Shown here: positions 1 through 64,000 of the stretch, piece after piece
Layout of the letters: every line of letters starts with the position of its first letter
Numbering within the stretch: the first letter of the stretch is position 1
Origin: a virus
Lineage: Duplodnaviria > Heunggongvirae > Uroviricota > Caudoviricetes
Direction: 5' to 3' (one strand)
IMG/VR virus record: IMGVR_UViG_3300018475_000004
Length of the DNA stretch: 64,000 nt
Position numbers and translations under genes: made by a program
Notes under the pieces: generated by a model
Told to the model about the DNA's origin: nothing
Seen by the model: only the letters and a program-made list of their open reading frames with translations
Databases searched by the model: none

Positions 1-10392: not shown

Positions 10393-10658
10393 TAACATAT
10401 TTTACAATATATACAATCGCCACAACAGCCTTTCAAATTTTTCTCGCTATGATTTGCGAATTTCAGTTTACTTGGAGTTGGATAAATCCTTATGTGATTT
10501 ATGAGAATGTCCGAGTCAATCGCTTTGGTTGCTTGGTATTGACAATTCTCGCCCATTTGGTAGTTGGTCCTATTTTTGCGGCTTTCTATTGGTTCTATAA
10601 GCTGTGTACTGTAGGTCGAGACAAAGAGGATGAAAGGAAGGAAAACCGCATATGCTAA
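10389..10658 (+). CDS. Small membrane protein (2-3 TM)
   Basis: GGGAGG RBS then GTG 10389. The ORF track starts it earlier at TTG 10374. Hydrophobic. Confidence 0.4.
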   Translation: MITYFTIYTIATTAFQIFLAMICEFQFTWSWINPYVIYENVRVNRFGCLVLTILAHLVVGPIFAAFYWFYKLCTVGRDKEDERKENRIC

Positions 10659-10834
10659 AGAAAGATTGGGATCATATCGGAGATAAAATCGGTTATGTTT
10701 GCGACTTGACCGAAGAATTACTCGCAAGAGAAATCACCAATAACTGCATCCATAAAGATCTGACCGATGTAAGTTGGGAAGAACTATGTGATGCCGCAAT
10801 CGAATTACTCGAAGAAATAAAGGTGGAGTGGTAA
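10652..10834 (+). CDS. Hypothetical protein (60 aa)
   Basis: ORF with TAA stop, overlaps the neighbouring gene. Confidence 0.4.
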   Translation: MLKKDWDHIGDKIGYVCDLTEELLAREITNNCIHKDLTDVSWEELCDAAIELLEEIKVEW

Positions 10835-11016
10835 TGTGGCCTTTTAAGAAAAAGCATACTTATTTCATCGTCTGGAGCTACGGTCAATATCAAGATGAAG
10901 TGGGTCTGAGATACACAGACTATATAAAAGCTCCCGATATTGTCTCAGCTTGGGCGAAGCTGAAGCGACAACATGCCTTCCCTATCTATTTATTAGATAT
11001 TGAAAAGGTGGAATAA
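10828..11016 (+). CDS. Hypothetical protein (62 aa)
   Basis: RBS aaggtggagtgg; overlapping start. Confidence 0.4.
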   Translation: MVMWPFKKKHTYFIVWSYGQYQDEVGLRYTDYIKAPDIVSAWAKLKRQHAFPIYLLDIEKVE

Positions 11017-11120
11017 AAATGTACCAAGTGCTACTCGGCGCCGCAGGTTTGGCGCTACTAATCTTTATCGTATTTTGGGGACCACCTAGTCCCCCAACAC
11101 CACCAGCGAGGTTTGCGTAA

Positions 11121-11414
11121 ATGAAAGAAATGATTGAAAAAGCCAGATATTCTCTAACAAAAAATATCCTCGAACTAACAATTCCTGAACTTTTGGAGGA
11201 CGATGAAAAAATCATTGATCTCAAGGAGTTCGAATATTGTCCGTCTGACATACTCGATATGCTACAAGAGTTGGGGTGGGAGTATGAATTACTGGATGAG
11301 AATGGCTGGGAACAGGATACCGAATATCTGCTAACCCATGATATGTATAAAAAGCAACTTCTTCTGTGTTACTCCGGTTTTTACTGGACTATGCACTTAC
11401 AAGTAAAAGACTAA
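11121..11414 (+). CDS. Hypothetical acidic protein (97 aa)
   Basis: ATG 11121; TAA stop. Confidence 0.45.
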   Translation: MKEMIEKARYSLTKNILELTIPELLEDDEKIIDLKEFEYCPSDILDMLQELGWEYELLDENGWEQDTEYLLTHDMYKKQLLLCYSGFYWTMHLQVKD

Positions 11415-11432
11415 AAGAAAGGAGGGCTAGGC

Positions 11433-12317
11433 TTGACTGTAGTTAGCCCCAAAGAGCTACACGATGCTCTCGTGATGAAGAGGGTACGAGATCATTACGA
11501 AGAAGCCTTACAGTATTTTCCTGAATACCAGATTGTAGGCTGCTTCTTACAGGGTAGTCAAAACTATGGACTGGATTATGAAGGTTCTGACGTTGACACT
11601 AAATTGATTATCGTACCAAAATTCGCAGATATTTGCTTGAACCGCAAGCCAATATCTACTACTCATGTTCGTGAAAACAACGAGCATACTGACTGGAAGG
11701 ACATTCGTCTGTATATGGAAACTTTCCGGAAGCAGAATTTGAACTTCCTTGAAATCCTTTTTACTCCTTACTACATCATCAACCCTATGTATCGGGATGA
11801 ATGGATGCGCTTAGTGGAGCATCGAGAGGAAATCGCCCGCATGAACCCCTTCCGTGCGGTCAAATCTATGAAGGGCATCGCCCATGAAAAGTATGCGGCA
11901 ATGGAAAAGCCTTACCCCTCCAAACTGGAAATCATTGAAAAGTATGGCTACGATGGTAAGCAGAACTCTCACTTGGAGAGAGTTGATGACTACCTTGAGC
12001 GATACATCGCCGGTGAGAGCTATGAAGATTGCTTGAAGCCAACTCCAGCAAGAGTTCCTCATATCATGGATTACAAAATGTTGGATGTAATCCCTCTGGA
12101 AATTGCTCGCGAAGAAGCTAAGGTTACTCTTGCTCATATGGATAAGATGGCCGAGGATTTCTGTGCTCGCACACCAGAAGTAGAAGATGAAAGCATGAGA
12201 CAACTGCTTGAATCTGTAAGCTATGGTATCATGGAAACCGCAGTAAAATACGAACTCGGTTTCCTTGAACCAGAACTTACCTATGACAGTGAAACCTTAG
12301 GAGGATTTAAGGCATGA
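11433..12317 (+). CDS. Nucleotidyltransferase-fold protein (Pol-beta superfamily; motif GSQNYGL...SDVD), possibly RlaP-like
   Basis: AAAGGAGGG RBS then TTG 11433. The GS-x(n)-DxD NTase signature is present. Confidence 0.5.
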   Translation: MTVVSPKELHDALVMKRVRDHYEEALQYFPEYQIVGCFLQGSQNYGLDYEGSDVDTKLIIVPKFADICLNRKPISTTHVRENNEHTDWKDIRLYMETFRKQNLNFLEILFTPYYIINPMYRDEWMRLVEHREEIARMNPFRAVKSMKGIAHEKYAAMEKPYPSKLEIIEKYGYDGKQNSHLERVDDYLERYIAGESYEDCLKPTPARVPHIMDYKMLDVIPLEIAREEAKVTLAHMDKMAEDFCARTPEVEDESMRQLLESVSYGIMETAVKYELGFLEPELTYDSETLGGFKA

Positions 12318-12604
12318 GTTATTGTCCCCTATGTTGCAGTCAGCATGGTTATGTGCCAGTCTGTAAGGGTAATGAATGTGAACTAACTGATGAAGCTGGC
12401 GAGTGCCTTATCAAACAGGCACTTGCCTGCTATGTCCAAGATAAACGAGAAGCGCGTGCCGCACGAGAAGCATTAGAAAAAACTACCTATGCGGATATTT
12501 TTGATGCGTTCTTTATGCCAAAAGGAGCAAAACAAGAACCCACGAGCGCACAGAAACTAAAGGAAATGCGATCAGATGATCCTATTCCTCCACGATACAT
12601 TTAA
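12314..12604 (+). CDS. Cys-rich hypothetical protein (96 aa)
   Basis: ATG overlaps the preceding TGA; TAA stop. Confidence 0.5.
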   Translation: MSYCPLCCSQHGYVPVCKGNECELTDEAGECLIKQALACYVQDKREARAAREALEKTTYADIFDAFFMPKGAKQEPTSAQKLKEMRSDDPIPPRYI

Positions 12605-12629
12605 GGGAGCCATCAAGGCTCCCTTTTTT
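12605..12629 (+). terminator. Terminator (gggagcc...ggctccc plus T6)
   Basis: Seen in sequence. Confidence 0.7.
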
Positions 12630-12656
12630 GATTTTTATAAAAAAATATGTTATAAT
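12628..12656 (+). promoter_or_regulatory. Conserved cassette promoter
   Basis: ttgatttttataaaaaaatatgttataat. Confidence 0.7.
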
Positions 12657-12685
12657 ATATATAAAGAAATGAAAATATGGACAAA

Positions 12686-12722
12686 GAATAATAATTGAAC
12701 CCCGACTTTTTTCAATTATTAT
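12686..12722 (+). other. 13-bp perfect inverted repeat (aataataattgaa / ttcaattattatt) in the 5'UTR of the endonuclease gene
   Basis: Seen in sequence, between the promoter and the GAAGGAG RBS. Confidence 0.4.
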
Positions 12723-12738
12723 AGAAGGAGTTGATTAT

Positions 12739-13468
12739 TTGGGAAGAAAACCAAGAGATTTTTCTATTGAAACAATAGGATAGCTACAACCATTATATAT
12801 AGATGAAACAAAACCTCGGGGAAAAGGTCATAATATTTATTGGATTTGTCGCTGTTCTTGCGGTAATTTGACTAGTGTTAATAGCTGCAATCTAAATAGT
12901 GGAATAAAATCTGGACAAAATATGAGTTGTGGAAAATGTCATGCTCAAAGAAATGATTTAACGGGAAATGTTTATGGAAAACTTACCGTTAAAGGTCCAG
13001 ATAATAATTATATTAGCACAGAAGAAAATGGATGGAAAAGTAAGTGGATTTGTGAATGTGAATGCGGTAATATAGTATCTATATTCGGCTCAAATCTAAC
13101 AAGATTACATACAACAAGTTGTGGATGTGCTAATCGTTCTATTGGCGAAGAAAATATTGAATTATTATTAAGAGAAAATAATATTAACTATGCTAAAGAA
13201 TATAGCTTCTCAGATTTAAGAAATAAAAAAAGACTACGATTTGATTTTGCTATTTTTGATAGTAATAATGTCTTGTCTCATTTAATAGAATTTGATGGAC
13301 GTCAACATAGTAACGATTATACTCCATGGGACAATTCCGAAACTTTAGAAGAAAGATAGTATCGTGATAAGTTAAAAAATGAATACTGTAAAAATCATAA
13401 TATTAAACTTATTCGTATTCCTTATGAAAAACGAGATACTTTAACTTTACAAGATTTAGGAGTGTAAT
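12739..13468 (+). CDS. Homing-endonuclease-like protein: two N-terminal Zn-ribbon modules (W-I-C-x-C-x-CG...SCGC) plus a C-terminal DUF559/Vsr-like PD-(D/E)xK nuclease domain; in-frame TAGs at 12781-12783 and 13357-13359
   Basis: GAAGGAG RBS then TTG 12739 (L/MGRKPRD...). It is paralogous to 15776..16513 along its full length. The conserved C-terminal motif 'NIKLIRIPY' lies downstream of the TAG at 13357, matching the paralog's 'INLIRIPY'. Confidence 0.65.
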
Positions 13469-13470
13469 AT

Positions 13471-14325
13471 ATGATAAAAAATTTTATAATTACAGGAGAC
13501 TGTCACGGTGGCATGGGAGTAGTCAATCGGGCAGGTAATATAAATCGGAATATGCCCAATTTTACTCCCACTGAAACTGCAATCATTATTTTAGGCGATA
13601 GTGGTCTAAATTTTTGGTTAAATAAAACTGATAAAAAATATAAGAAACTGTCCTGCGTATATGGCTATACCTTCTACTGCGTTCGGGGTAATCATGAAGA
13701 GCGGCCTGAAAACTTGGGTTATAAAGTAGAATATGATCCCAATGTGGATGGCGCAGTCTATGTAGATAAAGACTTCCCCAATATTCGGTATTTTGTTGAT
13801 GGTAATGTCTACACTCTCAACAATCATAAGTGCTTGGTTGTTGGCGGTGCTTATTCTGTTGACAAGTGGTATCGGTTGAAGCGGGTTGAAGGTACAAAGG
13901 AACATCCTGGCTGGTTCCCCGATGAACAGCTTACTGAAGCTGAAATGCGGGCGATTATGAACAATACTACCGGAAAAGAGTTTGACTTTGTATTCTCTCA
14001 CACTTGTCCTATCTCTTGGGAGCCTCGGGACTTGTTTATCGGCGGCATTGACCAGTCTATGGTCGATAAGACCATGGAAGTCTGGATGGATAAGTTGAAG
14101 GATAACTTCACTTGGAAATGCTGGTGCTTTGGTCATTATCATGCCGACCGGATTGAACGGCCTTGCGTAGAACAGTTCTATAACGACTATGAGGACTTGG
14201 AGAACATCTGGAATCGGTGGTACGACAAAGAAACTTACTGTCTTGAGTGGTGGCTGCCCAAGAGTCCTTATATGGAATGGTGGGACTTAGAAAATGAAGC
14301 TAAAAGTAAAGAAGCTAACGATTAA
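13471..14325 (+). CDS. Calcineurin-like metallophosphoesterase (GDCHGG / ILGDSG / RGNHE motifs)
   Basis: RBS aggagtg; motifs seen; TAA stop. Confidence 0.7.
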   Translation: MIKNFIITGDCHGGMGVVNRAGNINRNMPNFTPTETAIIILGDSGLNFWLNKTDKKYKKLSCVYGYTFYCVRGNHEERPENLGYKVEYDPNVDGAVYVDKDFPNIRYFVDGNVYTLNNHKCLVVGGAYSVDKWYRLKRVEGTKEHPGWFPDEQLTEAEMRAIMNNTTGKEFDFVFSHTCPISWEPRDLFIGGIDQSMVDKTMEVWMDKLKDNFTWKCWCFGHYHADRIERPCVEQFYNDYEDLENIWNRWYDKETYCLEWWLPKSPYMEWWDLENEAKSKEAND

Positions 14326-14569
14326 GTCCATGGGAATTTCTGTGCTCCTGGCTACAATGCTAACTGTCTGCATTGCATTTTTATCTCTTATGGGATATGG
14401 TGTATTGTGGGGCATATTGGTTGCGGTCTTGTATCCGGTCGCTGAAGCAGGACGCAAGTTCTATCAAGAGAACAAATGCCGTCATATGACTGAGTTTGTT
14501 GAAAAGCTCATGGAAAAGACTATCGAAGAAGAACCAATATCTTCAATCAATGAAGACCCTTATTGGTAA
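14294..14569 (+). CDS. Small membrane protein (the start may instead be ATG 14330)
   Basis: Hydrophobic ORF overlapping the end of the metallophosphoesterase gene; TAA stop. Confidence 0.35.
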   Translation: MKLKVKKLTIKSMGISVLLATMLTVCIAFLSLMGYGVLWGILVAVLYPVAEAGRKFYQENKCRHMTEFVEKLMEKTIEEEPISSINEDPYW

Positions 14570-14573
14570 GATA

Positions 14574-14603
14574 AAGACCCTGTGGCATCCATAGGGTCTT
14601 TAT
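14574..14603 (+). terminator. Terminator hairpin (aagaccct...agggtctt); the T-run is interrupted
   Basis: Seen in sequence. Confidence 0.5.
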
Positions 14604-14632
14604 TGATTTTTATAAAAAAATATGATATAATA
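14604..14632 (+). promoter_or_regulatory. Conserved cassette promoter
   Basis: ttgatttttataaaaaaatatgatataat. Confidence 0.7.
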
Positions 14633-14660
14633 TTTATGTAAGATAAGGGAGGGAAAAGAA

Positions 14661-14909
14661 ATGAAAAAAATAAATCCTTATGAAGTAAGTAGAATGTTCA
14701 GAAAACTGAAATACGATCATCCTTACTTTCATACAATGGCAAAATCGTTTTTCATCATCATGGCGGTACTAATTGCCTTTTTAATTTTCCTTCTGCCGCA
14801 GGCATTATGCGTTTGGCTGAATGCTCCGGATTGCATTTTCCTGTATCTACTGGTAATTCCCTTCCTTTTGGGTTATGCCCATTTCGCAATTGATTGTTTA
14901 GACTACTAA
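14661..14909 (+). CDS. Small membrane protein (82 aa)
   Basis: RBS agggaggg; hydrophobic. Confidence 0.45.
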   Translation: MKKINPYEVSRMFRKLKYDHPYFHTMAKSFFIIMAVLIAFLIFLLPQALCVWLNAPDCIFLYLLVIPFLLGYAHFAIDCLDY

Positions 14910-14927
14910 GAAAAGGAGTTTGATACT

Positions 14928-15674
14928 ATGGCTATTCCCGGAATTTATCCTCAGTTCCAGCATTGGTGTAAGAACACCGTCTGGATGTATTCCGATCCTC
15001 ACTTCGGTGATAAGGATCTCGCCAAGAGCATCAAGAAGCGTCCTTCTGACGCCGAACATATCGCCAAGATCAATTCCAAGGTTGGTAGAAAGGATACTTT
15101 GATTCTCCTGGGTGATGTAGGCGATATTGAATGCGTGCGCCAGCTCCGTGGTTATAAGGTTCTAGTCATGGGCAATCATGATGTGGGCCGCACTAACTAT
15201 GAGCGTAAGATCGTCGAAGAAATCTACGATCAGGACGAGTGGACTCAGGACGAGGTTGTTGTCGATATGACTAAGAAGTATCCCGGTTGGAAGATCTGGG
15301 TTACTGAGCAGTGGGAGTTCCATGCTCCTTTCCAGAGATGGGTGGCTCATGCCGATAACTGCCTCTTTGACGAGGTCTATGAGGGCGCTCTGATTATCGG
15401 TGAGAAGATTATTCTGACCCACGAACCCGTTGATATTCCCTGGCTGTGGAACTTCCACGGTCATGACCATGCTGGCGCTTTCCGTGCCAACCATACCAAT
15501 GTTTGTTCCGATGCTTGCGGCTATGAGCCTCTGCATCTGAACTCCTTCCTCAACAAGTTCGGCATTTCTTCCAAAATCACTTCCATTCACCGCATGGCTA
15601 TTGATGGCGCCATTGAGCGTAAGGCAAAGCGCGGTGGTAAGAAGATTGCGGCAGCCAGGTCAGCCGACCGCTGA
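14928..15674 (+). CDS. Calcineurin-like metallophosphoesterase (SDPHFG / LLGDVGD / MGNHD / GHDH)
   Basis: AAAGGAG RBS; motifs seen; TGA stop. Confidence 0.7.
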   Translation: MAIPGIYPQFQHWCKNTVWMYSDPHFGDKDLAKSIKKRPSDAEHIAKINSKVGRKDTLILLGDVGDIECVRQLRGYKVLVMGNHDVGRTNYERKIVEEIYDQDEWTQDEVVVDMTKKYPGWKIWVTEQWEFHAPFQRWVAHADNCLFDEVYEGALIIGEKIILTHEPVDIPWLWNFHGHDHAGAFRANHTNVCSDACGYEPLHLNSFLNKFGISSKITSIHRMAIDGAIERKAKRGGKKIAAARSADR

Positions 15675-15775
15675 ACCGGAGTTCCGCAATTCTTTGGACG
15701 AAACATTATAATTTCTATTTCGTCAAACTTATATATAGTAGAGAAAAAATACTATGACGAAATGAGGTAAATGTT

Positions 15776-16513
15776 ATGGGAAGAAAAATTGATTTAACTG
15801 GAAAGGTTTTTGGAAAATTAACCGTTATAAAAGAACATTCTGAGCGCACTCCACAAGGTTCTGTTCAGTGGATATGTAAATGTGAATGCGGAAAATCTAC
15901 CATCGTATCGGGAGACAATCTTCGTCGCAACCATACTTTAAGTTGTGGTTGTCTGCAAAAAGAATCTGCCCAAAAGCGAGTAATAGATTTAACGGGGCAA
16001 CGATTTGGTAAATTGGTAGTCACAGGCAAGGCTCCAAATCCTACAGGAGGAAAAAATAGACATTCTTTTTGGTATTGTGATTGTGATTGTGGGAATAGTT
16101 CTTTAATTAAAGATGGAGAAAATATTAAGCGAGGTTTAACCATTTCCTGTGGATGTATTGGTACCTCTAAAGGTGAATATCAAATCCAAGAATTGCTAGA
16201 ATATTATAATATTGAATTTGAAAAAGAAAAAACCTTTGATACTTGTATATTTCCCGATACACAAGCCAAAGCACGATTTGATTTTTATTTACCGACCTAT
16301 AATATAGTAATTGAATTTGATGGTTATCAACACTTCTATTTTACAGGATATGAATGGAATACAGAAGAAAATTATCTTAAAACCATTGAAAAAGATAATT
16401 TTAAGACTAAATGGTGTAAGGATAATGGGATTAATTTAATTAGAATACCCTATACTCACTTATCTACACTTAAAATAGATGATTTATTAGAAAATAGTCG
16501 TTTTATGTTATAA
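15776..16513 (+). CDS. Homing-endonuclease-like protein (Zn-ribbon modules plus DUF559/Vsr-like PD-(D/E)xK), paralog of 12739..13468, with no internal TAG
   Basis: 'WICKCECG...SCGC' occurs twice; 'IEFDGYQH...NLIRIPY' is present. The gene is AT-rich. Confidence 0.7.
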   Translation: MGRKIDLTGKVFGKLTVIKEHSERTPQGSVQWICKCECGKSTIVSGDNLRRNHTLSCGCLQKESAQKRVIDLTGQRFGKLVVTGKAPNPTGGKNRHSFWYCDCDCGNSSLIKDGENIKRGLTISCGCIGTSKGEYQIQELLEYYNIEFEKEKTFDTCIFPDTQAKARFDFYLPTYNIVIEFDGYQHFYFTGYEWNTEENYLKTIEKDNFKTKWCKDNGINLIRIPYTHLSTLKIDDLLENSRFML

Positions 16514-16526
16514 AGGAGAATTAATT

Positions 16527-17309
16527 ATGGCAGTTCATGATGATCTCGGAAATAGAATGAAAACTTATTACGAGGCGGTGCCTAAACATCGCCTCGTAAG
16601 ACGGATGCCTGTGGCAATTCGTATAGATGGAAAAGCATTTCATACTTTTACCAGAGGATTTCAAAAACCTTTTGATGAGGTATTAGGAAATGCTATGGTA
16701 AGAACTATGGAATATTTAGCGAAAAATATTCAAGGATGTGTTTTTGCTTATCAGCAGTCCGATGAAATCACTCTCCTGCTGATTGACTACCAGAAACTCA
16801 CCAGCTCCGCCTGGTTTGATTATGAAATTCAGAAGATGTGTTCCATCTCTGCTTCTATGGCAACCATGGCTTTCAATAAATATTTCCAGGAGGAAGTTCA
16901 GAAGCACATCGACAGCACTGAACCAATCTTCATTACTGATGAAGAGATCAAGCTGATTGATACTTATTCTCGAGCCGCTGAAAAAGGTGCAATGTTTGAC
17001 TCCCGATGCTTCAACATTCCCAAGGAAGAAGCCTGTAACTTGGTCTATTGGCGCCAGTTGGACGCCACCCGCAACTCCATTCAGATGGTCGGTCAGGCAA
17101 ATTATTCTCATGCTGTCCTGCAGGGTATGTGCTGCCAGAACATCAAGACCATGCTGGAAGTGGATAAAGGAATTATCTGGGGTAATTACCCCACTCGCTG
17201 GAAGCGTGGCACCGCATGGAGACGCGACATCGGCGTTGACTATGAAATGCCCATTCTCAAAGGCGAGGACCGCAAGTATGTTGACGACGTGATTTATGTG
17301 GGTGAGTGA
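16527..17309 (+). CDS. Thg1-like protein (tRNA-His guanylyltransferase family; 3'-5' nucleotide addition / tRNA 5'-end repair)
   Basis: 'VAIRIDGKAFHTFTRGFQKPFDEVLGNAMVRTMEYLAKNIQGCVFAYQQSDEITLLL' matches the Thg1 core (VRIDGRxFHxF...KPND...AYGQSDE). Confidence 0.6.
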   Translation: MAVHDDLGNRMKTYYEAVPKHRLVRRMPVAIRIDGKAFHTFTRGFQKPFDEVLGNAMVRTMEYLAKNIQGCVFAYQQSDEITLLLIDYQKLTSSAWFDYEIQKMCSISASMATMAFNKYFQEEVQKHIDSTEPIFITDEEIKLIDTYSRAAEKGAMFDSRCFNIPKEEACNLVYWRQLDATRNSIQMVGQANYSHAVLQGMCCQNIKTMLEVDKGIIWGNYPTRWKRGTAWRRDIGVDYEMPILKGEDRKYVDDVIYVGE

Positions 17310-17698
17310 TTATGAAAAGACTAATCACTCTCCTACTGGCGCTCTGTCTACTATTGACTCTATGCGGTTGTGAACTACGGACCGCAAATGTAGTAAATAC
17401 AACTGCTGAAGCGGTTGATGCTATCGTATATGACTGCTCCATCGATAATTGGGGTTATCGTTATGTATGGGTAGCATATGGCCCTTGTAAAACTCGATGG
17501 ATTGACGAATGGGGCGTACACGAACAATACAAAGATAATTTAGGTAGCACTATTCGTTGTTACCTAATTACTCACGAATATGATGATGGTAGTGTGAAAT
17601 ACTCCCTCGTCTATAATGAAACATTACATAAAGGTATTCCCGAAGGTGAACCTATTCACCCCGAAGACTATACATTTCCAGAAGGAGTAGATGAGTAA
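17306..17698 (+). CDS. Lipoprotein (lipobox LTLCGC)
   Basis: Signal peptide with lipobox. Confidence 0.5.
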   Translation: MIMKRLITLLLALCLLLTLCGCELRTANVVNTTAEAVDAIVYDCSIDNWGYRYVWVAYGPCKTRWIDEWGVHEQYKDNLGSTIRCYLITHEYDDGSVKYSLVYNETLHKGIPEGEPIHPEDYTFPEGVDE

Positions 17699-18085
17699 AT
17701 GAAAAAGATTTTCGCTTTTATCCTCGCGCTATGTATGATTTTCAGTCTGGTTGCTTGCGGCGGCGAGCCTGAGATCGAAATTGAGCCGACTGAAACAGAA
17801 GCTATCGCATATGCGGTTACTGAACCTGTAGTAGAAGAGACTTTACCTCCCATAACAGAAGCTCCGACAGAAGAAACAGTTGGATTTGTTCCCTCTCCCG
17901 AGGCGACAATTCCCGATGAAGAGACTTTCCCTCCTGAGGATCAGGAAGAGGTAATTGACCCTATTGTATATGTCACTAAATCTGGAGAAAAATACCATAC
18001 TGAATCTTGCCGTTGGGGAGATATCCCCATGCTTTTATCTGAAACAATCGCCGCAGGATATGACTCTTGTGATAAATGTTTCTAA
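17699..18085 (+). CDS. Lipoprotein (MKKIFAFILALCMIFSLVACGG), acidic Pro/Glu/Thr-rich linker, C-terminal Cys/His motif
   Basis: Signal and lipobox present; paralog of 18389..18943 at the N-terminus. Confidence 0.55.
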   Translation: MKKIFAFILALCMIFSLVACGGEPEIEIEPTETEAIAYAVTEPVVEETLPPITEAPTEETVGFVPSPEATIPDEETFPPEDQEEVIDPIVYVTKSGEKYHTESCRWGDIPMLLSETIAAGYDSCDKCF

Positions 18086-18097
18086 GGAGGAAATGAA

Positions 18098-18370
18098 ATG
18101 AAAACTCGCAATCTGATTTTTGCAATTCTGTGGGCACTGCTCGCAATTCTGATGGCTGTATGTGCAGTCGCCCAGTGGACGCGCGCAGAATACTGGGCCG
18201 TAGTAATCGCTGCGATGGCTTTTGGCTGTGATTCTTATAATGCCTGGACTCAGCTTGGCTATTGGTTGGAAGCTCGTAAAGCGCTAAAGCGAACCAAGAC
18301 AGAAATTTTCGCTGAATATGATAAAACTATGGCTGAATGGGAGCGTGGCTTCCAGGATGTCACTGAATAA
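18098..18370 (+). CDS. Small membrane protein (90 aa)
   Basis: RBS aaggagg; 2 TM. Confidence 0.45.
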   Translation: MKTRNLIFAILWALLAILMAVCAVAQWTRAEYWAVVIAAMAFGCDSYNAWTQLGYWLEARKALKRTKTEIFAEYDKTMAEWERGFQDVTE

Positions 18371-18388
18371 ATAAAAGAGGTAAAAGAT

Positions 18389-18943
18389 ATGAAAAAGATT
18401 TTCGCATTTATCCTGGCCCTGTGTATGGTATTCTCTCTGGTTGCCTGCGGCGGTGATGAAACGATCACCGTAACTGAAACCATGACTGCTCCGCCTACTA
18501 CTGAGTATGTTGAGGTTGTAGAAACTACTCTGCCGCTCGAAACAACCAATGAGTTCATTCCTTCTCCCGAAGCACCGATTCTGGACTTTGACATTACCGG
18601 TTTTGATATCGTTGAAGACTATGAAGGCAATCCTGCTCTGGTCGTATATCTAATTTGGACTAACACCACTGAAGAGACCACCATGTTCGCTACTACTTAT
18701 GGCGTCAGTGCTTTCCAGGATGGTATTGGTCTAGATCCTGCAATTTTGATTTTAGATGATGACATTGCAAAGCAGTATGATCATGCTATGACTGAGATTC
18801 GTCCTGGTGCTACCATTGAAGTTATGACTTCCTTCGCTTTGCGAAGCGATAATCCTATTGTTGAAGTTGAAGTTGCTCCCTGGATTTCTTTTGATGGTAA
18901 GCCTTTGATGCTTCTCACCATTGACACTTCCGCAAAAGGCTAA
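18389..18943 (+). CDS. Lipoprotein (MKKIFAFILALCMVFSLVACGG...), DUF4352/DUF5067-like C-terminal domain
   Basis: Signal and lipobox present; N-terminus nearly identical to 17699..18085. Confidence 0.55.
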   Translation: MKKIFAFILALCMVFSLVACGGDETITVTETMTAPPTTEYVEVVETTLPLETTNEFIPSPEAPILDFDITGFDIVEDYEGNPALVVYLIWTNTTEETTMFATTYGVSAFQDGIGLDPAILILDDDIAKQYDHAMTEIRPGATIEVMTSFALRSDNPIVEVEVAPWISFDGKPLMLLTIDTSAKG

Positions 18944-18958
18944 GTCCCGATAAAATAT

Positions 18959-18988
18959 AAGCCCTTCCCATTCGGAAGGGCTTATTTG
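18959..18988 (+). terminator. Terminator hairpin (aagcccttcc...ggaagggctt)
   Basis: Seen in sequence. Confidence 0.6.
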
Positions 18989-19014
18989 ATTTTTATAAAA
19001 AAATATGATATAAT
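18986..19014 (+). promoter_or_regulatory. Conserved cassette promoter
   Basis: ttgatttttataaaaaaatatgatataat. Confidence 0.7.
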
Positions 19015-19052
19015 ATATATAGAAAATGAGAAAGTAAGGGAGGAGCATAATA

Positions 19053-19958
19053 ATGGAAGAAAATGTAATTATTATGGAAGATGAGGCCCAGGAAGCTCTC
19101 AATGATTTCGAGGCTACTGTTGCCGATGTGGTAGTCCTCGATGGTGTAAAAGCCTATCTGAAGTCTATCGGTAATCACCCCCGTTTGAATTTTGACCAGG
19201 AGAAAGAATTGAGCGTAAAGGCGCTCAAGGGCGACCAGGACGCAATCAATGAACTGGTAAGCTGTAATCTACTTCTGGTTGTTCCCATCGCAAAGAGATA
19301 TTATGGTTGCGGTCTGCCCCTGCTTGATCTCATCCAGGAGGGCAATCTCGGTCTGATAAAGGCCGCTCAGAAGTATGATGGTACTAAGGGTTGGAGATTC
19401 TCTACCTATGCTACCTACTGGATTCGCCAGTCTATTTCTCGTGCGCTCGGTGACCAGTCTCGCACCATTCGCATTCCCGCAAATATGGTTGAGCTTCTGG
19501 GCAAAATCCGCAAGGCAACCAATGAACTACTTCTGAAAAATCATCGTCAGCCGACCGATGAAGAAATCGCCAAGTATCTGAATGAAGATTTGGAAAAGGT
19601 TCAGACCATTCTGGACATTTCTCAGGCAGTATCTTCTCTGGATGTGGCCGTTGATGAAGACGGTGAAACCAGTGTTGGTGACCTGGTAGCAGACCATAAT
19701 GCTGAAAGTGGCTACGGCAACCTTGTCAAGGAAGCTAACAGCCAGATTGTCCGTGCGGTTCTGGATACTCTTCCCACTCGTGAAGGTGAGATTATGAAGA
19801 TGCGTTTCGGCATTGACCACGAGAAGGCAATGACCCTAGAAGAAGTTGGTAAGGTCTACGGCATTACCAAGGAACGTATTCGTCAGATCGAAAATAAGGC
19901 AATTCGCAAGTTGCGGCATCCCGCTCGTGCGAGAATGCTGAGGGAGGCTATGGCATAA
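19053..19958 (+). CDS. Sigma-70 family RNA polymerase sigma factor (RpoD/SigA-like; regions 2, 3 and 4 present)
   Basis: 'LLLVVPIAKRYYGCGLPLLDLIQEGNLGLIKAAQKYDGTKGWRFSTYATYWIRQSISRAL' is region 2. 'TLEEVGKVYGITKERIRQIENKAIRKLR' is region 4.2. Confidence 0.8.
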   Translation: MEENVIIMEDEAQEALNDFEATVADVVVLDGVKAYLKSIGNHPRLNFDQEKELSVKALKGDQDAINELVSCNLLLVVPIAKRYYGCGLPLLDLIQEGNLGLIKAAQKYDGTKGWRFSTYATYWIRQSISRALGDQSRTIRIPANMVELLGKIRKATNELLLKNHRQPTDEEIAKYLNEDLEKVQTILDISQAVSSLDVAVDEDGETSVGDLVADHNAESGYGNLVKEANSQIVRAVLDTLPTREGEIMKMRFGIDHEKAMTLEEVGKVYGITKERIRQIENKAIRKLRHPARARMLREAMA

Positions 19959-20035
19959 TGGAATGGTGGGCAATAATTCCGTGGATTTTTATCGGCCTAG
20001 TTTTGATGGCCGCCTGCGCAGGATAAGGAGATAAC

Positions 20036-20395
20036 ATGAAAAGATATACTATTTGTTGGCTGATAATTTTGATTATCGTACTCTGTATTGGCACTTTGGC
20101 TGCTTGTTCTGCCACTCAAGTTGTTGATGGCGCAGAGGTTGAAGTTATTGATAATCGTTTTGCCATAATTGAGGAAATTGAATATGGCAATTATGTCGTG
20201 TATGATATCAATACCAGAGTTGTACTCTATATTGAAACTGCTGGACATGGTGGTTATCTAACCCCTTACCAGATTTATAAGGACGGCGCAATTTATGGTG
20301 CCATATATGAAAACGGTCAAATTGTCGCAAAGCCTTATGCAATGGGCATTACCGAGGAAATGATTGGTAATTATTTCAATAAGATTTTTGGATAA
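20036..20395 (+). CDS. Lipoprotein (lipobox LAACS)
   Basis: Signal peptide and lipobox. Confidence 0.5.
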   Translation: MKRYTICWLIILIIVLCIGTLAACSATQVVDGAEVEVIDNRFAIIEEIEYGNYVVYDINTRVVLYIETAGHGGYLTPYQIYKDGAIYGAIYENGQIVAKPYAMGITEEMIGNYFNKIFG

Positions 20396-20400
20396 TAAAT

Positions 20401-20427
20401 GGCTCCTTCGGGAGCCATTTTTCTTTT
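20401..20427 (+). terminator. Terminator (ggctcc ttcg ggagcc plus T-run)
   Basis: Seen in sequence. Confidence 0.7.
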
Positions 20428-20511
20428 ATCTGCTCCGGCCGCTGACACTGAGACAACCGACACCCCAAATCTAAAAGCGATTTAGAAATTTTCTAACCAA
20501 AAACCTTCTTT

Positions 20512-20540
20512 TTGATTTTTATAAAAAAATATGATATAAT
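20512..20540 (+). promoter_or_regulatory. Conserved cassette promoter
   Basis: ttgatttttataaaaaaatatgatataat. Confidence 0.7.
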
Positions 20541-20579
20541 ATATATACAAAGGTAAGAAAAGAAAGGAATTGATAAAAA

Positions 20580-21491
20580 ATGAAATTTTTCATGGACTTT
20601 GAAGCAACCCGTTTCTCTAACCGCATTATCAGCATTGGTTGTGTAGCCGAAAATGGTAGCACATTCTCAACTCTGGTTCATCCCGGTAAGAAAAAGGTTG
20701 ATAAGTTTATCACCGAGCTGACTGGCATTACCAATGAAATGCTGGAAAATGCTCCCAGCGCCGATCAGGCATTTCTGGATTTTTACGATTTCGTCGTTTC
20801 TAACTTTGATGAAGAGCCTCCCGAGTATTATGTTTATGGCAACTGCGACAGCTCTTTCCTCCACGCGACTGCTCGCAAAATGACCATCCCCAAGGCTATC
20901 ATCTTTGCACAGGCACTCGCCGGTAATTTGATCGACTATGCTTCTACTGTGAAACAGTTCTTCGTTGCCAAGAATGATCTGGCTCTGCGGAAAGTCTATA
21001 TGCTGGTCCAGGATGAAAAGGATCTGGTCCAGAAGCACGATGCTCTGGAAGACGCTCGGATGCTCTGCACCGTTGTTGAGCATCTTTATGAGAAGTGTAA
21101 GCCGGAGGATAAGGAAACTATCCTGTCCATGCCCTCTCAGCCCAAGCCCTTCCCTCGCGGAAGCAAGGTTCATCCCCTATTCATTCAGTGGGAGCGTGAA
21201 AAGAAGTGGGCGGCAACCACCGGCGCAAATAAGGATAACTGGGTAGTCAAGGCTATCGATAAGGACAATGGTGCAACCCTGTATTTCCCTGACTGGAACA
21301 TCGCTGCTCTGTGGATTGTCAAGTATATCGCTCGCAATATCTCCCCCAAGAAGGAAGAGCAGATGAAGAAGGTTATCAGCGCAATCCAGTCTGCTCCTCA
21401 GACCGGTAAGTGCCGATATAACTGCTATTGGGAATATAATCCCGAGGGCGCAATCACAATGGTTGCCAAGAGTGAAAGTGGTGAAAAGTAA
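20580..21491 (+). CDS. DEDDh 3'-5' exonuclease (DnaQ-like) with a C-terminal extension
   Basis: Exo I motif 'MDFEAT'; Exo III motif 'HDALEDAR'. Confidence 0.65.
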   Translation: MKFFMDFEATRFSNRIISIGCVAENGSTFSTLVHPGKKKVDKFITELTGITNEMLENAPSADQAFLDFYDFVVSNFDEEPPEYYVYGNCDSSFLHATARKMTIPKAIIFAQALAGNLIDYASTVKQFFVAKNDLALRKVYMLVQDEKDLVQKHDALEDARMLCTVVEHLYEKCKPEDKETILSMPSQPKPFPRGSKVHPLFIQWEREKKWAATTGANKDNWVVKAIDKDNGATLYFPDWNIAALWIVKYIARNISPKKEEQMKKVISAIQSAPQTGKCRYNCYWEYNPEGAITMVAKSESGEK

Positions 21492-21775
21492 TGAAAACCA
21501 TAACTGTGGGCGAGCTAATCGCCAAGCTTCAGGAGCATCCGCCTCATGTGCCGGTGTTCGTCTATGATATCGACAAAGAACGAGACCTCGCTATTGAGGT
21601 TGTGGAACTTGCGGGACCCCATCTTGAACCCGACGAGTGCGGGATCATTTCCGATATGTCCCCGTATTACTGTAAGGGTTATTCCCGCATTGAAGAGCAT
21701 TGGGGCAGAGAGGGCAAACAGCCTATCATTTGCCTCCGTGAAAAAACATACAGAGAACAGAAGAAAGGAGAGTAA
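21491..21775 (+). CDS. Hypothetical protein (94 aa)
   Basis: ATG overlaps the preceding TAA. Confidence 0.45.
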   Translation: MKTITVGELIAKLQEHPPHVPVFVYDIDKERDLAIEVVELAGPHLEPDECGIISDMSPYYCKGYSRIEEHWGREGKQPIICLREKTYREQKKGE

Positions 21776-21778
21776 TGT

Positions 21779-23242
21779 ATGTCTTACTGTGGATACATCA
21801 CCAATCTAATGAATGTGCGTGAGCACGGCAACGCAGATAATCTGGTTCTAGCAACCTGCTTTGAGAACACCGTCTGTGTTGCAAAGGATAAGTATTTTGA
21901 AGGACAGCTGGGTGTTTACTTCCCCGTAGACGGTCAGTTGTCTATGGAGTTCTGTGAAAAGAACGGCTTGCTGGCAGTCTATGATGAGTTCGGCAAGAAT
22001 ATCTCCGGCGGATACCTAGACCCCGCCAAGCGCAATGTGCGCGCAATCAAGCTTCGCGGTGAGCAGTCCGATGGTCTGTTCCTGCCTATCGAGTGTCTGG
22101 CTTACACCGGCGCTAAGCTGGATGAACTGACTCCTGGCACTCCTATCACCGTGCTAAACGGTCATGAAATCTGTCAGAAATATATCCCTCGTGGCAAGAA
22201 TAAGGGTAATGGTGTGAAGCGTCACGCTGGCCAGAAGCTAAAGCGTAAGAATATGGCACCTACTTTCTTCGAACACAAGGATACTGAGCAGTTGGTTTAC
22301 CATCTGAGCGAATTCAAGCCCGGTGACTACATCGAAATCACCCGTAAGCTACATGGCACTTCTGGCCGTACTGCATTTGTCCAGTCTTTTGATGGACATT
22401 CTTATACTACCAATAACATTTTCCACAAGTTCTTGGGTAAGATTCTGCCTGCGGCAAAGGCTCAGAAGTTTGCGGAAAAGCACTGCACTCCTGTGTTTGA
22501 TTACGACATCGTAACCGGCACTCGTCGTACTATCCTGGATAGCTTCGATGGTGGTTTCTACGGCTCTAATGAGTTCCGTAAGCAGTACCATGACTTCTTC
22601 AAGGGTAAGCTGTGGAAGGGTGAAACTATCTACTACGAAATCGTTGGCTTTACTCATGATGGTACTCCTATCATGAGCACCTGCTCCAATGAGAAGTTGA
22701 AGGATAAGGCTTTCGTAAAGCAGTATGGTAAGGTCACTACCTTCTCTTACGGCTGCGATCCAAAGGGAGTTGCGGTTGCTGGAGTTGCCGATCCTTCTAA
22801 CCCCGATACCGCATTCAGCGTGTCCAAGCCTCAGAGCGATATCTACGTATACCGTATGACCATGACCAACGAAGATGGCCAGGTTGTGGAGTACACTCCC
22901 GACTTTATGCGTTACCGTTGTATGTACATGGGCGTCAAGACTGTGCCTGTCCACTGGGCCGGTTTTATCCCCGACGAGGAAGTTTTCACCGGAACTTCTT
23001 GCGAGCTGACTGACGCAGGCCAGTTCGTACTGGAAAAGGCTGAACAGTTCTTCGATGGTCCCGAGCCTATCGACCCCACTCATATCCGTGAGGGTGTCGT
23101 AGTTCGTGTAATCAATCGTCCTACTTTTACTGCTTATAAGCATAAGAACTTCAATTTCAAGGTTTTGGAAGGCATTATCAAAGACACTGCCGAAGCACCT
23201 GATATGGAAGAGGCTGATGGCTTAGATGAAGCAGGCGAGTAA
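21779..23242 (+). CDS. ATP-dependent RNA ligase, Rnl2/Rnl5-like (N-terminal domain plus nucleotidyltransferase with a K-x-H-G motif)
   Basis: 'ITRKLHGTS' fits ligase motif I (KxHGxN). 'ETIYYEIVG' fits an EG(Y/F)V-like motif IV. A roughly 190-aa N-terminal extension resembles the DraRnl/NgrRnl architecture. Confidence 0.5.
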   Translation: MSYCGYITNLMNVREHGNADNLVLATCFENTVCVAKDKYFEGQLGVYFPVDGQLSMEFCEKNGLLAVYDEFGKNISGGYLDPAKRNVRAIKLRGEQSDGLFLPIECLAYTGAKLDELTPGTPITVLNGHEICQKYIPRGKNKGNGVKRHAGQKLKRKNMAPTFFEHKDTEQLVYHLSEFKPGDYIEITRKLHGTSGRTAFVQSFDGHSYTTNNIFHKFLGKILPAAKAQKFAEKHCTPVFDYDIVTGTRRTILDSFDGGFYGSNEFRKQYHDFFKGKLWKGETIYYEIVGFTHDGTPIMSTCSNEKLKDKAFVKQYGKVTTFSYGCDPKGVAVAGVADPSNPDTAFSVSKPQSDIYVYRMTMTNEDGQVVEYTPDFMRYRCMYMGVKTVPVHWAGFIPDEEVFTGTSCELTDAGQFVLEKAEQFFDGPEPIDPTHIREGVVVRVINRPTFTAYKHKNFNFKVLEGIIKDTAEAPDMEEADGLDEAGE

Positions 23243-23322
23243 TCCAGCACTGGCGGTCGCTGCCTGGGCGGCCGCCCATCCCCTCCCCACAGGCACAGTA
23301 CCAAGAGGAAGAGTGAAGAAAA

Positions 23323-23523
23323 ATGAATCTACTACAATCCCCCGAGTATATGGTTTTCGACCTGATGGAGGAGTATGCCACCTATCTATACAACTACCCG
23401 AAATTCATCGTGCCAAAAGGCTCTATATATGTATTTCGGATTCGCCAATTAGATGCTGTGTGGATAAAGGTCGGAGACGGCGAAAATGCTCTAATTGATT
23501 TACCCCATATCGTTGCTCAGTAA
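23323..23523 (+). CDS. Hypothetical protein (66 aa)
   Basis: RBS agaggaag; TAA stop. Confidence 0.4.
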   Translation: MNLLQSPEYMVFDLMEEYATYLYNYPKFIVPKGSIYVFRIRQLDAVWIKVGDGENALIDLPHIVAQ

Positions 23524-23535
23524 GGAGGTAGCACA

Positions 23536-24192
23536 ATGGCTAACGTTGAAAAAATGTATACCTATCTCAGAGGTTATCTAATCGGCGCAAATATGAAGCA
23601 GTCCATCACCGCTTTGCAGTTCGCCCGTGAACATCACAGTGGGCAGACTCGCAAAGATGGAACGCCTTATATTGTTCATCCCCTGTCAATGGCCTGCTAT
23701 GCCGTGGCTCTTGGCTTGCGCGATGATAATATCATTGCTACCATCCTACTTCATGATACCGTAGAAGATTGCGGTGTGCGGCCCGAGTATCTGCCGGTAA
23801 ACGATACTGTTAAGCGTGCGGTTCAGTATATGACTATCACTAAGTTCGATACTGACTTAGATAAAATTGAAACAAAATGCCGTTATTTCAATGAACTCCT
23901 TGACTGCCGGGAAGCTTTGATTTGTAAGGCTCTTGACAGATACAACAACCTAGGCGATATGCCCATATCCTTTACCAAAGATGCCATGGGTAAAAATGTC
24001 GCAGAAACAGAGGTTCTGTTGCTCCCCGTATTGAAACGGGCAAAGGAGAGATATGCTGACTTGGCGGACATTTTATTTATTCTCCGCACGAATATTAGCA
24101 CTCTCAATGAGGCTATCAAAGTTCAGTGTTATGATGAATACACCCGATGGGCGTATATCTATAAGAGGGAAGATAAGAATGAACATTCTTAA
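23536..24192 (+). CDS. HD-domain (p)ppGpp hydrolase-like protein (RelA/SpoT hydrolase domain; small alarmone hydrolase family)
   Basis: 'HSGQTRKDGTPYIVHPLSMA...ATILLHDTVEDCGV' is the canonical SpoT/Mesh1 HD motif. Confidence 0.7.
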   Translation: MANVEKMYTYLRGYLIGANMKQSITALQFAREHHSGQTRKDGTPYIVHPLSMACYAVALGLRDDNIIATILLHDTVEDCGVRPEYLPVNDTVKRAVQYMTITKFDTDLDKIETKCRYFNELLDCREALICKALDRYNNLGDMPISFTKDAMGKNVAETEVLLLPVLKRAKERYADLADILFILRTNISTLNEAIKVQCYDEYTRWAYIYKREDKNEHS

Positions 24193-24382
24193 AGCTCCAC
24201 CTCCTCCTCCACCTCCCGCTAAAGTGGGAGTGTGGAAATGGACTCCAGAAGGTAATCGAATATGTTCTAATTGCGGAATGCTTGAACCTGACTGTCTGCC
24301 CGGTGGCTCTGTCATATGGGACGATGAGAAGCGTTATTGTTTCCGTTGCGGAACCCGTTTATTATTCCCAAAGGACACCTAA
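24179..24382 (+). CDS. Small Pro-rich / zinc-ribbon protein (PPPPPPP...CSNCG...CFRCG)
   Basis: ATG 24179 overlaps the previous gene; two CxxC pairs. Confidence 0.4.
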   Translation: MNILKAPPPPPPPAKVGVWKWTPEGNRICSNCGMLEPDCLPGGSVIWDDEKRYCFRCGTRLLFPKDT

Positions 24383-24396
24383 AAAGTGTCCTTTTT
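24372..24396 (+). terminator. Terminator (ggacac...gtgtcc plus T5)
   Basis: Seen in sequence. Confidence 0.6.
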
Positions 24397-24423
24397 GATT
24401 TTTTACAAAAAATATGTTATAAT
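24395..24423 (+). promoter_or_regulatory. Conserved cassette promoter (variant)
   Basis: ttgattttttacaaaaaatatgttataat. Confidence 0.65.
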
Positions 24424-24463
24424 ATATATGTAAAGAATAAGAGATATGAATGGAGAGGATACT

Positions 24464-25096
24464 ATGGGTAAGTACACTAAGAAGAGTAATTCTACTAAGC
24501 GCCGTCGTCGTCAAATCGCCCAGATTCAGAGAATCACAGTTTATGTCTTGATTCTCGTAATCACCATCATGATTACTTCAATTTCCCAGCGAGTCAAGTA
24601 TAAAAATCAAATCAAAGAACTGAATGAACTCCACCAGGAGGGCATGATTGCTCTGCGAATTGAGCTGCGAGATGAATATGAATCTGAAATCGCTGCGATT
24701 GAGAAATATTACGAATATGGTGGCGATGTAGAACAGATTGAACTGGAAGCCGAGTGGATCGCACGGGTTATGTATGGTATGTACAAGCCTGACCACAAGG
24801 ATTCTGACCTGCGCGCAATCGTCTGGTGTATTCTGAACCGTGTTGACAACAGAGCTTATCCCGGAGAAATCCAGGCTGTATGTCAGCAGGCTAAGCAGTG
24901 GATGGGTTATTCCGATGATAACCCCGTGCTGGCTAAGCTGTATGACATCGCTTTGACCGAACTAAAGAGCTGGCATAATGGCGTTCCTCGCCCCATGACC
25001 GCAGACTTCGTATATCTGACTTGGTCTTCCAAGGAGATTTTACTGCGCGACACATTTGAGGAAAACCGCAACACTAACTACTGGCGCATGAACTAA
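24464..25096 (+). CDS. Membrane-anchored SleB-like cell-wall hydrolase (Hydrolase_2 family)
   Basis: N-terminal TM segment; 'AIVWCILNRVDNRAYPGEIQAVCQQAKQW' matches the SleB domain motif. Confidence 0.55.
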   Translation: MGKYTKKSNSTKRRRRQIAQIQRITVYVLILVITIMITSISQRVKYKNQIKELNELHQEGMIALRIELRDEYESEIAAIEKYYEYGGDVEQIELEAEWIARVMYGMYKPDHKDSDLRAIVWCILNRVDNRAYPGEIQAVCQQAKQWMGYSDDNPVLAKLYDIALTELKSWHNGVPRPMTADFVYLTWSSKEILLRDTFEENRNTNYWRMN

Positions 25097-25101
25097 AAGA
25101 A

Positions 25102-25130
25102 AAGGCTCTCTGAACAAGAGAGCCTTTTTT
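25102..25130 (+). terminator. Terminator (aggctctct...agagagcct plus T6)
   Basis: Seen in sequence. Confidence 0.7.
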
Positions 25131-25157
25131 GATTTTTCAAAAAAAATATGTTATAAT
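25129..25157 (+). promoter_or_regulatory. Conserved cassette promoter (variant)
   Basis: ttgatttttcaaaaaaaatatgttataat. Confidence 0.65.
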
Positions 25158-25191
25158 ATATGTATAAAGAATAAGGAAGGAATTGAAAAAT

Positions 25192-25791
25192 ATGGAAAAG
25201 ATTAAGGTAGTCATTGTCGTTGATATGCAGAGGGACTTTATCGATGGCGCACTGGGTACTCCCGAAGCCCAGGCTATCGTTCCTCTGGTTGCGGAAACCA
25301 TTCATCAACTTGCTGATCCCAATACCGCTATCATCTTCACCAAGGATACTCATACCGATGACTATATGAATACTCTGGAAGGTAAGAACCTGCCCGTTCC
25401 TCATTGCATCGAAGGCACCGCTGGCTATGGCATCGTCGATGAAGTCTTTGAAGCCTGGATTCATCATGCCCAGGGCGAAAATCGCTATATGTCCGGTTAT
25501 GATGCATATCCCGTTTATGACGAGAACCCCATCCGCGTCAAGAAGCCTACTTTTGGCTCTGTTGAACTGCAGAATATTCTGTATGATATGAATGACCGCT
25601 TTGAAATCGAGGAAATCACTCTGATGGGCGTATGCACTGGCATCTGCGTCCTGTCCAATGCAATTCTGTGTAAGGCAACTCTGCCCGAAGTTCCTGTCAA
25701 TGTCGTTGCTGACTGCTGCGCTTGCGTGACTCCTGAGTCCCACAAGACCGCCCTGGAAGCAATGAAGCTGTGCCAGATCAACATTATCTAA
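25192..25791 (+). CDS. Cysteine hydrolase of the isochorismatase family, probable nicotinamidase (PncA-like)
   Basis: 'VVDMQRDFIDGALG' and 'GVCTGICV' give a D-K-C triad arrangement. Confidence 0.6.
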   Translation: MEKIKVVIVVDMQRDFIDGALGTPEAQAIVPLVAETIHQLADPNTAIIFTKDTHTDDYMNTLEGKNLPVPHCIEGTAGYGIVDEVFEAWIHHAQGENRYMSGYDAYPVYDENPIRVKKPTFGSVELQNILYDMNDRFEIEEITLMGVCTGICVLSNAILCKATLPEVPVNVVADCCACVTPESHKTALEAMKLCQINII

Positions 25792-25803
25792 GGAGGATAG
25801 CCA

Positions 25804-26634
25804 ATGATTAGAGTAGGTAATATTTCTATTCGTAGCGGTCAGTCCATGTTCCCCGATCACTCTTTGCTTATCAAGCTCAATCCAGAAGAGATGTTTGATA
25901 ACAGAGGCGCCATCAAGGTGGAATGGCTTTATGAAGACGATAGCGAACTCTTCACTCTAATCTGCGTGAAGCGTCATATCGACCGCCACTTTGGCAACAC
26001 CGATGTTGTTCTGGATATGCCCTACATTCCCCACGCTCGCATGGATCGAGTAAAGTCTGATTCTGACGTCTTTACTCTGAAGTATTTCTGCGAGATTATT
26101 AACTCTCTGAACTTCAAGATTGTTTGGGTGCGGGACGCCCATAGCAACGTGAGCCTGGCTCTGCTTGATCGAGTAGAGGATACTGGTGTTGAGCCTTATA
26201 TTCATAAGGCTACTCTGGCTTCCAAGGCTGAAGTTCTGTTCTTCCCCGATGAGGGCGCAATGAAGCGCTACTCTGATAAGTCCCCTCTACCTTATGCTTT
26301 TGGTATGAAAAAGCGAGACTGGGCTACTGGCAAGATTTTAGGTCTAGATATTATCAATGCCGAGAACATCAAAGACAAAGATGTTCTGATTGTTGATAAT
26401 ATTTGCTCCAGAGGTGGCACTTTCTACCACTCCGCAAAGGCTTTGCTGGAAGCAGGTGCCAAGAGCGTAAGTCTGTATGTGACCCACCTGGAAGAAACTG
26501 TTACTCTTGGCGATCTGCCCGAGTCCGGTCTGATCAAGCATATCTATACCACTGAATCCATTTTCCCCCAGATGCTGATTGATGGTCCCTATGACGGTGC
26601 TGGCTGGGGCGGTTGGATTACTATATTTCACTAA
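25804..26634 (+). CDS. Ribose-phosphate pyrophosphokinase (Prs) family protein, short form; either a PRPP synthetase or an ADPR-pyrophosphokinase (Adps-like)
   Basis: 'MPYIPHARMDRV' matches Prs 'IPYFGYARQDRR'. 'VLIVDNICSRGGTFYHSAKALLEAGAKSV' matches Prs '[28 protein letters not shown]'. Confidence 0.65.
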   Translation: MIRVGNISIRSGQSMFPDHSLLIKLNPEEMFDNRGAIKVEWLYEDDSELFTLICVKRHIDRHFGNTDVVLDMPYIPHARMDRVKSDSDVFTLKYFCEIINSLNFKIVWVRDAHSNVSLALLDRVEDTGVEPYIHKATLASKAEVLFFPDEGAMKRYSDKSPLPYAFGMKKRDWATGKILGLDIINAENIKDKDVLIVDNICSRGGTFYHSAKALLEAGAKSVSLYVTHLEETVTLGDLPESGLIKHIYTTESIFPQMLIDGPYDGAGWGGWITIFH

Positions 26635-26652
26635 GAAAGGAGCATACTCCAA

Positions 26653-27161
26653 TGGATAAGTATGAAACCCTCAAAGCTGATATGACGACAGCTTTAAAAG
26701 AGGGTAATAAACTTCGTCGTCTAACTATCGCCGATATGGTAGCTTCCATTGACAAGGCTGCTACTGCCGACAAAACCCGTGTTGCAATCACTGATACACT
26801 GGTTGATGAAGTATTGACAAAGTATGTCAAGACTGTAAAAGAAATGATCGATACCTGCCCCGACGGTGAGAAGTATGCGGCCCGCAAGGCTGAATACCGC
26901 GAAAAGTTGGCTATTGTGGAGGAATATGCTCCCAAGGTCATTGACGATGTTGATGAAATCGTCAAGATGGTCAATTACTGGGGTATCTGCAATGCTGTTT
27001 CTATCACTTCTGGCAATAAGGGCGTTATCGTAAAGAATGTAATGCCTTTCTTGAAAAAGCAGGGTTGTGATATGAAGTCTGCTAAGATGGCTGTGGATAA
27101 GGCTATGGCTCAGGGCGACGTCGTTCTGGAAGCCCAGCTGAATGGAACAGGAGATAACTAA
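26653..27161 (+). CDS. GatB/YqeY-domain protein
   Basis: AAAGGAG RBS; 'YETLKADMTTALKEGNKLRRLTIADMVASI' is YqeY-like. Confidence 0.5.
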
Positions 27162-27162
27162 A

Positions 27163-27933
27163 ATGGAAAGCTTTGACGAACGCATAAAACAATTGAATGA
27201 AATGATTGCGGGAGCCAAGCGTATCGTATTTTTGACCGGAGCTGGTATCTCTACCGGCTCCGGCATTCCGGACTTCCGCAGCAATAATGGCTTATACAAT
27301 ACCAGTGAAGAAGATGAGCCAGAATATATGTTGAGCCACACCTGCCTCAAAATGGAACCTGAGCGGTTCTTCCAGTATTTACGAAATAATATGGATTTTC
27401 GCAATGCTGAACCGAACATCGCTCATAAAAAAATCTCTGAGCTGCAGCAAGCAAGAACTGTGTCTGTGGTTACTCAGAATATTGACGGACTCCATGAAAA
27501 AGCCGGTTCAAAAGTAGTTGACACAATTCATGGCACCATGGCTGACTGGTACTGCCCTGGCTGCTTATGTGAGACATTCATTCCAGAAGATGTAATGGAT
27601 GGCAACTATGATGATAAAAATGGTGTGCCGAGGTGCCCTCTATGCGGCGGCGAGTTCACTATCCGCCCCGATATCACCCTATATGGCGAAAGTTTACCGG
27701 GTCTTCAGTGGCAAATGGCAATGGCTCATGTATCTGCAGCTGACCTTATGATTATCGTTGGCACTTCTTTGGCAGTCGCTCCCGCAAATTTCTTACCTGA
27801 TTGGTTCCACTCTGATAATATCGTAATAATCAATCGTGATGAGGTCGAGCGCAAAGGTTATTTCCCCGTAAAATTGCGTTTTACCGAAGATATTTGTGAG
27901 GTCTTTGAAAGGATTGAAATTCCCAATGATTAA
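27163..27933 (+). CDS. Sir2-family NAD-dependent protein deacylase (CobB-like)
   Basis: 'VFLTGAGISTGSGIPDFRSNNGLYN'; CxxC...CxxC zinc module 'CPGC...CPLCGG'. Confidence 0.75.
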   Translation: MESFDERIKQLNEMIAGAKRIVFLTGAGISTGSGIPDFRSNNGLYNTSEEDEPEYMLSHTCLKMEPERFFQYLRNNMDFRNAEPNIAHKKISELQQARTVSVVTQNIDGLHEKAGSKVVDTIHGTMADWYCPGCLCETFIPEDVMDGNYDDKNGVPRCPLCGGEFTIRPDITLYGESLPGLQWQMAMAHVSAADLMIIVGTSLAVAPANFLPDWFHSDNIVIINRDEVERKGYFPVKLRFTEDICEVFERIEIPND

Positions 27934-28180
27934 ATTTTTACTTGCCTGTCTGGCAATGGTTTGTACCATTTTTGGCTTTGCCCTAGTCGGAGCAGCAATC
28001 TGGCTTGTAGCCTCTTTTCTCGAAGCTCTATTCCTTGTCATTCCTGCTTCTGTCGGCGTAGTTATCGCCGGAATTGTAGTCATTGGCTGGATAGGCTGGA
28101 TGATTTGGTTCGTATTCAAAGTTTGTTGGATTTTCGCAAAATCCTTATATGAGACGTTCTGCGAAACATTTATCAAGTAA
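27926..28180 (+). CDS. Small membrane protein (2 TM)
   Basis: ATG overlaps the preceding TAA; hydrophobic. Confidence 0.45.
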   Translation: MIKFLLACLAMVCTIFGFALVGAAIWLVASFLEALFLVIPASVGVVIAGIVVIGWIGWMIWFVFKVCWIFAKSLYETFCETFIK

Positions 28181-28185
28181 TATTG

Positions 28186-28216
28186 AGAGTCCCTCTGCGT
28201 TCAGAGGGACTTTTTT
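28186..28216 (+). terminator. Terminator (gagtccctctg...cagagggac plus T6)
   Basis: Seen in sequence. Confidence 0.7.
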
Positions 28217-28243
28217 GATTTTTTATAAAAAATATGATATAAT
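28215..28243 (+). promoter_or_regulatory. Conserved cassette promoter
   Basis: ttgattttttataaaaaatatgatataat. Confidence 0.7.
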
Positions 28244-28275
28244 ATATATACAAAAAGTAAGGAAGTGAAAAAAAA

Positions 28276-28542
28276 ATGAGTTTTTACTGTTATACAGGTT
28301 TCAAAGATATCAATATCCACACTCCCGAAGAAATGACTAAAATGCATACTCGTCAGCTACTGGCTGAACTGAGAAGCACCTACACCTGGGGTTGTCAGCA
28401 TTGTTGGGGGAACGAAGATTGGGATCAGTTGAACTGCTACCGTGCCCAGCTCAAGGCTGAGCTGGCGACCAGAGAACACGTCCCGAATAAGTGGGAAAGC
28501 AAAGGTCTGCGTAAGCTAAGAAAGAAGAGAGGGTATAAGTAA
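28276..28542 (+). CDS. Hypothetical protein (88 aa)
   Basis: RBS aaggaag; TAA stop. Confidence 0.4.
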   Translation: MSFYCYTGFKDINIHTPEEMTKMHTRQLLAELRSTYTWGCQHCWGNEDWDQLNCYRAQLKAELATREHVPNKWESKGLRKLRKKRGYK

Positions 28543-28748
28543 TGGAAAAAGTTGCTTATGTGTCCGTCACATACCTCTTCACAATAGAGCCTGAATTAGT
28601 CGGTCTCGAAGATGACTGCGGTAAAGAGGAATTTGAAACCGCAGTTGAAAATTATATGGAAGCGGTTACCGATTATGTAGCACATCAGGCTGATGTATTT
28701 CCCAATGACATTGAAATTTCCGTTTGCGGATTTGAGAAAGGAATTTGA
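28542..28748 (+). CDS. Hypothetical acidic protein (68 aa)
   Basis: ATG overlaps the preceding TAA. Confidence 0.4.
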   Translation: MEKVAYVSVTYLFTIEPELVGLEDDCGKEEFETAVENYMEAVTDYVAHQADVFPNDIEISVCGFEKGI

Positions 28749-28753
28749 TAACT

Positions 28754-30535
28754 ATGGATAATTACAATCCTCTTCTGCTGATTGACTTCTATAAAGCTAC
28801 TCACCATGAGCAGTATCCCAAGGGTCTGACCAAGATGGTTTCCTATTACACTCCCAGAATAAGTCGCCTGGATGATGTAGACCATATCACTTTCTTTGGT
28901 CTGCAGGCTTTCATTGACGAATATCTGATCAATGGTTTCAGAACTTGGTTCTTTGACCGTGATCTGGATGAAGTTCTGTATGAGTATAACCGTGTTTTGA
29001 CCTATACCATGGGACCCGGTTCTTATGAGGATCGTAAGATTCGTGACCTGTGGGAGTTGGGTTATCTACCCCTGGAAATTCGTGCTGTCCCCGAGGGGTC
29101 TCGCACTAAAGTTGGTGTACCTCAGATTGAGATTTCCAATACTCATCCCAATTTCGTCTGGCTGGTAAATACCATCGAAACTCTGCTGTCCTGCTCCATG
29201 TGGCATACGCAGATTGCGGCTGAAGTCGGTTATCGTTACCGCAAGGTCGTTAATACTTGGGTTGAAAAAACCTGCGACTCTTCTGTAAGTCCTTGGAAGA
29301 TGATCGGTGATTTCTCTATGCGTGGTCAGCACTCCGCTGAATCTGCTATCAAGGCTTCTGGCGCATGGCTGTTGAGCCACCATAATACTGCAACTGTTCC
29401 CGCAATCATGTGGATGGAAAAGCATTATGATTGCAACATCGAAAATGAGCCTGTCGGCTTCGGTGCTATCTCCACCGAACACTCTGTCATGTGTTCTAAC
29501 TTCGCCGTTGATGGTGATGAAATTACTCACATCAAGCGCCTGCTGAGTGAAATTTATCTACACCACAGTTTCTCCATGGTTTCCGACTCTTATGACTACG
29601 AAAATCTGGTTATGAACCTGCTTCCTCAGTGCAAAAGAGAAATTATGGCTCATGATGGTACTCTTCTGGTGCGTGGCGATTCCGGTAATCCTGTCGAAAT
29701 CCTGGCTGGTAAGCCCATTGACTGGCTGACTCCTTATGATGACGAAGAAGCTGAAAAGCTGTTTTCCGACAAGGAATTCACTAAGGACTGGATGTATGAT
29801 TTCTGCCGTGACTGCGGTGTTGAGGAAGAAACTGTCCTGTATTTCCATTTCAATGACAAGTTCTACGCTCTGAATGTCTATCCTGACTGGACTAATGAGC
29901 GTGGCGCATGGACTGATCGTAAGTATTACTACGTTGAAGACTATGCTTTTGAGTGGGAAGAAATTCAGCCTTCTCTGGAACTGCTCGGCACCGTTTGGGC
30001 ATTGGACCAGATTGTCGGTCATACTGTGAATGAAAAGGGCTATAAGGTTCTGGACCCCCATCTAAAGGCAATCTACGGCGACAGCATTCTGCCTGACTAT
30101 GCCAATGAAATTTACAAGCGTCTGGCCGCCCAGGGCTACGCTGCCAATAATGTCGTTATGGGCGCTGGTTCTATGTTCATGATGGCTCTGGTTTGTGCTG
30201 ACGATGAAGGTACTCTCCAGTTCGCTGGTAAGTGGAACGGTACCAATGCTGGTCCTTATACTCGTGATACTTTTGGCATTGCTGTAAAGGCTACTTATGC
30301 CGAAGACTGCGTTGGTAATGGTATCAATATCTTCAAGAAGCCTAAAGCTCTGGCTTGGAAAAAGAGCCAGAAGGGTTGCTGTGTTGTTGCTCTGGATGGT
30401 GAGTCCTATACCGACGAGCACGCATTTGAAGATACTCTGGGCGAAAAGAATCTGCTTCAGACTGTGTTCTATAATGGTAAATTGACCAATAGACAGAGTC
30501 TGGCTGAAATCCGCGAAAGACTGTGGGGTAAGTAA
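28754..30535 (+). CDS. Nicotinamide phosphoribosyltransferase (NAMPT/NadV family; could alternatively be a Namat-type nicotinamide ADPR transferase)
   Basis: 'MDNYNPLLLIDFYKATHHEQYPKGLTKMVSYYTPR' is the NAMPT N-terminal signature; about 590 aa. Confidence 0.8.
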   Translation: MDNYNPLLLIDFYKATHHEQYPKGLTKMVSYYTPRISRLDDVDHITFFGLQAFIDEYLINGFRTWFFDRDLDEVLYEYNRVLTYTMGPGSYEDRKIRDLWELGYLPLEIRAVPEGSRTKVGVPQIEISNTHPNFVWLVNTIETLLSCSMWHTQIAAEVGYRYRKVVNTWVEKTCDSSVSPWKMIGDFSMRGQHSAESAIKASGAWLLSHHNTATVPAIMWMEKHYDCNIENEPVGFGAISTEHSVMCSNFAVDGDEITHIKRLLSEIYLHHSFSMVSDSYDYENLVMNLLPQCKREIMAHDGTLLVRGDSGNPVEILAGKPIDWLTPYDDEEAEKLFSDKEFTKDWMYDFCRDCGVEEETVLYFHFNDKFYALNVYPDWTNERGAWTDRKYYYVEDYAFEWEEIQPSLELLGTVWALDQIVGHTVNEKGYKVLDPHLKAIYGDSILPDYANEIYKRLAAQGYAANNVVMGAGSMFMMALVCADDEGTLQFAGKWNGTNAGPYTRDTFGIAVKATYAEDCVGNGINIFKKPKALAWKKSQKGCCVVALDGESYTDEHAFEDTLGEKNLLQTVFYNGKLTNRQSLAEIRERLWGK

Positions 30536-31041
30536 TGAGTATTTACCATGTAAAAGGTAGTCTGCTTGATGCAGATGTTGACTATTACTGCCATCAGGTG
30601 AATTGCCAGGGTCGCATGGGCTCTGGCATCGCTAAGGCAATTAAAGATAAGTGGCCCGTAGTTTACAGCGAATATATCCAGAAGTATAATGATACTGAGG
30701 ATAATATTCTGCGTAACTGCGGTGGTTTTGAACATTGTCCCGAGACCAGCGAAGTGCTTTTAGGCGATATTCAACTAGTCCAGGTGGATAAAACTCATAC
30801 TGTAATCAATATGTTCGCCCAAGAGCACTATGGTTATGATGGCCGCAGATACACTTCTTATGATGGCTTCTGGAGCTGCCTCGGACATATCCGAGAATTT
30901 GTTCCAGAAGGCGCAACAATTGGCTTCCCATCCCATATTGGTTGCGGCCTGGGTGGCGGCAACTGGGAGGTCATCAAGACAATGATCGAGCAAGTCCTTG
31001 ATGAGGACTATGAAGTATATATCTACTATTTGGAGGAGTAA
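30535..31041 (+). CDS. Macro-domain protein (ADP-ribose / O-acetyl-ADP-ribose processing)
   Basis: 'VDYYCHQVNCQGRMGSGIAKAIKDKWP' and 'GCGLGGGNW'. Confidence 0.65.
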   Translation: MSIYHVKGSLLDADVDYYCHQVNCQGRMGSGIAKAIKDKWPVVYSEYIQKYNDTEDNILRNCGGFEHCPETSEVLLGDIQLVQVDKTHTVINMFAQEHYGYDGRRYTSYDGFWSCLGHIREFVPEGATIGFPSHIGCGLGGGNWEVIKTMIEQVLDEDYEVYIYYLEE

Positions 31042-31043
31042 AA

Positions 31044-31877
31044 ATGGGTAGAGCATTTGACGCTGAACTGGAAATCCAGTATATGATTACCGAAATCAAA
31101 AAGTATTTCGTGAAGAATGGTGGTAAAACCACCAAAGCTGTTATCGGCATCTCCGGTGGCAAGGATTCTACAATTGCGGCTGCCCTGTTGTGTCGCGCTT
31201 TGGGTTCTGAGAATGTCTTCGGTGTTCTGATGCCCTGTGGCGAACAGGCTGACATCGCAGATTCTTACAAAGTCGTAGAGCATCTGCATATGCCCTATAC
31301 TGTCGTCAATATTGGCTCCACCATGGATGCTTTGGTGGAAGCAATCCCCGAAGAGTATTTCGGTGGTGGCAATGATGTATTCTACACTAATACTCCTGCT
31401 CGCCTGCGCATGACTACTCTGTATGGCATCGCCGCATTGATCGGCGGTCGAGTGGTTCATACTGGCAATGCATCTGAAATGTATGTCGGCTATACTACTA
31501 AGTTTGGCGATATGGCCGGTGATTTCTCCATTTTTTACGACTTTTATGTTCGTGAAATTTTGGCTATCGGTGATGCTCTGAATCTGCCTGCTGAGCTGGT
31601 TCATAAGGCTCCTGGCGATGGCATGACCGGTAAAACCGATGAAGATAATTTCGGCTTCACTTATGAAGTCCTCGATGCTTATCTTCTGGACAATAAGACG
31701 CCTTCTTATGAAACTCTGCGACTAATTGAAGAGCGTCATGAGCGAAATGCTCATAAAATGCGTATGCTGAATATTCCCTATATTCGTGCCCGCACCAGAA
31801 AATGGGAAGGTAGTTCCAATCGACATGGAGGTTGCTTTGAAGTCCTCCATGAAGATACCCCGTTTATTGATTTCTAA
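31044..31877 (+). CDS. nadE: NH3-dependent NAD+ synthetase
   Basis: PP-loop 'GISGGKDSTIAAALL'; 'TGNASEMYVGYTTKFGD'. Confidence 0.8.
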   Translation: MGRAFDAELEIQYMITEIKKYFVKNGGKTTKAVIGISGGKDSTIAAALLCRALGSENVFGVLMPCGEQADIADSYKVVEHLHMPYTVVNIGSTMDALVEAIPEEYFGGGNDVFYTNTPARLRMTTLYGIAALIGGRVVHTGNASEMYVGYTTKFGDMAGDFSIFYDFYVREILAIGDALNLPAELVHKAPGDGMTGKTDEDNFGFTYEVLDAYLLDNKTPSYETLRLIEERHERNAHKMRMLNIPYIRARTRKWEGSSNRHGGCFEVLHEDTPFIDF

Positions 31878-31886
31878 GGAGGAAGT

Positions 31887-32330
31887 ATGATTACTGAATT
31901 TGATGGAAAATACGCTTTTCTAAGTAACTTCTATTATGCCCCTTTTACCTATGATGGAATTGAATATCCTACCAACGAACACTTCTTTCAGGCAATGAAA
32001 ACCCTCGACCAAGAGGAAAGAAAGAAGATTGCGGCCGCCGCAACTCCGGGTAAGGCTAAGCGAATGGGCCGTCAAGTTCAGTTGCGTGAGGATTGGGAAC
32101 AGGTCAAATACACTGCTATGCGCGTTGGCGTAGGGCGGAAATTTGATACGCACCCTAAACTCGCAAGTAAGTTGATTGCTACAAATGATTGCATTCTTAT
32201 TGAAGGCAACTCTTGGCATGACAATACTTGGGGTTCCTGCTTCTGTCCCAAATGTGCAGAAATTGCTGGTAAAAACTGGCTTGGTGAAATTCTTATGGAA
32301 AAGCGTAAAGAATTGATTTCCGAACTGTGA
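31887..32330 (+). CDS. NADAR-domain protein (YbiA-like; ADP-ribose / NAD-related N-glycosidase family)
   Basis: 'YAFLSNFYYAPFTYDGIEYPTNEHFFQAMK...GRQVQLREDWEQVKYTAMRVGVGRKF...LIEGNSWHDNTWG' is the NADAR/DUF1768 signature. Confidence 0.65.
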   Translation: MITEFDGKYAFLSNFYYAPFTYDGIEYPTNEHFFQAMKTLDQEERKKIAAAATPGKAKRMGRQVQLREDWEQVKYTAMRVGVGRKFDTHPKLASKLIATNDCILIEGNSWHDNTWGSCFCPKCAEIAGKNWLGEILMEKRKELISEL

Positions 32331-32333
32331 TAC

Positions 32334-32361
32334 GAGACCCCTCATTTTGAGGGGTCTTTTT
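32334..32361 (+). terminator. Terminator (gagacccctc...gaggggtct plus T5)
   Basis: Seen in sequence. Confidence 0.7.
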
Positions 32362-32388
32362 GATTTTTATAAAAAAATATGATATAAT
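32360..32388 (+). promoter_or_regulatory. Conserved cassette promoter
   Basis: ttgatttttataaaaaaatatgatataat. Confidence 0.7.
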
Positions 32389-32417
32389 ATATATACAAAG
32401 TAAAGAGAGGGGAAAAG

Positions 32418-32669
32418 ATGTGCAAGTATGCTATTTACGAGAAAAATAGATTAAAAGTCTATCGTGATGAGCGATACAGCTATGATATTGTATGTTTTTG
32501 TGACTCTCTGGAAGATGCTCAAGATATGGTCTTATCTCTAACAGAAGATTTTCTTTATAAGACTTTTTGCGAGCATTGTCAACTTTTTAGCGTAAAAGAT
32601 TCAATAACACTTATGAAAATGATTCCCAAATATGGTTGGGATAAATACACAATTAAAGAGAGGGATTGA
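32418..32669 (+). CDS. Hypothetical protein (83 aa)
   Basis: RBS gagagggg; TGA stop. Confidence 0.4.
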   Translation: MCKYAIYEKNRLKVYRDERYSYDIVCFCDSLEDAQDMVLSLTEDFLYKTFCEHCQLFSVKDSITLMKMIPKYGWDKYTIKERD

Positions 32670-32992
32670 TAAGAATGACAGTAAATATTGATGCCCCCAT
32701 CATTGTAGCTTTTACTGACAAAATTAGGGATCGTATAGTACTTGATCCGTATGTTTATTTTACCGAAGAATTTACCGGAAAAGGTCTGGTTGCGGTCTAT
32801 GGCTGTTCCAATTTGAAAGACTTTTTCAATCTTATGGAGCACCTGGTTGAGTATCCCGATGGTATGTGGTACTGGGTGCTTCATGACGGAAAATGTATCT
32901 GTTCAGGTGCCTGCGACCCCGCTGACATTGAGGGGTTTGAGGAGTACTTCGGTATCACTAGCGAACAAGCAAGAGAACTGGAAATCAAGTAA
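32666..32992 (+). CDS. Hypothetical protein (108 aa)
   Basis: ATG overlaps the preceding TGA; TAA stop. Confidence 0.4.
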   Translation: MIRMTVNIDAPIIVAFTDKIRDRIVLDPYVYFTEEFTGKGLVAVYGCSNLKDFFNLMEHLVEYPDGMWYWVLHDGKCICSGACDPADIEGFEEYFGITSEQARELEIK

Positions 32993-33002
32993 GGAGGATT
33001 AT

Positions 33003-33563
33003 ATGGTTGGAGTAATTCTGTTCCGCGCACAGCCTTTTCATAATGGTCATATGAACATGGTGAAGAAGGCTTATGAAGATTGCACCGCAAATCATTGCGA
33101 CCTGCACATTTTCGTGGGTTCCGCAGACAAGTCTGGCACCAAGCGCAATCCTCTGCCCATTGATTTTCGTCTGATGCTCCTGGAAGGTGCTTTACACGAG
33201 CAATTTTCTACCGAAGATCTGAAACACATTCATGTCTATCCCTTGGATGATATGACTGATGAAAGCGACAACAGTCACGGTTGGGGCCGATACCTTTACA
33301 TCAAGATGTTCGGCAAGACCAAGGATTCTGATATGACCATCTACTACAGTGACGATCCCCGCATCATGCTCGGTTGGTTCGCACAGGATGAAAGATGGTT
33401 ACTTCGCTTCAAATTCCTGGACCGATATGAGGGTATCAGCGCTACTCTGGTGCGGCAGGCATTCCAGATGGAGGGTGGCGACTATGCTGTAAAACAGTTA
33501 GTTCCGTCTTTTGTCTATAACTACCGAGAAGAAATTCGGCAGTATATCCAGGAGGCCAAATGA
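33003..33563 (+). CDS. Nicotinamide-nucleotide adenylyltransferase (NadM/NMNAT-like cytidylyltransferase fold)
   Basis: AAGGAGG RBS; 'FRAQPFHNGH' (HxGH motif) and '...IFVGSADKSGTKRNP'. Confidence 0.7.
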   Translation: MVGVILFRAQPFHNGHMNMVKKAYEDCTANHCDLHIFVGSADKSGTKRNPLPIDFRLMLLEGALHEQFSTEDLKHIHVYPLDDMTDESDNSHGWGRYLYIKMFGKTKDSDMTIYYSDDPRIMLGWFAQDERWLLRFKFLDRYEGISATLVRQAFQMEGGDYAVKQLVPSFVYNYREEIRQYIQEAK

Positions 33564-33793
33564 AAGAATTTGATGAACAATTCTGGTGGCACACCTGCTT
33601 ATATCGTAAATGTCCATTCTTTGATGGCTCAAAAGTTATCATGGAAGAACGAAAACTTTACTGGGCTGGCAAAGACCATCCAGAATACTATGATATAACT
33701 TACGAGGAAAAATATTTTTGTCCTGTTTTTCAGAAATACCTTTACCCAGCAAGAGATGTCTGTTTCAACGAGCGTAAAGGCCCAACCTTCTAA
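33560..33793 (+). CDS. Cys-rich hypothetical protein (77 aa)
   Basis: ATG overlaps the preceding TGA. Confidence 0.4.
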   Translation: MKEFDEQFWWHTCLYRKCPFFDGSKVIMEERKLYWAGKDHPEYYDITYEEKYFCPVFQKYLYPARDVCFNERKGPTF

Positions 33794-33808
33794 CGCAAAA
33801 AATCTTCT

Positions 33809-33837
33809 TTGATTTTTATAAAAAAATATGATATAAT
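33809..33837 (+). promoter_or_regulatory. Conserved cassette promoter
   Basis: ttgatttttataaaaaaatatgatataat. Confidence 0.7.
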
Positions 33838-33870
33838 ATATATGTAAGGTAAAGGAAAGGAGAAAGCGAA

Positions 33871-34158
33871 ATGAAACCGCTAATTAGAAAGGCGGTCAAA
33901 AAGGCATTTATCGCAATTGTGATATGTGCTATATTGTCCGCCTTACTCACAGGACTCGCCCCAATCCTGATGAATGAAGTCGCAATGGGGCAGCTAGAAA
34001 ATGACAACTTCGGTTTTGTAGCGATGGAAACCGCAAGTCATGTCCAGAATATGGTCGCAAGTGGAGAAGTGCTGGTTGTTCTTATTTGCGGCGCATCCAT
34101 CGCAGTAGATTTCGTAAAATATTTCAACGATAGAAAGGAAAATATTACAAATGAATAA
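33871..34158 (+). CDS. Small membrane protein (95 aa)
   Basis: RBS aaaggagaaag; hydrophobic. Confidence 0.45.
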   Translation: MKPLIRKAVKKAFIAIVICAILSALLTGLAPILMNEVAMGQLENDNFGFVAMETASHVQNMVASGEVLVVLICGASIAVDFVKYFNDRKENITNE

Positions 34159-35095
34159 GGTAAAGAAGTTGGTTCTGCTCGTCCTGATGCTGGTCCTGTG
34201 TTTGAGCCTGGCTGGTTGTCGAAAGCCCTATGACAAGCCTGAGTTCGCCAAGATTTCTCCCTCGCAGACCGGTTTCCTGATCCCTCTGGTTGGTGATTCC
34301 AGTTCTCAGTCCGCCTTTGCTTCTGAAGAGCTGCTGGCTGAGCACAAGGTTGCCACTAAAGAAGTCCAGATTCCTCACCGCTGGGTCCAGACGGGCCGCA
34401 TGAGCTGGACTGGTGAATGGAAGCCTTCCGCAGAACTGATTGTCGTTGAGCGTAAGCCTGTATCTCGCTCTTGGGATTCCGGCGACGACACTGCTTCTTC
34501 TTCTAACCGCGCCATCTTTGGCGGTAGTTCTGATAACATCGGCATCTATGTCGGTATGAACTGTACTACCATGATCGAGGAAGCTGATGCCGTAAAGTTC
34601 CTGTATCGCTACAATAACACTCCTCTGGAGCAGATTATTGACAACGACATTAAGAAGCTGGTTGAAGACCGTTTCAACATTGAAACTTCTAAGTACACTT
34701 CTACTGAGCTGGGCGCCAACAAGGGCAAGATTATGGAAGCTGTCAAGGAATATGTAATTCCTTACTTCAAGGAATACGGCATTACCATTACTGTCCTGGG
34801 TATCAAGGAAGACATTTCCTATGAGAACCCCGAAATCCAGAGGGCAATCGATGCCAAGTTTGCGTCCGAGCAGGAACTGGTAATTCAGCAGAATAAGAAT
34901 GAAGCTAATATCGCTAAGGCTGAAGCCGAAGCTGAGGCTATGATTATGTTGGCTGAGGCCCAGGCTGAAGCTAACAGATTACTGGCTGAATCTCTGACTG
35001 GTAATCTGCTCGAAAAGATGTACTACGAAAAGTGGGACGGTAAGTTGCCTACCATCTATGGTGGCGATAATACCCCCGTCATTCAGATGCCCTAA
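34151..35095 (+). CDS. SPFH/band-7 domain lipoprotein (prohibitin/HflKC-like)
   Basis: Lipobox 'SLAGC'; SPFH core; C-terminal 'NIAKAEAEAEAMIMLAEAQAEANRLLAESL' helix. Confidence 0.6.
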   Translation: MNKVKKLVLLVLMLVLCLSLAGCRKPYDKPEFAKISPSQTGFLIPLVGDSSSQSAFASEELLAEHKVATKEVQIPHRWVQTGRMSWTGEWKPSAELIVVERKPVSRSWDSGDDTASSSNRAIFGGSSDNIGIYVGMNCTTMIEEADAVKFLYRYNNTPLEQIIDNDIKKLVEDRFNIETSKYTSTELGANKGKIMEAVKEYVIPYFKEYGITITVLGIKEDISYENPEIQRAIDAKFASEQELVIQQNKNEANIAKAEAEAEAMIMLAEAQAEANRLLAESLTGNLLEKMYYEKWDGKLPTIYGGDNTPVIQMP

Positions 35096-35101
35096 ATTTA
35101 G

Positions 35102-35136
35102 TCCCCCGGAATAAAATCCGGGGGATTTTTTCTTTT
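35102..35136 (+). terminator. Terminator (tcccccgga...tccggggga plus T-run)
   Basis: Seen in sequence. Confidence 0.7.
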
Positions 35137-35165
35137 TTGATTTTTTATAAAAAATATGTTATAAT
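35137..35165 (+). promoter_or_regulatory. Conserved cassette promoter
   Basis: ttgattttttataaaaaatatgttataat. Confidence 0.7.
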
Positions 35166-35180
35166 ATATATAGAAAGTGA

Positions 35181-35366
35181 GTGATAAATATGTATGCAGT
35201 AAAAGGCTTTATATTTACAGAAAAGGATAATGTAATTCACAGAATTCCTTTGCCGAATGGCCTTCTCGCAAAAGATCATGACGAGGCCCATGAAACATTT
35301 GCGGCAATGGGAATTACGAATTATATGTTTACACTTATTCCAGTAGTAATAAAGGAGGGAGAATAA
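35181..35366 (+). CDS. Hypothetical protein (61 aa)
   Basis: Small ORF; TAA stop. Confidence 0.35.
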   Translation: MINMYAVKGFIFTEKDNVIHRIPLPNGLLAKDHDEAHETFAAMGITNYMFTLIPVVIKEGE

Positions 35367-36094
35367 TGGCTACATATGCGCTGGGCGACCTGCATGGGCA
35401 TTTAGAAGTGTTTCGTAAGATTCAAGCATTTTTAAAGCCCGATGATAAGGTCTATTTTCTGGGCGATGCGTGCGACCGCGGCCTGCAGTCCTATGAATGT
35501 ATCAAGGCAGTTGCGGCAGACCCTCGATTTGTTTACATTAAGGGCAACCATGAAGATATGCTCGTAAAGGCCATCAAAGATTATCTCGATGATGGTTTCA
35601 TGTGGGATTATCACTCTTATTCTCTTTCTTCTCACAATGGTGGACGACCTACAATGGAAGCTTGGGAGCGGGACCCTGACCGCATGAAGTGGTATGAGTA
35701 TCTGCGTGACCTGCCTACCCATGTAGAGTATACTAATGCTCTTGGAATGAGAATTCTGCTGAGTCATGCGGGTTATACTCCTTATTGGAGTGATCCTGAA
35801 GCTGACGAAGATAAAGAGCTTATCATTCCCGATGATGAGCATCTTATCTGGAACAGAGATGACTATTTCGATCCCTGGGACCCACTGAACGAGGGTGGTT
35901 ATGATGACTTCCTTGTTGTTCATGGTCATACTCCTGTATGTTATATCAGTGAAGATTTGTATATCGATTGGGAGTCCGGTCCCATCTGGTATGCGGACGG
36001 CCATAAAGTGTGCATTGACACTGGTGGATTCTTTATGGGTGAGTTCTGTCTTTTGGATTTGAACACCTACCAAAGTTATTCATTTTTCAGTTAA
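35366..36094 (+). CDS. Ser/Thr protein phosphatase (PPP family, lambda-phosphatase-like)
   Basis: 'GDLHGH', 'LGDACDRG', 'GNHE'. Confidence 0.7.
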   Translation: MATYALGDLHGHLEVFRKIQAFLKPDDKVYFLGDACDRGLQSYECIKAVAADPRFVYIKGNHEDMLVKAIKDYLDDGFMWDYHSYSLSSHNGGRPTMEAWERDPDRMKWYEYLRDLPTHVEYTNALGMRILLSHAGYTPYWSDPEADEDKELIIPDDEHLIWNRDDYFDPWDPLNEGGYDDFLVVHGHTPVCYISEDLYIDWESGPIWYADGHKVCIDTGGFFMGEFCLLDLNTYQSYSFFS

Positions 36095-36105
36095 ATAGAT
36101 CTTAA

Positions 36106-36134
36106 TTGATTTTTATAAAAAAATATGATATAAT
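36106..36134 (+). promoter_or_regulatory. Conserved cassette promoter
   Basis: ttgatttttataaaaaaatatgatataat. Confidence 0.7.
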
Positions 36135-36164
36135 ATATGTGTAAGGTAAAGAAAGGAATATGAA

Positions 36165-36422
36165 ATGGCAAAGCAGAAAGCATATAACGAACACAGCTTT
36201 TATTGTATCAGCTGTGGCAACAAGGGTATTCCTCTGATGCGCCTCAAAGGTCATCAACATGGACGGATGCATCGCAAGAAGCTCTACTGTCCGACCTGTC
36301 GTATGGAAATCAATCATGTCGAATGTAAGACAATGGAAGATGTAGAAGAATTTCGTTATAATTTTGAGAATGGGGTGTATAAGGATGAAGCGGAAACGTC
36401 TATTTGTCATGTCCGGTCCTAG
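36165..36422 (+). CDS. Zinc-ribbon protein (two CxxC pairs); ends at a TAG, and if TAG is read through it extends to TGA at about 36504
   Basis: RBS aaagaaagg; 'CISCG...CPTC'. Confidence 0.45.
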   Translation: MAKQKAYNEHSFYCISCGNKGIPLMRLKGHQHGRMHRKKLYCPTCRMEINHVECKTMEDVEEFRYNFENGVYKDEAETSICHVRS

Positions 36423-36915
36423 TGGATGCGGCAAGAGCTCCTGGATTCAGAAGCAGATTGCGATTCACGGTGGCAACTGGATTTCCAGAGATTTGATTCG
36501 TCTTTCTCTGGTTGAAGAGAATGAAAGTTATTTCTCTCACGAAGATCAGGTTCTGCGGGAGTTTTATAAGGAAATCAACAACAAGTTGAGTTCTGACTAC
36601 TTCCATTCTGATGTTTATGTTGATGCCACCCACTTGACACCTAAAGCTCGAAGAGAGCTGTTCCGCAATATCAATCTGAAGAACGCTGCTGAAGTAATTG
36701 GTGTTTCTTTTGAAATTCCTACTGATGTGGCGGTCGAAAGAAACAAGAACCGCGTCGGACGCGCGGACGTTCCTATGACTGTAATTCGTGATATGAATAA
36801 GCGTTTCATTGCTCCTTCTCTGTATGAGGGTTATGATATGATTATCCATATTAATGAATTTGGTGAAGAAAGAAAGGAAGTGAAAACCGATGGGAAGGAT
36901 TTTTGTGACTTCTGA
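36385..36915 (+). CDS. P-loop kinase (Walker A 'GPSGCGKSS'); possible polynucleotide 5'-kinase (Pnk-like)
   Basis: 'LFVMSGPSGCGKSSWIQK' resembles the Pnk kinase domain. It is translationally coupled to the downstream metallophosphoesterase by a 26-nt overlap. Confidence 0.45.
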   Translation: MKRKRLFVMSGPSGCGKSSWIQKQIAIHGGNWISRDLIRLSLVEENESYFSHEDQVLREFYKEINNKLSSDYFHSDVYVDATHLTPKARRELFRNINLKNAAEVIGVSFEIPTDVAVERNKNRVGRADVPMTVIRDMNKRFIAPSLYEGYDMIIHINEFGEERKEVKTDGKDFCDF

Positions 36916-37570
36916 TACTCATTTCGGTCATGACCGAGAGTTTCTATGGGGTCCAAGAGGTTTCTCGAATTACATGGAGCATGATAATGAAGTTATCAGA
37001 CGATGGAATGAGGTTGTTGGTCCCGATGATACCGTATTCCATTTGGGTGATGTAATGCTCGGTGATAATTCTTATGGTATGGACTGTTTAGCAGAGCTAA
37101 ATGGTAATATTAAGATTATCCCCGGTAATCATGACACCGCAACTCGTTTGGTACTTTATAAGAAGCTCCCTCGTGTTGAAGTTCTCGGTTTGGCTGAAAT
37201 GATCAAGTATAAGAAGTATAACTTCTATTTGAGTCATCATCCTACCATTACTTCTAATCTGGAAAAGGCTCCGTATCTGCGGATGCACCTAATCAATCTG
37301 TTTGGTCATACTCATCAGCAAAACAAGTTCTATATGAGTATGCCCTATATGTTCCATGTTGGTATGGACTCCAATAATTGCACTCCGGTTCTACTAGATG
37401 ATGCAATTGAAATGATGAAGAAAGAAACCGAAATTTGTATTGAAATGCTTGGCCTCCAGGAGGAGCAGAAAAATGAATGCGACACCTGCGGCCACAACCC
37501 CCAATGCTCCGCAAGTGCAGATGGAAAGCGCTGCAAGGATTACCTTGCAGATCCGCTGCTAGGAGGTTGA
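36890..37570 (+). CDS. Calcineurin-like metallophosphoesterase; possible 2',3'-phosphatase partner of the upstream kinase
   Basis: 'VTSDTHFGHD', 'HLGDVMLGD', 'PGNHD', 'GHTH'. Confidence 0.7.
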   Translation: MGRIFVTSDTHFGHDREFLWGPRGFSNYMEHDNEVIRRWNEVVGPDDTVFHLGDVMLGDNSYGMDCLAELNGNIKIIPGNHDTATRLVLYKKLPRVEVLGLAEMIKYKKYNFYLSHHPTITSNLEKAPYLRMHLINLFGHTHQQNKFYMSMPYMFHVGMDSNNCTPVLLDDAIEMMKKETEICIEMLGLQEEQKNECDTCGHNPQCSASADGKRCKDYLADPLLGG

Positions 37571-37572
37571 TC

Positions 37573-37842
37573 ATGGGACACGCAATTCAATACCGAGATT
37601 ATCACTGCTCAACAAGTGAAAAAGCAATTCTAAAAGAACTCAATAGTTTTGCTTATGATCCGCAAGAGAGTTCTGGTTATCATGGAAATCTAAAATTCCA
37701 TAAAGAGCCTGTTTATAAAAACAGAGAAGATGCCGCCGAAGCCATTACAAAGATGGATAAAGGTTGGTATGATGACCATGCAGTGCGGTATCGAAATGGC
37801 CGCAAGATTTACTGGCTCGTGAAAGTAGAGTGGCACTGTTGA
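37573..37842 (+). CDS. Hypothetical protein (89 aa)
   Basis: AGGAGG RBS; TGA stop. Confidence 0.4.
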   Translation: MGHAIQYRDYHCSTSEKAILKELNSFAYDPQESSGYHGNLKFHKEPVYKNREDAAEAITKMDKGWYDDHAVRYRNGRKIYWLVKVEWHC

Positions 37843-38021
37843 CGACTAAGTGGACAGTGCTACCTCACGAAGAAAAATCAGCTTTAGAAATTTTCAAAAG
37901 GCTGACTGAAATTGATTATGCTCTGAGAGATTACTTTATCTCTTGGGAGCAAACACAACGGCTCTTACAAGAGCAAACCAAGTTGATTGATTTACTCAAA
38001 AAACTTGGATATGAACCTTGA
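37830..38021 (+). CDS. Hypothetical protein (63 aa)
   Basis: Small ORF overlapping the previous stop. Confidence 0.3.
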   Translation: MALLTTKWTVLPHEEKSALEIFKRLTEIDYALRDYFISWEQTQRLLQEQTKLIDLLKKLGYEP

Positions 38022-38056
38022 AAAATATATAATTTGGAGAAAAAGGAGAACACACA

Positions 38057-39589
38057 ATGCCCGCATTTTTGATTCCCACTTTGTCCATCGCTGGTCTGGC
38101 GATTCTGGCAATCATCGTATTCGTCGTTATCTTCAAGGCTTTCTGGAAGGTCGCTGGTACTAACGAAGTTCTGATCGTATCTGGTCTGGGTCGAGTAAAG
38201 ACCCGCACCGGTGGCGGTATCTTCGTACTACCTATCCTGCAGAAGACTCAGCGAATGACTCTGGAAAACATCCAGGTTGACTTCACTTCTCGTCAGGAAA
38301 TCCCCACCAAGGACGCAATTCACGTTCTGGTTGACGCAGTTGCCAACATGAGCATTTCCATTGATCCCGCACGTCAGGCTATTGCGGCTTCCAAGTTCGC
38401 CGGCTATTCCACTGCCCAGATCCGTGATATTGTAATCCCTGTTCTGGAAGGTAATATCCGTGAAATCATTTCTCAAACCATGTTTGAGGACCTGATCCGT
38501 GGCGACAAGAAGATCTTTGCAGAGCGTATTCAGGAGAACGTCACTCCTAACCTGGCCGATATGGGTATCGATCTAACCACCTTCAACATTCAGAACTTCT
38601 CTGATAAGAATGGTGTAATTCGTGACCTGGGTATCGAGAACATCGAGAAGATCAAGAAGGAAGCATCCATCGCTGCTGCTAACGCAAAGGCTGAGGTTGC
38701 TGTCGCCCAGGCTAAGGCTGATAAGGCCGCTAACGATGCCAAGGTTGAGGCCGCAACTGAGATCGCTAAGAAGCAGACCCAGTTCGCTATCGAAAAGGCT
38801 CAGATGCAGGAGCAGGCTGACACCGCTCAGGCAAAGGCTGACGCTGCTAAGGCCATCGAGGCTGAGAACCAGCGTAAGGCAAAGGAAATCGCAGAAGCAG
38901 AAGCAAACCTGGCTCGTCAGGAGAAGGCTATCGAACTCCAGGAGCGTGAAGTCGCTATCAAGGAGCGTAAGCTGGAAGCTGAAGTGAAGAAGACCGCTGA
39001 AGCTAAGAAGTATGCCGAGGCTCAGGAAGCAGACGCACGTGCTTACGCCGCTCAGAAGGCTGCGGAAGCTGAACTGTTTGAGCGTGAGCGTCAGGCAGAA
39101 GCCGCTCGTATCGAGGCTGAGAAGAAGGCTGCGGCCGACCTGGCTCTGGCAACTGCTGAGGCAGAAGCTCAGAAGCGTCTGGCTGAGGCTATTGAGGCCG
39201 AAGGTAAGGCTAAGGCTGCCGCCGCACAGGCTCTGGGTGTTGCAGAAGCAGAAGCTATCCGTGCTAAGGCTGAGGCTGAAGCAAAGGGTATGCTGGAAAA
39301 GGCTGAAGCACTGAAGCAGTACGGTGACGCTGCTAAGCAGCAGATGGAATTGGATGCTATCAAGGTGCTGTATGAGCAGCTGCCTGCGATTGCAACCGCT
39401 ATCGGCGAAGGCTATAAGGGTGCTAACATCCACGTGATTGGCAACGATGCTGGTCAGCTGGCTGGTAACATGATGAGTGGTATCACTCAGATTACCGAAG
39501 GTTTCCGTGGTGCAACCGGCATGGACCTGACCTCTCTGGTCGGTGGTATGCTCGGCGCCAAGATCGTTGACAACAACGACAGCAAGTAA
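38057..39589 (+). CDS. Flotillin-like protein (SPFH domain plus long Ala/Glu-rich coiled coil; YqiK/FloT-like)
   Basis: RBS aaaaggag; N-terminal TM segment; SPFH core 'NEVLIVSGLG...'; EA-repeat coiled coil of about 200 aa. Confidence 0.8.
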   Translation: MPAFLIPTLSIAGLAILAIIVFVVIFKAFWKVAGTNEVLIVSGLGRVKTRTGGGIFVLPILQKTQRMTLENIQVDFTSRQEIPTKDAIHVLVDAVANMSISIDPARQAIAASKFAGYSTAQIRDIVIPVLEGNIREIISQTMFEDLIRGDKKIFAERIQENVTPNLADMGIDLTTFNIQNFSDKNGVIRDLGIENIEKIKKEASIAAANAKAEVAVAQAKADKAANDAKVEAATEIAKKQTQFAIEKAQMQEQADTAQAKADAAKAIEAENQRKAKEIAEAEANLARQEKAIELQEREVAIKERKLEAEVKKTAEAKKYAEAQEADARAYAAQKAAEAELFERERQAEAARIEAEKKAAADLALATAEAEAQKRLAEAIEAEGKAKAAAAQALGVAEAEAIRAKAEAEAKGMLEKAEALKQYGDAAKQQMELDAIKVLYEQLPAIATAIGEGYKGANIHVIGNDAGQLAGNMMSGITQITEGFRGATGMDLTSLVGGMLGAKIVDNNDSK

Positions 39590-39604
39590 TATAACGTAAT
39601 TTCC

Positions 39605-39636
39605 AGCCCCAGGAAGAAATTCCTGGGGCTATTTGT
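39605..39636 (+). terminator. Terminator hairpin (agccccagg...cctggggct)
   Basis: Seen in sequence. Confidence 0.6.
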
Positions 39637-39708
39637 CGTTGTCTTCGGTATCGGTCGTTGCTGGAATTCCGATCGCCCATAGGAATTTTTTCTTCAAAAT
39701 GCCTCAAT

Positions 39709-39737
39709 TTGACTTTTCCATATTTTTTAGGTATAAT
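39709..39737 (+). promoter_or_regulatory. Sigma-A-type promoter (TTGACT-17-TATAAT), not the conserved cassette
   Basis: ttgacttttccatattttttaggtataat. Confidence 0.6.
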
Positions 39738-39771
39738 AAATATAAATTAAATTCAAAAGGAGGAAATCCTA

Positions 39772-40194
39772 ATGGTAAAATTAGTTGAATATAATTATGA
39801 TGAAAAAAATGGCTGGGCAAGATGCTTAGTTTCATATAATGGTATGAGTTTTGAAGGTGGAGCTGCTTGTCATCCAGAAGACATGGAGTTCGCTAATGAG
39901 CGAGTTGGTTTGACAATCGCAGAAGCTCGTGCTAATATTAAAGTATTACGTTTTATTCGTGATCATGAAGTAAAACTTGAACTAAATGCGTTAAAACATT
40001 TATATTCTAATATTCAAACCAGTAAAAACCATAATCCAAAGAGCCATGAATCTAGACGTATTAGAAGTCAAATTCGTGCTCTTGAAAGAGAATTAACTGA
40101 AGTTAATAATATGATTGCTGATGAAAAAGCATTCATTAGAAATTATATCGACGGTAAAGACAAGCTATATAAAAGACTTAGGGCCAAAAACTAA
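39772..40194 (+). CDS. Hypothetical protein (140 aa) with a C-terminal coiled coil
   Basis: AAAGGAGG RBS; TAA stop. Confidence 0.45.
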   Translation: MVKLVEYNYDEKNGWARCLVSYNGMSFEGGAACHPEDMEFANERVGLTIAEARANIKVLRFIRDHEVKLELNALKHLYSNIQTSKNHNPKSHESRRIRSQIRALERELTEVNNMIADEKAFIRNYIDGKDKLYKRLRAKN

Positions 40195-40242
40195 TAATAT
40201 GATTGATTGTATTCTTATATAAATCAAGGGGGAGATATACAT

Positions 40243-40434
40243 ATGGAATTATTGTATTTTATCCTTGGAATTATATTTGTTTCATACGTCATTCCTATTA
40301 TTGATGGAGTAAGTGCCTGGTTTTTAACCTGGGTTGAAGCAAAAAAATCCAAACAAAGTGAAATTGTAAACAAAGCGAACATTAAGATGCGTCAGGACGC
40401 TGCCTCTGCTGACCAAGACCCTCCTACGAGATAG
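40243..40434 (+). CDS. Small membrane protein; ends at a TAG (read-through would add an acidic tail up to TAA 40497-40499)
   Basis: RBS aagggggag; one TM. Confidence 0.35.
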   Translation: MELLYFILGIIFVSYVIPIIDGVSAWFLTWVEAKKSKQSEIVNKANIKMRQDAASADQDPPTR

Positions 40435-40486
40435 ATTGGCTTCCAAGTTCCTGACGACGACCAAGAGGAAGAAGAGGTTATTGAAG

Positions 40487-41722
40487 ATGATGTATAAATT
40501 TTATGACACTTGTTCTTTACTTCTAAAAGCAAACCATTTATGGGACGAAGATTGTACTTTGGTCATTTCTTCCATTACATTAGAAGAATTAGAACATATC
40601 AAGACTTCCGCAAATAAAGACCCAGATGTAAAGTTTGCGGCCCGCAAAGTAGTCCATGAATTGGATCAACACTATGGAGATTATGAAATCGTTATTTGGA
40701 GCAGTGATTTTGCACTAAGTTTATTGTCTAATGAAGATGGTAAAATTATTGCTTGCGCTGACTGGTTCGCTCGTAACCACCAAGACGATGAAGTAATTTT
40801 CGTAACAAATGATTTATGCTGTAAGCATTTAGCAAGAACTGTATTACCCATTCCCGTTGAATCATATCAAGAAGAAGCATATGATTATGACGGATATAAA
40901 GAGGTATATTTAGATTCTGAAGCTATGAGTAATTTTTATTCTAATATGAATAAGAATTTATTTGACTTATATATAAATGAATATTTGTTAGTGTATGACC
41001 AAGAGACAGGTGAGTTAGTGGATAGACTATGCTGGACAGGTGAAGGTTATCGTCATTTATCGTATGACTCATTCAACTCTAATTATTTCGGCAATGTCAA
41101 GCCAATGAAAAGTGATGCTTATCAATCCTTGGCTTTCGACAGCTTGAGTAATAACAAAATTACTATGATTAAGGGACCTGCGGGAACCGGTAAAACTTTC
41201 ATTAGTCTAGGCTTCTTGTTACATAAGCTGGAACGCAATCGCATTGATAAAATTATTGTGTTCTGTAATACTGTAGCAACTAAGAATTCTGCTAAATTGG
41301 GTTATTATCCTGGTACCAGGGATGAAAAGTTATTAGATTCTCAAATTGGTAATCTTTTAATTAGTAAATTTGGTGGTCGTATTGCTGTTGAACAAATGAT
41401 TAACGACGAAAAATTAATTTTGCTTCCACTATCTGATATTCGTGGTTATGATACTACTGGAATGAAAGCTGGCATTTATATTTCTGAGGCTCAAAACTTA
41501 GATATTGAGCTGATGAAACTAACATTACAACGTATCGGTGAAGATAGCATTTGTATTATTGATGGTGACTGTAAAGCACAGGTTGATGATATTCACTTTG
41601 CTGGTAGTAGTAATGGTATGAAGCGAGCTTCTCAAGTTTATCGTGGCGAAGATATATACGGTGAAATTACTTTGAAAAATATTCATCGTTCTAAAATCGC
41701 TCGTATTGCTGAAAAAATGTAA
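40487..41722 (+). CDS. PhoH-like ATPase with an N-terminal PIN domain (PhoH2 architecture)
   Basis: Walker A 'GPAGTGKTF'; N-terminal PIN-like acidic residues. Confidence 0.7.
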   Translation: MMYKFYDTCSLLLKANHLWDEDCTLVISSITLEELEHIKTSANKDPDVKFAARKVVHELDQHYGDYEIVIWSSDFALSLLSNEDGKIIACADWFARNHQDDEVIFVTNDLCCKHLARTVLPIPVESYQEEAYDYDGYKEVYLDSEAMSNFYSNMNKNLFDLYINEYLLVYDQETGELVDRLCWTGEGYRHLSYDSFNSNYFGNVKPMKSDAYQSLAFDSLSNNKITMIKGPAGTGKTFISLGFLLHKLERNRIDKIIVFCNTVATKNSAKLGYYPGTRDEKLLDSQIGNLLISKFGGRIAVEQMINDEKLILLPLSDIRGYDTTGMKAGIYISEAQNLDIELMKLTLQRIGEDSICIIDGDCKAQVDDIHFAGSSNGMKRASQVYRGEDIYGEITLKNIHRSKIARIAEKM

Positions 41723-41729
41723 TTATTAT

Positions 41730-41753
41730 CCCCGATGGGTCTTCCCATTGGGG
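41730..41753 (+). terminator. Imperfect hairpin (ccccgatggg...cccattgggg)
   Basis: Seen in sequence; weak T-run. Confidence 0.35.
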
Positions 41754-41781
41754 ATATTTCATATCTAAAGGAGGAAGAGGA

Positions 41782-43452
41782 ATGTCTAATAGTAAAATCA
41801 TTTGGGATTTTCTAAAGAAAGAAGGCTTTAGCGATTTCGGTGTAGCCGGTCTGATGGGAAATTTAGACGCCGAATCTGCCCTTCGCCCCAATAACTTACA
41901 AGATACATATAGTCGTTCTTTGGGACTAAGCGATGCCGAGTATACCGCAAAAGTTGATAATGGAACATATACCAACTTTGTGCGTGACTCTGCAGGATAT
42001 GGCTTGGCTCAATGGACTTATTGGTCTCGTAAGGAAAATCTATTAAACTATGCAAAGTCCAAGAAGAAATCCATTGGAGATTTGGAAATGTAGTTAGAAT
42101 TTTTAATAAAGGAATTGAAAACCTCTTATAAGAATTCAGTTTATAATATTTTAGTAAATGCTACTACAGTTCAGCAAGCATCCGATGTAGTTCTTATGAA
42201 TTTTGAAAGACCTGCTAATGCAGCCGCTCAAAAATCCAAGCGTGCCGCAATGGGCCAAGTGTATTATGATAAATATGTAAAAGGAGTTGAAAATACTACT
42301 ATGGCTACTAATACTTATAAAAAGGGTCAAAAGACTAAGTTATCTGAAAACTTCAACTCTTTAGAGTTCGATTGTCATGGTTCTGGCTGCTGCTCTGAGA
42401 CCATTATCAACCCTAAATTAGTTGAATATGTTCAAAAAATTAGAGACCATTTTGGTAAATCTATCACTGTAACTAGTGGATACAGATGTCCAGTTCACAA
42501 TAAGCGTATTGGTGGCGCTACTGGCTCTCGTCACTCTAAAGGTGATGCTGCTGATATTGTTGTTTAGGGAGTTGCTCCAAGAGAAGTAGCAAAATATGCT
42601 GAAAGTATTGGAATTAAAGGTATTGGTTTATATGAAACCAGTGCTGATGGACATTTTACTCACGTCGATACTAGAGATAAGAAATCTTTCTGGTATGGAC
42701 AGAATGAAGCTCCTCGTACTACTTTTGGCGGTGGAAGCTCTGTAACTCCTACACCAACTCCAACTCCATCTATTAACAATGATGTTTTAAGCATTGGTGA
42801 TACTGGTGAAGACGTAAGAGAGTTACAAGAATGGTTAGTTAAATTGGGTTATAATGTTGGTTCTAAAGGACCAGATGGAGATTTTGGTTCTAAGACATAT
42901 GCCGCAGTTATTGACTTCCAAAGAAAGAATAACCTAGACGATGATGGTATCGTCGGACCTTTAACTAAAAAAGCTATTAAGGAGGCTGTAAATAAAATGA
43001 GTGAAAATACTATTATTGTTCCAGAAGAGGAATTAAAATTAGAGCCTGGCATGGAAGTCATGCTAACTAATGATGCTGTATTTACCAATGGTAAATCTGT
43101 AGCCTCTTGGATGTTTGGTAAAAAATTATTTGTTCGTAAGATCAATGGAGATAATATCACTATTTCTACTGTAAAGACCGGTCCTATTAGCGGTATTGTT
43201 GATAAGAAGTATTTGAAAGAATATGATTCTGAATTAGCTACTGCTCCTGGTTTTGAAGCTTACGTCATAATGATTACCGGTGATGTAGTAAATGTACGTG
43301 CGGGCGCAGGTACTAATTACAAAGTTAATACTCAAGTAAAGCAGAACCAGTTATACACCATCATTGATGAAAAAGATGGCTGGGGCAAGATGAAAAATGG
43401 TTCTGGCTGGATTTGCCTAGATTTCACCAAGAAGATTGAAGCTAAAAAGTAA
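41782..43452 (+). CDS. Multidomain endolysin: phage-lysozyme-like domain, M15/VanY-type peptidase, PG_binding_1 and SH3b. In-frame TAGs at 42091-42093 and 42565-42567.
   Basis: ORF-track entries 41782..42093, 42115..42567 and 42844..43452 share one frame, and no other stops lie between them. 'SGYRCPVHNKRIGGATGSRHSKGDAADI...HFTHVD' is the M15 peptidase. 'GDFGSKTYAAVIDFQRKNNLDDDGIVGPLT' is PG_binding_1. 'DGWGKM..GSGWICLDF' is SH3b. Confidence 0.75.
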
Positions 43453-43781
43453 TGGCTGATAAGAAGAAAGAAAAAATGGAATTTTCCAAAAAGCTACTGG
43501 TTCAAGAATCAGCGCTTATTTGGTTAGTTACTATTGCTTTCATTATTTTAGCCTTCGTTTGTATCATAAATCAATATTTCGGTGAATTACCTTGGGTCAC
43601 TGCTATGGCAGCTTGTCCTTGGGGCGCATATGCTATCAGTCAACAAGCATATTATAAAAAAGCCGAAAAAGAAAATACTAAGGGTGGCATAAAATATGAA
43701 AGCGTAATGCAACAATTACTAACTCAGGATAATGCCCCACCTGTCCCAGAAGAAGAATTCGTAGACGATGCCTGCGGTTAA
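43452..43781 (+). CDS. Holin-like small membrane protein (2 TM, charged C-terminus)
   Basis: Lies immediately downstream of the endolysin, overlapping at taATGg. Confidence 0.5.
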   Translation: MADKKKEKMEFSKKLLVQESALIWLVTIAFIILAFVCIINQYFGELPWVTAMAACPWGAYAISQQAYYKKAEKENTKGGIKYESVMQQLLTQDNAPPVPEEEFVDDACG

Positions 43782-43790
43782 ATGACAATA

Positions 43791-43832
43791 AAGCCGAGTA
43801 GATATTTTATCTACTCGGCTTTATTTTTTTTT
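43791..43832 (+). terminator. Strong terminator (aagccgagtagata...tatctactcggctt plus T10)
   Basis: Seen in sequence. Confidence 0.8.
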
Positions 43833-44090
43833 ACTCAAAAATATAATTATATGCATCATCAATTTCTTTTTGCGTGTAATTTTCAAGACTTACAATCCTG
43901 AAAATCCATTTTGCAATTAAATTATAAGGTTGAAAACGTAAGTCTGATAAATAATAACATCCTACTATAAGCTATATTTTCTCTAATAAAGACAATATAA
44001 TCCCCTCCCTTATCTTCTTTCATTGTAAATCAAATTTATTATCATTATAATATTATTTTTTGACCTATCAAATCCTTGCTAACAAAATAC

Positions 44091-44119
44091 TTGATTTTTC
44101 AAAAAAATAATGGTATAAT
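44091..44119 (+). promoter_or_regulatory. Cassette-variant promoter
   Basis: ttgatttttcaaaaaaaataatggtataat. Confidence 0.6.
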
Positions 44120-44164
44120 ATACACATAAGAAAAAAATCTAAGGAAATTTGAAAGGAGAACGAT

Positions 44165-46060
44165 ATGTTAGATTATGGCGTAAAAGACATAAAAACGCTT
44201 GAAGGTATCGAAGCGATTCGCCTGCGTCCAGGTATGTATGTAGGCTCAGTCGGTCCTGCAGGTGTTAGACATATTACACTCGAAATCATTTCTAATGCTG
44301 TTGATGAATATTTAAACGGATATTGTACTGAATGTGCTATTACCGTAAGCAAAGATGGCACCATTGAGATTGAAGATAATGGTCGTGGCGTCCCCTTTGG
44401 TAAAGCAGAAGATGGTAGTGAAGTTCTTGTAAATGTTTATACTAAACTTCATACTGGTGCAAAATTCGATAGTGAAGGTAAAACTGGTTATAATACTTCT
44501 GGCGGTATGAATGGTGTTGGTGCTAAGGCAACTAATGCCCTTTCTGAAACTTTTGAAGTTCGTTCTTTGAGAGAAGGAAAATTGGCTATTGCTAAATTTA
44601 AGAAAGGTGAATTGATAAGTTATAATGAAAATACTGCCCGTGGAGTAAAAACTGGCACTACAGTAACTTTCCTTCCTGATGAAACCATTTTCAAGGAGGG
44701 TATTCATCTTGATTATACTGCTTTAAAGAAGCAAATCCAGGAGTTAGCATATCTCTCTCCTGGTATGAATTTTGTTTTGAATTTTGAGGGTAATGAAACT
44801 GAATATATTACCTCCAAAAATGGCATTAGAGATTACATTGATGATCTCAATAGAGAAAGAACTAAACTTACTTCCGTATTTTATACTGAAAGTATGGAAG
44901 ATAGAATCGGTGTAAAAATTGCCATGCAATATAATGATACTTACACCGATGTATATAAATTATATACTAACTCCATTCCCAATAGCGCAGGAACTCACTT
45001 AACAGGTTTCAGAACTGCACTAACTTCTACTGTCAATGATTATGCTCGTGAAAATAAGCTATTGAAGGAAAAAGATGCTAATATCACTGGCGAAGAATTG
45101 AAAGAAGGTTTAGTTCTGGTCTTGTCTTTCATCATGCCTGACCCCGTTTTCTCTGGTCAGACTAAGGATGTTCTTTCCAGTAGTGAAGCAAGAACCGCAG
45201 TCCAACGCTTAGTTTCTAAGGAAATTAAAATTTGGCTGGACGCAAATCCAAAAGATGCAAAAGCAATAGTTGATAAAGCACTCTTGGCACGTGCGGCCCG
45301 CGAAAAGGCAAAGAAGGCCAAGGAAACCGTCCGTAAGGTTGACGCCAAGCGCAGAGTTGTGATGCCTGACGTTCTGGCAGATGCCAGTTCTAAGGATCGT
45401 GCAAAGTGTGAAGTATTTATCGTTGAGGGTAAGTCCGCAGCGGGTTCTACTAAAGAAGCGCGAGATCGTGGCACTCAGGCAGTATTCCAGCTAAGAGGTA
45501 AACCTTTAAATGTTTTGAAATGCGATTTACATAAAGCGCTTCAAAATAAGGAAATTAACGGTATGGTTGACGCTTTTGGCTTAGAGGTCAAGGATGGTAA
45601 AATCATTGTTGACGAATCTAAGTTGAGATATGGTAAGTTTATCATTACTGCTGATGCTGATGTTGACGGTTCTCACATTCGTGTTTTGTTCTTAACTTTC
45701 ATTTGGAAGTTCTGTCCTGATCTTTTGGATAAGGGTTATATTTATGCGGCAGTTCCTCCACTTTATAAGGTTACTATGGGAACTAAGATTCAGTATCTGA
45801 AAGATGACCCAGCTCTTGAAGCCTTCCGTAAGACTAATACAAAGAAATTTGAACTTGGTCGTATGAAAGGTCTGGGCGAAATGGACCCCGAAGAAATGGC
45901 AGAAACTGTTATGAATCCAAACACTCGTACCTTGAAGCAGATTACTATGGAAGATGCGGCCTCCGTTGCTAATGTCTTCATGAGCTTGATGGGCGAATCA
46001 GTCACTCCTCGTAAGAAATTTATCGAGGACAATGCAGAAAGGGCGAATATCGATGTATAA
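44165..46060 (+). CDS. Type IIA topoisomerase subunit B (GyrB/ParE-like)
   Basis: GHKL ATPase and TOPRIM motifs: 'EDNGRGVP', 'GGMNGVGAKATNALS', 'EVFIVEGKSAAGS', 'ITADADVDGSHIRVLFL'. Confidence 0.85.
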   Translation: MLDYGVKDIKTLEGIEAIRLRPGMYVGSVGPAGVRHITLEIISNAVDEYLNGYCTECAITVSKDGTIEIEDNGRGVPFGKAEDGSEVLVNVYTKLHTGAKFDSEGKTGYNTSGGMNGVGAKATNALSETFEVRSLREGKLAIAKFKKGELISYNENTARGVKTGTTVTFLPDETIFKEGIHLDYTALKKQIQELAYLSPGMNFVLNFEGNETEYITSKNGIRDYIDDLNRERTKLTSVFYTESMEDRIGVKIAMQYNDTYTDVYKLYTNSIPNSAGTHLTGFRTALTSTVNDYARENKLLKEKDANITGEELKEGLVLVLSFIMPDPVFSGQTKDVLSSSEARTAVQRLVSKEIKIWLDANPKDAKAIVDKALLARAAREKAKKAKETVRKVDAKRRVVMPDVLADASSKDRAKCEVFIVEGKSAAGSTKEARDRGTQAVFQLRGKPLNVLKCDLHKALQNKEINGMVDAFGLEVKDGKIIVDESKLRYGKFIITADADVDGSHIRVLFLTFIWKFCPDLLDKGYIYAAVPPLYKVTMGTKIQYLKDDPALEAFRKTNTKKFELGRMKGLGEMDPEEMAETVMNPNTRTLKQITMEDAASVANVFMSLMGESVTPRKKFIEDNAERANIDV

Positions 46061-46502
46061 TGGATACCAAAAAGAAAGAGAAATTTATGCTGGCTTAACT
46101 AACGCGTATAGTACCGGCACTCCTTATAGTTATTTGAATAATCGCTCTACAACAGCAGTAAATCCAAATTATATTCCGCCTGCTTCTGTGAAGCAGGATG
46201 GAATAACTGGAACTTGGGAGGGATATAAAATTCAAAAAGTATCTCTTGACCCTGGTGATGTGCTGTTATGTCATATTTCTGCGAATATGAAATTGAGTGA
46301 TTGCCAAAACATTCTAAAAGAATTACAAGAAGCATTTCCTAATAATACTGTAATGCTTTGTAATGAGCAAGTGTTGAAGGGAATGACTGTTCTAAAAGGA
46401 ACTAAAGAAGTTAGTTCCATTGTTGATATTGCTGAAGAAGTAGATATTGATAAAATAATTGACGATATTTTGAAAGGACATCCAAATGACTTTTTACACT
46501 GA
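46053..46502 (+). CDS. Hypothetical protein (about 150 aa)
   Basis: Overlaps the preceding stop; TGA stop. Confidence 0.4.
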   Translation: MYNGYQKEREIYAGLTNAYSTGTPYSYLNNRSTTAVNPNYIPPASVKQDGITGTWEGYKIQKVSLDPGDVLLCHISANMKLSDCQNILKELQEAFPNNTVMLCNEQVLKGMTVLKGTKEVSSIVDIAEEVDIDKIIDDILKGHPNDFLH

Positions 46503-46962
46503 TGGTTCCTGTATTGGCAATGGTAAGGCCAATGCAAAAGGTGGTTATGGTATCGTTGGTGTCGATGATAATGGTTCTGTTCAATTTGTTCGAGCCAAGA
46601 GATCCAATGATACCACAAATAATCGAGAAGAACTAAAAGCAATTTTATATGTAATGCTCAATTACGGAGAGAAGTGCGATGATTGGGGCCAGCCACCGAT
46701 CGTATATAGCGACTCTGCATATTGCGTGAATACATTCAATGAGTGGATGTTCAACTGGGCAAGACGAGGCTGGATTAAAAGTGATAAGCAAAAACCAGAA
46801 AATCTGGATTTGATTCAAGCATATTATGACTGGTACAAAGAAGGTTACCGCATTGATTTGAGAAAAATTAAAGGTCATAATGGACATGAGTGGAATGAAC
46901 TAGCCGACCAATTGGCTACTGGATATATTAGTGAGGAAGAAGCATATGCCACATATAGTTGA
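46486..46962 (+). CDS. Ribonuclease H (RNase HI-like)
   Basis: 'FYTDGSCIGNGKANAKGGYG'. Confidence 0.7.
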   Translation: MTFYTDGSCIGNGKANAKGGYGIVGVDDNGSVQFVRAKRSNDTTNNREELKAILYVMLNYGEKCDDWGQPPIVYSDSAYCVNTFNEWMFNWARRGWIKSDKQKPENLDLIQAYYDWYKEGYRIDLRKIKGHNGHEWNELADQLATGYISEEEAYATYS

Positions 46963-47230
46963 TTGGAAAGAAAGACGCACACTTGTCAAGCCTAAAAGTC
47001 AAGATTGGTCAATAGATTTGGAAAGAAAATATATGCCAATTCCTGCCATTTCCACAGAAAAACCTTGGCTTGATGCGCGTTACCCAACTGAGACATTACT
47101 TAAAATAATTGAAGATGTTATAGATCGAACTTTACCTCAAACGATGAATGAGTTTTTCGATCAATTTGTAGATGTAAAGGAGGTTCCTTATGGGAGACAT
47201 AATTCAGACACCGATCATCAGGGAAGTTGA
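46946..47230 (+). CDS. Hypothetical protein
   Basis: RBS gaggaag; overlaps neighbouring genes. Confidence 0.35.
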   Translation: MPHIVDWKERRTLVKPKSQDWSIDLERKYMPIPAISTEKPWLDARYPTETLLKIIEDVIDRTLPQTMNEFFDQFVDVKEVPYGRHNSDTDHQGS

Positions 47231-49565
47231 ACAAAGTTTCCTTGATTACAGTTTGAGTGTCATCACAGACAGAGCCATCCCTTCCGCAGAAGATGGTTTG
47301 AAGCCTGTTGCTCGTCGTATCCTTTGGGATATGTTCGACAAAGGCTATATGAATAATAAGAAATTTGTAAAGTGCGCCCAGCCCGTCGGTGACACCATGG
47401 GCCGTTTCCATCCTCATGGTGACAGTTCTATTTATGGTGCGCTGGTCTGGTTGAGTCAGCCTTGGAATATGCGATATCCGCTGATTCAATTCCATGGCAA
47501 TAATGGTAGTAGAGATGGTGATGAACCCGCTGCTTATCGTTATACTGAGTGTAAGCTATCTAAGGCTGGCGAAGAAATGTTAGCAGACATCAAGAAAGAT
47601 ACAGTAGATTGGCAGAACGCTTATACTGATGAAGAGCAAGAGCCTATTTATCTACCCGGTCGAGTTCCTAACTTGATTGTTAATGGTACTTCTGGCATTG
47701 CTGTTGCGATGGCTTGTAGTTTCGCCCCTCACAATATGAATGAAGTTATGGATGCGGCTATCCATGTCGCGCAGAACCCTGAATGTGATATCAAGGAAAT
47801 TTTGAATTACATTTCTGGACCTGACTTTCCCACCGGCGGAACAATTATCAATAAGGACGAACTGCCCGCAGCTTACCTAATGGGTAAGGGCAGAGCAAGG
47901 ATTCGGGGCGAATATGTTGTTGAATCTGATAAGAAAAGTGATAGTATCGTTTTTACTTCCATTCCCTACAAAGTTTCTAAAGAAGACCTTGTAAAAGAGA
48001 TTGATAAGCTCTGCGAAGAAGGTAAGTTAGAAGGTATTACCGCAATTCGAGATGAATCCAATAAAGATGGTGTGCGCTTTGTTATTGAAGTTGCTAAAGG
48101 AGTTTCTACTGAACCGATTATCGCAAAATTATTCAAGCTCACACGATTGGAAGATACTTACAGTTTCAATCAAGTTGCCCTTGTGGATAAAAAGCCTCAA
48201 CTATTGAATATCAAGCAACTTTTGGAGATTTATATTGATCACCAAAAGGATGTTCTACTAAGAAAAACAAAGTTTGAATTAGATAAGATTGCCGCACGAA
48301 TCCATATTTTAGAGGGTCTGTTAAAGGCACTAGAAAATATTGATAATATTATCGCACTTATCAAAAAGTCTGAAAGTGCGGCCGCTGCTAAAACTGCGCT
48401 TATGAGCCAGTATAACTTCTCTGAAGCCCAGGCAAAGGCAATCTTAGATATGAAGCTTTCTAAGTTGGCTAAATTGGAGAAGGTTGAAATTGAAACTGAG
48501 AGAAATGAAAAAATTCTTGAGTCCCAGCGATTGGAGAATATTCTTAAGAATCCAACTCCATCACTTGTGGAAGAATTCACCGAACTTAAAAAGCTTTATG
48601 GTGATGCTCGTAGAAGTACTATAACCCAGGTCGCTTCCACTAAGGAAGAAAAGGAAATTGAGTTCGTTGAACCTGAAAAGTGCGTTGTTATTATGACCGA
48701 AGGTGGTCTTGTCAAGCGCATCCCCGCAACCAGTTTCCGCACCCAGAAGAGAAATGGTAAAGGTGTAAAGACTCAAGATGACATTACTCATGCTGTTATC
48801 CGCACCAATACTATTGATTCTCTGATGATTTTCAGTAACAAGGGTAAGATGTATCGTCTACTTGTAAATGATGTTCCAGTAGGAACTAATGTAAGTAAGG
48901 GCACTTCTATCAAATCTCTAATCAATATGGAGATGGATGAACAGCCTGCGGTGATGTATTCTATCTATCGTGATACTGATGCTCAATATGTCCTGTTCGT
49001 GACCAAGAATGGTTTGGTCAAAAAGACCGCTTTAGATGAATATGTCAAGACCAAGAAGAAGACTGGCATTGCCGCAATCACTATCAAAGAGGGCGATGAG
49101 CTGGCTGCTGTTTCTCTAATCAAGGATGAACCTTTGATTATCGTAACTGAAAAGGGTTATGGTATCCATTTTGATTCTAAGGAAATTGGAGCTACTTCTA
49201 GAACCACTTCTGGTGTAAAGGGTATTACCTTGGGCGCCGAAGATAAGGTAGTCAGCGCAGTTCCAATCCGCAATAAGACTGATAAGTTAGCAATTTTTGT
49301 TCAGAATGGTCTGGCTAAGAAGTTTGACCTGTCTGAATTACCAATCCAGAAGCGTGGAGGTAAGGGTCTAATGTGCTACAAGCCTACTGATTCTACTGGA
49401 ATGGTAAGTGCGGCAACCTTAATTGAGGATGGGGATAGTATCTTGATTTTGGGTGATAAGAGCAGTATTTGTATTGAAGCATCTGAAATTCCCACTTTGG
49501 GCCGTCCTTCAATCGGTAATCAAGTAATCAAAGGAAATAAGGTTCTTTCTGTAAGTAAAGTATGA
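47190..49565 (+). CDS. Type IIA topoisomerase subunit A (GyrA/ParC-like)
   Basis: AAGGAGG RBS; 'SVITDRAIPSAEDGLKPVARRILW', 'HPHGDSSIYGALV'. Confidence 0.85.
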   Translation: MGDIIQTPIIREVEQSFLDYSLSVITDRAIPSAEDGLKPVARRILWDMFDKGYMNNKKFVKCAQPVGDTMGRFHPHGDSSIYGALVWLSQPWNMRYPLIQFHGNNGSRDGDEPAAYRYTECKLSKAGEEMLADIKKDTVDWQNAYTDEEQEPIYLPGRVPNLIVNGTSGIAVAMACSFAPHNMNEVMDAAIHVAQNPECDIKEILNYISGPDFPTGGTIINKDELPAAYLMGKGRARIRGEYVVESDKKSDSIVFTSIPYKVSKEDLVKEIDKLCEEGKLEGITAIRDESNKDGVRFVIEVAKGVSTEPIIAKLFKLTRLEDTYSFNQVALVDKKPQLLNIKQLLEIYIDHQKDVLLRKTKFELDKIAARIHILEGLLKALENIDNIIALIKKSESAAAAKTALMSQYNFSEAQAKAILDMKLSKLAKLEKVEIETERNEKILESQRLENILKNPTPSLVEEFTELKKLYGDARRSTITQVASTKEEKEIEFVEPEKCVVIMTEGGLVKRIPATSFRTQKRNGKGVKTQDDITHAVIRTNTIDSLMIFSNKGKMYRLLVNDVPVGTNVSKGTSIKSLINMEMDEQPAVMYSIYRDTDAQYVLFVTKNGLVKKTALDEYVKTKKKTGIAAITIKEGDELAAVSLIKDEPLIIVTEKGYGIHFDSKEIGATSRTTSGVKGITLGAEDKVVSAVPIRNKTDKLAIFVQNGLAKKFDLSELPIQKRGGKGLMCYKPTDSTGMVSAATLIEDGDSILILGDKSSICIEASEIPTLGRPSIGNQVIKGNKVLSVSKV

Positions 49566-49933
49566 TGATTTTGAGTGAATATTATAGCCGTCCCAACTCT
49601 ATTGGTTGGGACGAGCTAGATGATAAAGATGCGCTTGTAAGTTCTTATCATGAAGACAGAGTTCAATCTCAGGTGGTAAATTTAGAAAGTCTAAAAGGTT
49701 TTCTAAATCGCCATTATGAATATGCACATAATTATGATTATTATATGAGTGAAGATACTTTTGATTTACTCTGTCAAAGTAAAGGAGTAAAAATGAATAG
49801 TATTGTTGCTCCAAGTGAATTGCAAATGGATGGATTGCATATTGTACCAAGACTCAATTTTTTGAAAATTGGTGAAATTTTAGCCATTCCACATCATGAT
49901 TATGAGCATTTTGAACCCACGCTTATAGGCTAA
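49562..49933 (+). CDS. Hypothetical protein (123 aa)
   Basis: ATG overlaps the preceding TGA. Confidence 0.4.
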   Translation: MMILSEYYSRPNSIGWDELDDKDALVSSYHEDRVQSQVVNLESLKGFLNRHYEYAHNYDYYMSEDTFDLLCQSKGVKMNSIVAPSELQMDGLHIVPRLNFLKIGEILAIPHHDYEHFEPTLIG

Positions 49934-49939
49934 ACTTAC

Positions 49940-49968
49940 TTGACAAAAGAAAAAATTTTTTATATAAT
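49940..49968 (+). promoter_or_regulatory. Sigma-A-type promoter (TTGACA-17-TATAAT)
   Basis: ttgacaaaagaaaaaattttttatataat. Confidence 0.65.
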
Positions 49969-49993
49969 ATATTTGTAATTAAGGAGAATAATA

Positions 49994-51982
49994 ATGGATA
50001 GTATCTATGATAAAATTCATTATTTAGTAGCTATCTTAAATGATGCTACTAAAAAATATGATGAAGGAAATCCAATAATTACAGACGAAGAATGGGATAA
50101 TAAATATTTTGAGTTGAAACAATTAGAAGAAGAAACTGGATTAGTCCTTCCTAATTCTCCTACTCAAGTTATTACTTATGAAGTAGTAAATGCTTTATCA
50201 AAAGCAGAACATAATCATAAGATGTTATCCTTAGAAAAAACTAAATCTTCAAAGGAAGTATTAGATTTTGTCGGAAATAAATTATTCCTGGCAATGTGTA
50301 AGATGGATGGTCTTACTTGTTCTCTTACTTACCGTAATGGAGAATTAGTTGCTGCGGAGACTCGGGGCAACGGATTAGTTGGTGAAGATATTTTACATAA
50401 CGCAAGAGTTCTTTCTTCTATTCCGCGTAAAATCCCATATACTGATGAACTGGTAATTGATGGTGAAATTATTTGCACATATGATGATTTCCAAGAGTTC
50501 AGTAATCAGTATCGGAACCCAAGAAATTTCGCTGCAGGTAGTATTCGTCTATTAGATGCCAAGGAATGTGCGGCCCGCAGGCTCACATTTGTGGTATGGG
50601 ATGTTATTTCTTCCATCTACTTTGAAGATGGAGTGGAATATCGGTTAGACCAAAAGCTTGAATTACTTCGTCCTTTTGGATTTACAATTGTCCCATTTGT
50701 TCCACTAACAGGTCAAGCAGTTAATCAAGTGAACATTGAACACGTAATTGATGCGATTAGAAATACTGCAAAAATTCATTCTTATCCCATTGATGGCGTA
50801 GTATTCAAATTTGCGGACTGTGCATACGGACGTTCTCTTGGCGAAACGACACATCACTTCAAAAATGCGTTGGCATTTAAGTTCTATGATGATACCTACA
50901 CTACCAGGCTTTTGGATATCGAATGGACGATGGGTAGAACAGGCGTTTTGACTCCCGTCGCAATCTTTGAACCAGTCGATATTGATGGTTCTACCGTAGA
51001 AAGAGCAAGTTTACACAATATCAGTGTTATGGCAGGAATTTTTGCCCCTCTTGGTCCGCATAAGTATCAAGAGATTGAAGTATTCAAGGCTAATATGATT
51101 ATTCCGCAGATTGCTTCTGCTAGTAAGGAAGGCTTATATGAAGAGAATAAGATTCTTATTCCTCATGAGTGTCCTGTTTGCGGCGGAATGACTCAGCATT
51201 GGGGCGTGAATGATTCCGTTGTGTTGATTTGTATTGATTCCGGATGTCCTGGTAAGTTGATTAACCGATTAGATCATTTCTGTGGTAAGAAGGGCCTTGA
51301 TATGAAGGGTATTTCTAAAGCCACTCTAGAGAAATTGATTGATTGGGGTTGGGTAAGTAAATGCTCCGACATTTTTGATTTGGCTACTCATAAAGAAGAA
51401 TGGATTAAAAAACCTGGATTTGGTGTCAAATCCGTCGAGAAGGTATTTAATGCCATTAGTACTGGTTCTCACTGTGAACTTCATCAGTTCATTGCGGCTC
51501 TTGGTATTCCGTTGATTGGTTCAACGGCTTCTAAGGAATTGGTCAAGCATTTCAAGACTTGGGAAGATTTTGTAGTGGCTGTGGATAGTAAGTATCCATT
51601 CTATCAGCTTTCCGGTTTTGGAGGCGAGATGCATCGTAATCTAATCGATTTTGATTACTCCGAAGCAAAATATATTGCTGACCATTTTATTCAATTTAAT
51701 TCTCCAGAAGCAAAGGTTGAGGAGACTGCGGAAGGTGCTGTTGATTTAACAGGAAAAACCTTTGTAATTACTGGAAAGCTCACTCATTTCAAGAATCGGG
51801 ATGCTTTGAAAGCTAAAATTGAGGCTCTTGGTGGTAAGGTAACAGGTTCTGTTAGCAAGAATACTAATTATCTTATCAATAATGATGTGAACTCGACCTC
51901 TTCAAAGAATCAAGCTGCGAAGTCTTTGGGGGTTGCGATCTTGTCAGAAACCGACTTCATTGAGACATTTGGAATCGTGTAA
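49994..51982 (+). CDS. ligA: NAD-dependent DNA ligase
   Basis: Adenylation motif 'CKMDGLTCSL'; Zn finger 'CPVCGG'; C-terminal BRCT. Confidence 0.85.
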   Translation: MDSIYDKIHYLVAILNDATKKYDEGNPIITDEEWDNKYFELKQLEEETGLVLPNSPTQVITYEVVNALSKAEHNHKMLSLEKTKSSKEVLDFVGNKLFLAMCKMDGLTCSLTYRNGELVAAETRGNGLVGEDILHNARVLSSIPRKIPYTDELVIDGEIICTYDDFQEFSNQYRNPRNFAAGSIRLLDAKECAARRLTFVVWDVISSIYFEDGVEYRLDQKLELLRPFGFTIVPFVPLTGQAVNQVNIEHVIDAIRNTAKIHSYPIDGVVFKFADCAYGRSLGETTHHFKNALAFKFYDDTYTTRLLDIEWTMGRTGVLTPVAIFEPVDIDGSTVERASLHNISVMAGIFAPLGPHKYQEIEVFKANMIIPQIASASKEGLYEENKILIPHECPVCGGMTQHWGVNDSVVLICIDSGCPGKLINRLDHFCGKKGLDMKGISKATLEKLIDWGWVSKCSDIFDLATHKEEWIKKPGFGVKSVEKVFNAISTGSHCELHQFIAALGIPLIGSTASKELVKHFKTWEDFVVAVDSKYPFYQLSGFGGEMHRNLIDFDYSEAKYIADHFIQFNSPEAKVEETAEGAVDLTGKTFVITGKLTHFKNRDALKAKIEALGGKVTGSVSKNTNYLINNDVNSTSSKNQAAKSLGVAILSETDFIETFGIV

Positions 51983-52011
51983 TTGACAAAACGAAAAATT
52001 TTTTGTATAAT
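51983..52011 (+). promoter_or_regulatory. Sigma-A-type promoter (TTGACA-17-TgTATAAT)
   Basis: ttgacaaaacgaaaaattttttgtataat. Confidence 0.65.
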
Positions 52012-52044
52012 AAAATCGTAAAGATTAAGGATGAAAATTTTCAA

Positions 52045-52236
52045 ATGAAGAAAAAAGAAATGAAAAACTTGGCGGTCAAGATCGCTAAGTGCGAGAGGAT
52101 CATTATGAAGAATGAAGATCCTAAGGCTGTCAAGCAGGCAGAAGAAGAAATTATGAGAATCTCAAGTAGCGTACACAGTCTGGAAGATATGGTCGCTATT
52201 GACGAACTTGTAATGGAATTGCTTGAAAAAAATTAA
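52045..52236 (+). CDS. Small coiled-coil protein (63 aa)
   Basis: ATG 52045 lies downstream of the promoter. ORF-track start 52003 lies inside the promoter. Confidence 0.35.
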   Translation: MKKKEMKNLAVKIAKCERIIMKNEDPKAVKQAEEEIMRISSSVHSLEDMVAIDELVMELLEKN

Positions 52237-52244
52237 AAAATTTC

Positions 52245-52273
52245 TTGACATTTCAAAAATTTTTTGATATAAT
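52245..52273 (+). promoter_or_regulatory. Sigma-A-type promoter (TTGACA-17-TATAAT)
   Basis: ttgacatttcaaaaattttttgatataat. Confidence 0.65.
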
Positions 52274-52340
52274 ATTTACATAACCAATCAGGTTACAAAA
52301 TTAACTAAAAAATATTATTTATTAAAGGAGATTATTTACT

Positions 52341-52616
52341 ATGGCTATGAGCGATAATTCTAAGAAGGTTCTAAATTACATGAAGGAGATTAATGGCGCT
52401 GACGTAACTGCTGCTGACGTTGCTGCTGCTTTGGGTCTGGAAAAGCGTCAGGTTGATGGTATCTTCACCAGTGCTATTCAGAGAAAGGGCTACGGTGTTC
52501 GTATTCCCGCAGAAGTTGAGCTGGAAGATGGCTCCCACAAGCCTGTCAAGTTCCTGAAGCTGACTGACGCAGGTATGGCTTTCGATCCCGATGCCGTTGT
52601 TGAAGCTGCTGAGTAA
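52341..52616 (+). CDS. Hypothetical protein (91 aa), GC-rich coding sequence
   Basis: AAAGGAG RBS; TAA stop. Confidence 0.5.
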   Translation: MAMSDNSKKVLNYMKEINGADVTAADVAAALGLEKRQVDGIFTSAIQRKGYGVRIPAEVELEDGSHKPVKFLKLTDAGMAFDPDAVVEAAE

Positions 52617-52630
52617 TTTTGACATATACC

Positions 52631-52668
52631 AGGCGTAAGATTGAAATATATCTTACGCCTTCTTTTTT
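52631..52668 (+). terminator. Terminator (aggcgtaagat...atcttacgcct plus T6)
   Basis: Seen in sequence. Confidence 0.75.
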
Positions 52669-53631
52669 GATATGAGTTATATAATTATTTTTCTACTTGC
52701 GGCAATTATAAGTGGATTAGTTGTTTATCTAACTCTAAAACCAAAATTACGATAGACTGTTCAAATCAATAGTTCAATTATTGAATAGAATAGAAAACTT
52801 GAGTTAGAAAATAAACAACTCATTGAATCAAATTCCATTTTGGACCAAGAGCACACAAAACTTGTTCTTGAAAGAGGTCGTGAAAATGACCGTCTTGAAA
52901 ATTTGCGTTCAACAATAAAAGTTGCTGAGGAACAAGCTACTGAGGCCGCAAATGCTCTATATAAGTCTAAGATGGATGCTATGAAAGATTGCTTCGCGAA
53001 AGATGCAGTTCGCGCAGCGTAGGAGCATCAAGAAAATGTTGAAGCATTTCAAAGACAATATGAAGAAACTGTCGCACACTTTATGGAACAATATCGCCAA
53101 ATGGCTGATAACGTTAGTGCTATGCGTGCGATTAATGATGCCGCCGTCCTGGCCGCCAAAAGAGCAGAAGAAATGAAAACAGCAAAGGATTTTTATCGTA
53201 TTCAACTAAATGATATTGACGTTGAGGAAATCAAAGCCTTGCGGTCAATTGAACATTTATTGAGAGATAAAGAGCCTTTGAATAAAGTTATTTGGAAATG
53301 TTATTACGAAAAACCAACCACTGATTTGATTGGCAGAGTAATTGGCGGAGGAATCCATACCGGCATTTATAAAATAACTGAAATTGAAACTGGAAAATGT
53401 TATGTTGGTCAAGCTGCTAACTTAGCAGACCGTTGGAAACAACATATCAAGCGTGGCGTCGGCGCAGATGCCCCAACCCGCAATAAACTTTATCCTGCAA
53501 TGATTGCGGCAGGTCCAGAAAATTTCACCTTTGAAGTCATTGAAGAATGCACTCGTGCGCTCTTGGATGAACGAGAAGACTACTGGCAGGATTATTTCAA
53601 AGCAAAAGAATTTGGATATAGTATAAAGTAA
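52669..53631 (+). CDS. GIY-YIG nuclease-domain protein. The core is 53083..53631. The upstream in-frame coiled-coil region (from 52840) and a possible N-terminal TM segment (from 52669) are joined only if the TAGs at 52753, 52786 and 53020 are read through.
   Basis: 'GIYKITEIETGKCYVGQAANLADRWKQH' is the GIY-YIG motif. ORF-track entries 52840..53022 and 53083..53631 share a frame and are separated by a single TAG. No clear RBS precedes any candidate start. Confidence 0.4.
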
Positions 53632-53642
53632 GGAGAGTTTTT

Positions 53643-53918
53643 ATGTACAGAATTATTGATGGTCGCAGTTCTGGCAAGACCGGTAGATTGATGCTCCTGG
53701 CTAAGGAGAAAAATGCCGCAATCGCTTGCTCCAATCCTTCTGCCATGCGCCAAAAAGCATATGCTTATGGAATCACTGGAATTGATTTTATCAGTTATAG
53801 TGAATTATTTAATGGCGAATGGACCGAAGAAGATGTTCTGATTGATGAACTGGAAGAATTTGTCAAGCAGTATATTGATGCCTCCATCGTAGGCTACTCT
53901 CTAACAAATGAGGATTAA
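53643..53918 (+). CDS. Hypothetical protein (91 aa)
   Basis: RBS aaggagag; TAA stop. Confidence 0.4.
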   Translation: MYRIIDGRSSGKTGRLMLLAKEKNAAIACSNPSAMRQKAYAYGITGIDFISYSELFNGEWTEEDVLIDELEEFVKQYIDASIVGYSLTNED

Positions 53919-53921
53919 GTT

Positions 53922-54782
53922 ATGACAAAAGCAGATAAGTATATGTATGATATGATAAAAAGAATTTTGGCTGAGGGAACAAAAGATGTAAATCCTCGTC
54001 CAAAATATGCGGATGGCACTCCCGCACACACTTATTTTGTAAACCATACTTTCAGACAGTATGATTTGAGTAAGGGTGAATTTCCTATTTGTACTCTTCG
54101 TCCCATGGCTTGGAAAACTGGTATTAGAGAAATCTTTACTATTTATCAAAAACCAACCAATAATATTGCTAAAATGCATGAAATGGGTGTAAATTGGTGG
54201 GATGAGTGGGATATTGGTGATGGTACTATCGGACAGCGTTATGGTGCAACCATTGACCGTTATGATTTATTCAAAACTAATGTTTTGGATTCTATTAAGA
54301 AAGATCCATATGGTCGTCGCAAGATTTGTTCTTTGTGGCAAGAAACTGACCTGAGAGAGACTCCTGGATTGGCTCCATGTGCATTCATGACCATTTGGAA
54401 TGTGCGTGATGGCTTCCTTGATATGATGCTGGTTCAGCGTAGTGGCGATATGCTTACTGCTTCTGGTCCAGGAGGAATCAACGAAATTCAGTATGCGGCT
54501 TTGCTGATGATGACTGCGGCCGACACTGGTTTGACTCCTGGTGTTTTCACTCATATTGTAGCTAATGAGCATATCTATGACAGACACATCAATGCTGCTT
54601 ATGAAATGCTCCGCAGATATGATGAATTTTATCCAGAGGGAGCGCAAGTAAAATCCCCTACTCCAAGTCTGTTTTTGAACACTGACCGCACAAGTAATTT
54701 CTACGAATTTACTATCGATGATTTTACTATGTTCGCATATAATCCTATCAAACCTCAATTGACATTGGAGTTGGGTATATGA
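53922..54782 (+). CDS. thyA: Thymidylate synthase
   Basis: 'PICTLRPMAWK', 'LAPCAFMTIWNV', 'LVQRSGDM'. Confidence 0.85.
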   Translation: MTKADKYMYDMIKRILAEGTKDVNPRPKYADGTPAHTYFVNHTFRQYDLSKGEFPICTLRPMAWKTGIREIFTIYQKPTNNIAKMHEMGVNWWDEWDIGDGTIGQRYGATIDRYDLFKTNVLDSIKKDPYGRRKICSLWQETDLRETPGLAPCAFMTIWNVRDGFLDMMLVQRSGDMLTASGPGGINEIQYAALLMMTAADTGLTPGVFTHIVANEHIYDRHINAAYEMLRRYDEFYPEGAQVKSPTPSLFLNTDRTSNFYEFTIDDFTMFAYNPIKPQLTLELGI

Positions 54783-55270
54783 TTTCCGCAATCGTTGCTG
54801 TGGATAATAATTGGGGAATTGGTTATAATGGCCAGCTTTTGGAACGAATCCCCGAAGATATGAAATACTTCAAGGCTCTCACAGATGACCATATGATTAT
54901 TATGGGTCGTAAAACCTGGGAGAGCCTTCCAGGCCCTTTACCAAATCGCTTCCATCTTGTTCTAACTCGCAATCCAGAGAACGATCCTTCTCTACATGAC
55001 AGATGGTTTGCCGATTGGAAAGAGGGAGTTAATATGATGTTATATCATCCCATTGATTCTTTCGTTATTGGCGGAGGGCAAATATATAAAGAACTACTGC
55101 CTCTTTGTGACCGAGTATATGTAACTAAGATTTACAAAGACCACGAAAATGTTGATACATATTTCCCGAATCTAGATGAATCGGATGAATGGGCGCCAGC
55201 TTGTTGTAGCGACATTCGAACATATAATGATTTATCTTATCAATTCTGGCAATATGATAGAATTAGTTGA
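54779..55270 (+). CDS. Dihydrofolate reductase
   Basis: 'MISAIVAVDNNWGIGYNGQL...IIMGRKTWESLP'. Confidence 0.8.
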   Translation: MISAIVAVDNNWGIGYNGQLLERIPEDMKYFKALTDDHMIIMGRKTWESLPGPLPNRFHLVLTRNPENDPSLHDRWFADWKEGVNMMLYHPIDSFVIGGGQIYKELLPLCDRVYVTKIYKDHENVDTYFPNLDESDEWAPACCSDIRTYNDLSYQFWQYDRIS

Positions 55271-55295
55271 TTTTTCTAAATAAAATTGTTATAAT
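55267..55295 (+). promoter_or_regulatory. Cassette-variant promoter
   Basis: ttgatttttctaaataaaattgttataat. Confidence 0.6.
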
Positions 55296-55336
55296 ATATA
55301 CATAAGGTAAATAAAGAAAGTGAGTTATAAATAACT

Positions 55337-55696
55337 ATGAGTAAAAAGCAAGAATTTATTAAGTATGTAAATGAATTGATTGATGCAACCAAGGCAGATC
55401 CTGTTCCTATGAATGAGGAAGCACAGCTGTATTGGACTGCATTCTGTGGCTTGGACGAAAATGGAGAAAAGCCTCTATTCACTGATAATGGTAAGCTGAT
55501 TCTTCAGTTCTTACAGAATCACCAGGAGACTCCTATGTGGAAGGCAAGAGATATTGCCGAAGGACTATTTATCAGTTCTCGTGCGGTGTCTGGTGCTATG
55601 CGAAAGCTAGTCACTGATGGTTTTGTCGAGAAAGTCGGCCAAGACCCAGTAATCTATTCTATTACTGAAAATGGAAAGAATATTACTATTGAATAA
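55337..55696 (+). CDS. Hypothetical protein, possible winged-helix (MarR-like) C-terminus
   Basis: ORF; TAA stop. Confidence 0.45.
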   Translation: MSKKQEFIKYVNELIDATKADPVPMNEEAQLYWTAFCGLDENGEKPLFTDNGKLILQFLQNHQETPMWKARDIAEGLFISSRAVSGAMRKLVTDGFVEKVGQDPVIYSITENGKNITIE

Positions 55697-55713
55697 GGAG
55701 ATTTATTTTAATT

Positions 55714-56658
55714 ATGAAAAAGACTATGATTAATCAGACTCACATCGAGGGTGTATTGTACGAACACGCTTTGGAAGCCAAGGTTTCTGGTGATACTTCC
55801 AAGAATCCTGGCACTCCCTTCATCACCGGTACTATCAGTATCGCAACTGATGATGCCATGACCAACATTGTTCCTGTTCACTTCACTTATGTGACTGCCA
55901 CTTTTGGTTCTGGTAAGCCTAACGACACTTACACCACTCTTTCTAATATCATCAATGGTACTTTTGGTACTTATATGAAGGATGGCGCCGATAAGGCTGT
56001 TAAGCTTCGTGTTGATTCTGCCCTGGGCTTGAATGAGTTCTATACTGACCGTAATGGTAAGGAAGAGCTGGTTTCTGCAAAGCGTAACGAGGGTGGTTTC
56101 GTTCACAAGGTTGACGCTCTGGACGAGGACGAAAAGGTCCGTAACACTTTCAAGGCTGATATGATTATCACCTGCGTTACTCACGTTGACGCTGATGAAG
56201 AGAAGAGCTTGCCTGAAAAGTGCGTTGTCAAGGGTGCTATCTTCAACTTCCGTAAGGATTTGATGCCTATCGAATTCAGTGCTACCAACCCCAATGCTAT
56301 GAGATACTTTGAGGGTCTGGAAGCTTCTCAGAAGAATCCTGTCTTCACCTGTGTCTGGGGCCGCCAGGTTTCTGAGACTGTTGTAAAGCAGATTCGTACT
56401 GAATCCGCCTTCGGTGAAGATGAAGTTCGTGAGGTAAAGAACACTCGTCGTGACTTCGTTATTACTGGCGCTGCTAAGGAGCCTTATGTTTGGGACGATG
56501 AAGGTTCTATCACCGTTGCTGAACTGAACGAGGCTATCCAGAAGCGTGAAGTTGATTTGGCTGCTATGAAGAAGCGTCAGGATGAATACAAGGCATCCCG
56601 TAACGCTGCTCCTAAGGCTGGCGCTGCTGCTCCTGCCGCTGGTGGCTTCAATTTCTAA
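55714..56658 (+). CDS. Putative ssDNA-binding protein (gp2.5-like; Gly/Ala-rich tail ending in FNF)
   Basis: Sits beside the RecA-like ATPase; the aromatic C-terminal residue resembles T7 gp2.5. The call is weak. Confidence 0.35.
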   Translation: MKKTMINQTHIEGVLYEHALEAKVSGDTSKNPGTPFITGTISIATDDAMTNIVPVHFTYVTATFGSGKPNDTYTTLSNIINGTFGTYMKDGADKAVKLRVDSALGLNEFYTDRNGKEELVSAKRNEGGFVHKVDALDEDEKVRNTFKADMIITCVTHVDADEEKSLPEKCVVKGAIFNFRKDLMPIEFSATNPNAMRYFEGLEASQKNPVFTCVWGRQVSETVVKQIRTESAFGEDEVREVKNTRRDFVITGAAKEPYVWDDEGSITVAELNEAIQKREVDLAAMKKRQDEYKASRNAAPKAGAAAPAAGGFNF

Positions 56659-56682
56659 TCAAATCTGAGGAGGACATAAAAT

Positions 56683-57654
56683 ATGGCTATTGATTTATTG
56701 GCTTTGAAGCCTCACAAGGTTTCTCGTGACCTAAGTGGTTACATTACTTATATTTATGGCGCTCCTAAGTGCGGCAAGACCACTCTTGCCGCCCAGATGG
56801 ATAAGCCTCTATTGCTGGCTTTCGAGCCTGGTTACCACGCACTGCCTGGTATCATGGCACAGGATATTACTTCTTGGGCCGAAATGAAGCAGGTTTATCG
56901 TCAGTTGAAGATGCCTGAGGTCAAGGAAATGTATAACTGTGTTATCGTTGATACTATCGATATTGCCGCTGATCGTTGTAAAAAGTATATCTGCAATCAG
57001 AATGGCATCGAAGACCTGGGTGATATGGGTTACGGCAAGGGCTGGACTAAGTTCAAGGATGAATTCAACGAAGTCTTCCGTGGACTAACTCAACTGGGTT
57101 ATGCTGTGTTCTTCATCGGACACGAAAAGCTGGAGAGTATTGATAATCCTGATGGTACTAAGACCACCAAGATTCGTCCTCAGTTGAGCAATTCTACCAA
57201 GACCGTTATCGCTGGTATGGCTGACATTTATGGTTATGCTCATCAGAAGGCCGCCGGTGAAATGTCTGTTCTAACTCTGCGTGATGGCTCTGGTATTATT
57301 GAGTGCGGCTGCCGCTTCAAGCATATGCCTGTTGAGATTACTATGAGCTATAAGAACTTGATCGATGCTCTAAATGAAGCTATCGATAAGGAAGCAGTCG
57401 AAACTGCTGGTCAGTTCGTAACCAATGAGCGCATTGTTGCTCCCGTTGAAGTTTCTTATAATTATGAGGCTCTGATGGGTGAGTTCCAGGATCTGGTTGG
57501 ACAGCTGATGAGCAAGGGCACTACCAATGGCCCCAAGATCACTGCTGTTGTTGAGAAGTATCTTGGTAAGGGCAAGAAGGTAAGTGATACCACTCCCGAG
57601 CAGGCTGAGTTTGTAAGCCTAATCGTTAGCGATATTAAGGCTGACCTGATGTAA
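56683..57654 (+). CDS. RecA-like recombination ATPase (AAA_24/Sak4-like)
   Basis: Walker A 'YGAPKCGKTT'; typical phage AAA_24 layout. Confidence 0.6.
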   Translation: MAIDLLALKPHKVSRDLSGYITYIYGAPKCGKTTLAAQMDKPLLLAFEPGYHALPGIMAQDITSWAEMKQVYRQLKMPEVKEMYNCVIVDTIDIAADRCKKYICNQNGIEDLGDMGYGKGWTKFKDEFNEVFRGLTQLGYAVFFIGHEKLESIDNPDGTKTTKIRPQLSNSTKTVIAGMADIYGYAHQKAAGEMSVLTLRDGSGIIECGCRFKHMPVEITMSYKNLIDALNEAIDKEAVETAGQFVTNERIVAPVEVSYNYEALMGEFQDLVGQLMSKGTTNGPKITAVVEKYLGKGKKVSDTTPEQAEFVSLIVSDIKADLM

Positions 57655-57663
57655 TATTTATGT

Positions 57664-64000: not shown

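Follow-up and report, generated by a model that had tools for sequence, protein, structure and literature searches.

By which route would a phage locus that gathers nine genes of NAD+ and ADP-ribose (ADPR) metabolism rebuild NAD+? The locus lies at positions 25192-33563 of a 64,000-nucleotide stretch of DNA, referred to here as the window, and all nine ORFs are on the + strand, as are the other features located below. A first-pass annotation had described nine genes on one strand within about 8 kb as an island for NAD+ reconstitution against NAD depletion; this general reading stands, and each of its nine domain calls was borne out by Pfam, NCBIfam and phrog profiles and by relatives in the PDB.

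Gene content and phage context of the island

The window is phage-like: 83 of its 90 ORFs are on one strand, and it also codes for an RNA ligase, PhoH, topoisomerase II, DnaB, RecJ and an NAD-dependent DNA ligase (49994..51982; phrog_3869, 3e-159), which lies outside the island and, as an enzyme of the phage itself, consumes NAD+ and releases NMN. The island is best read as an extended NARP1-type module of a large phage of gut Clostridia. Because the island recurs with identical gene order in relatives (L017, L018 and L103-L105) at 59-89% identity, the clustering is not due to chance. The gene set, previously termed unusually complete, is indeed rare, with an NMNAT present in 2 and a Sir2 in 4 of 70 related clusters. 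Five small ORFs without a family match are interspersed among the nine genes. Transcription of the island apparently starts at three copies of a promoter specific to the phage, as judged from a promoter-like motif, TTGATTTTT-N3-AAAAAATATG-N-TATAATATAT, that occurs 15 times in the window against 0 copies expected by chance. A hairpin terminator followed by this motif (25098..25161) opens unit 1, which closes with a small ORF encoding a hydrophobic 94-aa protein (27896..28180), and further pairs of a terminator and the conserved motif open unit 2 (28185..28247) and unit 3 (32334..32392). The other small ORFs are two upstream of the NAMPT-family gene (88 and 68 aa; 28276..28748), which are conserved in close relatives, and two at 32418..32992 (83 and 108 aa).

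An Adps-Namat pair with an altered nicotinamide pocket

The resemblance of the Prs-like and NAMPT-like genes to NARP1, the Adps plus Namat pathway of Bacillus phage SPbetaL1 (SpβL1), Bas63 and ICP1, was confirmed, as the two proteins are members of the Adps and Namat families of phages and are encoded in a common island and on a common strand. Their identity to the SpβL1 proteins is 34% (Adps) and 44% (Namat) by alignment, and 36% and 41% by tblastn. They differ from the NARP1 arrangement in having the YqeY and Sir2 genes and three small ORFs between them and in lying in different predicted transcription units. The Adps homologue, a PRPS-like ADP-ribose pyrophosphokinase (25804..26634; phrog_619, 2e-68), is 30-44% identical to the SpβL1, ICP1-like and FelixO1 enzymes and keeps the Adps-type residues Cys215 and Phe221. 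In this copy the second Asp of the ribose-binding pair is replaced by Asn (DN in place of DD; codon AAT at 26398-26400); the replaced residue contacts ribose and is an Asp in each of the other homologues compared, and the substitution may impair the window enzyme.

The NAMPT-family enzyme (28745..30535; phrog_448, 1e-138) has the SpβL1 Namat crystal structure (9W5W/9W5X) as its top match in both sequence and fold (351 bits, TM 0.90), with lower scores against Haemophilus ducreyi NadV (259 bits) and human NAMPT (about 136 bits). The first-pass annotation had combined this gene with the NMNAT into NARP2, the NadV plus NatV pathway of KVP40, and genes of both families are indeed present in the window. 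The only NAMPT-family gene, however, falls into the Namat clade of a neighbor-joining tree, away from the KVP40 and KP15 NadV proteins, and its product shares 28% identity with KVP40 NadV.

The stacking Arg41 and the catalytic His246 are retained, and the catalytic core is unchanged apart from two positions of the nicotinamide pocket, where Ala216 and Ser243 take the place of SpβL1 Asp215 and Ala242, both of which line the pocket. This Ala/Ser pair (A/S type) occurs in the window protein and in every A/S relative, whereas KVP40 and KP15 share the canonical D/A type. The Adps-type active-site residues are conserved in loci of both types. SpβL1 Asp215 is the counterpart of human NAMPT Asp219, the specificity determinant, at which D219S switches the substrate and D219A abolishes activity. 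The A/S pocket, the main feature of the locus, had been passed over in the first-pass annotation. The enzyme also has two insertions: one of 88 aa (about residues 325-413) is structured, and one of 27 aa (residues 478-505, modelled at low confidence) splits the adenine clamp motif GSxTYQYxTRD of NARP1; the motif is likewise broken in most gut-phage relatives, and the modelled insertion may weaken the preference for ADPR-PP. The canonical clamp (GS/AYTYQYxTRD) is nevertheless combined with the A/S pocket in phage phAss-1 and in chromosomal Clostridium operons, which argues that ADPR-PP remained the donor.

Linkage of the pocket type to PncA and NadE

The island encodes a PncA-type nicotinamidase (25192..25791; Pfam isochorismatase/nicotinamidase, 5e-23), whose closest solved relatives are true PncA enzymes (PDB 1ILW/1IM5 and 3PL1) and whose catalytic Asp/Cys and metal-binding Asp/His/His residues align with theirs; it is predicted to convert nicotinamide to nicotinate. 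It also encodes an NH3-dependent NAD synthetase, NadE (31044..31877; TIGR00552, 154 bits against a cutoff of 64; top PDB matches 2E18, 3P52 and 3FIU), which from its sequence would convert NaAD to NAD+. These genes had been treated as extras, but a comparison of 95 non-redundant phage and Clostridia loci, with sequences collapsed at 90% identity, identified them as conserved core partners of the Namat subfamily with the altered pyridine pocket. PncA and NadE both adjoin Namat in 63 of the 70 A/S clusters and one of the two does so in the other 7 (PncA 68/70, NadE 65/70, Adps 68/70). Among the 25 D/A clusters, Adps is present in all, and neither PncA (0/25) nor NadE (0/25) was found near Namat. 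The A/S type thus differs from canonical NARP1 in an obligatory linkage to both genes (Fisher p = 6e-17, a value that overstates independence, since the A/S type is essentially a single clade in the neighbor-joining tree, with phAss-1 unresolved); the linkage may trace to one ancestral event.

The same data bear on whether the enzyme still joins nicotinamide to ADPR-PP as in canonical NARP1, with a neutral A/S change and with PncA and NadE boosting host Preiss-Handler flux in parallel. The otherwise unchanged catalytic core would fit this explanation, and Ser243 might form a hydrogen bond with either an amide or a carboxylate. Human NAMPT lacking the Asp has no nicotinamide activity, however, the nicotinamidase would compete with Namat for substrate, and neutral substitutions hardly explain an all-or-none linkage with PncA and NadE, so that we regard this explanation as improbable.

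The A/S gene set extends beyond the island and its close relatives. In phage phAss-1 (OQ749652), a separate, TAG-recoded lineage, the order is nicotinamidase, Prs-like, NAMPT-like, a 139-aa ORF and NadE, with the same A/S pocket as in the window; it differs in its canonical clamp and in having no Sir2, YqeY or NMNAT nearby, and its published description does not discuss the NAD module. A chromosomal Clostridium operon, Adps-PncA-Namat(A/S)-NadE, adjoins the gene for a homologue of NrtR, an ADPR-sensing regulator. NrtR-regulated NAD salvage operons include prs-nadV in gamma-proteobacteria and nrtR-pncA-pncB-nadD-nadE in Clostridium acetobutylicum (Rodionov 2008). The chromosomal A/S operon mirrors the latter, PncA and NadE flanking the two steps that lead from nicotinate to NaAD, in which Adps and Namat(A/S) replace PncB and NadD; the window copy differs in having no NrtR and in its phage promoters. 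The island could on these grounds have been copied from a host housekeeping operon and serve metabolism rather than counter-defence, keeping NAD+ high for the phage LigA and the CobB-type Sir2, both phage-encoded. We consider this account rather unlikely, as NARP1 homologues are anti-defence in experiments and the island sits amid RNA-repair-like genes typical of counter-defence regions, although the two roles are mutually compatible.

A candidate route through nicotinate

The genes present, the families they belong to, the pocket substitutions and the strictness with which these go together with PncA and NadE lead us to favor, with a modest degree of confidence, a deamidated NARP1 pathway, in which substrate specificities and an anti-defence role are predicted from sequence. 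The conserved four-gene core would take up what defence NADases leave behind and restore NAD+ by the deamidated branch: PncA would convert nicotinamide to nicotinate, Adps would pyrophosphorylate ADPR to ADPR-PP, Namat(A/S), its amide-recognizing Asp swapped for Ala and a Ser gained across the pocket, would join nicotinate and ADPR-PP to NaAD (deamido-NAD), and NadE would amidate NaAD to NAD+. Against this pathway, a phage might encode a nicotinamidase beside an enzyme that uses nicotinamide for other reasons, and the human D219A variant loses activity without a switch of substrate.

The pocket switch and the linkage to PncA and NadE are explained by nicotinate use equally well if the pathway is Preiss-Handler salvage, with the Prs-like protein making PRPP, the A/S enzyme acting as a nicotinate phosphoribosyltransferase that yields NaMN, the NMNAT or host NadD forming NaAD and NadE finishing. 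The disrupted clamp of the window lineage fits such a scheme, as do the PRPP-dependent activity that SpβL1 Namat clamp mutants retain and the NMNAT encoded in the window. In a Francisella-style variant, NadE would amidate NaMN to NMN and the NadM-type NMNAT would complete NAD+; the island NadE is of the short type, as is the F. tularensis enzyme (3FIU), which prefers NaMN. Yet the Prs-like protein belongs with Adps and has the PP-loop residues typical of that family, and SpβL1 Adps itself does not act like a Prs. Some A/S members have the canonical clamp, and 68 of the 70 A/S clusters have no NMNAT nearby while Adps is present in 68; Preiss-Handler salvage is an unlikely alternative.

The genes for Macro, NMNAT, Sir2, YqeY and NADAR are accessory to the core and variable. 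In the deamidated NARP1 pathway, Macro and the NMNAT would widen the input to the core, and the other three are given no step. The NMNAT (33003..33563; NCBIfam PRK01153, 1e-11; PDB matches 1F9A and 1EJ2, archaeal NMNATs) is a stand-alone NadM/archaeal-type NMN/NaMN adenylyltransferase that, in a further difference from NARP2, has no Nudix domain; its start was placed at 33003 rather than 32847 on the basis of the archaeal matches and of an orthologue of 187 aa in L104 (77% identity). It would adenylate NaMN or NMN, arising from a PRPP-driven side activity of Namat or, as NMN, from the phage ligase. The YqeY/GatB-C-like protein (26652..27161; Pfam YqeY, 1e-8) also adjoins Adps-Namat elsewhere, both in KoopaTroopa and in IMG/VR loci with either type of pocket. 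Sir2 (27142..27933; NF001752, 245 bits against a cutoff of 221) is a CobB-type sirtuin, an NAD-dependent protein deacylase and hence an NAD+ consumer, and a PADLOC search for defence-type SIR2 gave no match to it.

The Macro-domain protein (30535..31041; phrog_335, 1e-37), whose start overlaps the Namat stop codon, belongs to a NARP1-linked family and is homologous (about 31% identity) to Vibrio phage Ceto gp176, whose gene has Adps on one side and Namat on the other. The family includes Adpp, an ADPR-1''-phosphate phosphatase that is encoded in the same position in NARP1-AP (Adps-Adpp-Namat; Vibrio phage Gary). The window differs in its Namat-Macro order, and the activity of its protein is putative: it would convert ADPR-1''-phosphate or O-acetyl-ADPR to ADPR. 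The family profile matches TARG1, DarG and Poa1p-like macros and has TARG1 and BT1257 as closer relatives than the Poa1p-like phosphatase.

The first-pass annotation had instead added to NARP2 the erasure of DarT-type DNA ADP-ribosylation by Macro (thymidine) and NADAR (guanosine). Macro does resemble the DarG macro domain at the fold level (NCBIfam 1.7e-15, PADLOC 1e-16), the NADAR domain is confirmed (31887..32330; Pfam, 2e-31), and the introduction of the NARP3 paper names the NADAR of T4-like phages as an anti-DarT factor. A DarG-like role is unlikely, however, because Gln replaces the catalytic Lys of TARG1/DarG; the protein is a macro domain only, without the DarG C-terminal domain, and there is no DarT. 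The NADAR protein is nearer to YbiA (2B3W; 81 bits, 6e-22) than to the solved NADAR 8BAU (54 bits, 2e-13), and the study by Osterman et al. found none that carries both NARP1 and NARP2 among phages. With the NAMPT-family enzyme outside the NARP2 clade, this composite is highly improbable.

No prior description of an A/S-type nicotinic-acid route was found in the searchable literature. The altered Namat pocket and the two partner genes always linked to it point to an undescribed route to NAD+ through nicotinic acid.

Gene content and layout of the island

The first-pass annotation had listed nine NAD-related genes at 25192-33563 on the + strand. All nine are present, and searches with Pfam, NCBIfam, and PHROG models confirmed every domain assignment: an isochorismatase-fold nicotinamidase (PncA), a Prs-like protein, a YqeY protein, a CobB-type sirtuin (Sir2), a NAMPT-family enzyme of 596 aa, a Macro domain, an NH3-dependent NadE, a NADAR domain, and an archaeal/NadM-type NMN adenylyltransferase (NMNAT). 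Five small ORFs are interspersed among these genes; none matched a Pfam model, and those queried in PADLOC were also without a match. In the nicotinamidase, the catalytic Asp and Cys and the metal-ligand Asp, His, and His align to PncA of P. horikoshii (1IM5) and M. tuberculosis, and the Lys, which lies outside the displayed 1IM5 alignment blocks, was assigned by reading the sequence (KKPTF). NadE (277 aa) scored 154 bits against TIGR00552 (cutoff 64) and lacks a glutaminase domain. The start of the NMNAT gene was placed at 33003 rather than 32847, as the same MVGVILF opens a 77%-identical orthologue of 187 aa.

The island did not match any of 50,697 phage records by megablast, and an exact-sequence lookup of the NAMPT-family protein returned nothing on record. 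NadE is scarce in phages, being found in 51 of the same 50,697 records, among which the closest are human-gut sequences. The right end of the island differs among close relatives. The 89%-identical locus L103 has neither NADAR nor NMNAT; loci L104 and L105 have both, together with a NadR-kinase-like AAA_28 gene that lies between them (14049-14579 in L104 and 8554-9084 in L105), is absent from the window, and hints that a branch through nicotinamide riboside exists in some genomes.

A 33-nt promoter-like motif, TTGATTTTT-N3-AAAAAATATG-N-TATAATATAT, occurs in 15 copies in the window, where none would be expected. The copies span 6849-36138, with weaker ones at 44091 and 55267, all are on the + strand, and most are preceded by a GC-rich hairpin (terminator); the motif resembles a single class of phage promoter that would drive the entire 6.8-36 kb region. 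Three copies split the island into three units within which the genes abut or overlap: PncA, the Prs-like gene, YqeY, Sir2, and a small membrane ORF; two small ORFs, the NAMPT-family gene, Macro, NadE, and NADAR; and two small ORFs and NMNAT, followed just beyond the island by a same-strand ORF of 77 aa (33560-33793). The promoter-rich region that holds the island is distinct in composition from the replication module. GC content is 0.41-0.48 across most of 6-40 kb, with a single 2-kb bin (12-14 kb) at 0.36, and mostly 0.33-0.40 elsewhere.

The window is phage-like, with 83 of its 90 ORFs on one strand and genes for RNA ligase, PhoH, topoisomerase II, NAD-dependent DNA ligase, DnaB, and RecJ; it contains no tRNA genes. 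Relatives at 82-94% identity come from metagenomic contigs as long as 204 kb. Relatives also turn up in assemblies of Lachnospiraceae, Ruminococcus, Oscillospiraceae, and Acutalibacteraceae and in viromes from human faeces, and a 159-kb contig assigned to an Acutalibacteraceae MAG bears a 70%-identical copy that shares the clamp insertion described below. A gut-dwelling member of the Clostridia is the probable host. The island is flanked by RNA/tRNA-repair-like genes at 13471-24192 and 35366-37570; these intervals include genes for a Thg1-like protein (16527-17309), a sigma-70 factor (19053-19958), RNase T (20580-21491), the RNA ligase (21779-23242), an HD_4 domain protein (23536-24192), an AAA_33 kinase (36364-36915), and three metallophosphoesterases (starting at 13471, 35366, and 36890). 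Two SPFH/Band_7 proteins encoded just downstream of the island (34151-35095 and 38057-39589) are conserved in relatives, and two large ORFs (3932-6004, 690 aa; 6923-9424, 833 aa) are without a PHROG match.

A NARP1-type gene pair with an altered Namat pocket

The Prs-like protein matched phrog_619 (2e-68), fell under the cutoffs of bacterial Prs models, and is 30-44% identical to Adps, the PRPS-like ADPR pyrophosphokinase of NARP1, from SPbetaL1, an ICP1-like phage, and FelixO1. It retains F18, R87, H121, D161, K185, D212, C215, and F221 (ICP1 numbering), residues that according to the Adps structure paper bind ADPR and the donor ATP, with C215 and F221 located in the remodelled PP loop. At D213, the latter Asp of the DD pair that binds ribose, the window protein instead has Asn (Asn199; codon AAT, 26398-26400). 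Every other Adps homologue examined, the closest relatives included, keeps the Asp, and the Asn found only in the window could reflect genuine variation, reduced enzyme function, or an error in the sequence.

The NAMPT-family protein is encoded 2.1 kb from Adps on the same strand; the two genes are adjacent in most relatives. Its best match was the crystal structure of SPbetaL1 Namat (9W5W; 351 bits, fold TM-score 0.90), the NAMPT-family partner of Adps in NARP1, followed at lower scores by H. ducreyi NadV (259 bits) and human/mammalian NAMPT (about 136 bits). Identity to the NARP2 enzyme, KVP40 NadV, is only 28%, and in a neighbor-joining (NJ) tree rooted on KVP40 the protein groups with the Namats, outside the NadV clade. 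On the basis of the Adps-family scores, the Namat match and tree placement, and the low KVP40 identity, the locus resembles NARP1, as had been proposed for the Prs-like and NAMPT-like pair, and not NARP2, which had been proposed for NAMPT with NMNAT and of which the NMNAT itself is present. Osterman et al. reported no phage with both NARP1 and NARP2.

The AlphaFold model of the window Namat, computed with no ligands, confirmed the fold and placed a structured 88-aa insertion (residues ~325-413), predicted with pLDDT >90 as a helical and beta-hairpin subdomain; Namats of the long form, from Tsamsa-like Bacillus phages and FelixO1, share this insertion. The SPbetaL1 structure paper describes Asp215 and Ala242 as lining the nicotinamide pocket, with Asp215 hydrogen-bonded to the amide. 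At these positions the window Namat has Ala216 and Ser243, a combination termed here A/S as opposed to the canonical D/A, and all A/S sequences sampled (134 unique ones in the tree set) have Ala or Ser at the Asp215 position. Asp215 corresponds to Asp219 of human NAMPT, described as fundamental to substrate specificity; the D219S substitution switched substrate affinity and D219A abolished activity. NARP1 Namats are defined by the amide-binding Asp and by a clamp motif, whereas the window Namat has neither: the clamp-helix motif GS-X-Φ-X-Φ-X-Φ-TRD is replaced by GSMFMMALVCADDEGTLQFAGKWNGTNAGPYTRD, and the helix is broken in the window lineage by 27 residues that are poorly placed in the AlphaFold model (pLDDT ~48-62).

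The clamp bears on whether the A/S enzymes use ADPR-PP, the product of Adps, or PRPP as donor. A PRPP-fed Preiss-Handler salvage is a serious rival to the ADPR-PP route because the window lineage has this interrupted clamp helix, because the window Adps carries Asn at an otherwise invariant ribose-contacting position, because SPbetaL1 Namat clamp mutants keep PRPP-dependent activity, and because the phage also encodes an NMNAT. Other features of the A/S group favor ADPR-PP. The clamp-loop stacking residue Arg40 is conserved in the window as Arg41 and in nearly all A/S sequences; the exception of phage phAss-1, OQ749652, is a Lys, like that of several canonical Namats. In addition, phAss-1 and chromosomal Clostridium Namats join the A/S pocket to a canonical adenine clamp (GS/AYTYQYxTRD).

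Pocket type and neighboring genes

Namat homologues and their flanks were collected from an annotated phage collection, IMG/VR contigs, and bacterial genomes, and the pocket state and neighbors were scored with HMMs built from the island proteins. For linkage counts, sequences were collapsed at 90% identity and at least 3 kb of flank was required on each side. Among the 70 clusters with an A/S pocket, 63 had both PncA and NadE, 7 had one of the two, and none had neither. All 25 clusters with a D/A pocket had neither gene, and none had one or both (Fisher p = 6e-17, without phylogenetic correction). Adps accompanied the D/A pocket in all 25 clusters and the A/S pocket in 68 of 70, a retention that also favors ADPR-PP over PRPP as the donor. 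The NJ tree gathers the A/S sequences in one large clade whose sister group is the canonical Namats; the placement of phAss-1 is ambiguous. Repeated independent origin of the A/S state, which had been expected, was dropped given this essentially single clade, and the linkage signal thus represents long-term co-retention rather than repeated convergence.

The four-gene core would provide exactly the steps for making NAD+ from nicotinamide and ADPR by a deamidated branch. As proposed from the sequences, PncA would convert nicotinamide to nicotinate, Adps would convert ADPR to ADPR-PP, the A/S Namat would join nicotinate and ADPR-PP to give NaAD, and NadE would convert NaAD to NAD+. A more far-reaching reading, which may well be correct but which we hold slightly short of probable, takes the A/S Namat to be a nicotinate ADP-ribosyltransferase with NaAD as its direct product. 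Together with PncA, Adps, and NadE it would constitute a fourth, deamidated reconstitution pathway, widespread among gut Clostridia, where it would be under the ADPR sensor NrtR, and among their phages; here it would be combined with an NMNAT branch into a NARP1/NARP2-like hybrid. If so, formation of NaAD from ADPR-PP and nicotinate would be a reaction so far undescribed, and the hybrid one missing from earlier surveys.

The same core is found on bacterial chromosomes. The order Adps-PncA-Namat-NadE, with an A/S pocket and a canonical clamp, occurs in Clostridium sp. OS1-26 (locus L176, 5722-10254) and C. sartagoforme (locus L158, 6637-11120), in each case adjoining an NrtR homologue with Nudix and winged-helix domains. 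NrtR is a described NAD-salvage regulator that responds to ADP-ribose, and the C. acetobutylicum operon reads nrtR-pncA-pncB-nadD-nadE. Because the outer genes match that operon, Adps and the A/S Namat occupy the place of PncB and NadD (nicotinate to NaAD). The Clostridium operon resembles a housekeeping form of the module in bacteria.

Accessory genes and relation to known systems

The Macro start overlaps the Namat stop, and the protein belongs to the same HMM family as gp176 of Vibrio phage Ceto, which sits between Adps and Namat. That position is the one taken in NARP1-AP by Adpp, the ADPR-1''-phosphate phosphatase described as letting NARP1 overcome aRES defence. The Macro family profile matched, in order, BT1257, TARG1, DarG, and Poa1p-like proteins, a range within which phosphatase, O-acetyl-ADPR deacetylase, and glycohydrolase are not separable by sequence. 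The protein has Gln at the lysine of the TARG1 LITK motif and Gly at the Asp of GLDR, the catalytic residues that we take to be K84 and D125. It is a macro domain only: its 168 aa match positions 2-146 of the 338-position DarG model, without the DarG C-terminal domain, and the island contains no DarT-like ORF. The earlier suggestion of a DarG-like antitoxin is thus disfavored by these features and by the NARP1 family context, and a DNA glycohydrolase role is unlikely given the Lys-to-Gln and Asp-to-Gly replacements and the missing C-terminal domain. Either a phosphatase or an O-acetyl-ADPR deacetylase activity would supply ADPR to Adps.

The Sir2 protein scored 245 bits against NF001752 (cutoff 221) and is a deacylase of the housekeeping type; a defence-type SIR2 (NADase) was ruled out, with no PADLOC match. 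The NADAR domain was confirmed, with YbiA (2B3W) scoring 81 bits versus 54 bits for the solved NADAR 8BAU, and NADAR genes beside phage NAD salvage genes were already noted by Iyer et al. A YqeY/GatB-C-like gene recurs beside Adps and Namat of both pocket types (26652-27161 in the window, 9943-10380 of locus L003 from Bacillus phage KoopaTroopa, and loci L039 and L079); the papers examined propose no role for it there. The NMNAT (33003-33563), which lacks a Nudix domain, is of a kind rarely seen in the vicinity of A/S genes (2 of 70 clusters), and may adenylate NaMN or NMN, including NMN from the phage ligase. That NAD-dependent DNA ligase (49994-51982) uses NAD+ and releases NMN, a possible reason for a stand-alone NMNAT.

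The island is built from the protein families of NARP1 and NARP1-AP and would work like them, but it adds two obligatory partners, PncA and NadE, to NARP1. A text search of the published NARP1, Namat, NARP3, and aRES papers found no PncA or NadE, and nicotinate only as generic background (NARP3). The phAss-1 genome paper does not discuss the NAD module. Literature searches, with most subscription journals outside their scope, turned up no paper that describes the variant or brings NARP1, Namat, or ADPR-PP together with NadE, PncA, nicotinamidase, or NaAD, which is weak evidence of absence. The variant of NARP1 with an altered Namat and PncA/NadE is apparently new, an earlier description being possible.

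Depletion of NAD+ is a common outcome of antiphage defences, among them Thoeris, DSR, SIR2-HerA, SEFIR, and aRES, and to our knowledge no broad counter-measure other than NAD+ reconstitution has been described. Should the A/S Namat use nicotinate, NARP1 would possess a second branch that differs in its chemistry and in the specificity of its enzyme. The nicotinamidase and NAD synthetase genes in phages of gut anaerobes would then be explained, the prs/nadV-like operons of Clostridia would gain a function, and two residues would predict the branch used by any given homologue. Annotation is also affected, since such genes now carry the labels of ordinary Prs, NAMPT, or NAPRT enzymes.

Follow-up and report, generated by a model that had tools for sequence, protein, structure and literature searches.

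A 64,000-nt window of DNA from an uncultured caudoviricete phage (the whole stretch analyzed here) carries a tightly coupled pair of genes encoding a P-loop kinase and a metallophosphoesterase, MPP2. We read the locus, with a probability of roughly 0.55, as a phage nucleic-acid end-healing operon that encodes a zinc ribbon, a polynucleotide 5'-kinase and an aq_1665-type Mn2+/Ni2+ phosphoesterase. Judging from the sequences and their conservation, it is most likely an end-healing module for RNA/DNA that would feed the phage RNA ligase (Table 1). When the region was compared by Megablast with 50,697 phage records, no match resulted, so this phage has no close cultured relative among them.

Table 1 Features of the kinase-MPP2 locus and its surroundings, in window coordinates.
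Feature	Coordinates	Strand	Basis or remark
Rnl5/DRB0094-type ATP-dependent RNA ligase, 487 aa; candidate sealing partner	21779..23242	+	
HD_4 protein, the only HD protein found	23536-24192		Pfam; not beside the kinase
λ-phosphatase/ApaH-like metallophosphoesterase, 242 aa	35366..36094	+	Two ORFs upstream of the kinase
Promoter-like site TTGATT-17-TATAAT with extended -10 TG, ahead of the zinc ribbon-kinase-MPP2 unit	36106..36134	+	Consensus scan
Zinc-ribbon protein, four-Cys, 85 aa, conserved	36165..36422	+	phrog_1257, 7e-9
Pnk-clade P-loop kinase, 176 aa	36385..36915	+	Pfam AAA_33, phrog_505, PDB, Foldseek
Kinase/MPP2 overlap, 26 nt; translational coupling junction	36890..36915	+	Sequence read directly
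MPP2, aq_1665-like/phrog_547 binuclear metallophosphoesterase, 226 aa; variable Cys-rich C-terminal tail	36890..37570	+	
ORF, 89 aa	37573..37842	+	Begins 3 nt past the MPP2 stop; AGGAGG site ahead
Intrinsic-terminator-like hairpin, strong; 11-bp stem, 7 GC pairs	39605..39630	+	

The initial annotation had described a kinase with the P-loop GPSGCGKSS that overlaps a metallophosphoesterase by 26 nt, and the raw sequence bears this out. In both the ORF listing and the raw sequence, the kinase gene extends from an ATG at 36385 to a TGA at 36913-36915. Translation could also begin at an in-frame TTG (36364), but the start at 36385 is preferred because 17 of 17 homologs begin MKxKRLF. MPP2 extends from an ATG at 36890 to a TGA at 37568-37570, in a different frame of the same strand, and an SD-like AGGAAG (~36876-36881) lies within the kinase gene, 8-11 nt ahead of its ATG. 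Both ORFs have Pfam and PHROGs matches and many homologs, and are thus genuine genes rather than chance ORFs. The junction differs among relatives, the extremes being an overlap of 26 nt and a gap of 1 nt. Since the C-terminal extension is private to the window kinase, an overlap of this length is not conserved; the conserved property is the tight juxtaposition of the two genes.

Features that might delimit a transcription unit lie on both sides of the module. The -35 hexamer, spacing and -10 element of the upstream promoter-like site recur identically at 33809 and 35137 (three TTGATT-17-TGnTATAAT sites), and the consensus scan gave 18 promoter-like sites, which is not above the shuffle expectation of 14.5; its role as the promoter of the unit is only suggestive. 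The downstream hairpin is the first on the + strand past the module and probably marks where the transcription unit ends, and a matching hairpin (35100-35127) lies upstream of the unit with the λ-like phosphoesterase. The 89-aa ORF after MPP2 has no match in Pfam, PHROG or NCBIfam, and its homologs hold the same position in three relatives (L004, L014 and L016).

By sequence and fold, the kinase is assigned to the polynucleotide-kinase clade, as the initial annotation had proposed, and does not cluster with dNMP or adenylate kinases. It matches AAA_33 in Pfam (2e-15) and phrog_505 'polynucleotide kinase' in PHROGs (4e-18), the latter covering only positions 2-142 of 295. The best PDB sequence matches are the kinase domain of CthPnkp (4gp6/4jst) and T4 Pnk. 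Next, in bacterial genomes, come Pnkp proteins of 850-930 aa, which are related to it through their N-terminal kinase domains. The NCBIfam bacter_Pnkp profile (TIGR04075) is matched over positions 9-136 at 5e-9, with 34.8 bits compared to a cut-off of 750. A Foldseek search with the AF2 model (pLDDT 88.7) places CthPnk at the top (TM 0.70-0.73) and at ranks 1-2 and 5-9 overall, followed by PSTK, mammalian PNKP and T4 Pnk (1ly1/1ltq). Adenylate and gluconate kinases rank below these, the first adenylate kinase appearing no earlier than rank 31. PSTK scores as well as Pnkp in both NCBIfam and the fold search, so the phosphoacceptor of the kinase is not fixed by homology.

The residues essential in CthPnk (PMC3902929) are all found in the window kinase. 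Its P-loop, G11-P-S-G-C-G-K17-S18, fits GxxGxGK[ST], with G11, G14, G16 and K17 invariant among 18 homologs. Residues K17, S18, D36, R39 and T82 align with CthPnk K21, S22, D38, R41 and T80, and R119, R123 and R126 (ERNKNRVGR) align with R116, R120 and R123. Within the kinase family K17, D36, R39, T82 and R123 are invariant, and most members also have R119 and R126. In Pnk enzymes the Asp is the general base and is salt-bridged to the Arg of DxxR, the Thr anchors the first phosphodiester of the acceptor, and the lid arginines, R116, R120 and R123 in CthPnk, make contact with the base and γ-phosphate of the NTP (PMC3902929). In the proposed mechanism, Asp36 would serve as general base in the transfer of the NTP γ-phosphate to a 5'-OH, Arg39 and Thr82 would hold the first phosphodiester, and Lys17/Ser18-Mg2+ together with the lid arginines would bind the NTP.

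MPP2 matches Metallophos_2 in Pfam above the gathering cut-off (1e-8), phrog_547 in PHROGs over residues 1-193 (2e-45) and YfcE in NCBIfam (4e-5), and its family profile finds 1xm7 (aq_1665; 4e-13) and GpdQ (6e-6) in the PDB. The protein carries the motifs SDTHFGHD, HLGD, GNHD, SHHP, GHTHQ and FHVGMD, with D9, H11, D54, N80, H81, H116, H140, H142 and H156 invariant. The metal motifs of the MPP superfamily (D9-x-H11, G53-D54, G79-N80-H81-D82, H116 and G139-H140-x-H142) are invariant or nearly so, and the arginine of GDxxDRG is missing, the equivalent stretch being HLGDVMLGD. MPP2 retains every metal ligand as well as the histidine of GNH(D/E), described as one determinant of the superfamily's 2',3'-cyclic phosphodiesterase activity (PMC3675462). 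For MPP2 as a 2',3'-cyclic phosphodiesterase or 3'-phosphatase acting on RNA ends, this histidine appears to be a permissive feature only. The structure model is poor (pLDDT 68.6, residues 110-160 unreliable) and has few fold matches, with aq_1665 the sole significant one and only aq_1665 and MJ0936 meaningful; the model is therefore unusable for active-site or substrate inference. A literature search on the function of aq_1665/1xm7 returned no paper.

These matches place MPP2 in the phrog_547/aq_1665-type branch rather than with the CthPnkp/λ-phosphatase type. The initial annotation had viewed the locus as a split CthPnkp, which holds for the kinase and fails for the phosphoesterase: at E ≤ 10, the MPP2 profile matches neither 4j6o, the CthPnkp phosphatase, nor 1g5b, the λ phosphatase (λ-Pase). 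Nor is the locus simply CthPnkp cut into two ORFs, because the true homolog of the CthPnkp phosphatase is, by profile comparison, the upstream ORF at 35366-36094. The family profile of this ORF finds 1g5b at 8e-26, ApaH at 7e-15 and 4j6o at 1.6e-11, and the protein carries the motifs GDACDRG, GNHE and GHT. It further matches NinI-like phrog_246 (1e-36), the Pnkp-like tri-domain profile phrog_8238 (positions 176-327), and, in NCBIfam, ApaH NF001204 (5e-14) and bacter_Pnkp TIGR04075 (positions 222-270, 9e-4).

Several pieces of evidence indicate that the kinase and MPP2 form a true functional pair, as the initial annotation had supposed, and are not accidental neighbors: (i) In all relatives whose flanks are sequenced, including those whose kinases are only 35-41% identical, the kinase lies directly 5' of MPP2. 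(ii) The two are adjacent or fused in 69 of 80 IMG/VR loci, the 80 having been found by the MPP2 profile. (iii) Natural fusion proteins exist (P0174, P0299 and P0306) in which the kinase is N-terminal and MPP2 C-terminal, the C-terminal domain being 42-46% identical to the window MPP2. (iv) The identities of the two proteins vary independently among relatives, with gene order retained. (v) The pairing also occurs on several Firmicutes-associated MAG contigs. The pairing is inferred from the conserved adjacency together with the fusions. In the wider family, phrog_547 is present in ~1,500 cultured phage genomes and a detectable kinase lies alongside in only ~20, so that the general role of the family may not be RNA end healing.

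The foremost alternative, which we consider unlikely, is that the true 3'-end-healing partner of the kinase is the λ-like enzyme, as in CthPnkp, and that MPP2 has another activity, for example that of a nuclease or pyrophosphatase or the breakdown of nucleotide signals, cyclic or linear. The λ-like ORF is the only one of the two with homology to the CthPnkp phosphatase, including phrog_8238 and TIGR04075 matches across the phosphatase region, but in the fusions the kinase is joined to MPP2 and never to a λ-like domain. Its gene is kept upstream of the kinase in relatives and adjoins the RNA ligase in phages JSF10 and Gary; yet it lies within 4 kb in only ~36 of the 80 IMG/VR loci, compared to 69 for kinase-MPP2, and the gene translationally coupled to the kinase is MPP2. 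The absence of a kinase beside most phrog_547 enzymes also favors this alternative, as does the 2',3'-cyclic phosphodiesterase activity of λ-Pase itself, reported in PMC2190708 and also in PMC3675462. A partnership with the λ-like enzyme and end healing by MPP2 are not mutually exclusive.

For the end-healing operon, we propose that MPP2 would open and/or remove a 2',3'-cyclic phosphate or 3'-phosphate to leave a 3'-OH, and that the phage RNA ligase would seal the healed ends. The λ-like phosphoesterase may take part in 3'-end processing jointly with MPP2, or the two may divide it, one acting as diesterase and the other as monoesterase, for instance. The candidate ligase matches phrog_968 'RNA ligase' (1e-59), the PHA02142 OB domain and RNA_ligase in Pfam, and TIGR02306 (4e-15), with a weak match to NgrRnl. 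It is located 13 kb from the module, to which we infer that it is tied.

The neighborhood agrees with the RNA-repair setting put forward in the initial annotation. Besides the ligase, the window encodes a Thg1-like enzyme, a Pol-β-type nucleotidyltransferase and an RNase T-like exonuclease, and in one relative (L014) Tpt1/KptA lies directly upstream of the cluster. A tblastn search with the L014 protein found no Tpt1 in the 64-kb window. The window also contains no tRNA genes, which, like the distance of the ligase, speaks against the end-healing reading. As for a Hen1 partner like that of bacterial Pnkp, a crude regular expression found no SAM-methyltransferase motif I in window ORFs of at least 80 aa, and no such enzyme was seen among the Pfam-scanned neighbors.

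It is improbable that the module heals DNA instead, that is, 5'-OH/3'-phosphate breaks made by host nucleases, for an NAD+-dependent DNA ligase. The CthPnk crystal structure did contain DNA oligonucleotides as acceptor (PMC3902929), the best fold matches include mammalian PNKP, which repairs DNA, the window has a LigA-like ORF (49994-51982; N-terminal translation read), and an annotated ATP-dependent DNA ligase lies near an MPP and an ATPase in phi92. However, the recurrent neighbors are RNA ligases, Thg1-like proteins, Tpt1, an exoribonuclease and PIN-PhoH, and the enzymes to which the kinase is most closely related are Pnkp, which acts in RNA repair, and PSTK, a tRNA kinase.

In several phage families the cluster borders on genes for NAD+ salvage. 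In the window and among its relatives these are NAMPT-like, NadE, NADAR, macro and NMNAT-like genes; in phi92 and the T5-like phages of Vibrio they are Prs and NAMPT. A third alternative, the least probable of the three, is that the pair works within this salvage/counter-defense cluster and that its substrates are small molecules, either derived from NAD+/ADP-ribose or other nucleotides. It might, for instance, phosphorylate a nucleoside or ADPR derivative and hydrolyze cyclic or phospho-ADPR signals; these neighbors and the many small-molecule phosphodiesterases of the MPP superfamily, with the YfcE and GpdQ matches of MPP2, speak for it, but the kinase retains Arg39 and Thr82, with which Pnk enzymes grip the first phosphodiester of the acceptor, and its grouping is with kinases of polynucleotides and tRNA, not with NMP/nucleoside kinases. 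In relatives, moreover, a separate AAA_28 (NadR-type) kinase is present for the salvage role.

The zinc-ribbon gene, which the initial annotation had missed, overlaps the kinase start by 38 nt at its 3' end and lies directly 5' of the kinase in most relatives; it completes an operon with the kinase and MPP2. The protein has the invariant pattern CxxCG..R..H.KKL.CxxC..E.N..E and is likely a nucleic-acid-binding subunit. Its only PDB resemblance is to ribosomal protein bL33 (13 PDB matches, all sub-threshold at E 0.1-0.8), with no support from Pfam, and a relationship to bL33 is treated here as a lead only. More tentatively, and with the odds somewhat against it, the three proteins may constitute an undescribed three-subunit end-healing machine, sometimes found as a two-domain fusion, in which the L33-like ribbon would target tRNA or rRNA, and which would represent a fourth independent marriage of a Pnk with a phosphoesterase fold, beyond the HAD, λ-type MPP and HD folds. 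Such a machine would provide the first function, RNA 3'-end healing, for the phrog_547/aq_1665 family of ~1,500 sequenced phage genomes.

In the healing enzymes known so far, the phosphoesterase joined to the Pnk kinase is of the HAD, λ-type MPP or HD kind. Bacterial CthPnkp (Pnkp-Hen1) is the closest solved relative of the window kinase in sequence and fold, with the catalytic residues kept, and, as in CthPnkp, the kinase is partnered by a binuclear metallophosphoesterase; a homolog of the λ-Pase-type phosphatase is also encoded, two genes upstream. Unlike CthPnkp, a single polypeptide of ~870 aa, the window encodes small separate proteins, with the kinase standing alone at 176 aa, a zinc-ribbon partner and no ligase domain, and the phosphoesterase coupled or fused to the kinase is of another MPP branch. 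T4 PseT/Rnl1 likewise combines a phage Pnk-clade kinase, a 3'-phosphoesterase partner and an RNA ligase encoded elsewhere in the genome, and the presumed role, a counter to tRNA-cleaving host defenses, would be the same. Against anticodon nucleases of the host, and against its other defenses that target RNA, RNA repair is the classic phage response. In contrast to T4, where the HAD (DxDxT) acylphosphatase is fused and the ligase is Rnl1, the metallophosphoesterase here is separately encoded and the ligase is of the Rnl5/DRB0094 type; the DxDxT pattern was not found in window ORFs. HD-Pnk and the Pnk of phage RM378 combine a Pnk kinase with an HD phosphohydrolase, another non-HAD arrangement, whereas the partner here has a metallophosphoesterase fold and no HD domain lies beside the kinase. 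A literature search on HD-Pnk operons gave nothing useful.

Among solved structures, that of Aquifex aeolicus aq_1665 (1xm7) is nearest to MPP2, with ~20% identity. Unlike aq_1665, MPP2 has the additional conserved motifs GHTHQ and FHVGMDS, and some members have a Cys-rich tail.

A similar arrangement is that of the T5-like Vibrio phages JSF10 (gp018-gp021) and Gary (gp173-gp178), in which a NinI-like phosphatase, an RNA ligase, a PNK-like ATPase and the phrog_547 phosphoesterase are contiguous in this order. As in the window, phrog_547 directly follows a small PNK-related P-loop protein, and the neighborhood also includes an RNA ligase, genes for NAD+ salvage and a phosphatase of the NinI-like kind. 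Unlike the window kinase, the Vibrio P-loop protein belongs to phrog_2071 and lacks the DxxR motif; the ligase is Rnl1-like, and no zinc-ribbon gene was seen in that cluster. The JSF10 'ATPase' was rejected as an ortholog of the kinase, since hhalign aligns the P-loop only and blastp gives no match. By these alignments, the Vibrio neighborhood is an analogy to the window module and not an orthologous one.

What distinguishes the module is the recurrent pairing of a Pnk kinase with an uncharacterized MPP branch and a zinc-ribbon protein. If the activities are confirmed, they would give a function to a very common 'phosphoesterase' of large phages, widen the end-healing repertoire and provide a compact kinase/phosphoesterase pair for RNA end-manipulation tools. 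The replacement of the HAD phosphatase by calcineurin-like domains in some jumbo phages has already been proposed computationally (PMC7824862), so that the present step is an incremental one and not categorical.

Elsewhere in the window, a ThyA-like ORF lies immediately before a DHFR-like ORF (53922-55270, translations read). A role of the kinase as a 5-hmdU DNA kinase in hypermodification was set aside, as the ThyA-DHFR order suggests ordinary thymidylate synthesis and the neighbors of the module are RNA enzymes.

Judged from sequence, the kinase and metallophosphoesterase (MPP2) reading frames are both real genes, and the 26-nt overlap between two separate ORFs that the initial annotation described is read directly on the plus strand. 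The kinase begins at the ATG common to all aligned homologues, not at TTG 36364 upstream, and an AGGAAG site lies 8–11 nt 5′ of the MPP2 ATG. The kinase matches Pfam AAA_33 (2e-15) and PHROGs phrog_505, ‘polynucleotide kinase’ (4e-18); MPP2 matches Metallophos_2 (1e-8) and phrog_547, ‘phosphoesterase’ (2e-45). The exact overlap is a local trait that depends on a C-terminal extension private to the window kinase; relatives have junctions anywhere between a 26-nt overlap and a 1-nt gap.

Features of the module and its surroundings
Feature	Position	Strand	Details
Thg1-like tRNA-His guanylyltransferase/3′-5′ polymerase	16527-17309		Pfam Thg1 9e-30; phrog_4717 1.5e-81
RNA ligase	21779-23242		Rnl5/DRB0094-type
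NAD+ salvage/ADP-ribose block	25183-33563		contiguous
Nicotinamidase-like ORF	25183-25791		by eye only
Pribosyltran-domain protein	25804-26634		NAD+ salvage block
Sir2-like ORF	27142-27933		by eye only
NAMPT-like ORF	28745-30535		NAD+ salvage block
Macro-like ORF	30535-31041		NAD+ salvage block
NadE-like ORF	31044-31877		NAD+ salvage block
NADAR	31887-32330		NAD+ salvage block
NMNAT-like cytidylyltransferase	32997-33563		NAD+ salvage block
Lambda-Pase/ApaH-like enzyme	35366-36094		GDACDRG, GNHE; two genes upstream of kinase/MPP2
Promoter-like site	36106-36134		5′ of zinc-ribbon gene
Zinc-ribbon ORF	36165-36422		85 aa; four Cys; phrog_1257; overlaps kinase start by 38 nt
Kinase ORF	ATG 36385 to TGA 36915	+	176 aa; P-loop GPSGCGKSS; from sequence
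MPP2 ORF	ATG 36890 to TGA 37570	+	226 aa; from sequence
89-aa ORF	37573-37842		2 nt after MPP2; behind AGGAGG site
Terminator-like hairpin	39605-39630		first strong one downstream of module
PIN-domain/PhoH-like ATPase fusion	40436-41722		PIN_4 2.5e-11; PhoH 8.7e-27

The kinase is a member of the polynucleotide-kinase (Pnk) clade. The PDB entries closest to it in sequence are those of the Clostridium thermocellum Pnkp (CthPnkp) kinase domain (4gp6, 4jst, 4mde; E ~1e-4) and of T4 Pnk (1ly1, 1ltq). The nearest fold to its AlphaFold2 model (pLDDT 88.7) is CthPnk (TM 0.70–0.73), followed by O-phosphoseryl-tRNA kinase, mammalian PNKP and T4 Pnk, with adenylate kinase no earlier than rank 31; NCBIfam returns bacter_Pnkp (positions 9–136) and PSTK at ~5e-9 each. 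The essential or substrate-contacting CthPnk residues K21, S22, D38, R41, T80, R116, R120 and R123 (PMC3902929) correspond, in the same order, to K17, S18, D36, R39, T82, R119, R123 and R126, and K17, D36, R39, T82 and R123 are invariant across the family. These matches and conserved residues therefore place the kinase with CthPnk and not with dNMP or adenylate kinases, so that the polynucleotide type first proposed holds. When the family profile was run against 185,579 species genomes, the matches fell into two groups: three stand-alone kinase–MPP2 pairs, whose contigs fall in Erysipelotrichaceae, Bacilli and Clostridia bins, and further matches (~30% identity) that, among those examined, are mostly N-terminal domains of 850–930-aa Pnkp proteins carrying GDxxDRG and GNH[DE] within the same ORF.

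By its sequence, the phosphoesterase coupled to the kinase is not of the Pnkp type. MPP2 has all the binuclear-metallophosphoesterase motifs (SDTHFGHD, HLGD, GNHD, SHHP, GHTHQ) and one specific to its family, FHVGMDS, and lacks the arginine of GDxxDRG, which is Arg237 in CthPnkp (PMC3675462). Its family profile matches only Aquifex aq_1665 (1xm7, 4e-13) and GpdQ (6e-6) in the PDB, and even at E ≤ 10 it retrieves no lambda phosphatase and no CthPnkp phosphatase domain (4j6o); the MPP2 structure model is poor and adds nothing to the assignment. The profile of the lambda-like enzyme, encoded in the preceding putative unit, matches 1g5b (8e-26), ApaH (7e-15) and 4j6o (1.6e-11) over nearly its full length. 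Two Pnkp-like profiles, phrog_8238 and TIGR04075, align with this enzyme in their phosphatase segment, and bacterial Pnkp phosphatase domains match it, never MPP2. The initial annotation of a split CthPnkp thus stands at the superfamily level and is wrong at the family level for MPP2, the gene it named, because the counterpart of the CthPnkp phosphatase is the lambda-like enzyme. Two additional metallophosphoesterases (13471–14325 and 14928–15674), one of phrog_1649 type and one a divergent phrog_547 paralogue of MPP2 (1.5e-21, ~25% identity), bring the superfamily to four genes in the window. The MPP2 C-terminus (residues ~191–226; 37460–37570) is Cys-rich (CxxC...C...C) and may be an optional zinc knuckle; some relatives have this tail, several ending in PPDGGYYG, and others lack it.

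Kinase and MPP2 are a genuine functional pair, as conserved adjacency and fusions indicate. MPP2 lies directly 3′ of the kinase in every metagenomic relative with flanks, down to 35–41% kinase identity, and in the three MAG contigs from the genome scan. When scanned with the MPP2 profile, IMG/VR yielded 80 loci (45–74% identity), not all independent, and in 69 of them a kinase is fused to MPP2 or lies ≤300 nt upstream. An exhaustive kinase profile search returned 14,895 family representatives, the best-scoring being mostly stand-alone (155–175 aa). Three natural fusions of 341–348 aa (P0174, P0299, P0306) carry a Metallophos_2 domain after an N-terminal kinase; these C-terminal domains share 46% and 42% identity with MPP2 (E 8e-52 and 8e-48) and show no resemblance to the lambda-like enzyme. 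In relatives L001–L017, how closely the kinase resembles that of the window (36–86% identity) does not track how closely MPP2 does (46–76%), and no consistent order emerges, as in L014 (36% and 73%) and L004 (71% and 46%). Because the two vary independently while gene order is kept, we argue for selection on linkage; the pattern suggests allele replacement or mosaicism.

The best-supported reading, at a probability of about 55%, is that the locus is an end-healing operon defending against host RNA-cleaving systems. The kinase would add phosphate to 5′-OH ends and MPP2 would remove 2′,3′-cyclic or 3′-phosphates, perhaps with the lambda-like enzyme assisting or complementing it; the phage RNA ligase would join the healed product and so counter the host systems. 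The layout of the genes, their families, the conserved active-site residues, the linkage and the fusions are shown here; from them we infer the functional likeness to T4 and bacterial Pnkp, what the enzymes do and on which substrate, and what the second phosphoesterase and zinc ribbon contribute. Bacterial Pnkp is a tri-domain protein with a lambda-type phosphoesterase and a ligase domain; the kinase/MPP2 pair has none of these and is therefore not a bacterial Pnkp, nor is the locus a T4 Pnkp, because it lacks a HAD domain. Only the kinase qualifies for family membership, as a Pnk-clade member. In a few jumbo phages the HAD phosphatase is replaced by calcineurin-like or HD domains (PMC7824862, a comparative-genomics review); our literature search found no paper that describes or assays a module of zinc ribbon, Pnk and aq_1665-type MPP, or the fusions.

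That the lambda-like enzyme, with its Pnkp-type matches, is the actual healing phosphatase and MPP2 has another job seems unlikely to us; the domain fused to the kinase is of the MPP2 type. In the unrelated cultured Vibrio phages JSF10 and Gary, a phrog_547 enzyme lies directly 3′ of a small PNK-related P-loop protein of another family (phrog_2071); genes for an RNA ligase and a NinI-like phosphatase come just before this pair, and Prs/NAMPT after it. In Enterococcus phage 113, two phrog_547 genes are flanked by an exoribonuclease gene on one side and a Ser/Thr phosphatase gene on the other, without a kinase; across ~1,500 phage records with phrog_547, both fusion halves are nearby in only ~20.

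By homology, the phosphoacceptor may be an RNA end, a DNA end or, as in PSTK, a tRNA-linked group. Repair of DNA rather than RNA ends is improbable in our view; the window, a one-strand, phage-like segment of 40.9% GC, encodes an RNA ligase and a Thg1-like enzyme, and in L014, a 172-kb metagenomic contig, a Tpt1/KptA RNA 2′-phosphotransferase (PF01885; 2588–3139) lies immediately 5′ of the lambda-like gene. The latter, for which we found no counterpart in the window, hints that some pathway versions leave a 2′-phosphate at the junction. A role of the pair in NAD+/nucleotide small-molecule metabolism would fit the NAD+ salvage block, which adjoins the module in relatives too, and the Prs/NAMPT genes that flank the comparable cluster of phi92 and of T5-like Vibrio phages, and is the least probable alternative for a kinase nearest to CthPnk.

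The relatives sit on 130–400 kb contigs, and one MAG contig (L030) has a Thg1-like homologue 5 kb from the module. The window also encodes, at 11433–12317 and 20580–21491, a Pol-beta-type nucleotidyltransferase (1.5e-17 to phrog_388; Pfam gave no match), possibly of the RNA-ligase-associated RlaP type (PMC7824862), and an RNase T-like 3′-5′ exonuclease (Pfam 6.5e-14); L022 and L023 have two nucleotidyltransferase copies 4 kb upstream of the module. The PIN-PhoH gene is kept 1–3 kb 3′ of kinase–MPP2 in nearly all relatives, distant IMG/VR loci included. SPFH/Band_7 (HflC/flotillin-like) proteins bracket the module (34151–35095 and 38057–39589, the second with a long Ala/Glu/Lys-rich, coiled-coil-like tail), as they do in relatives, and an HflC-like gene lies near the phosphoesterases of Enterococcus phage 113.

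The proposed end-healing module is larger than the pair first noted: the zinc-ribbon gene lies 5′ of the kinase in most relatives, and the 89-aa ORF recurs in some. Against the PDB, the zinc-ribbon profile matches only ribosomal protein bL33 (13 entries, E 0.1–0.8, not significant), in an alignment that spans all of bL33 with a common KK.YC..C....H.E pattern; single-sequence Pfam scans gave this resemblance no support. At one IMG/VR locus (L024) the zinc ribbon is immediately 5′ of MPP2, without a kinase. The promoter-like site before the zinc-ribbon gene and two other intergenic sites (33809–33837, 35137–35165) all have a TTGATT −35 hexamer, a 17-nt spacer, a TG extension and a TATAAT −10, and may represent a phage promoter class. 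A second strong terminator-like hairpin lies at 35100–35127.
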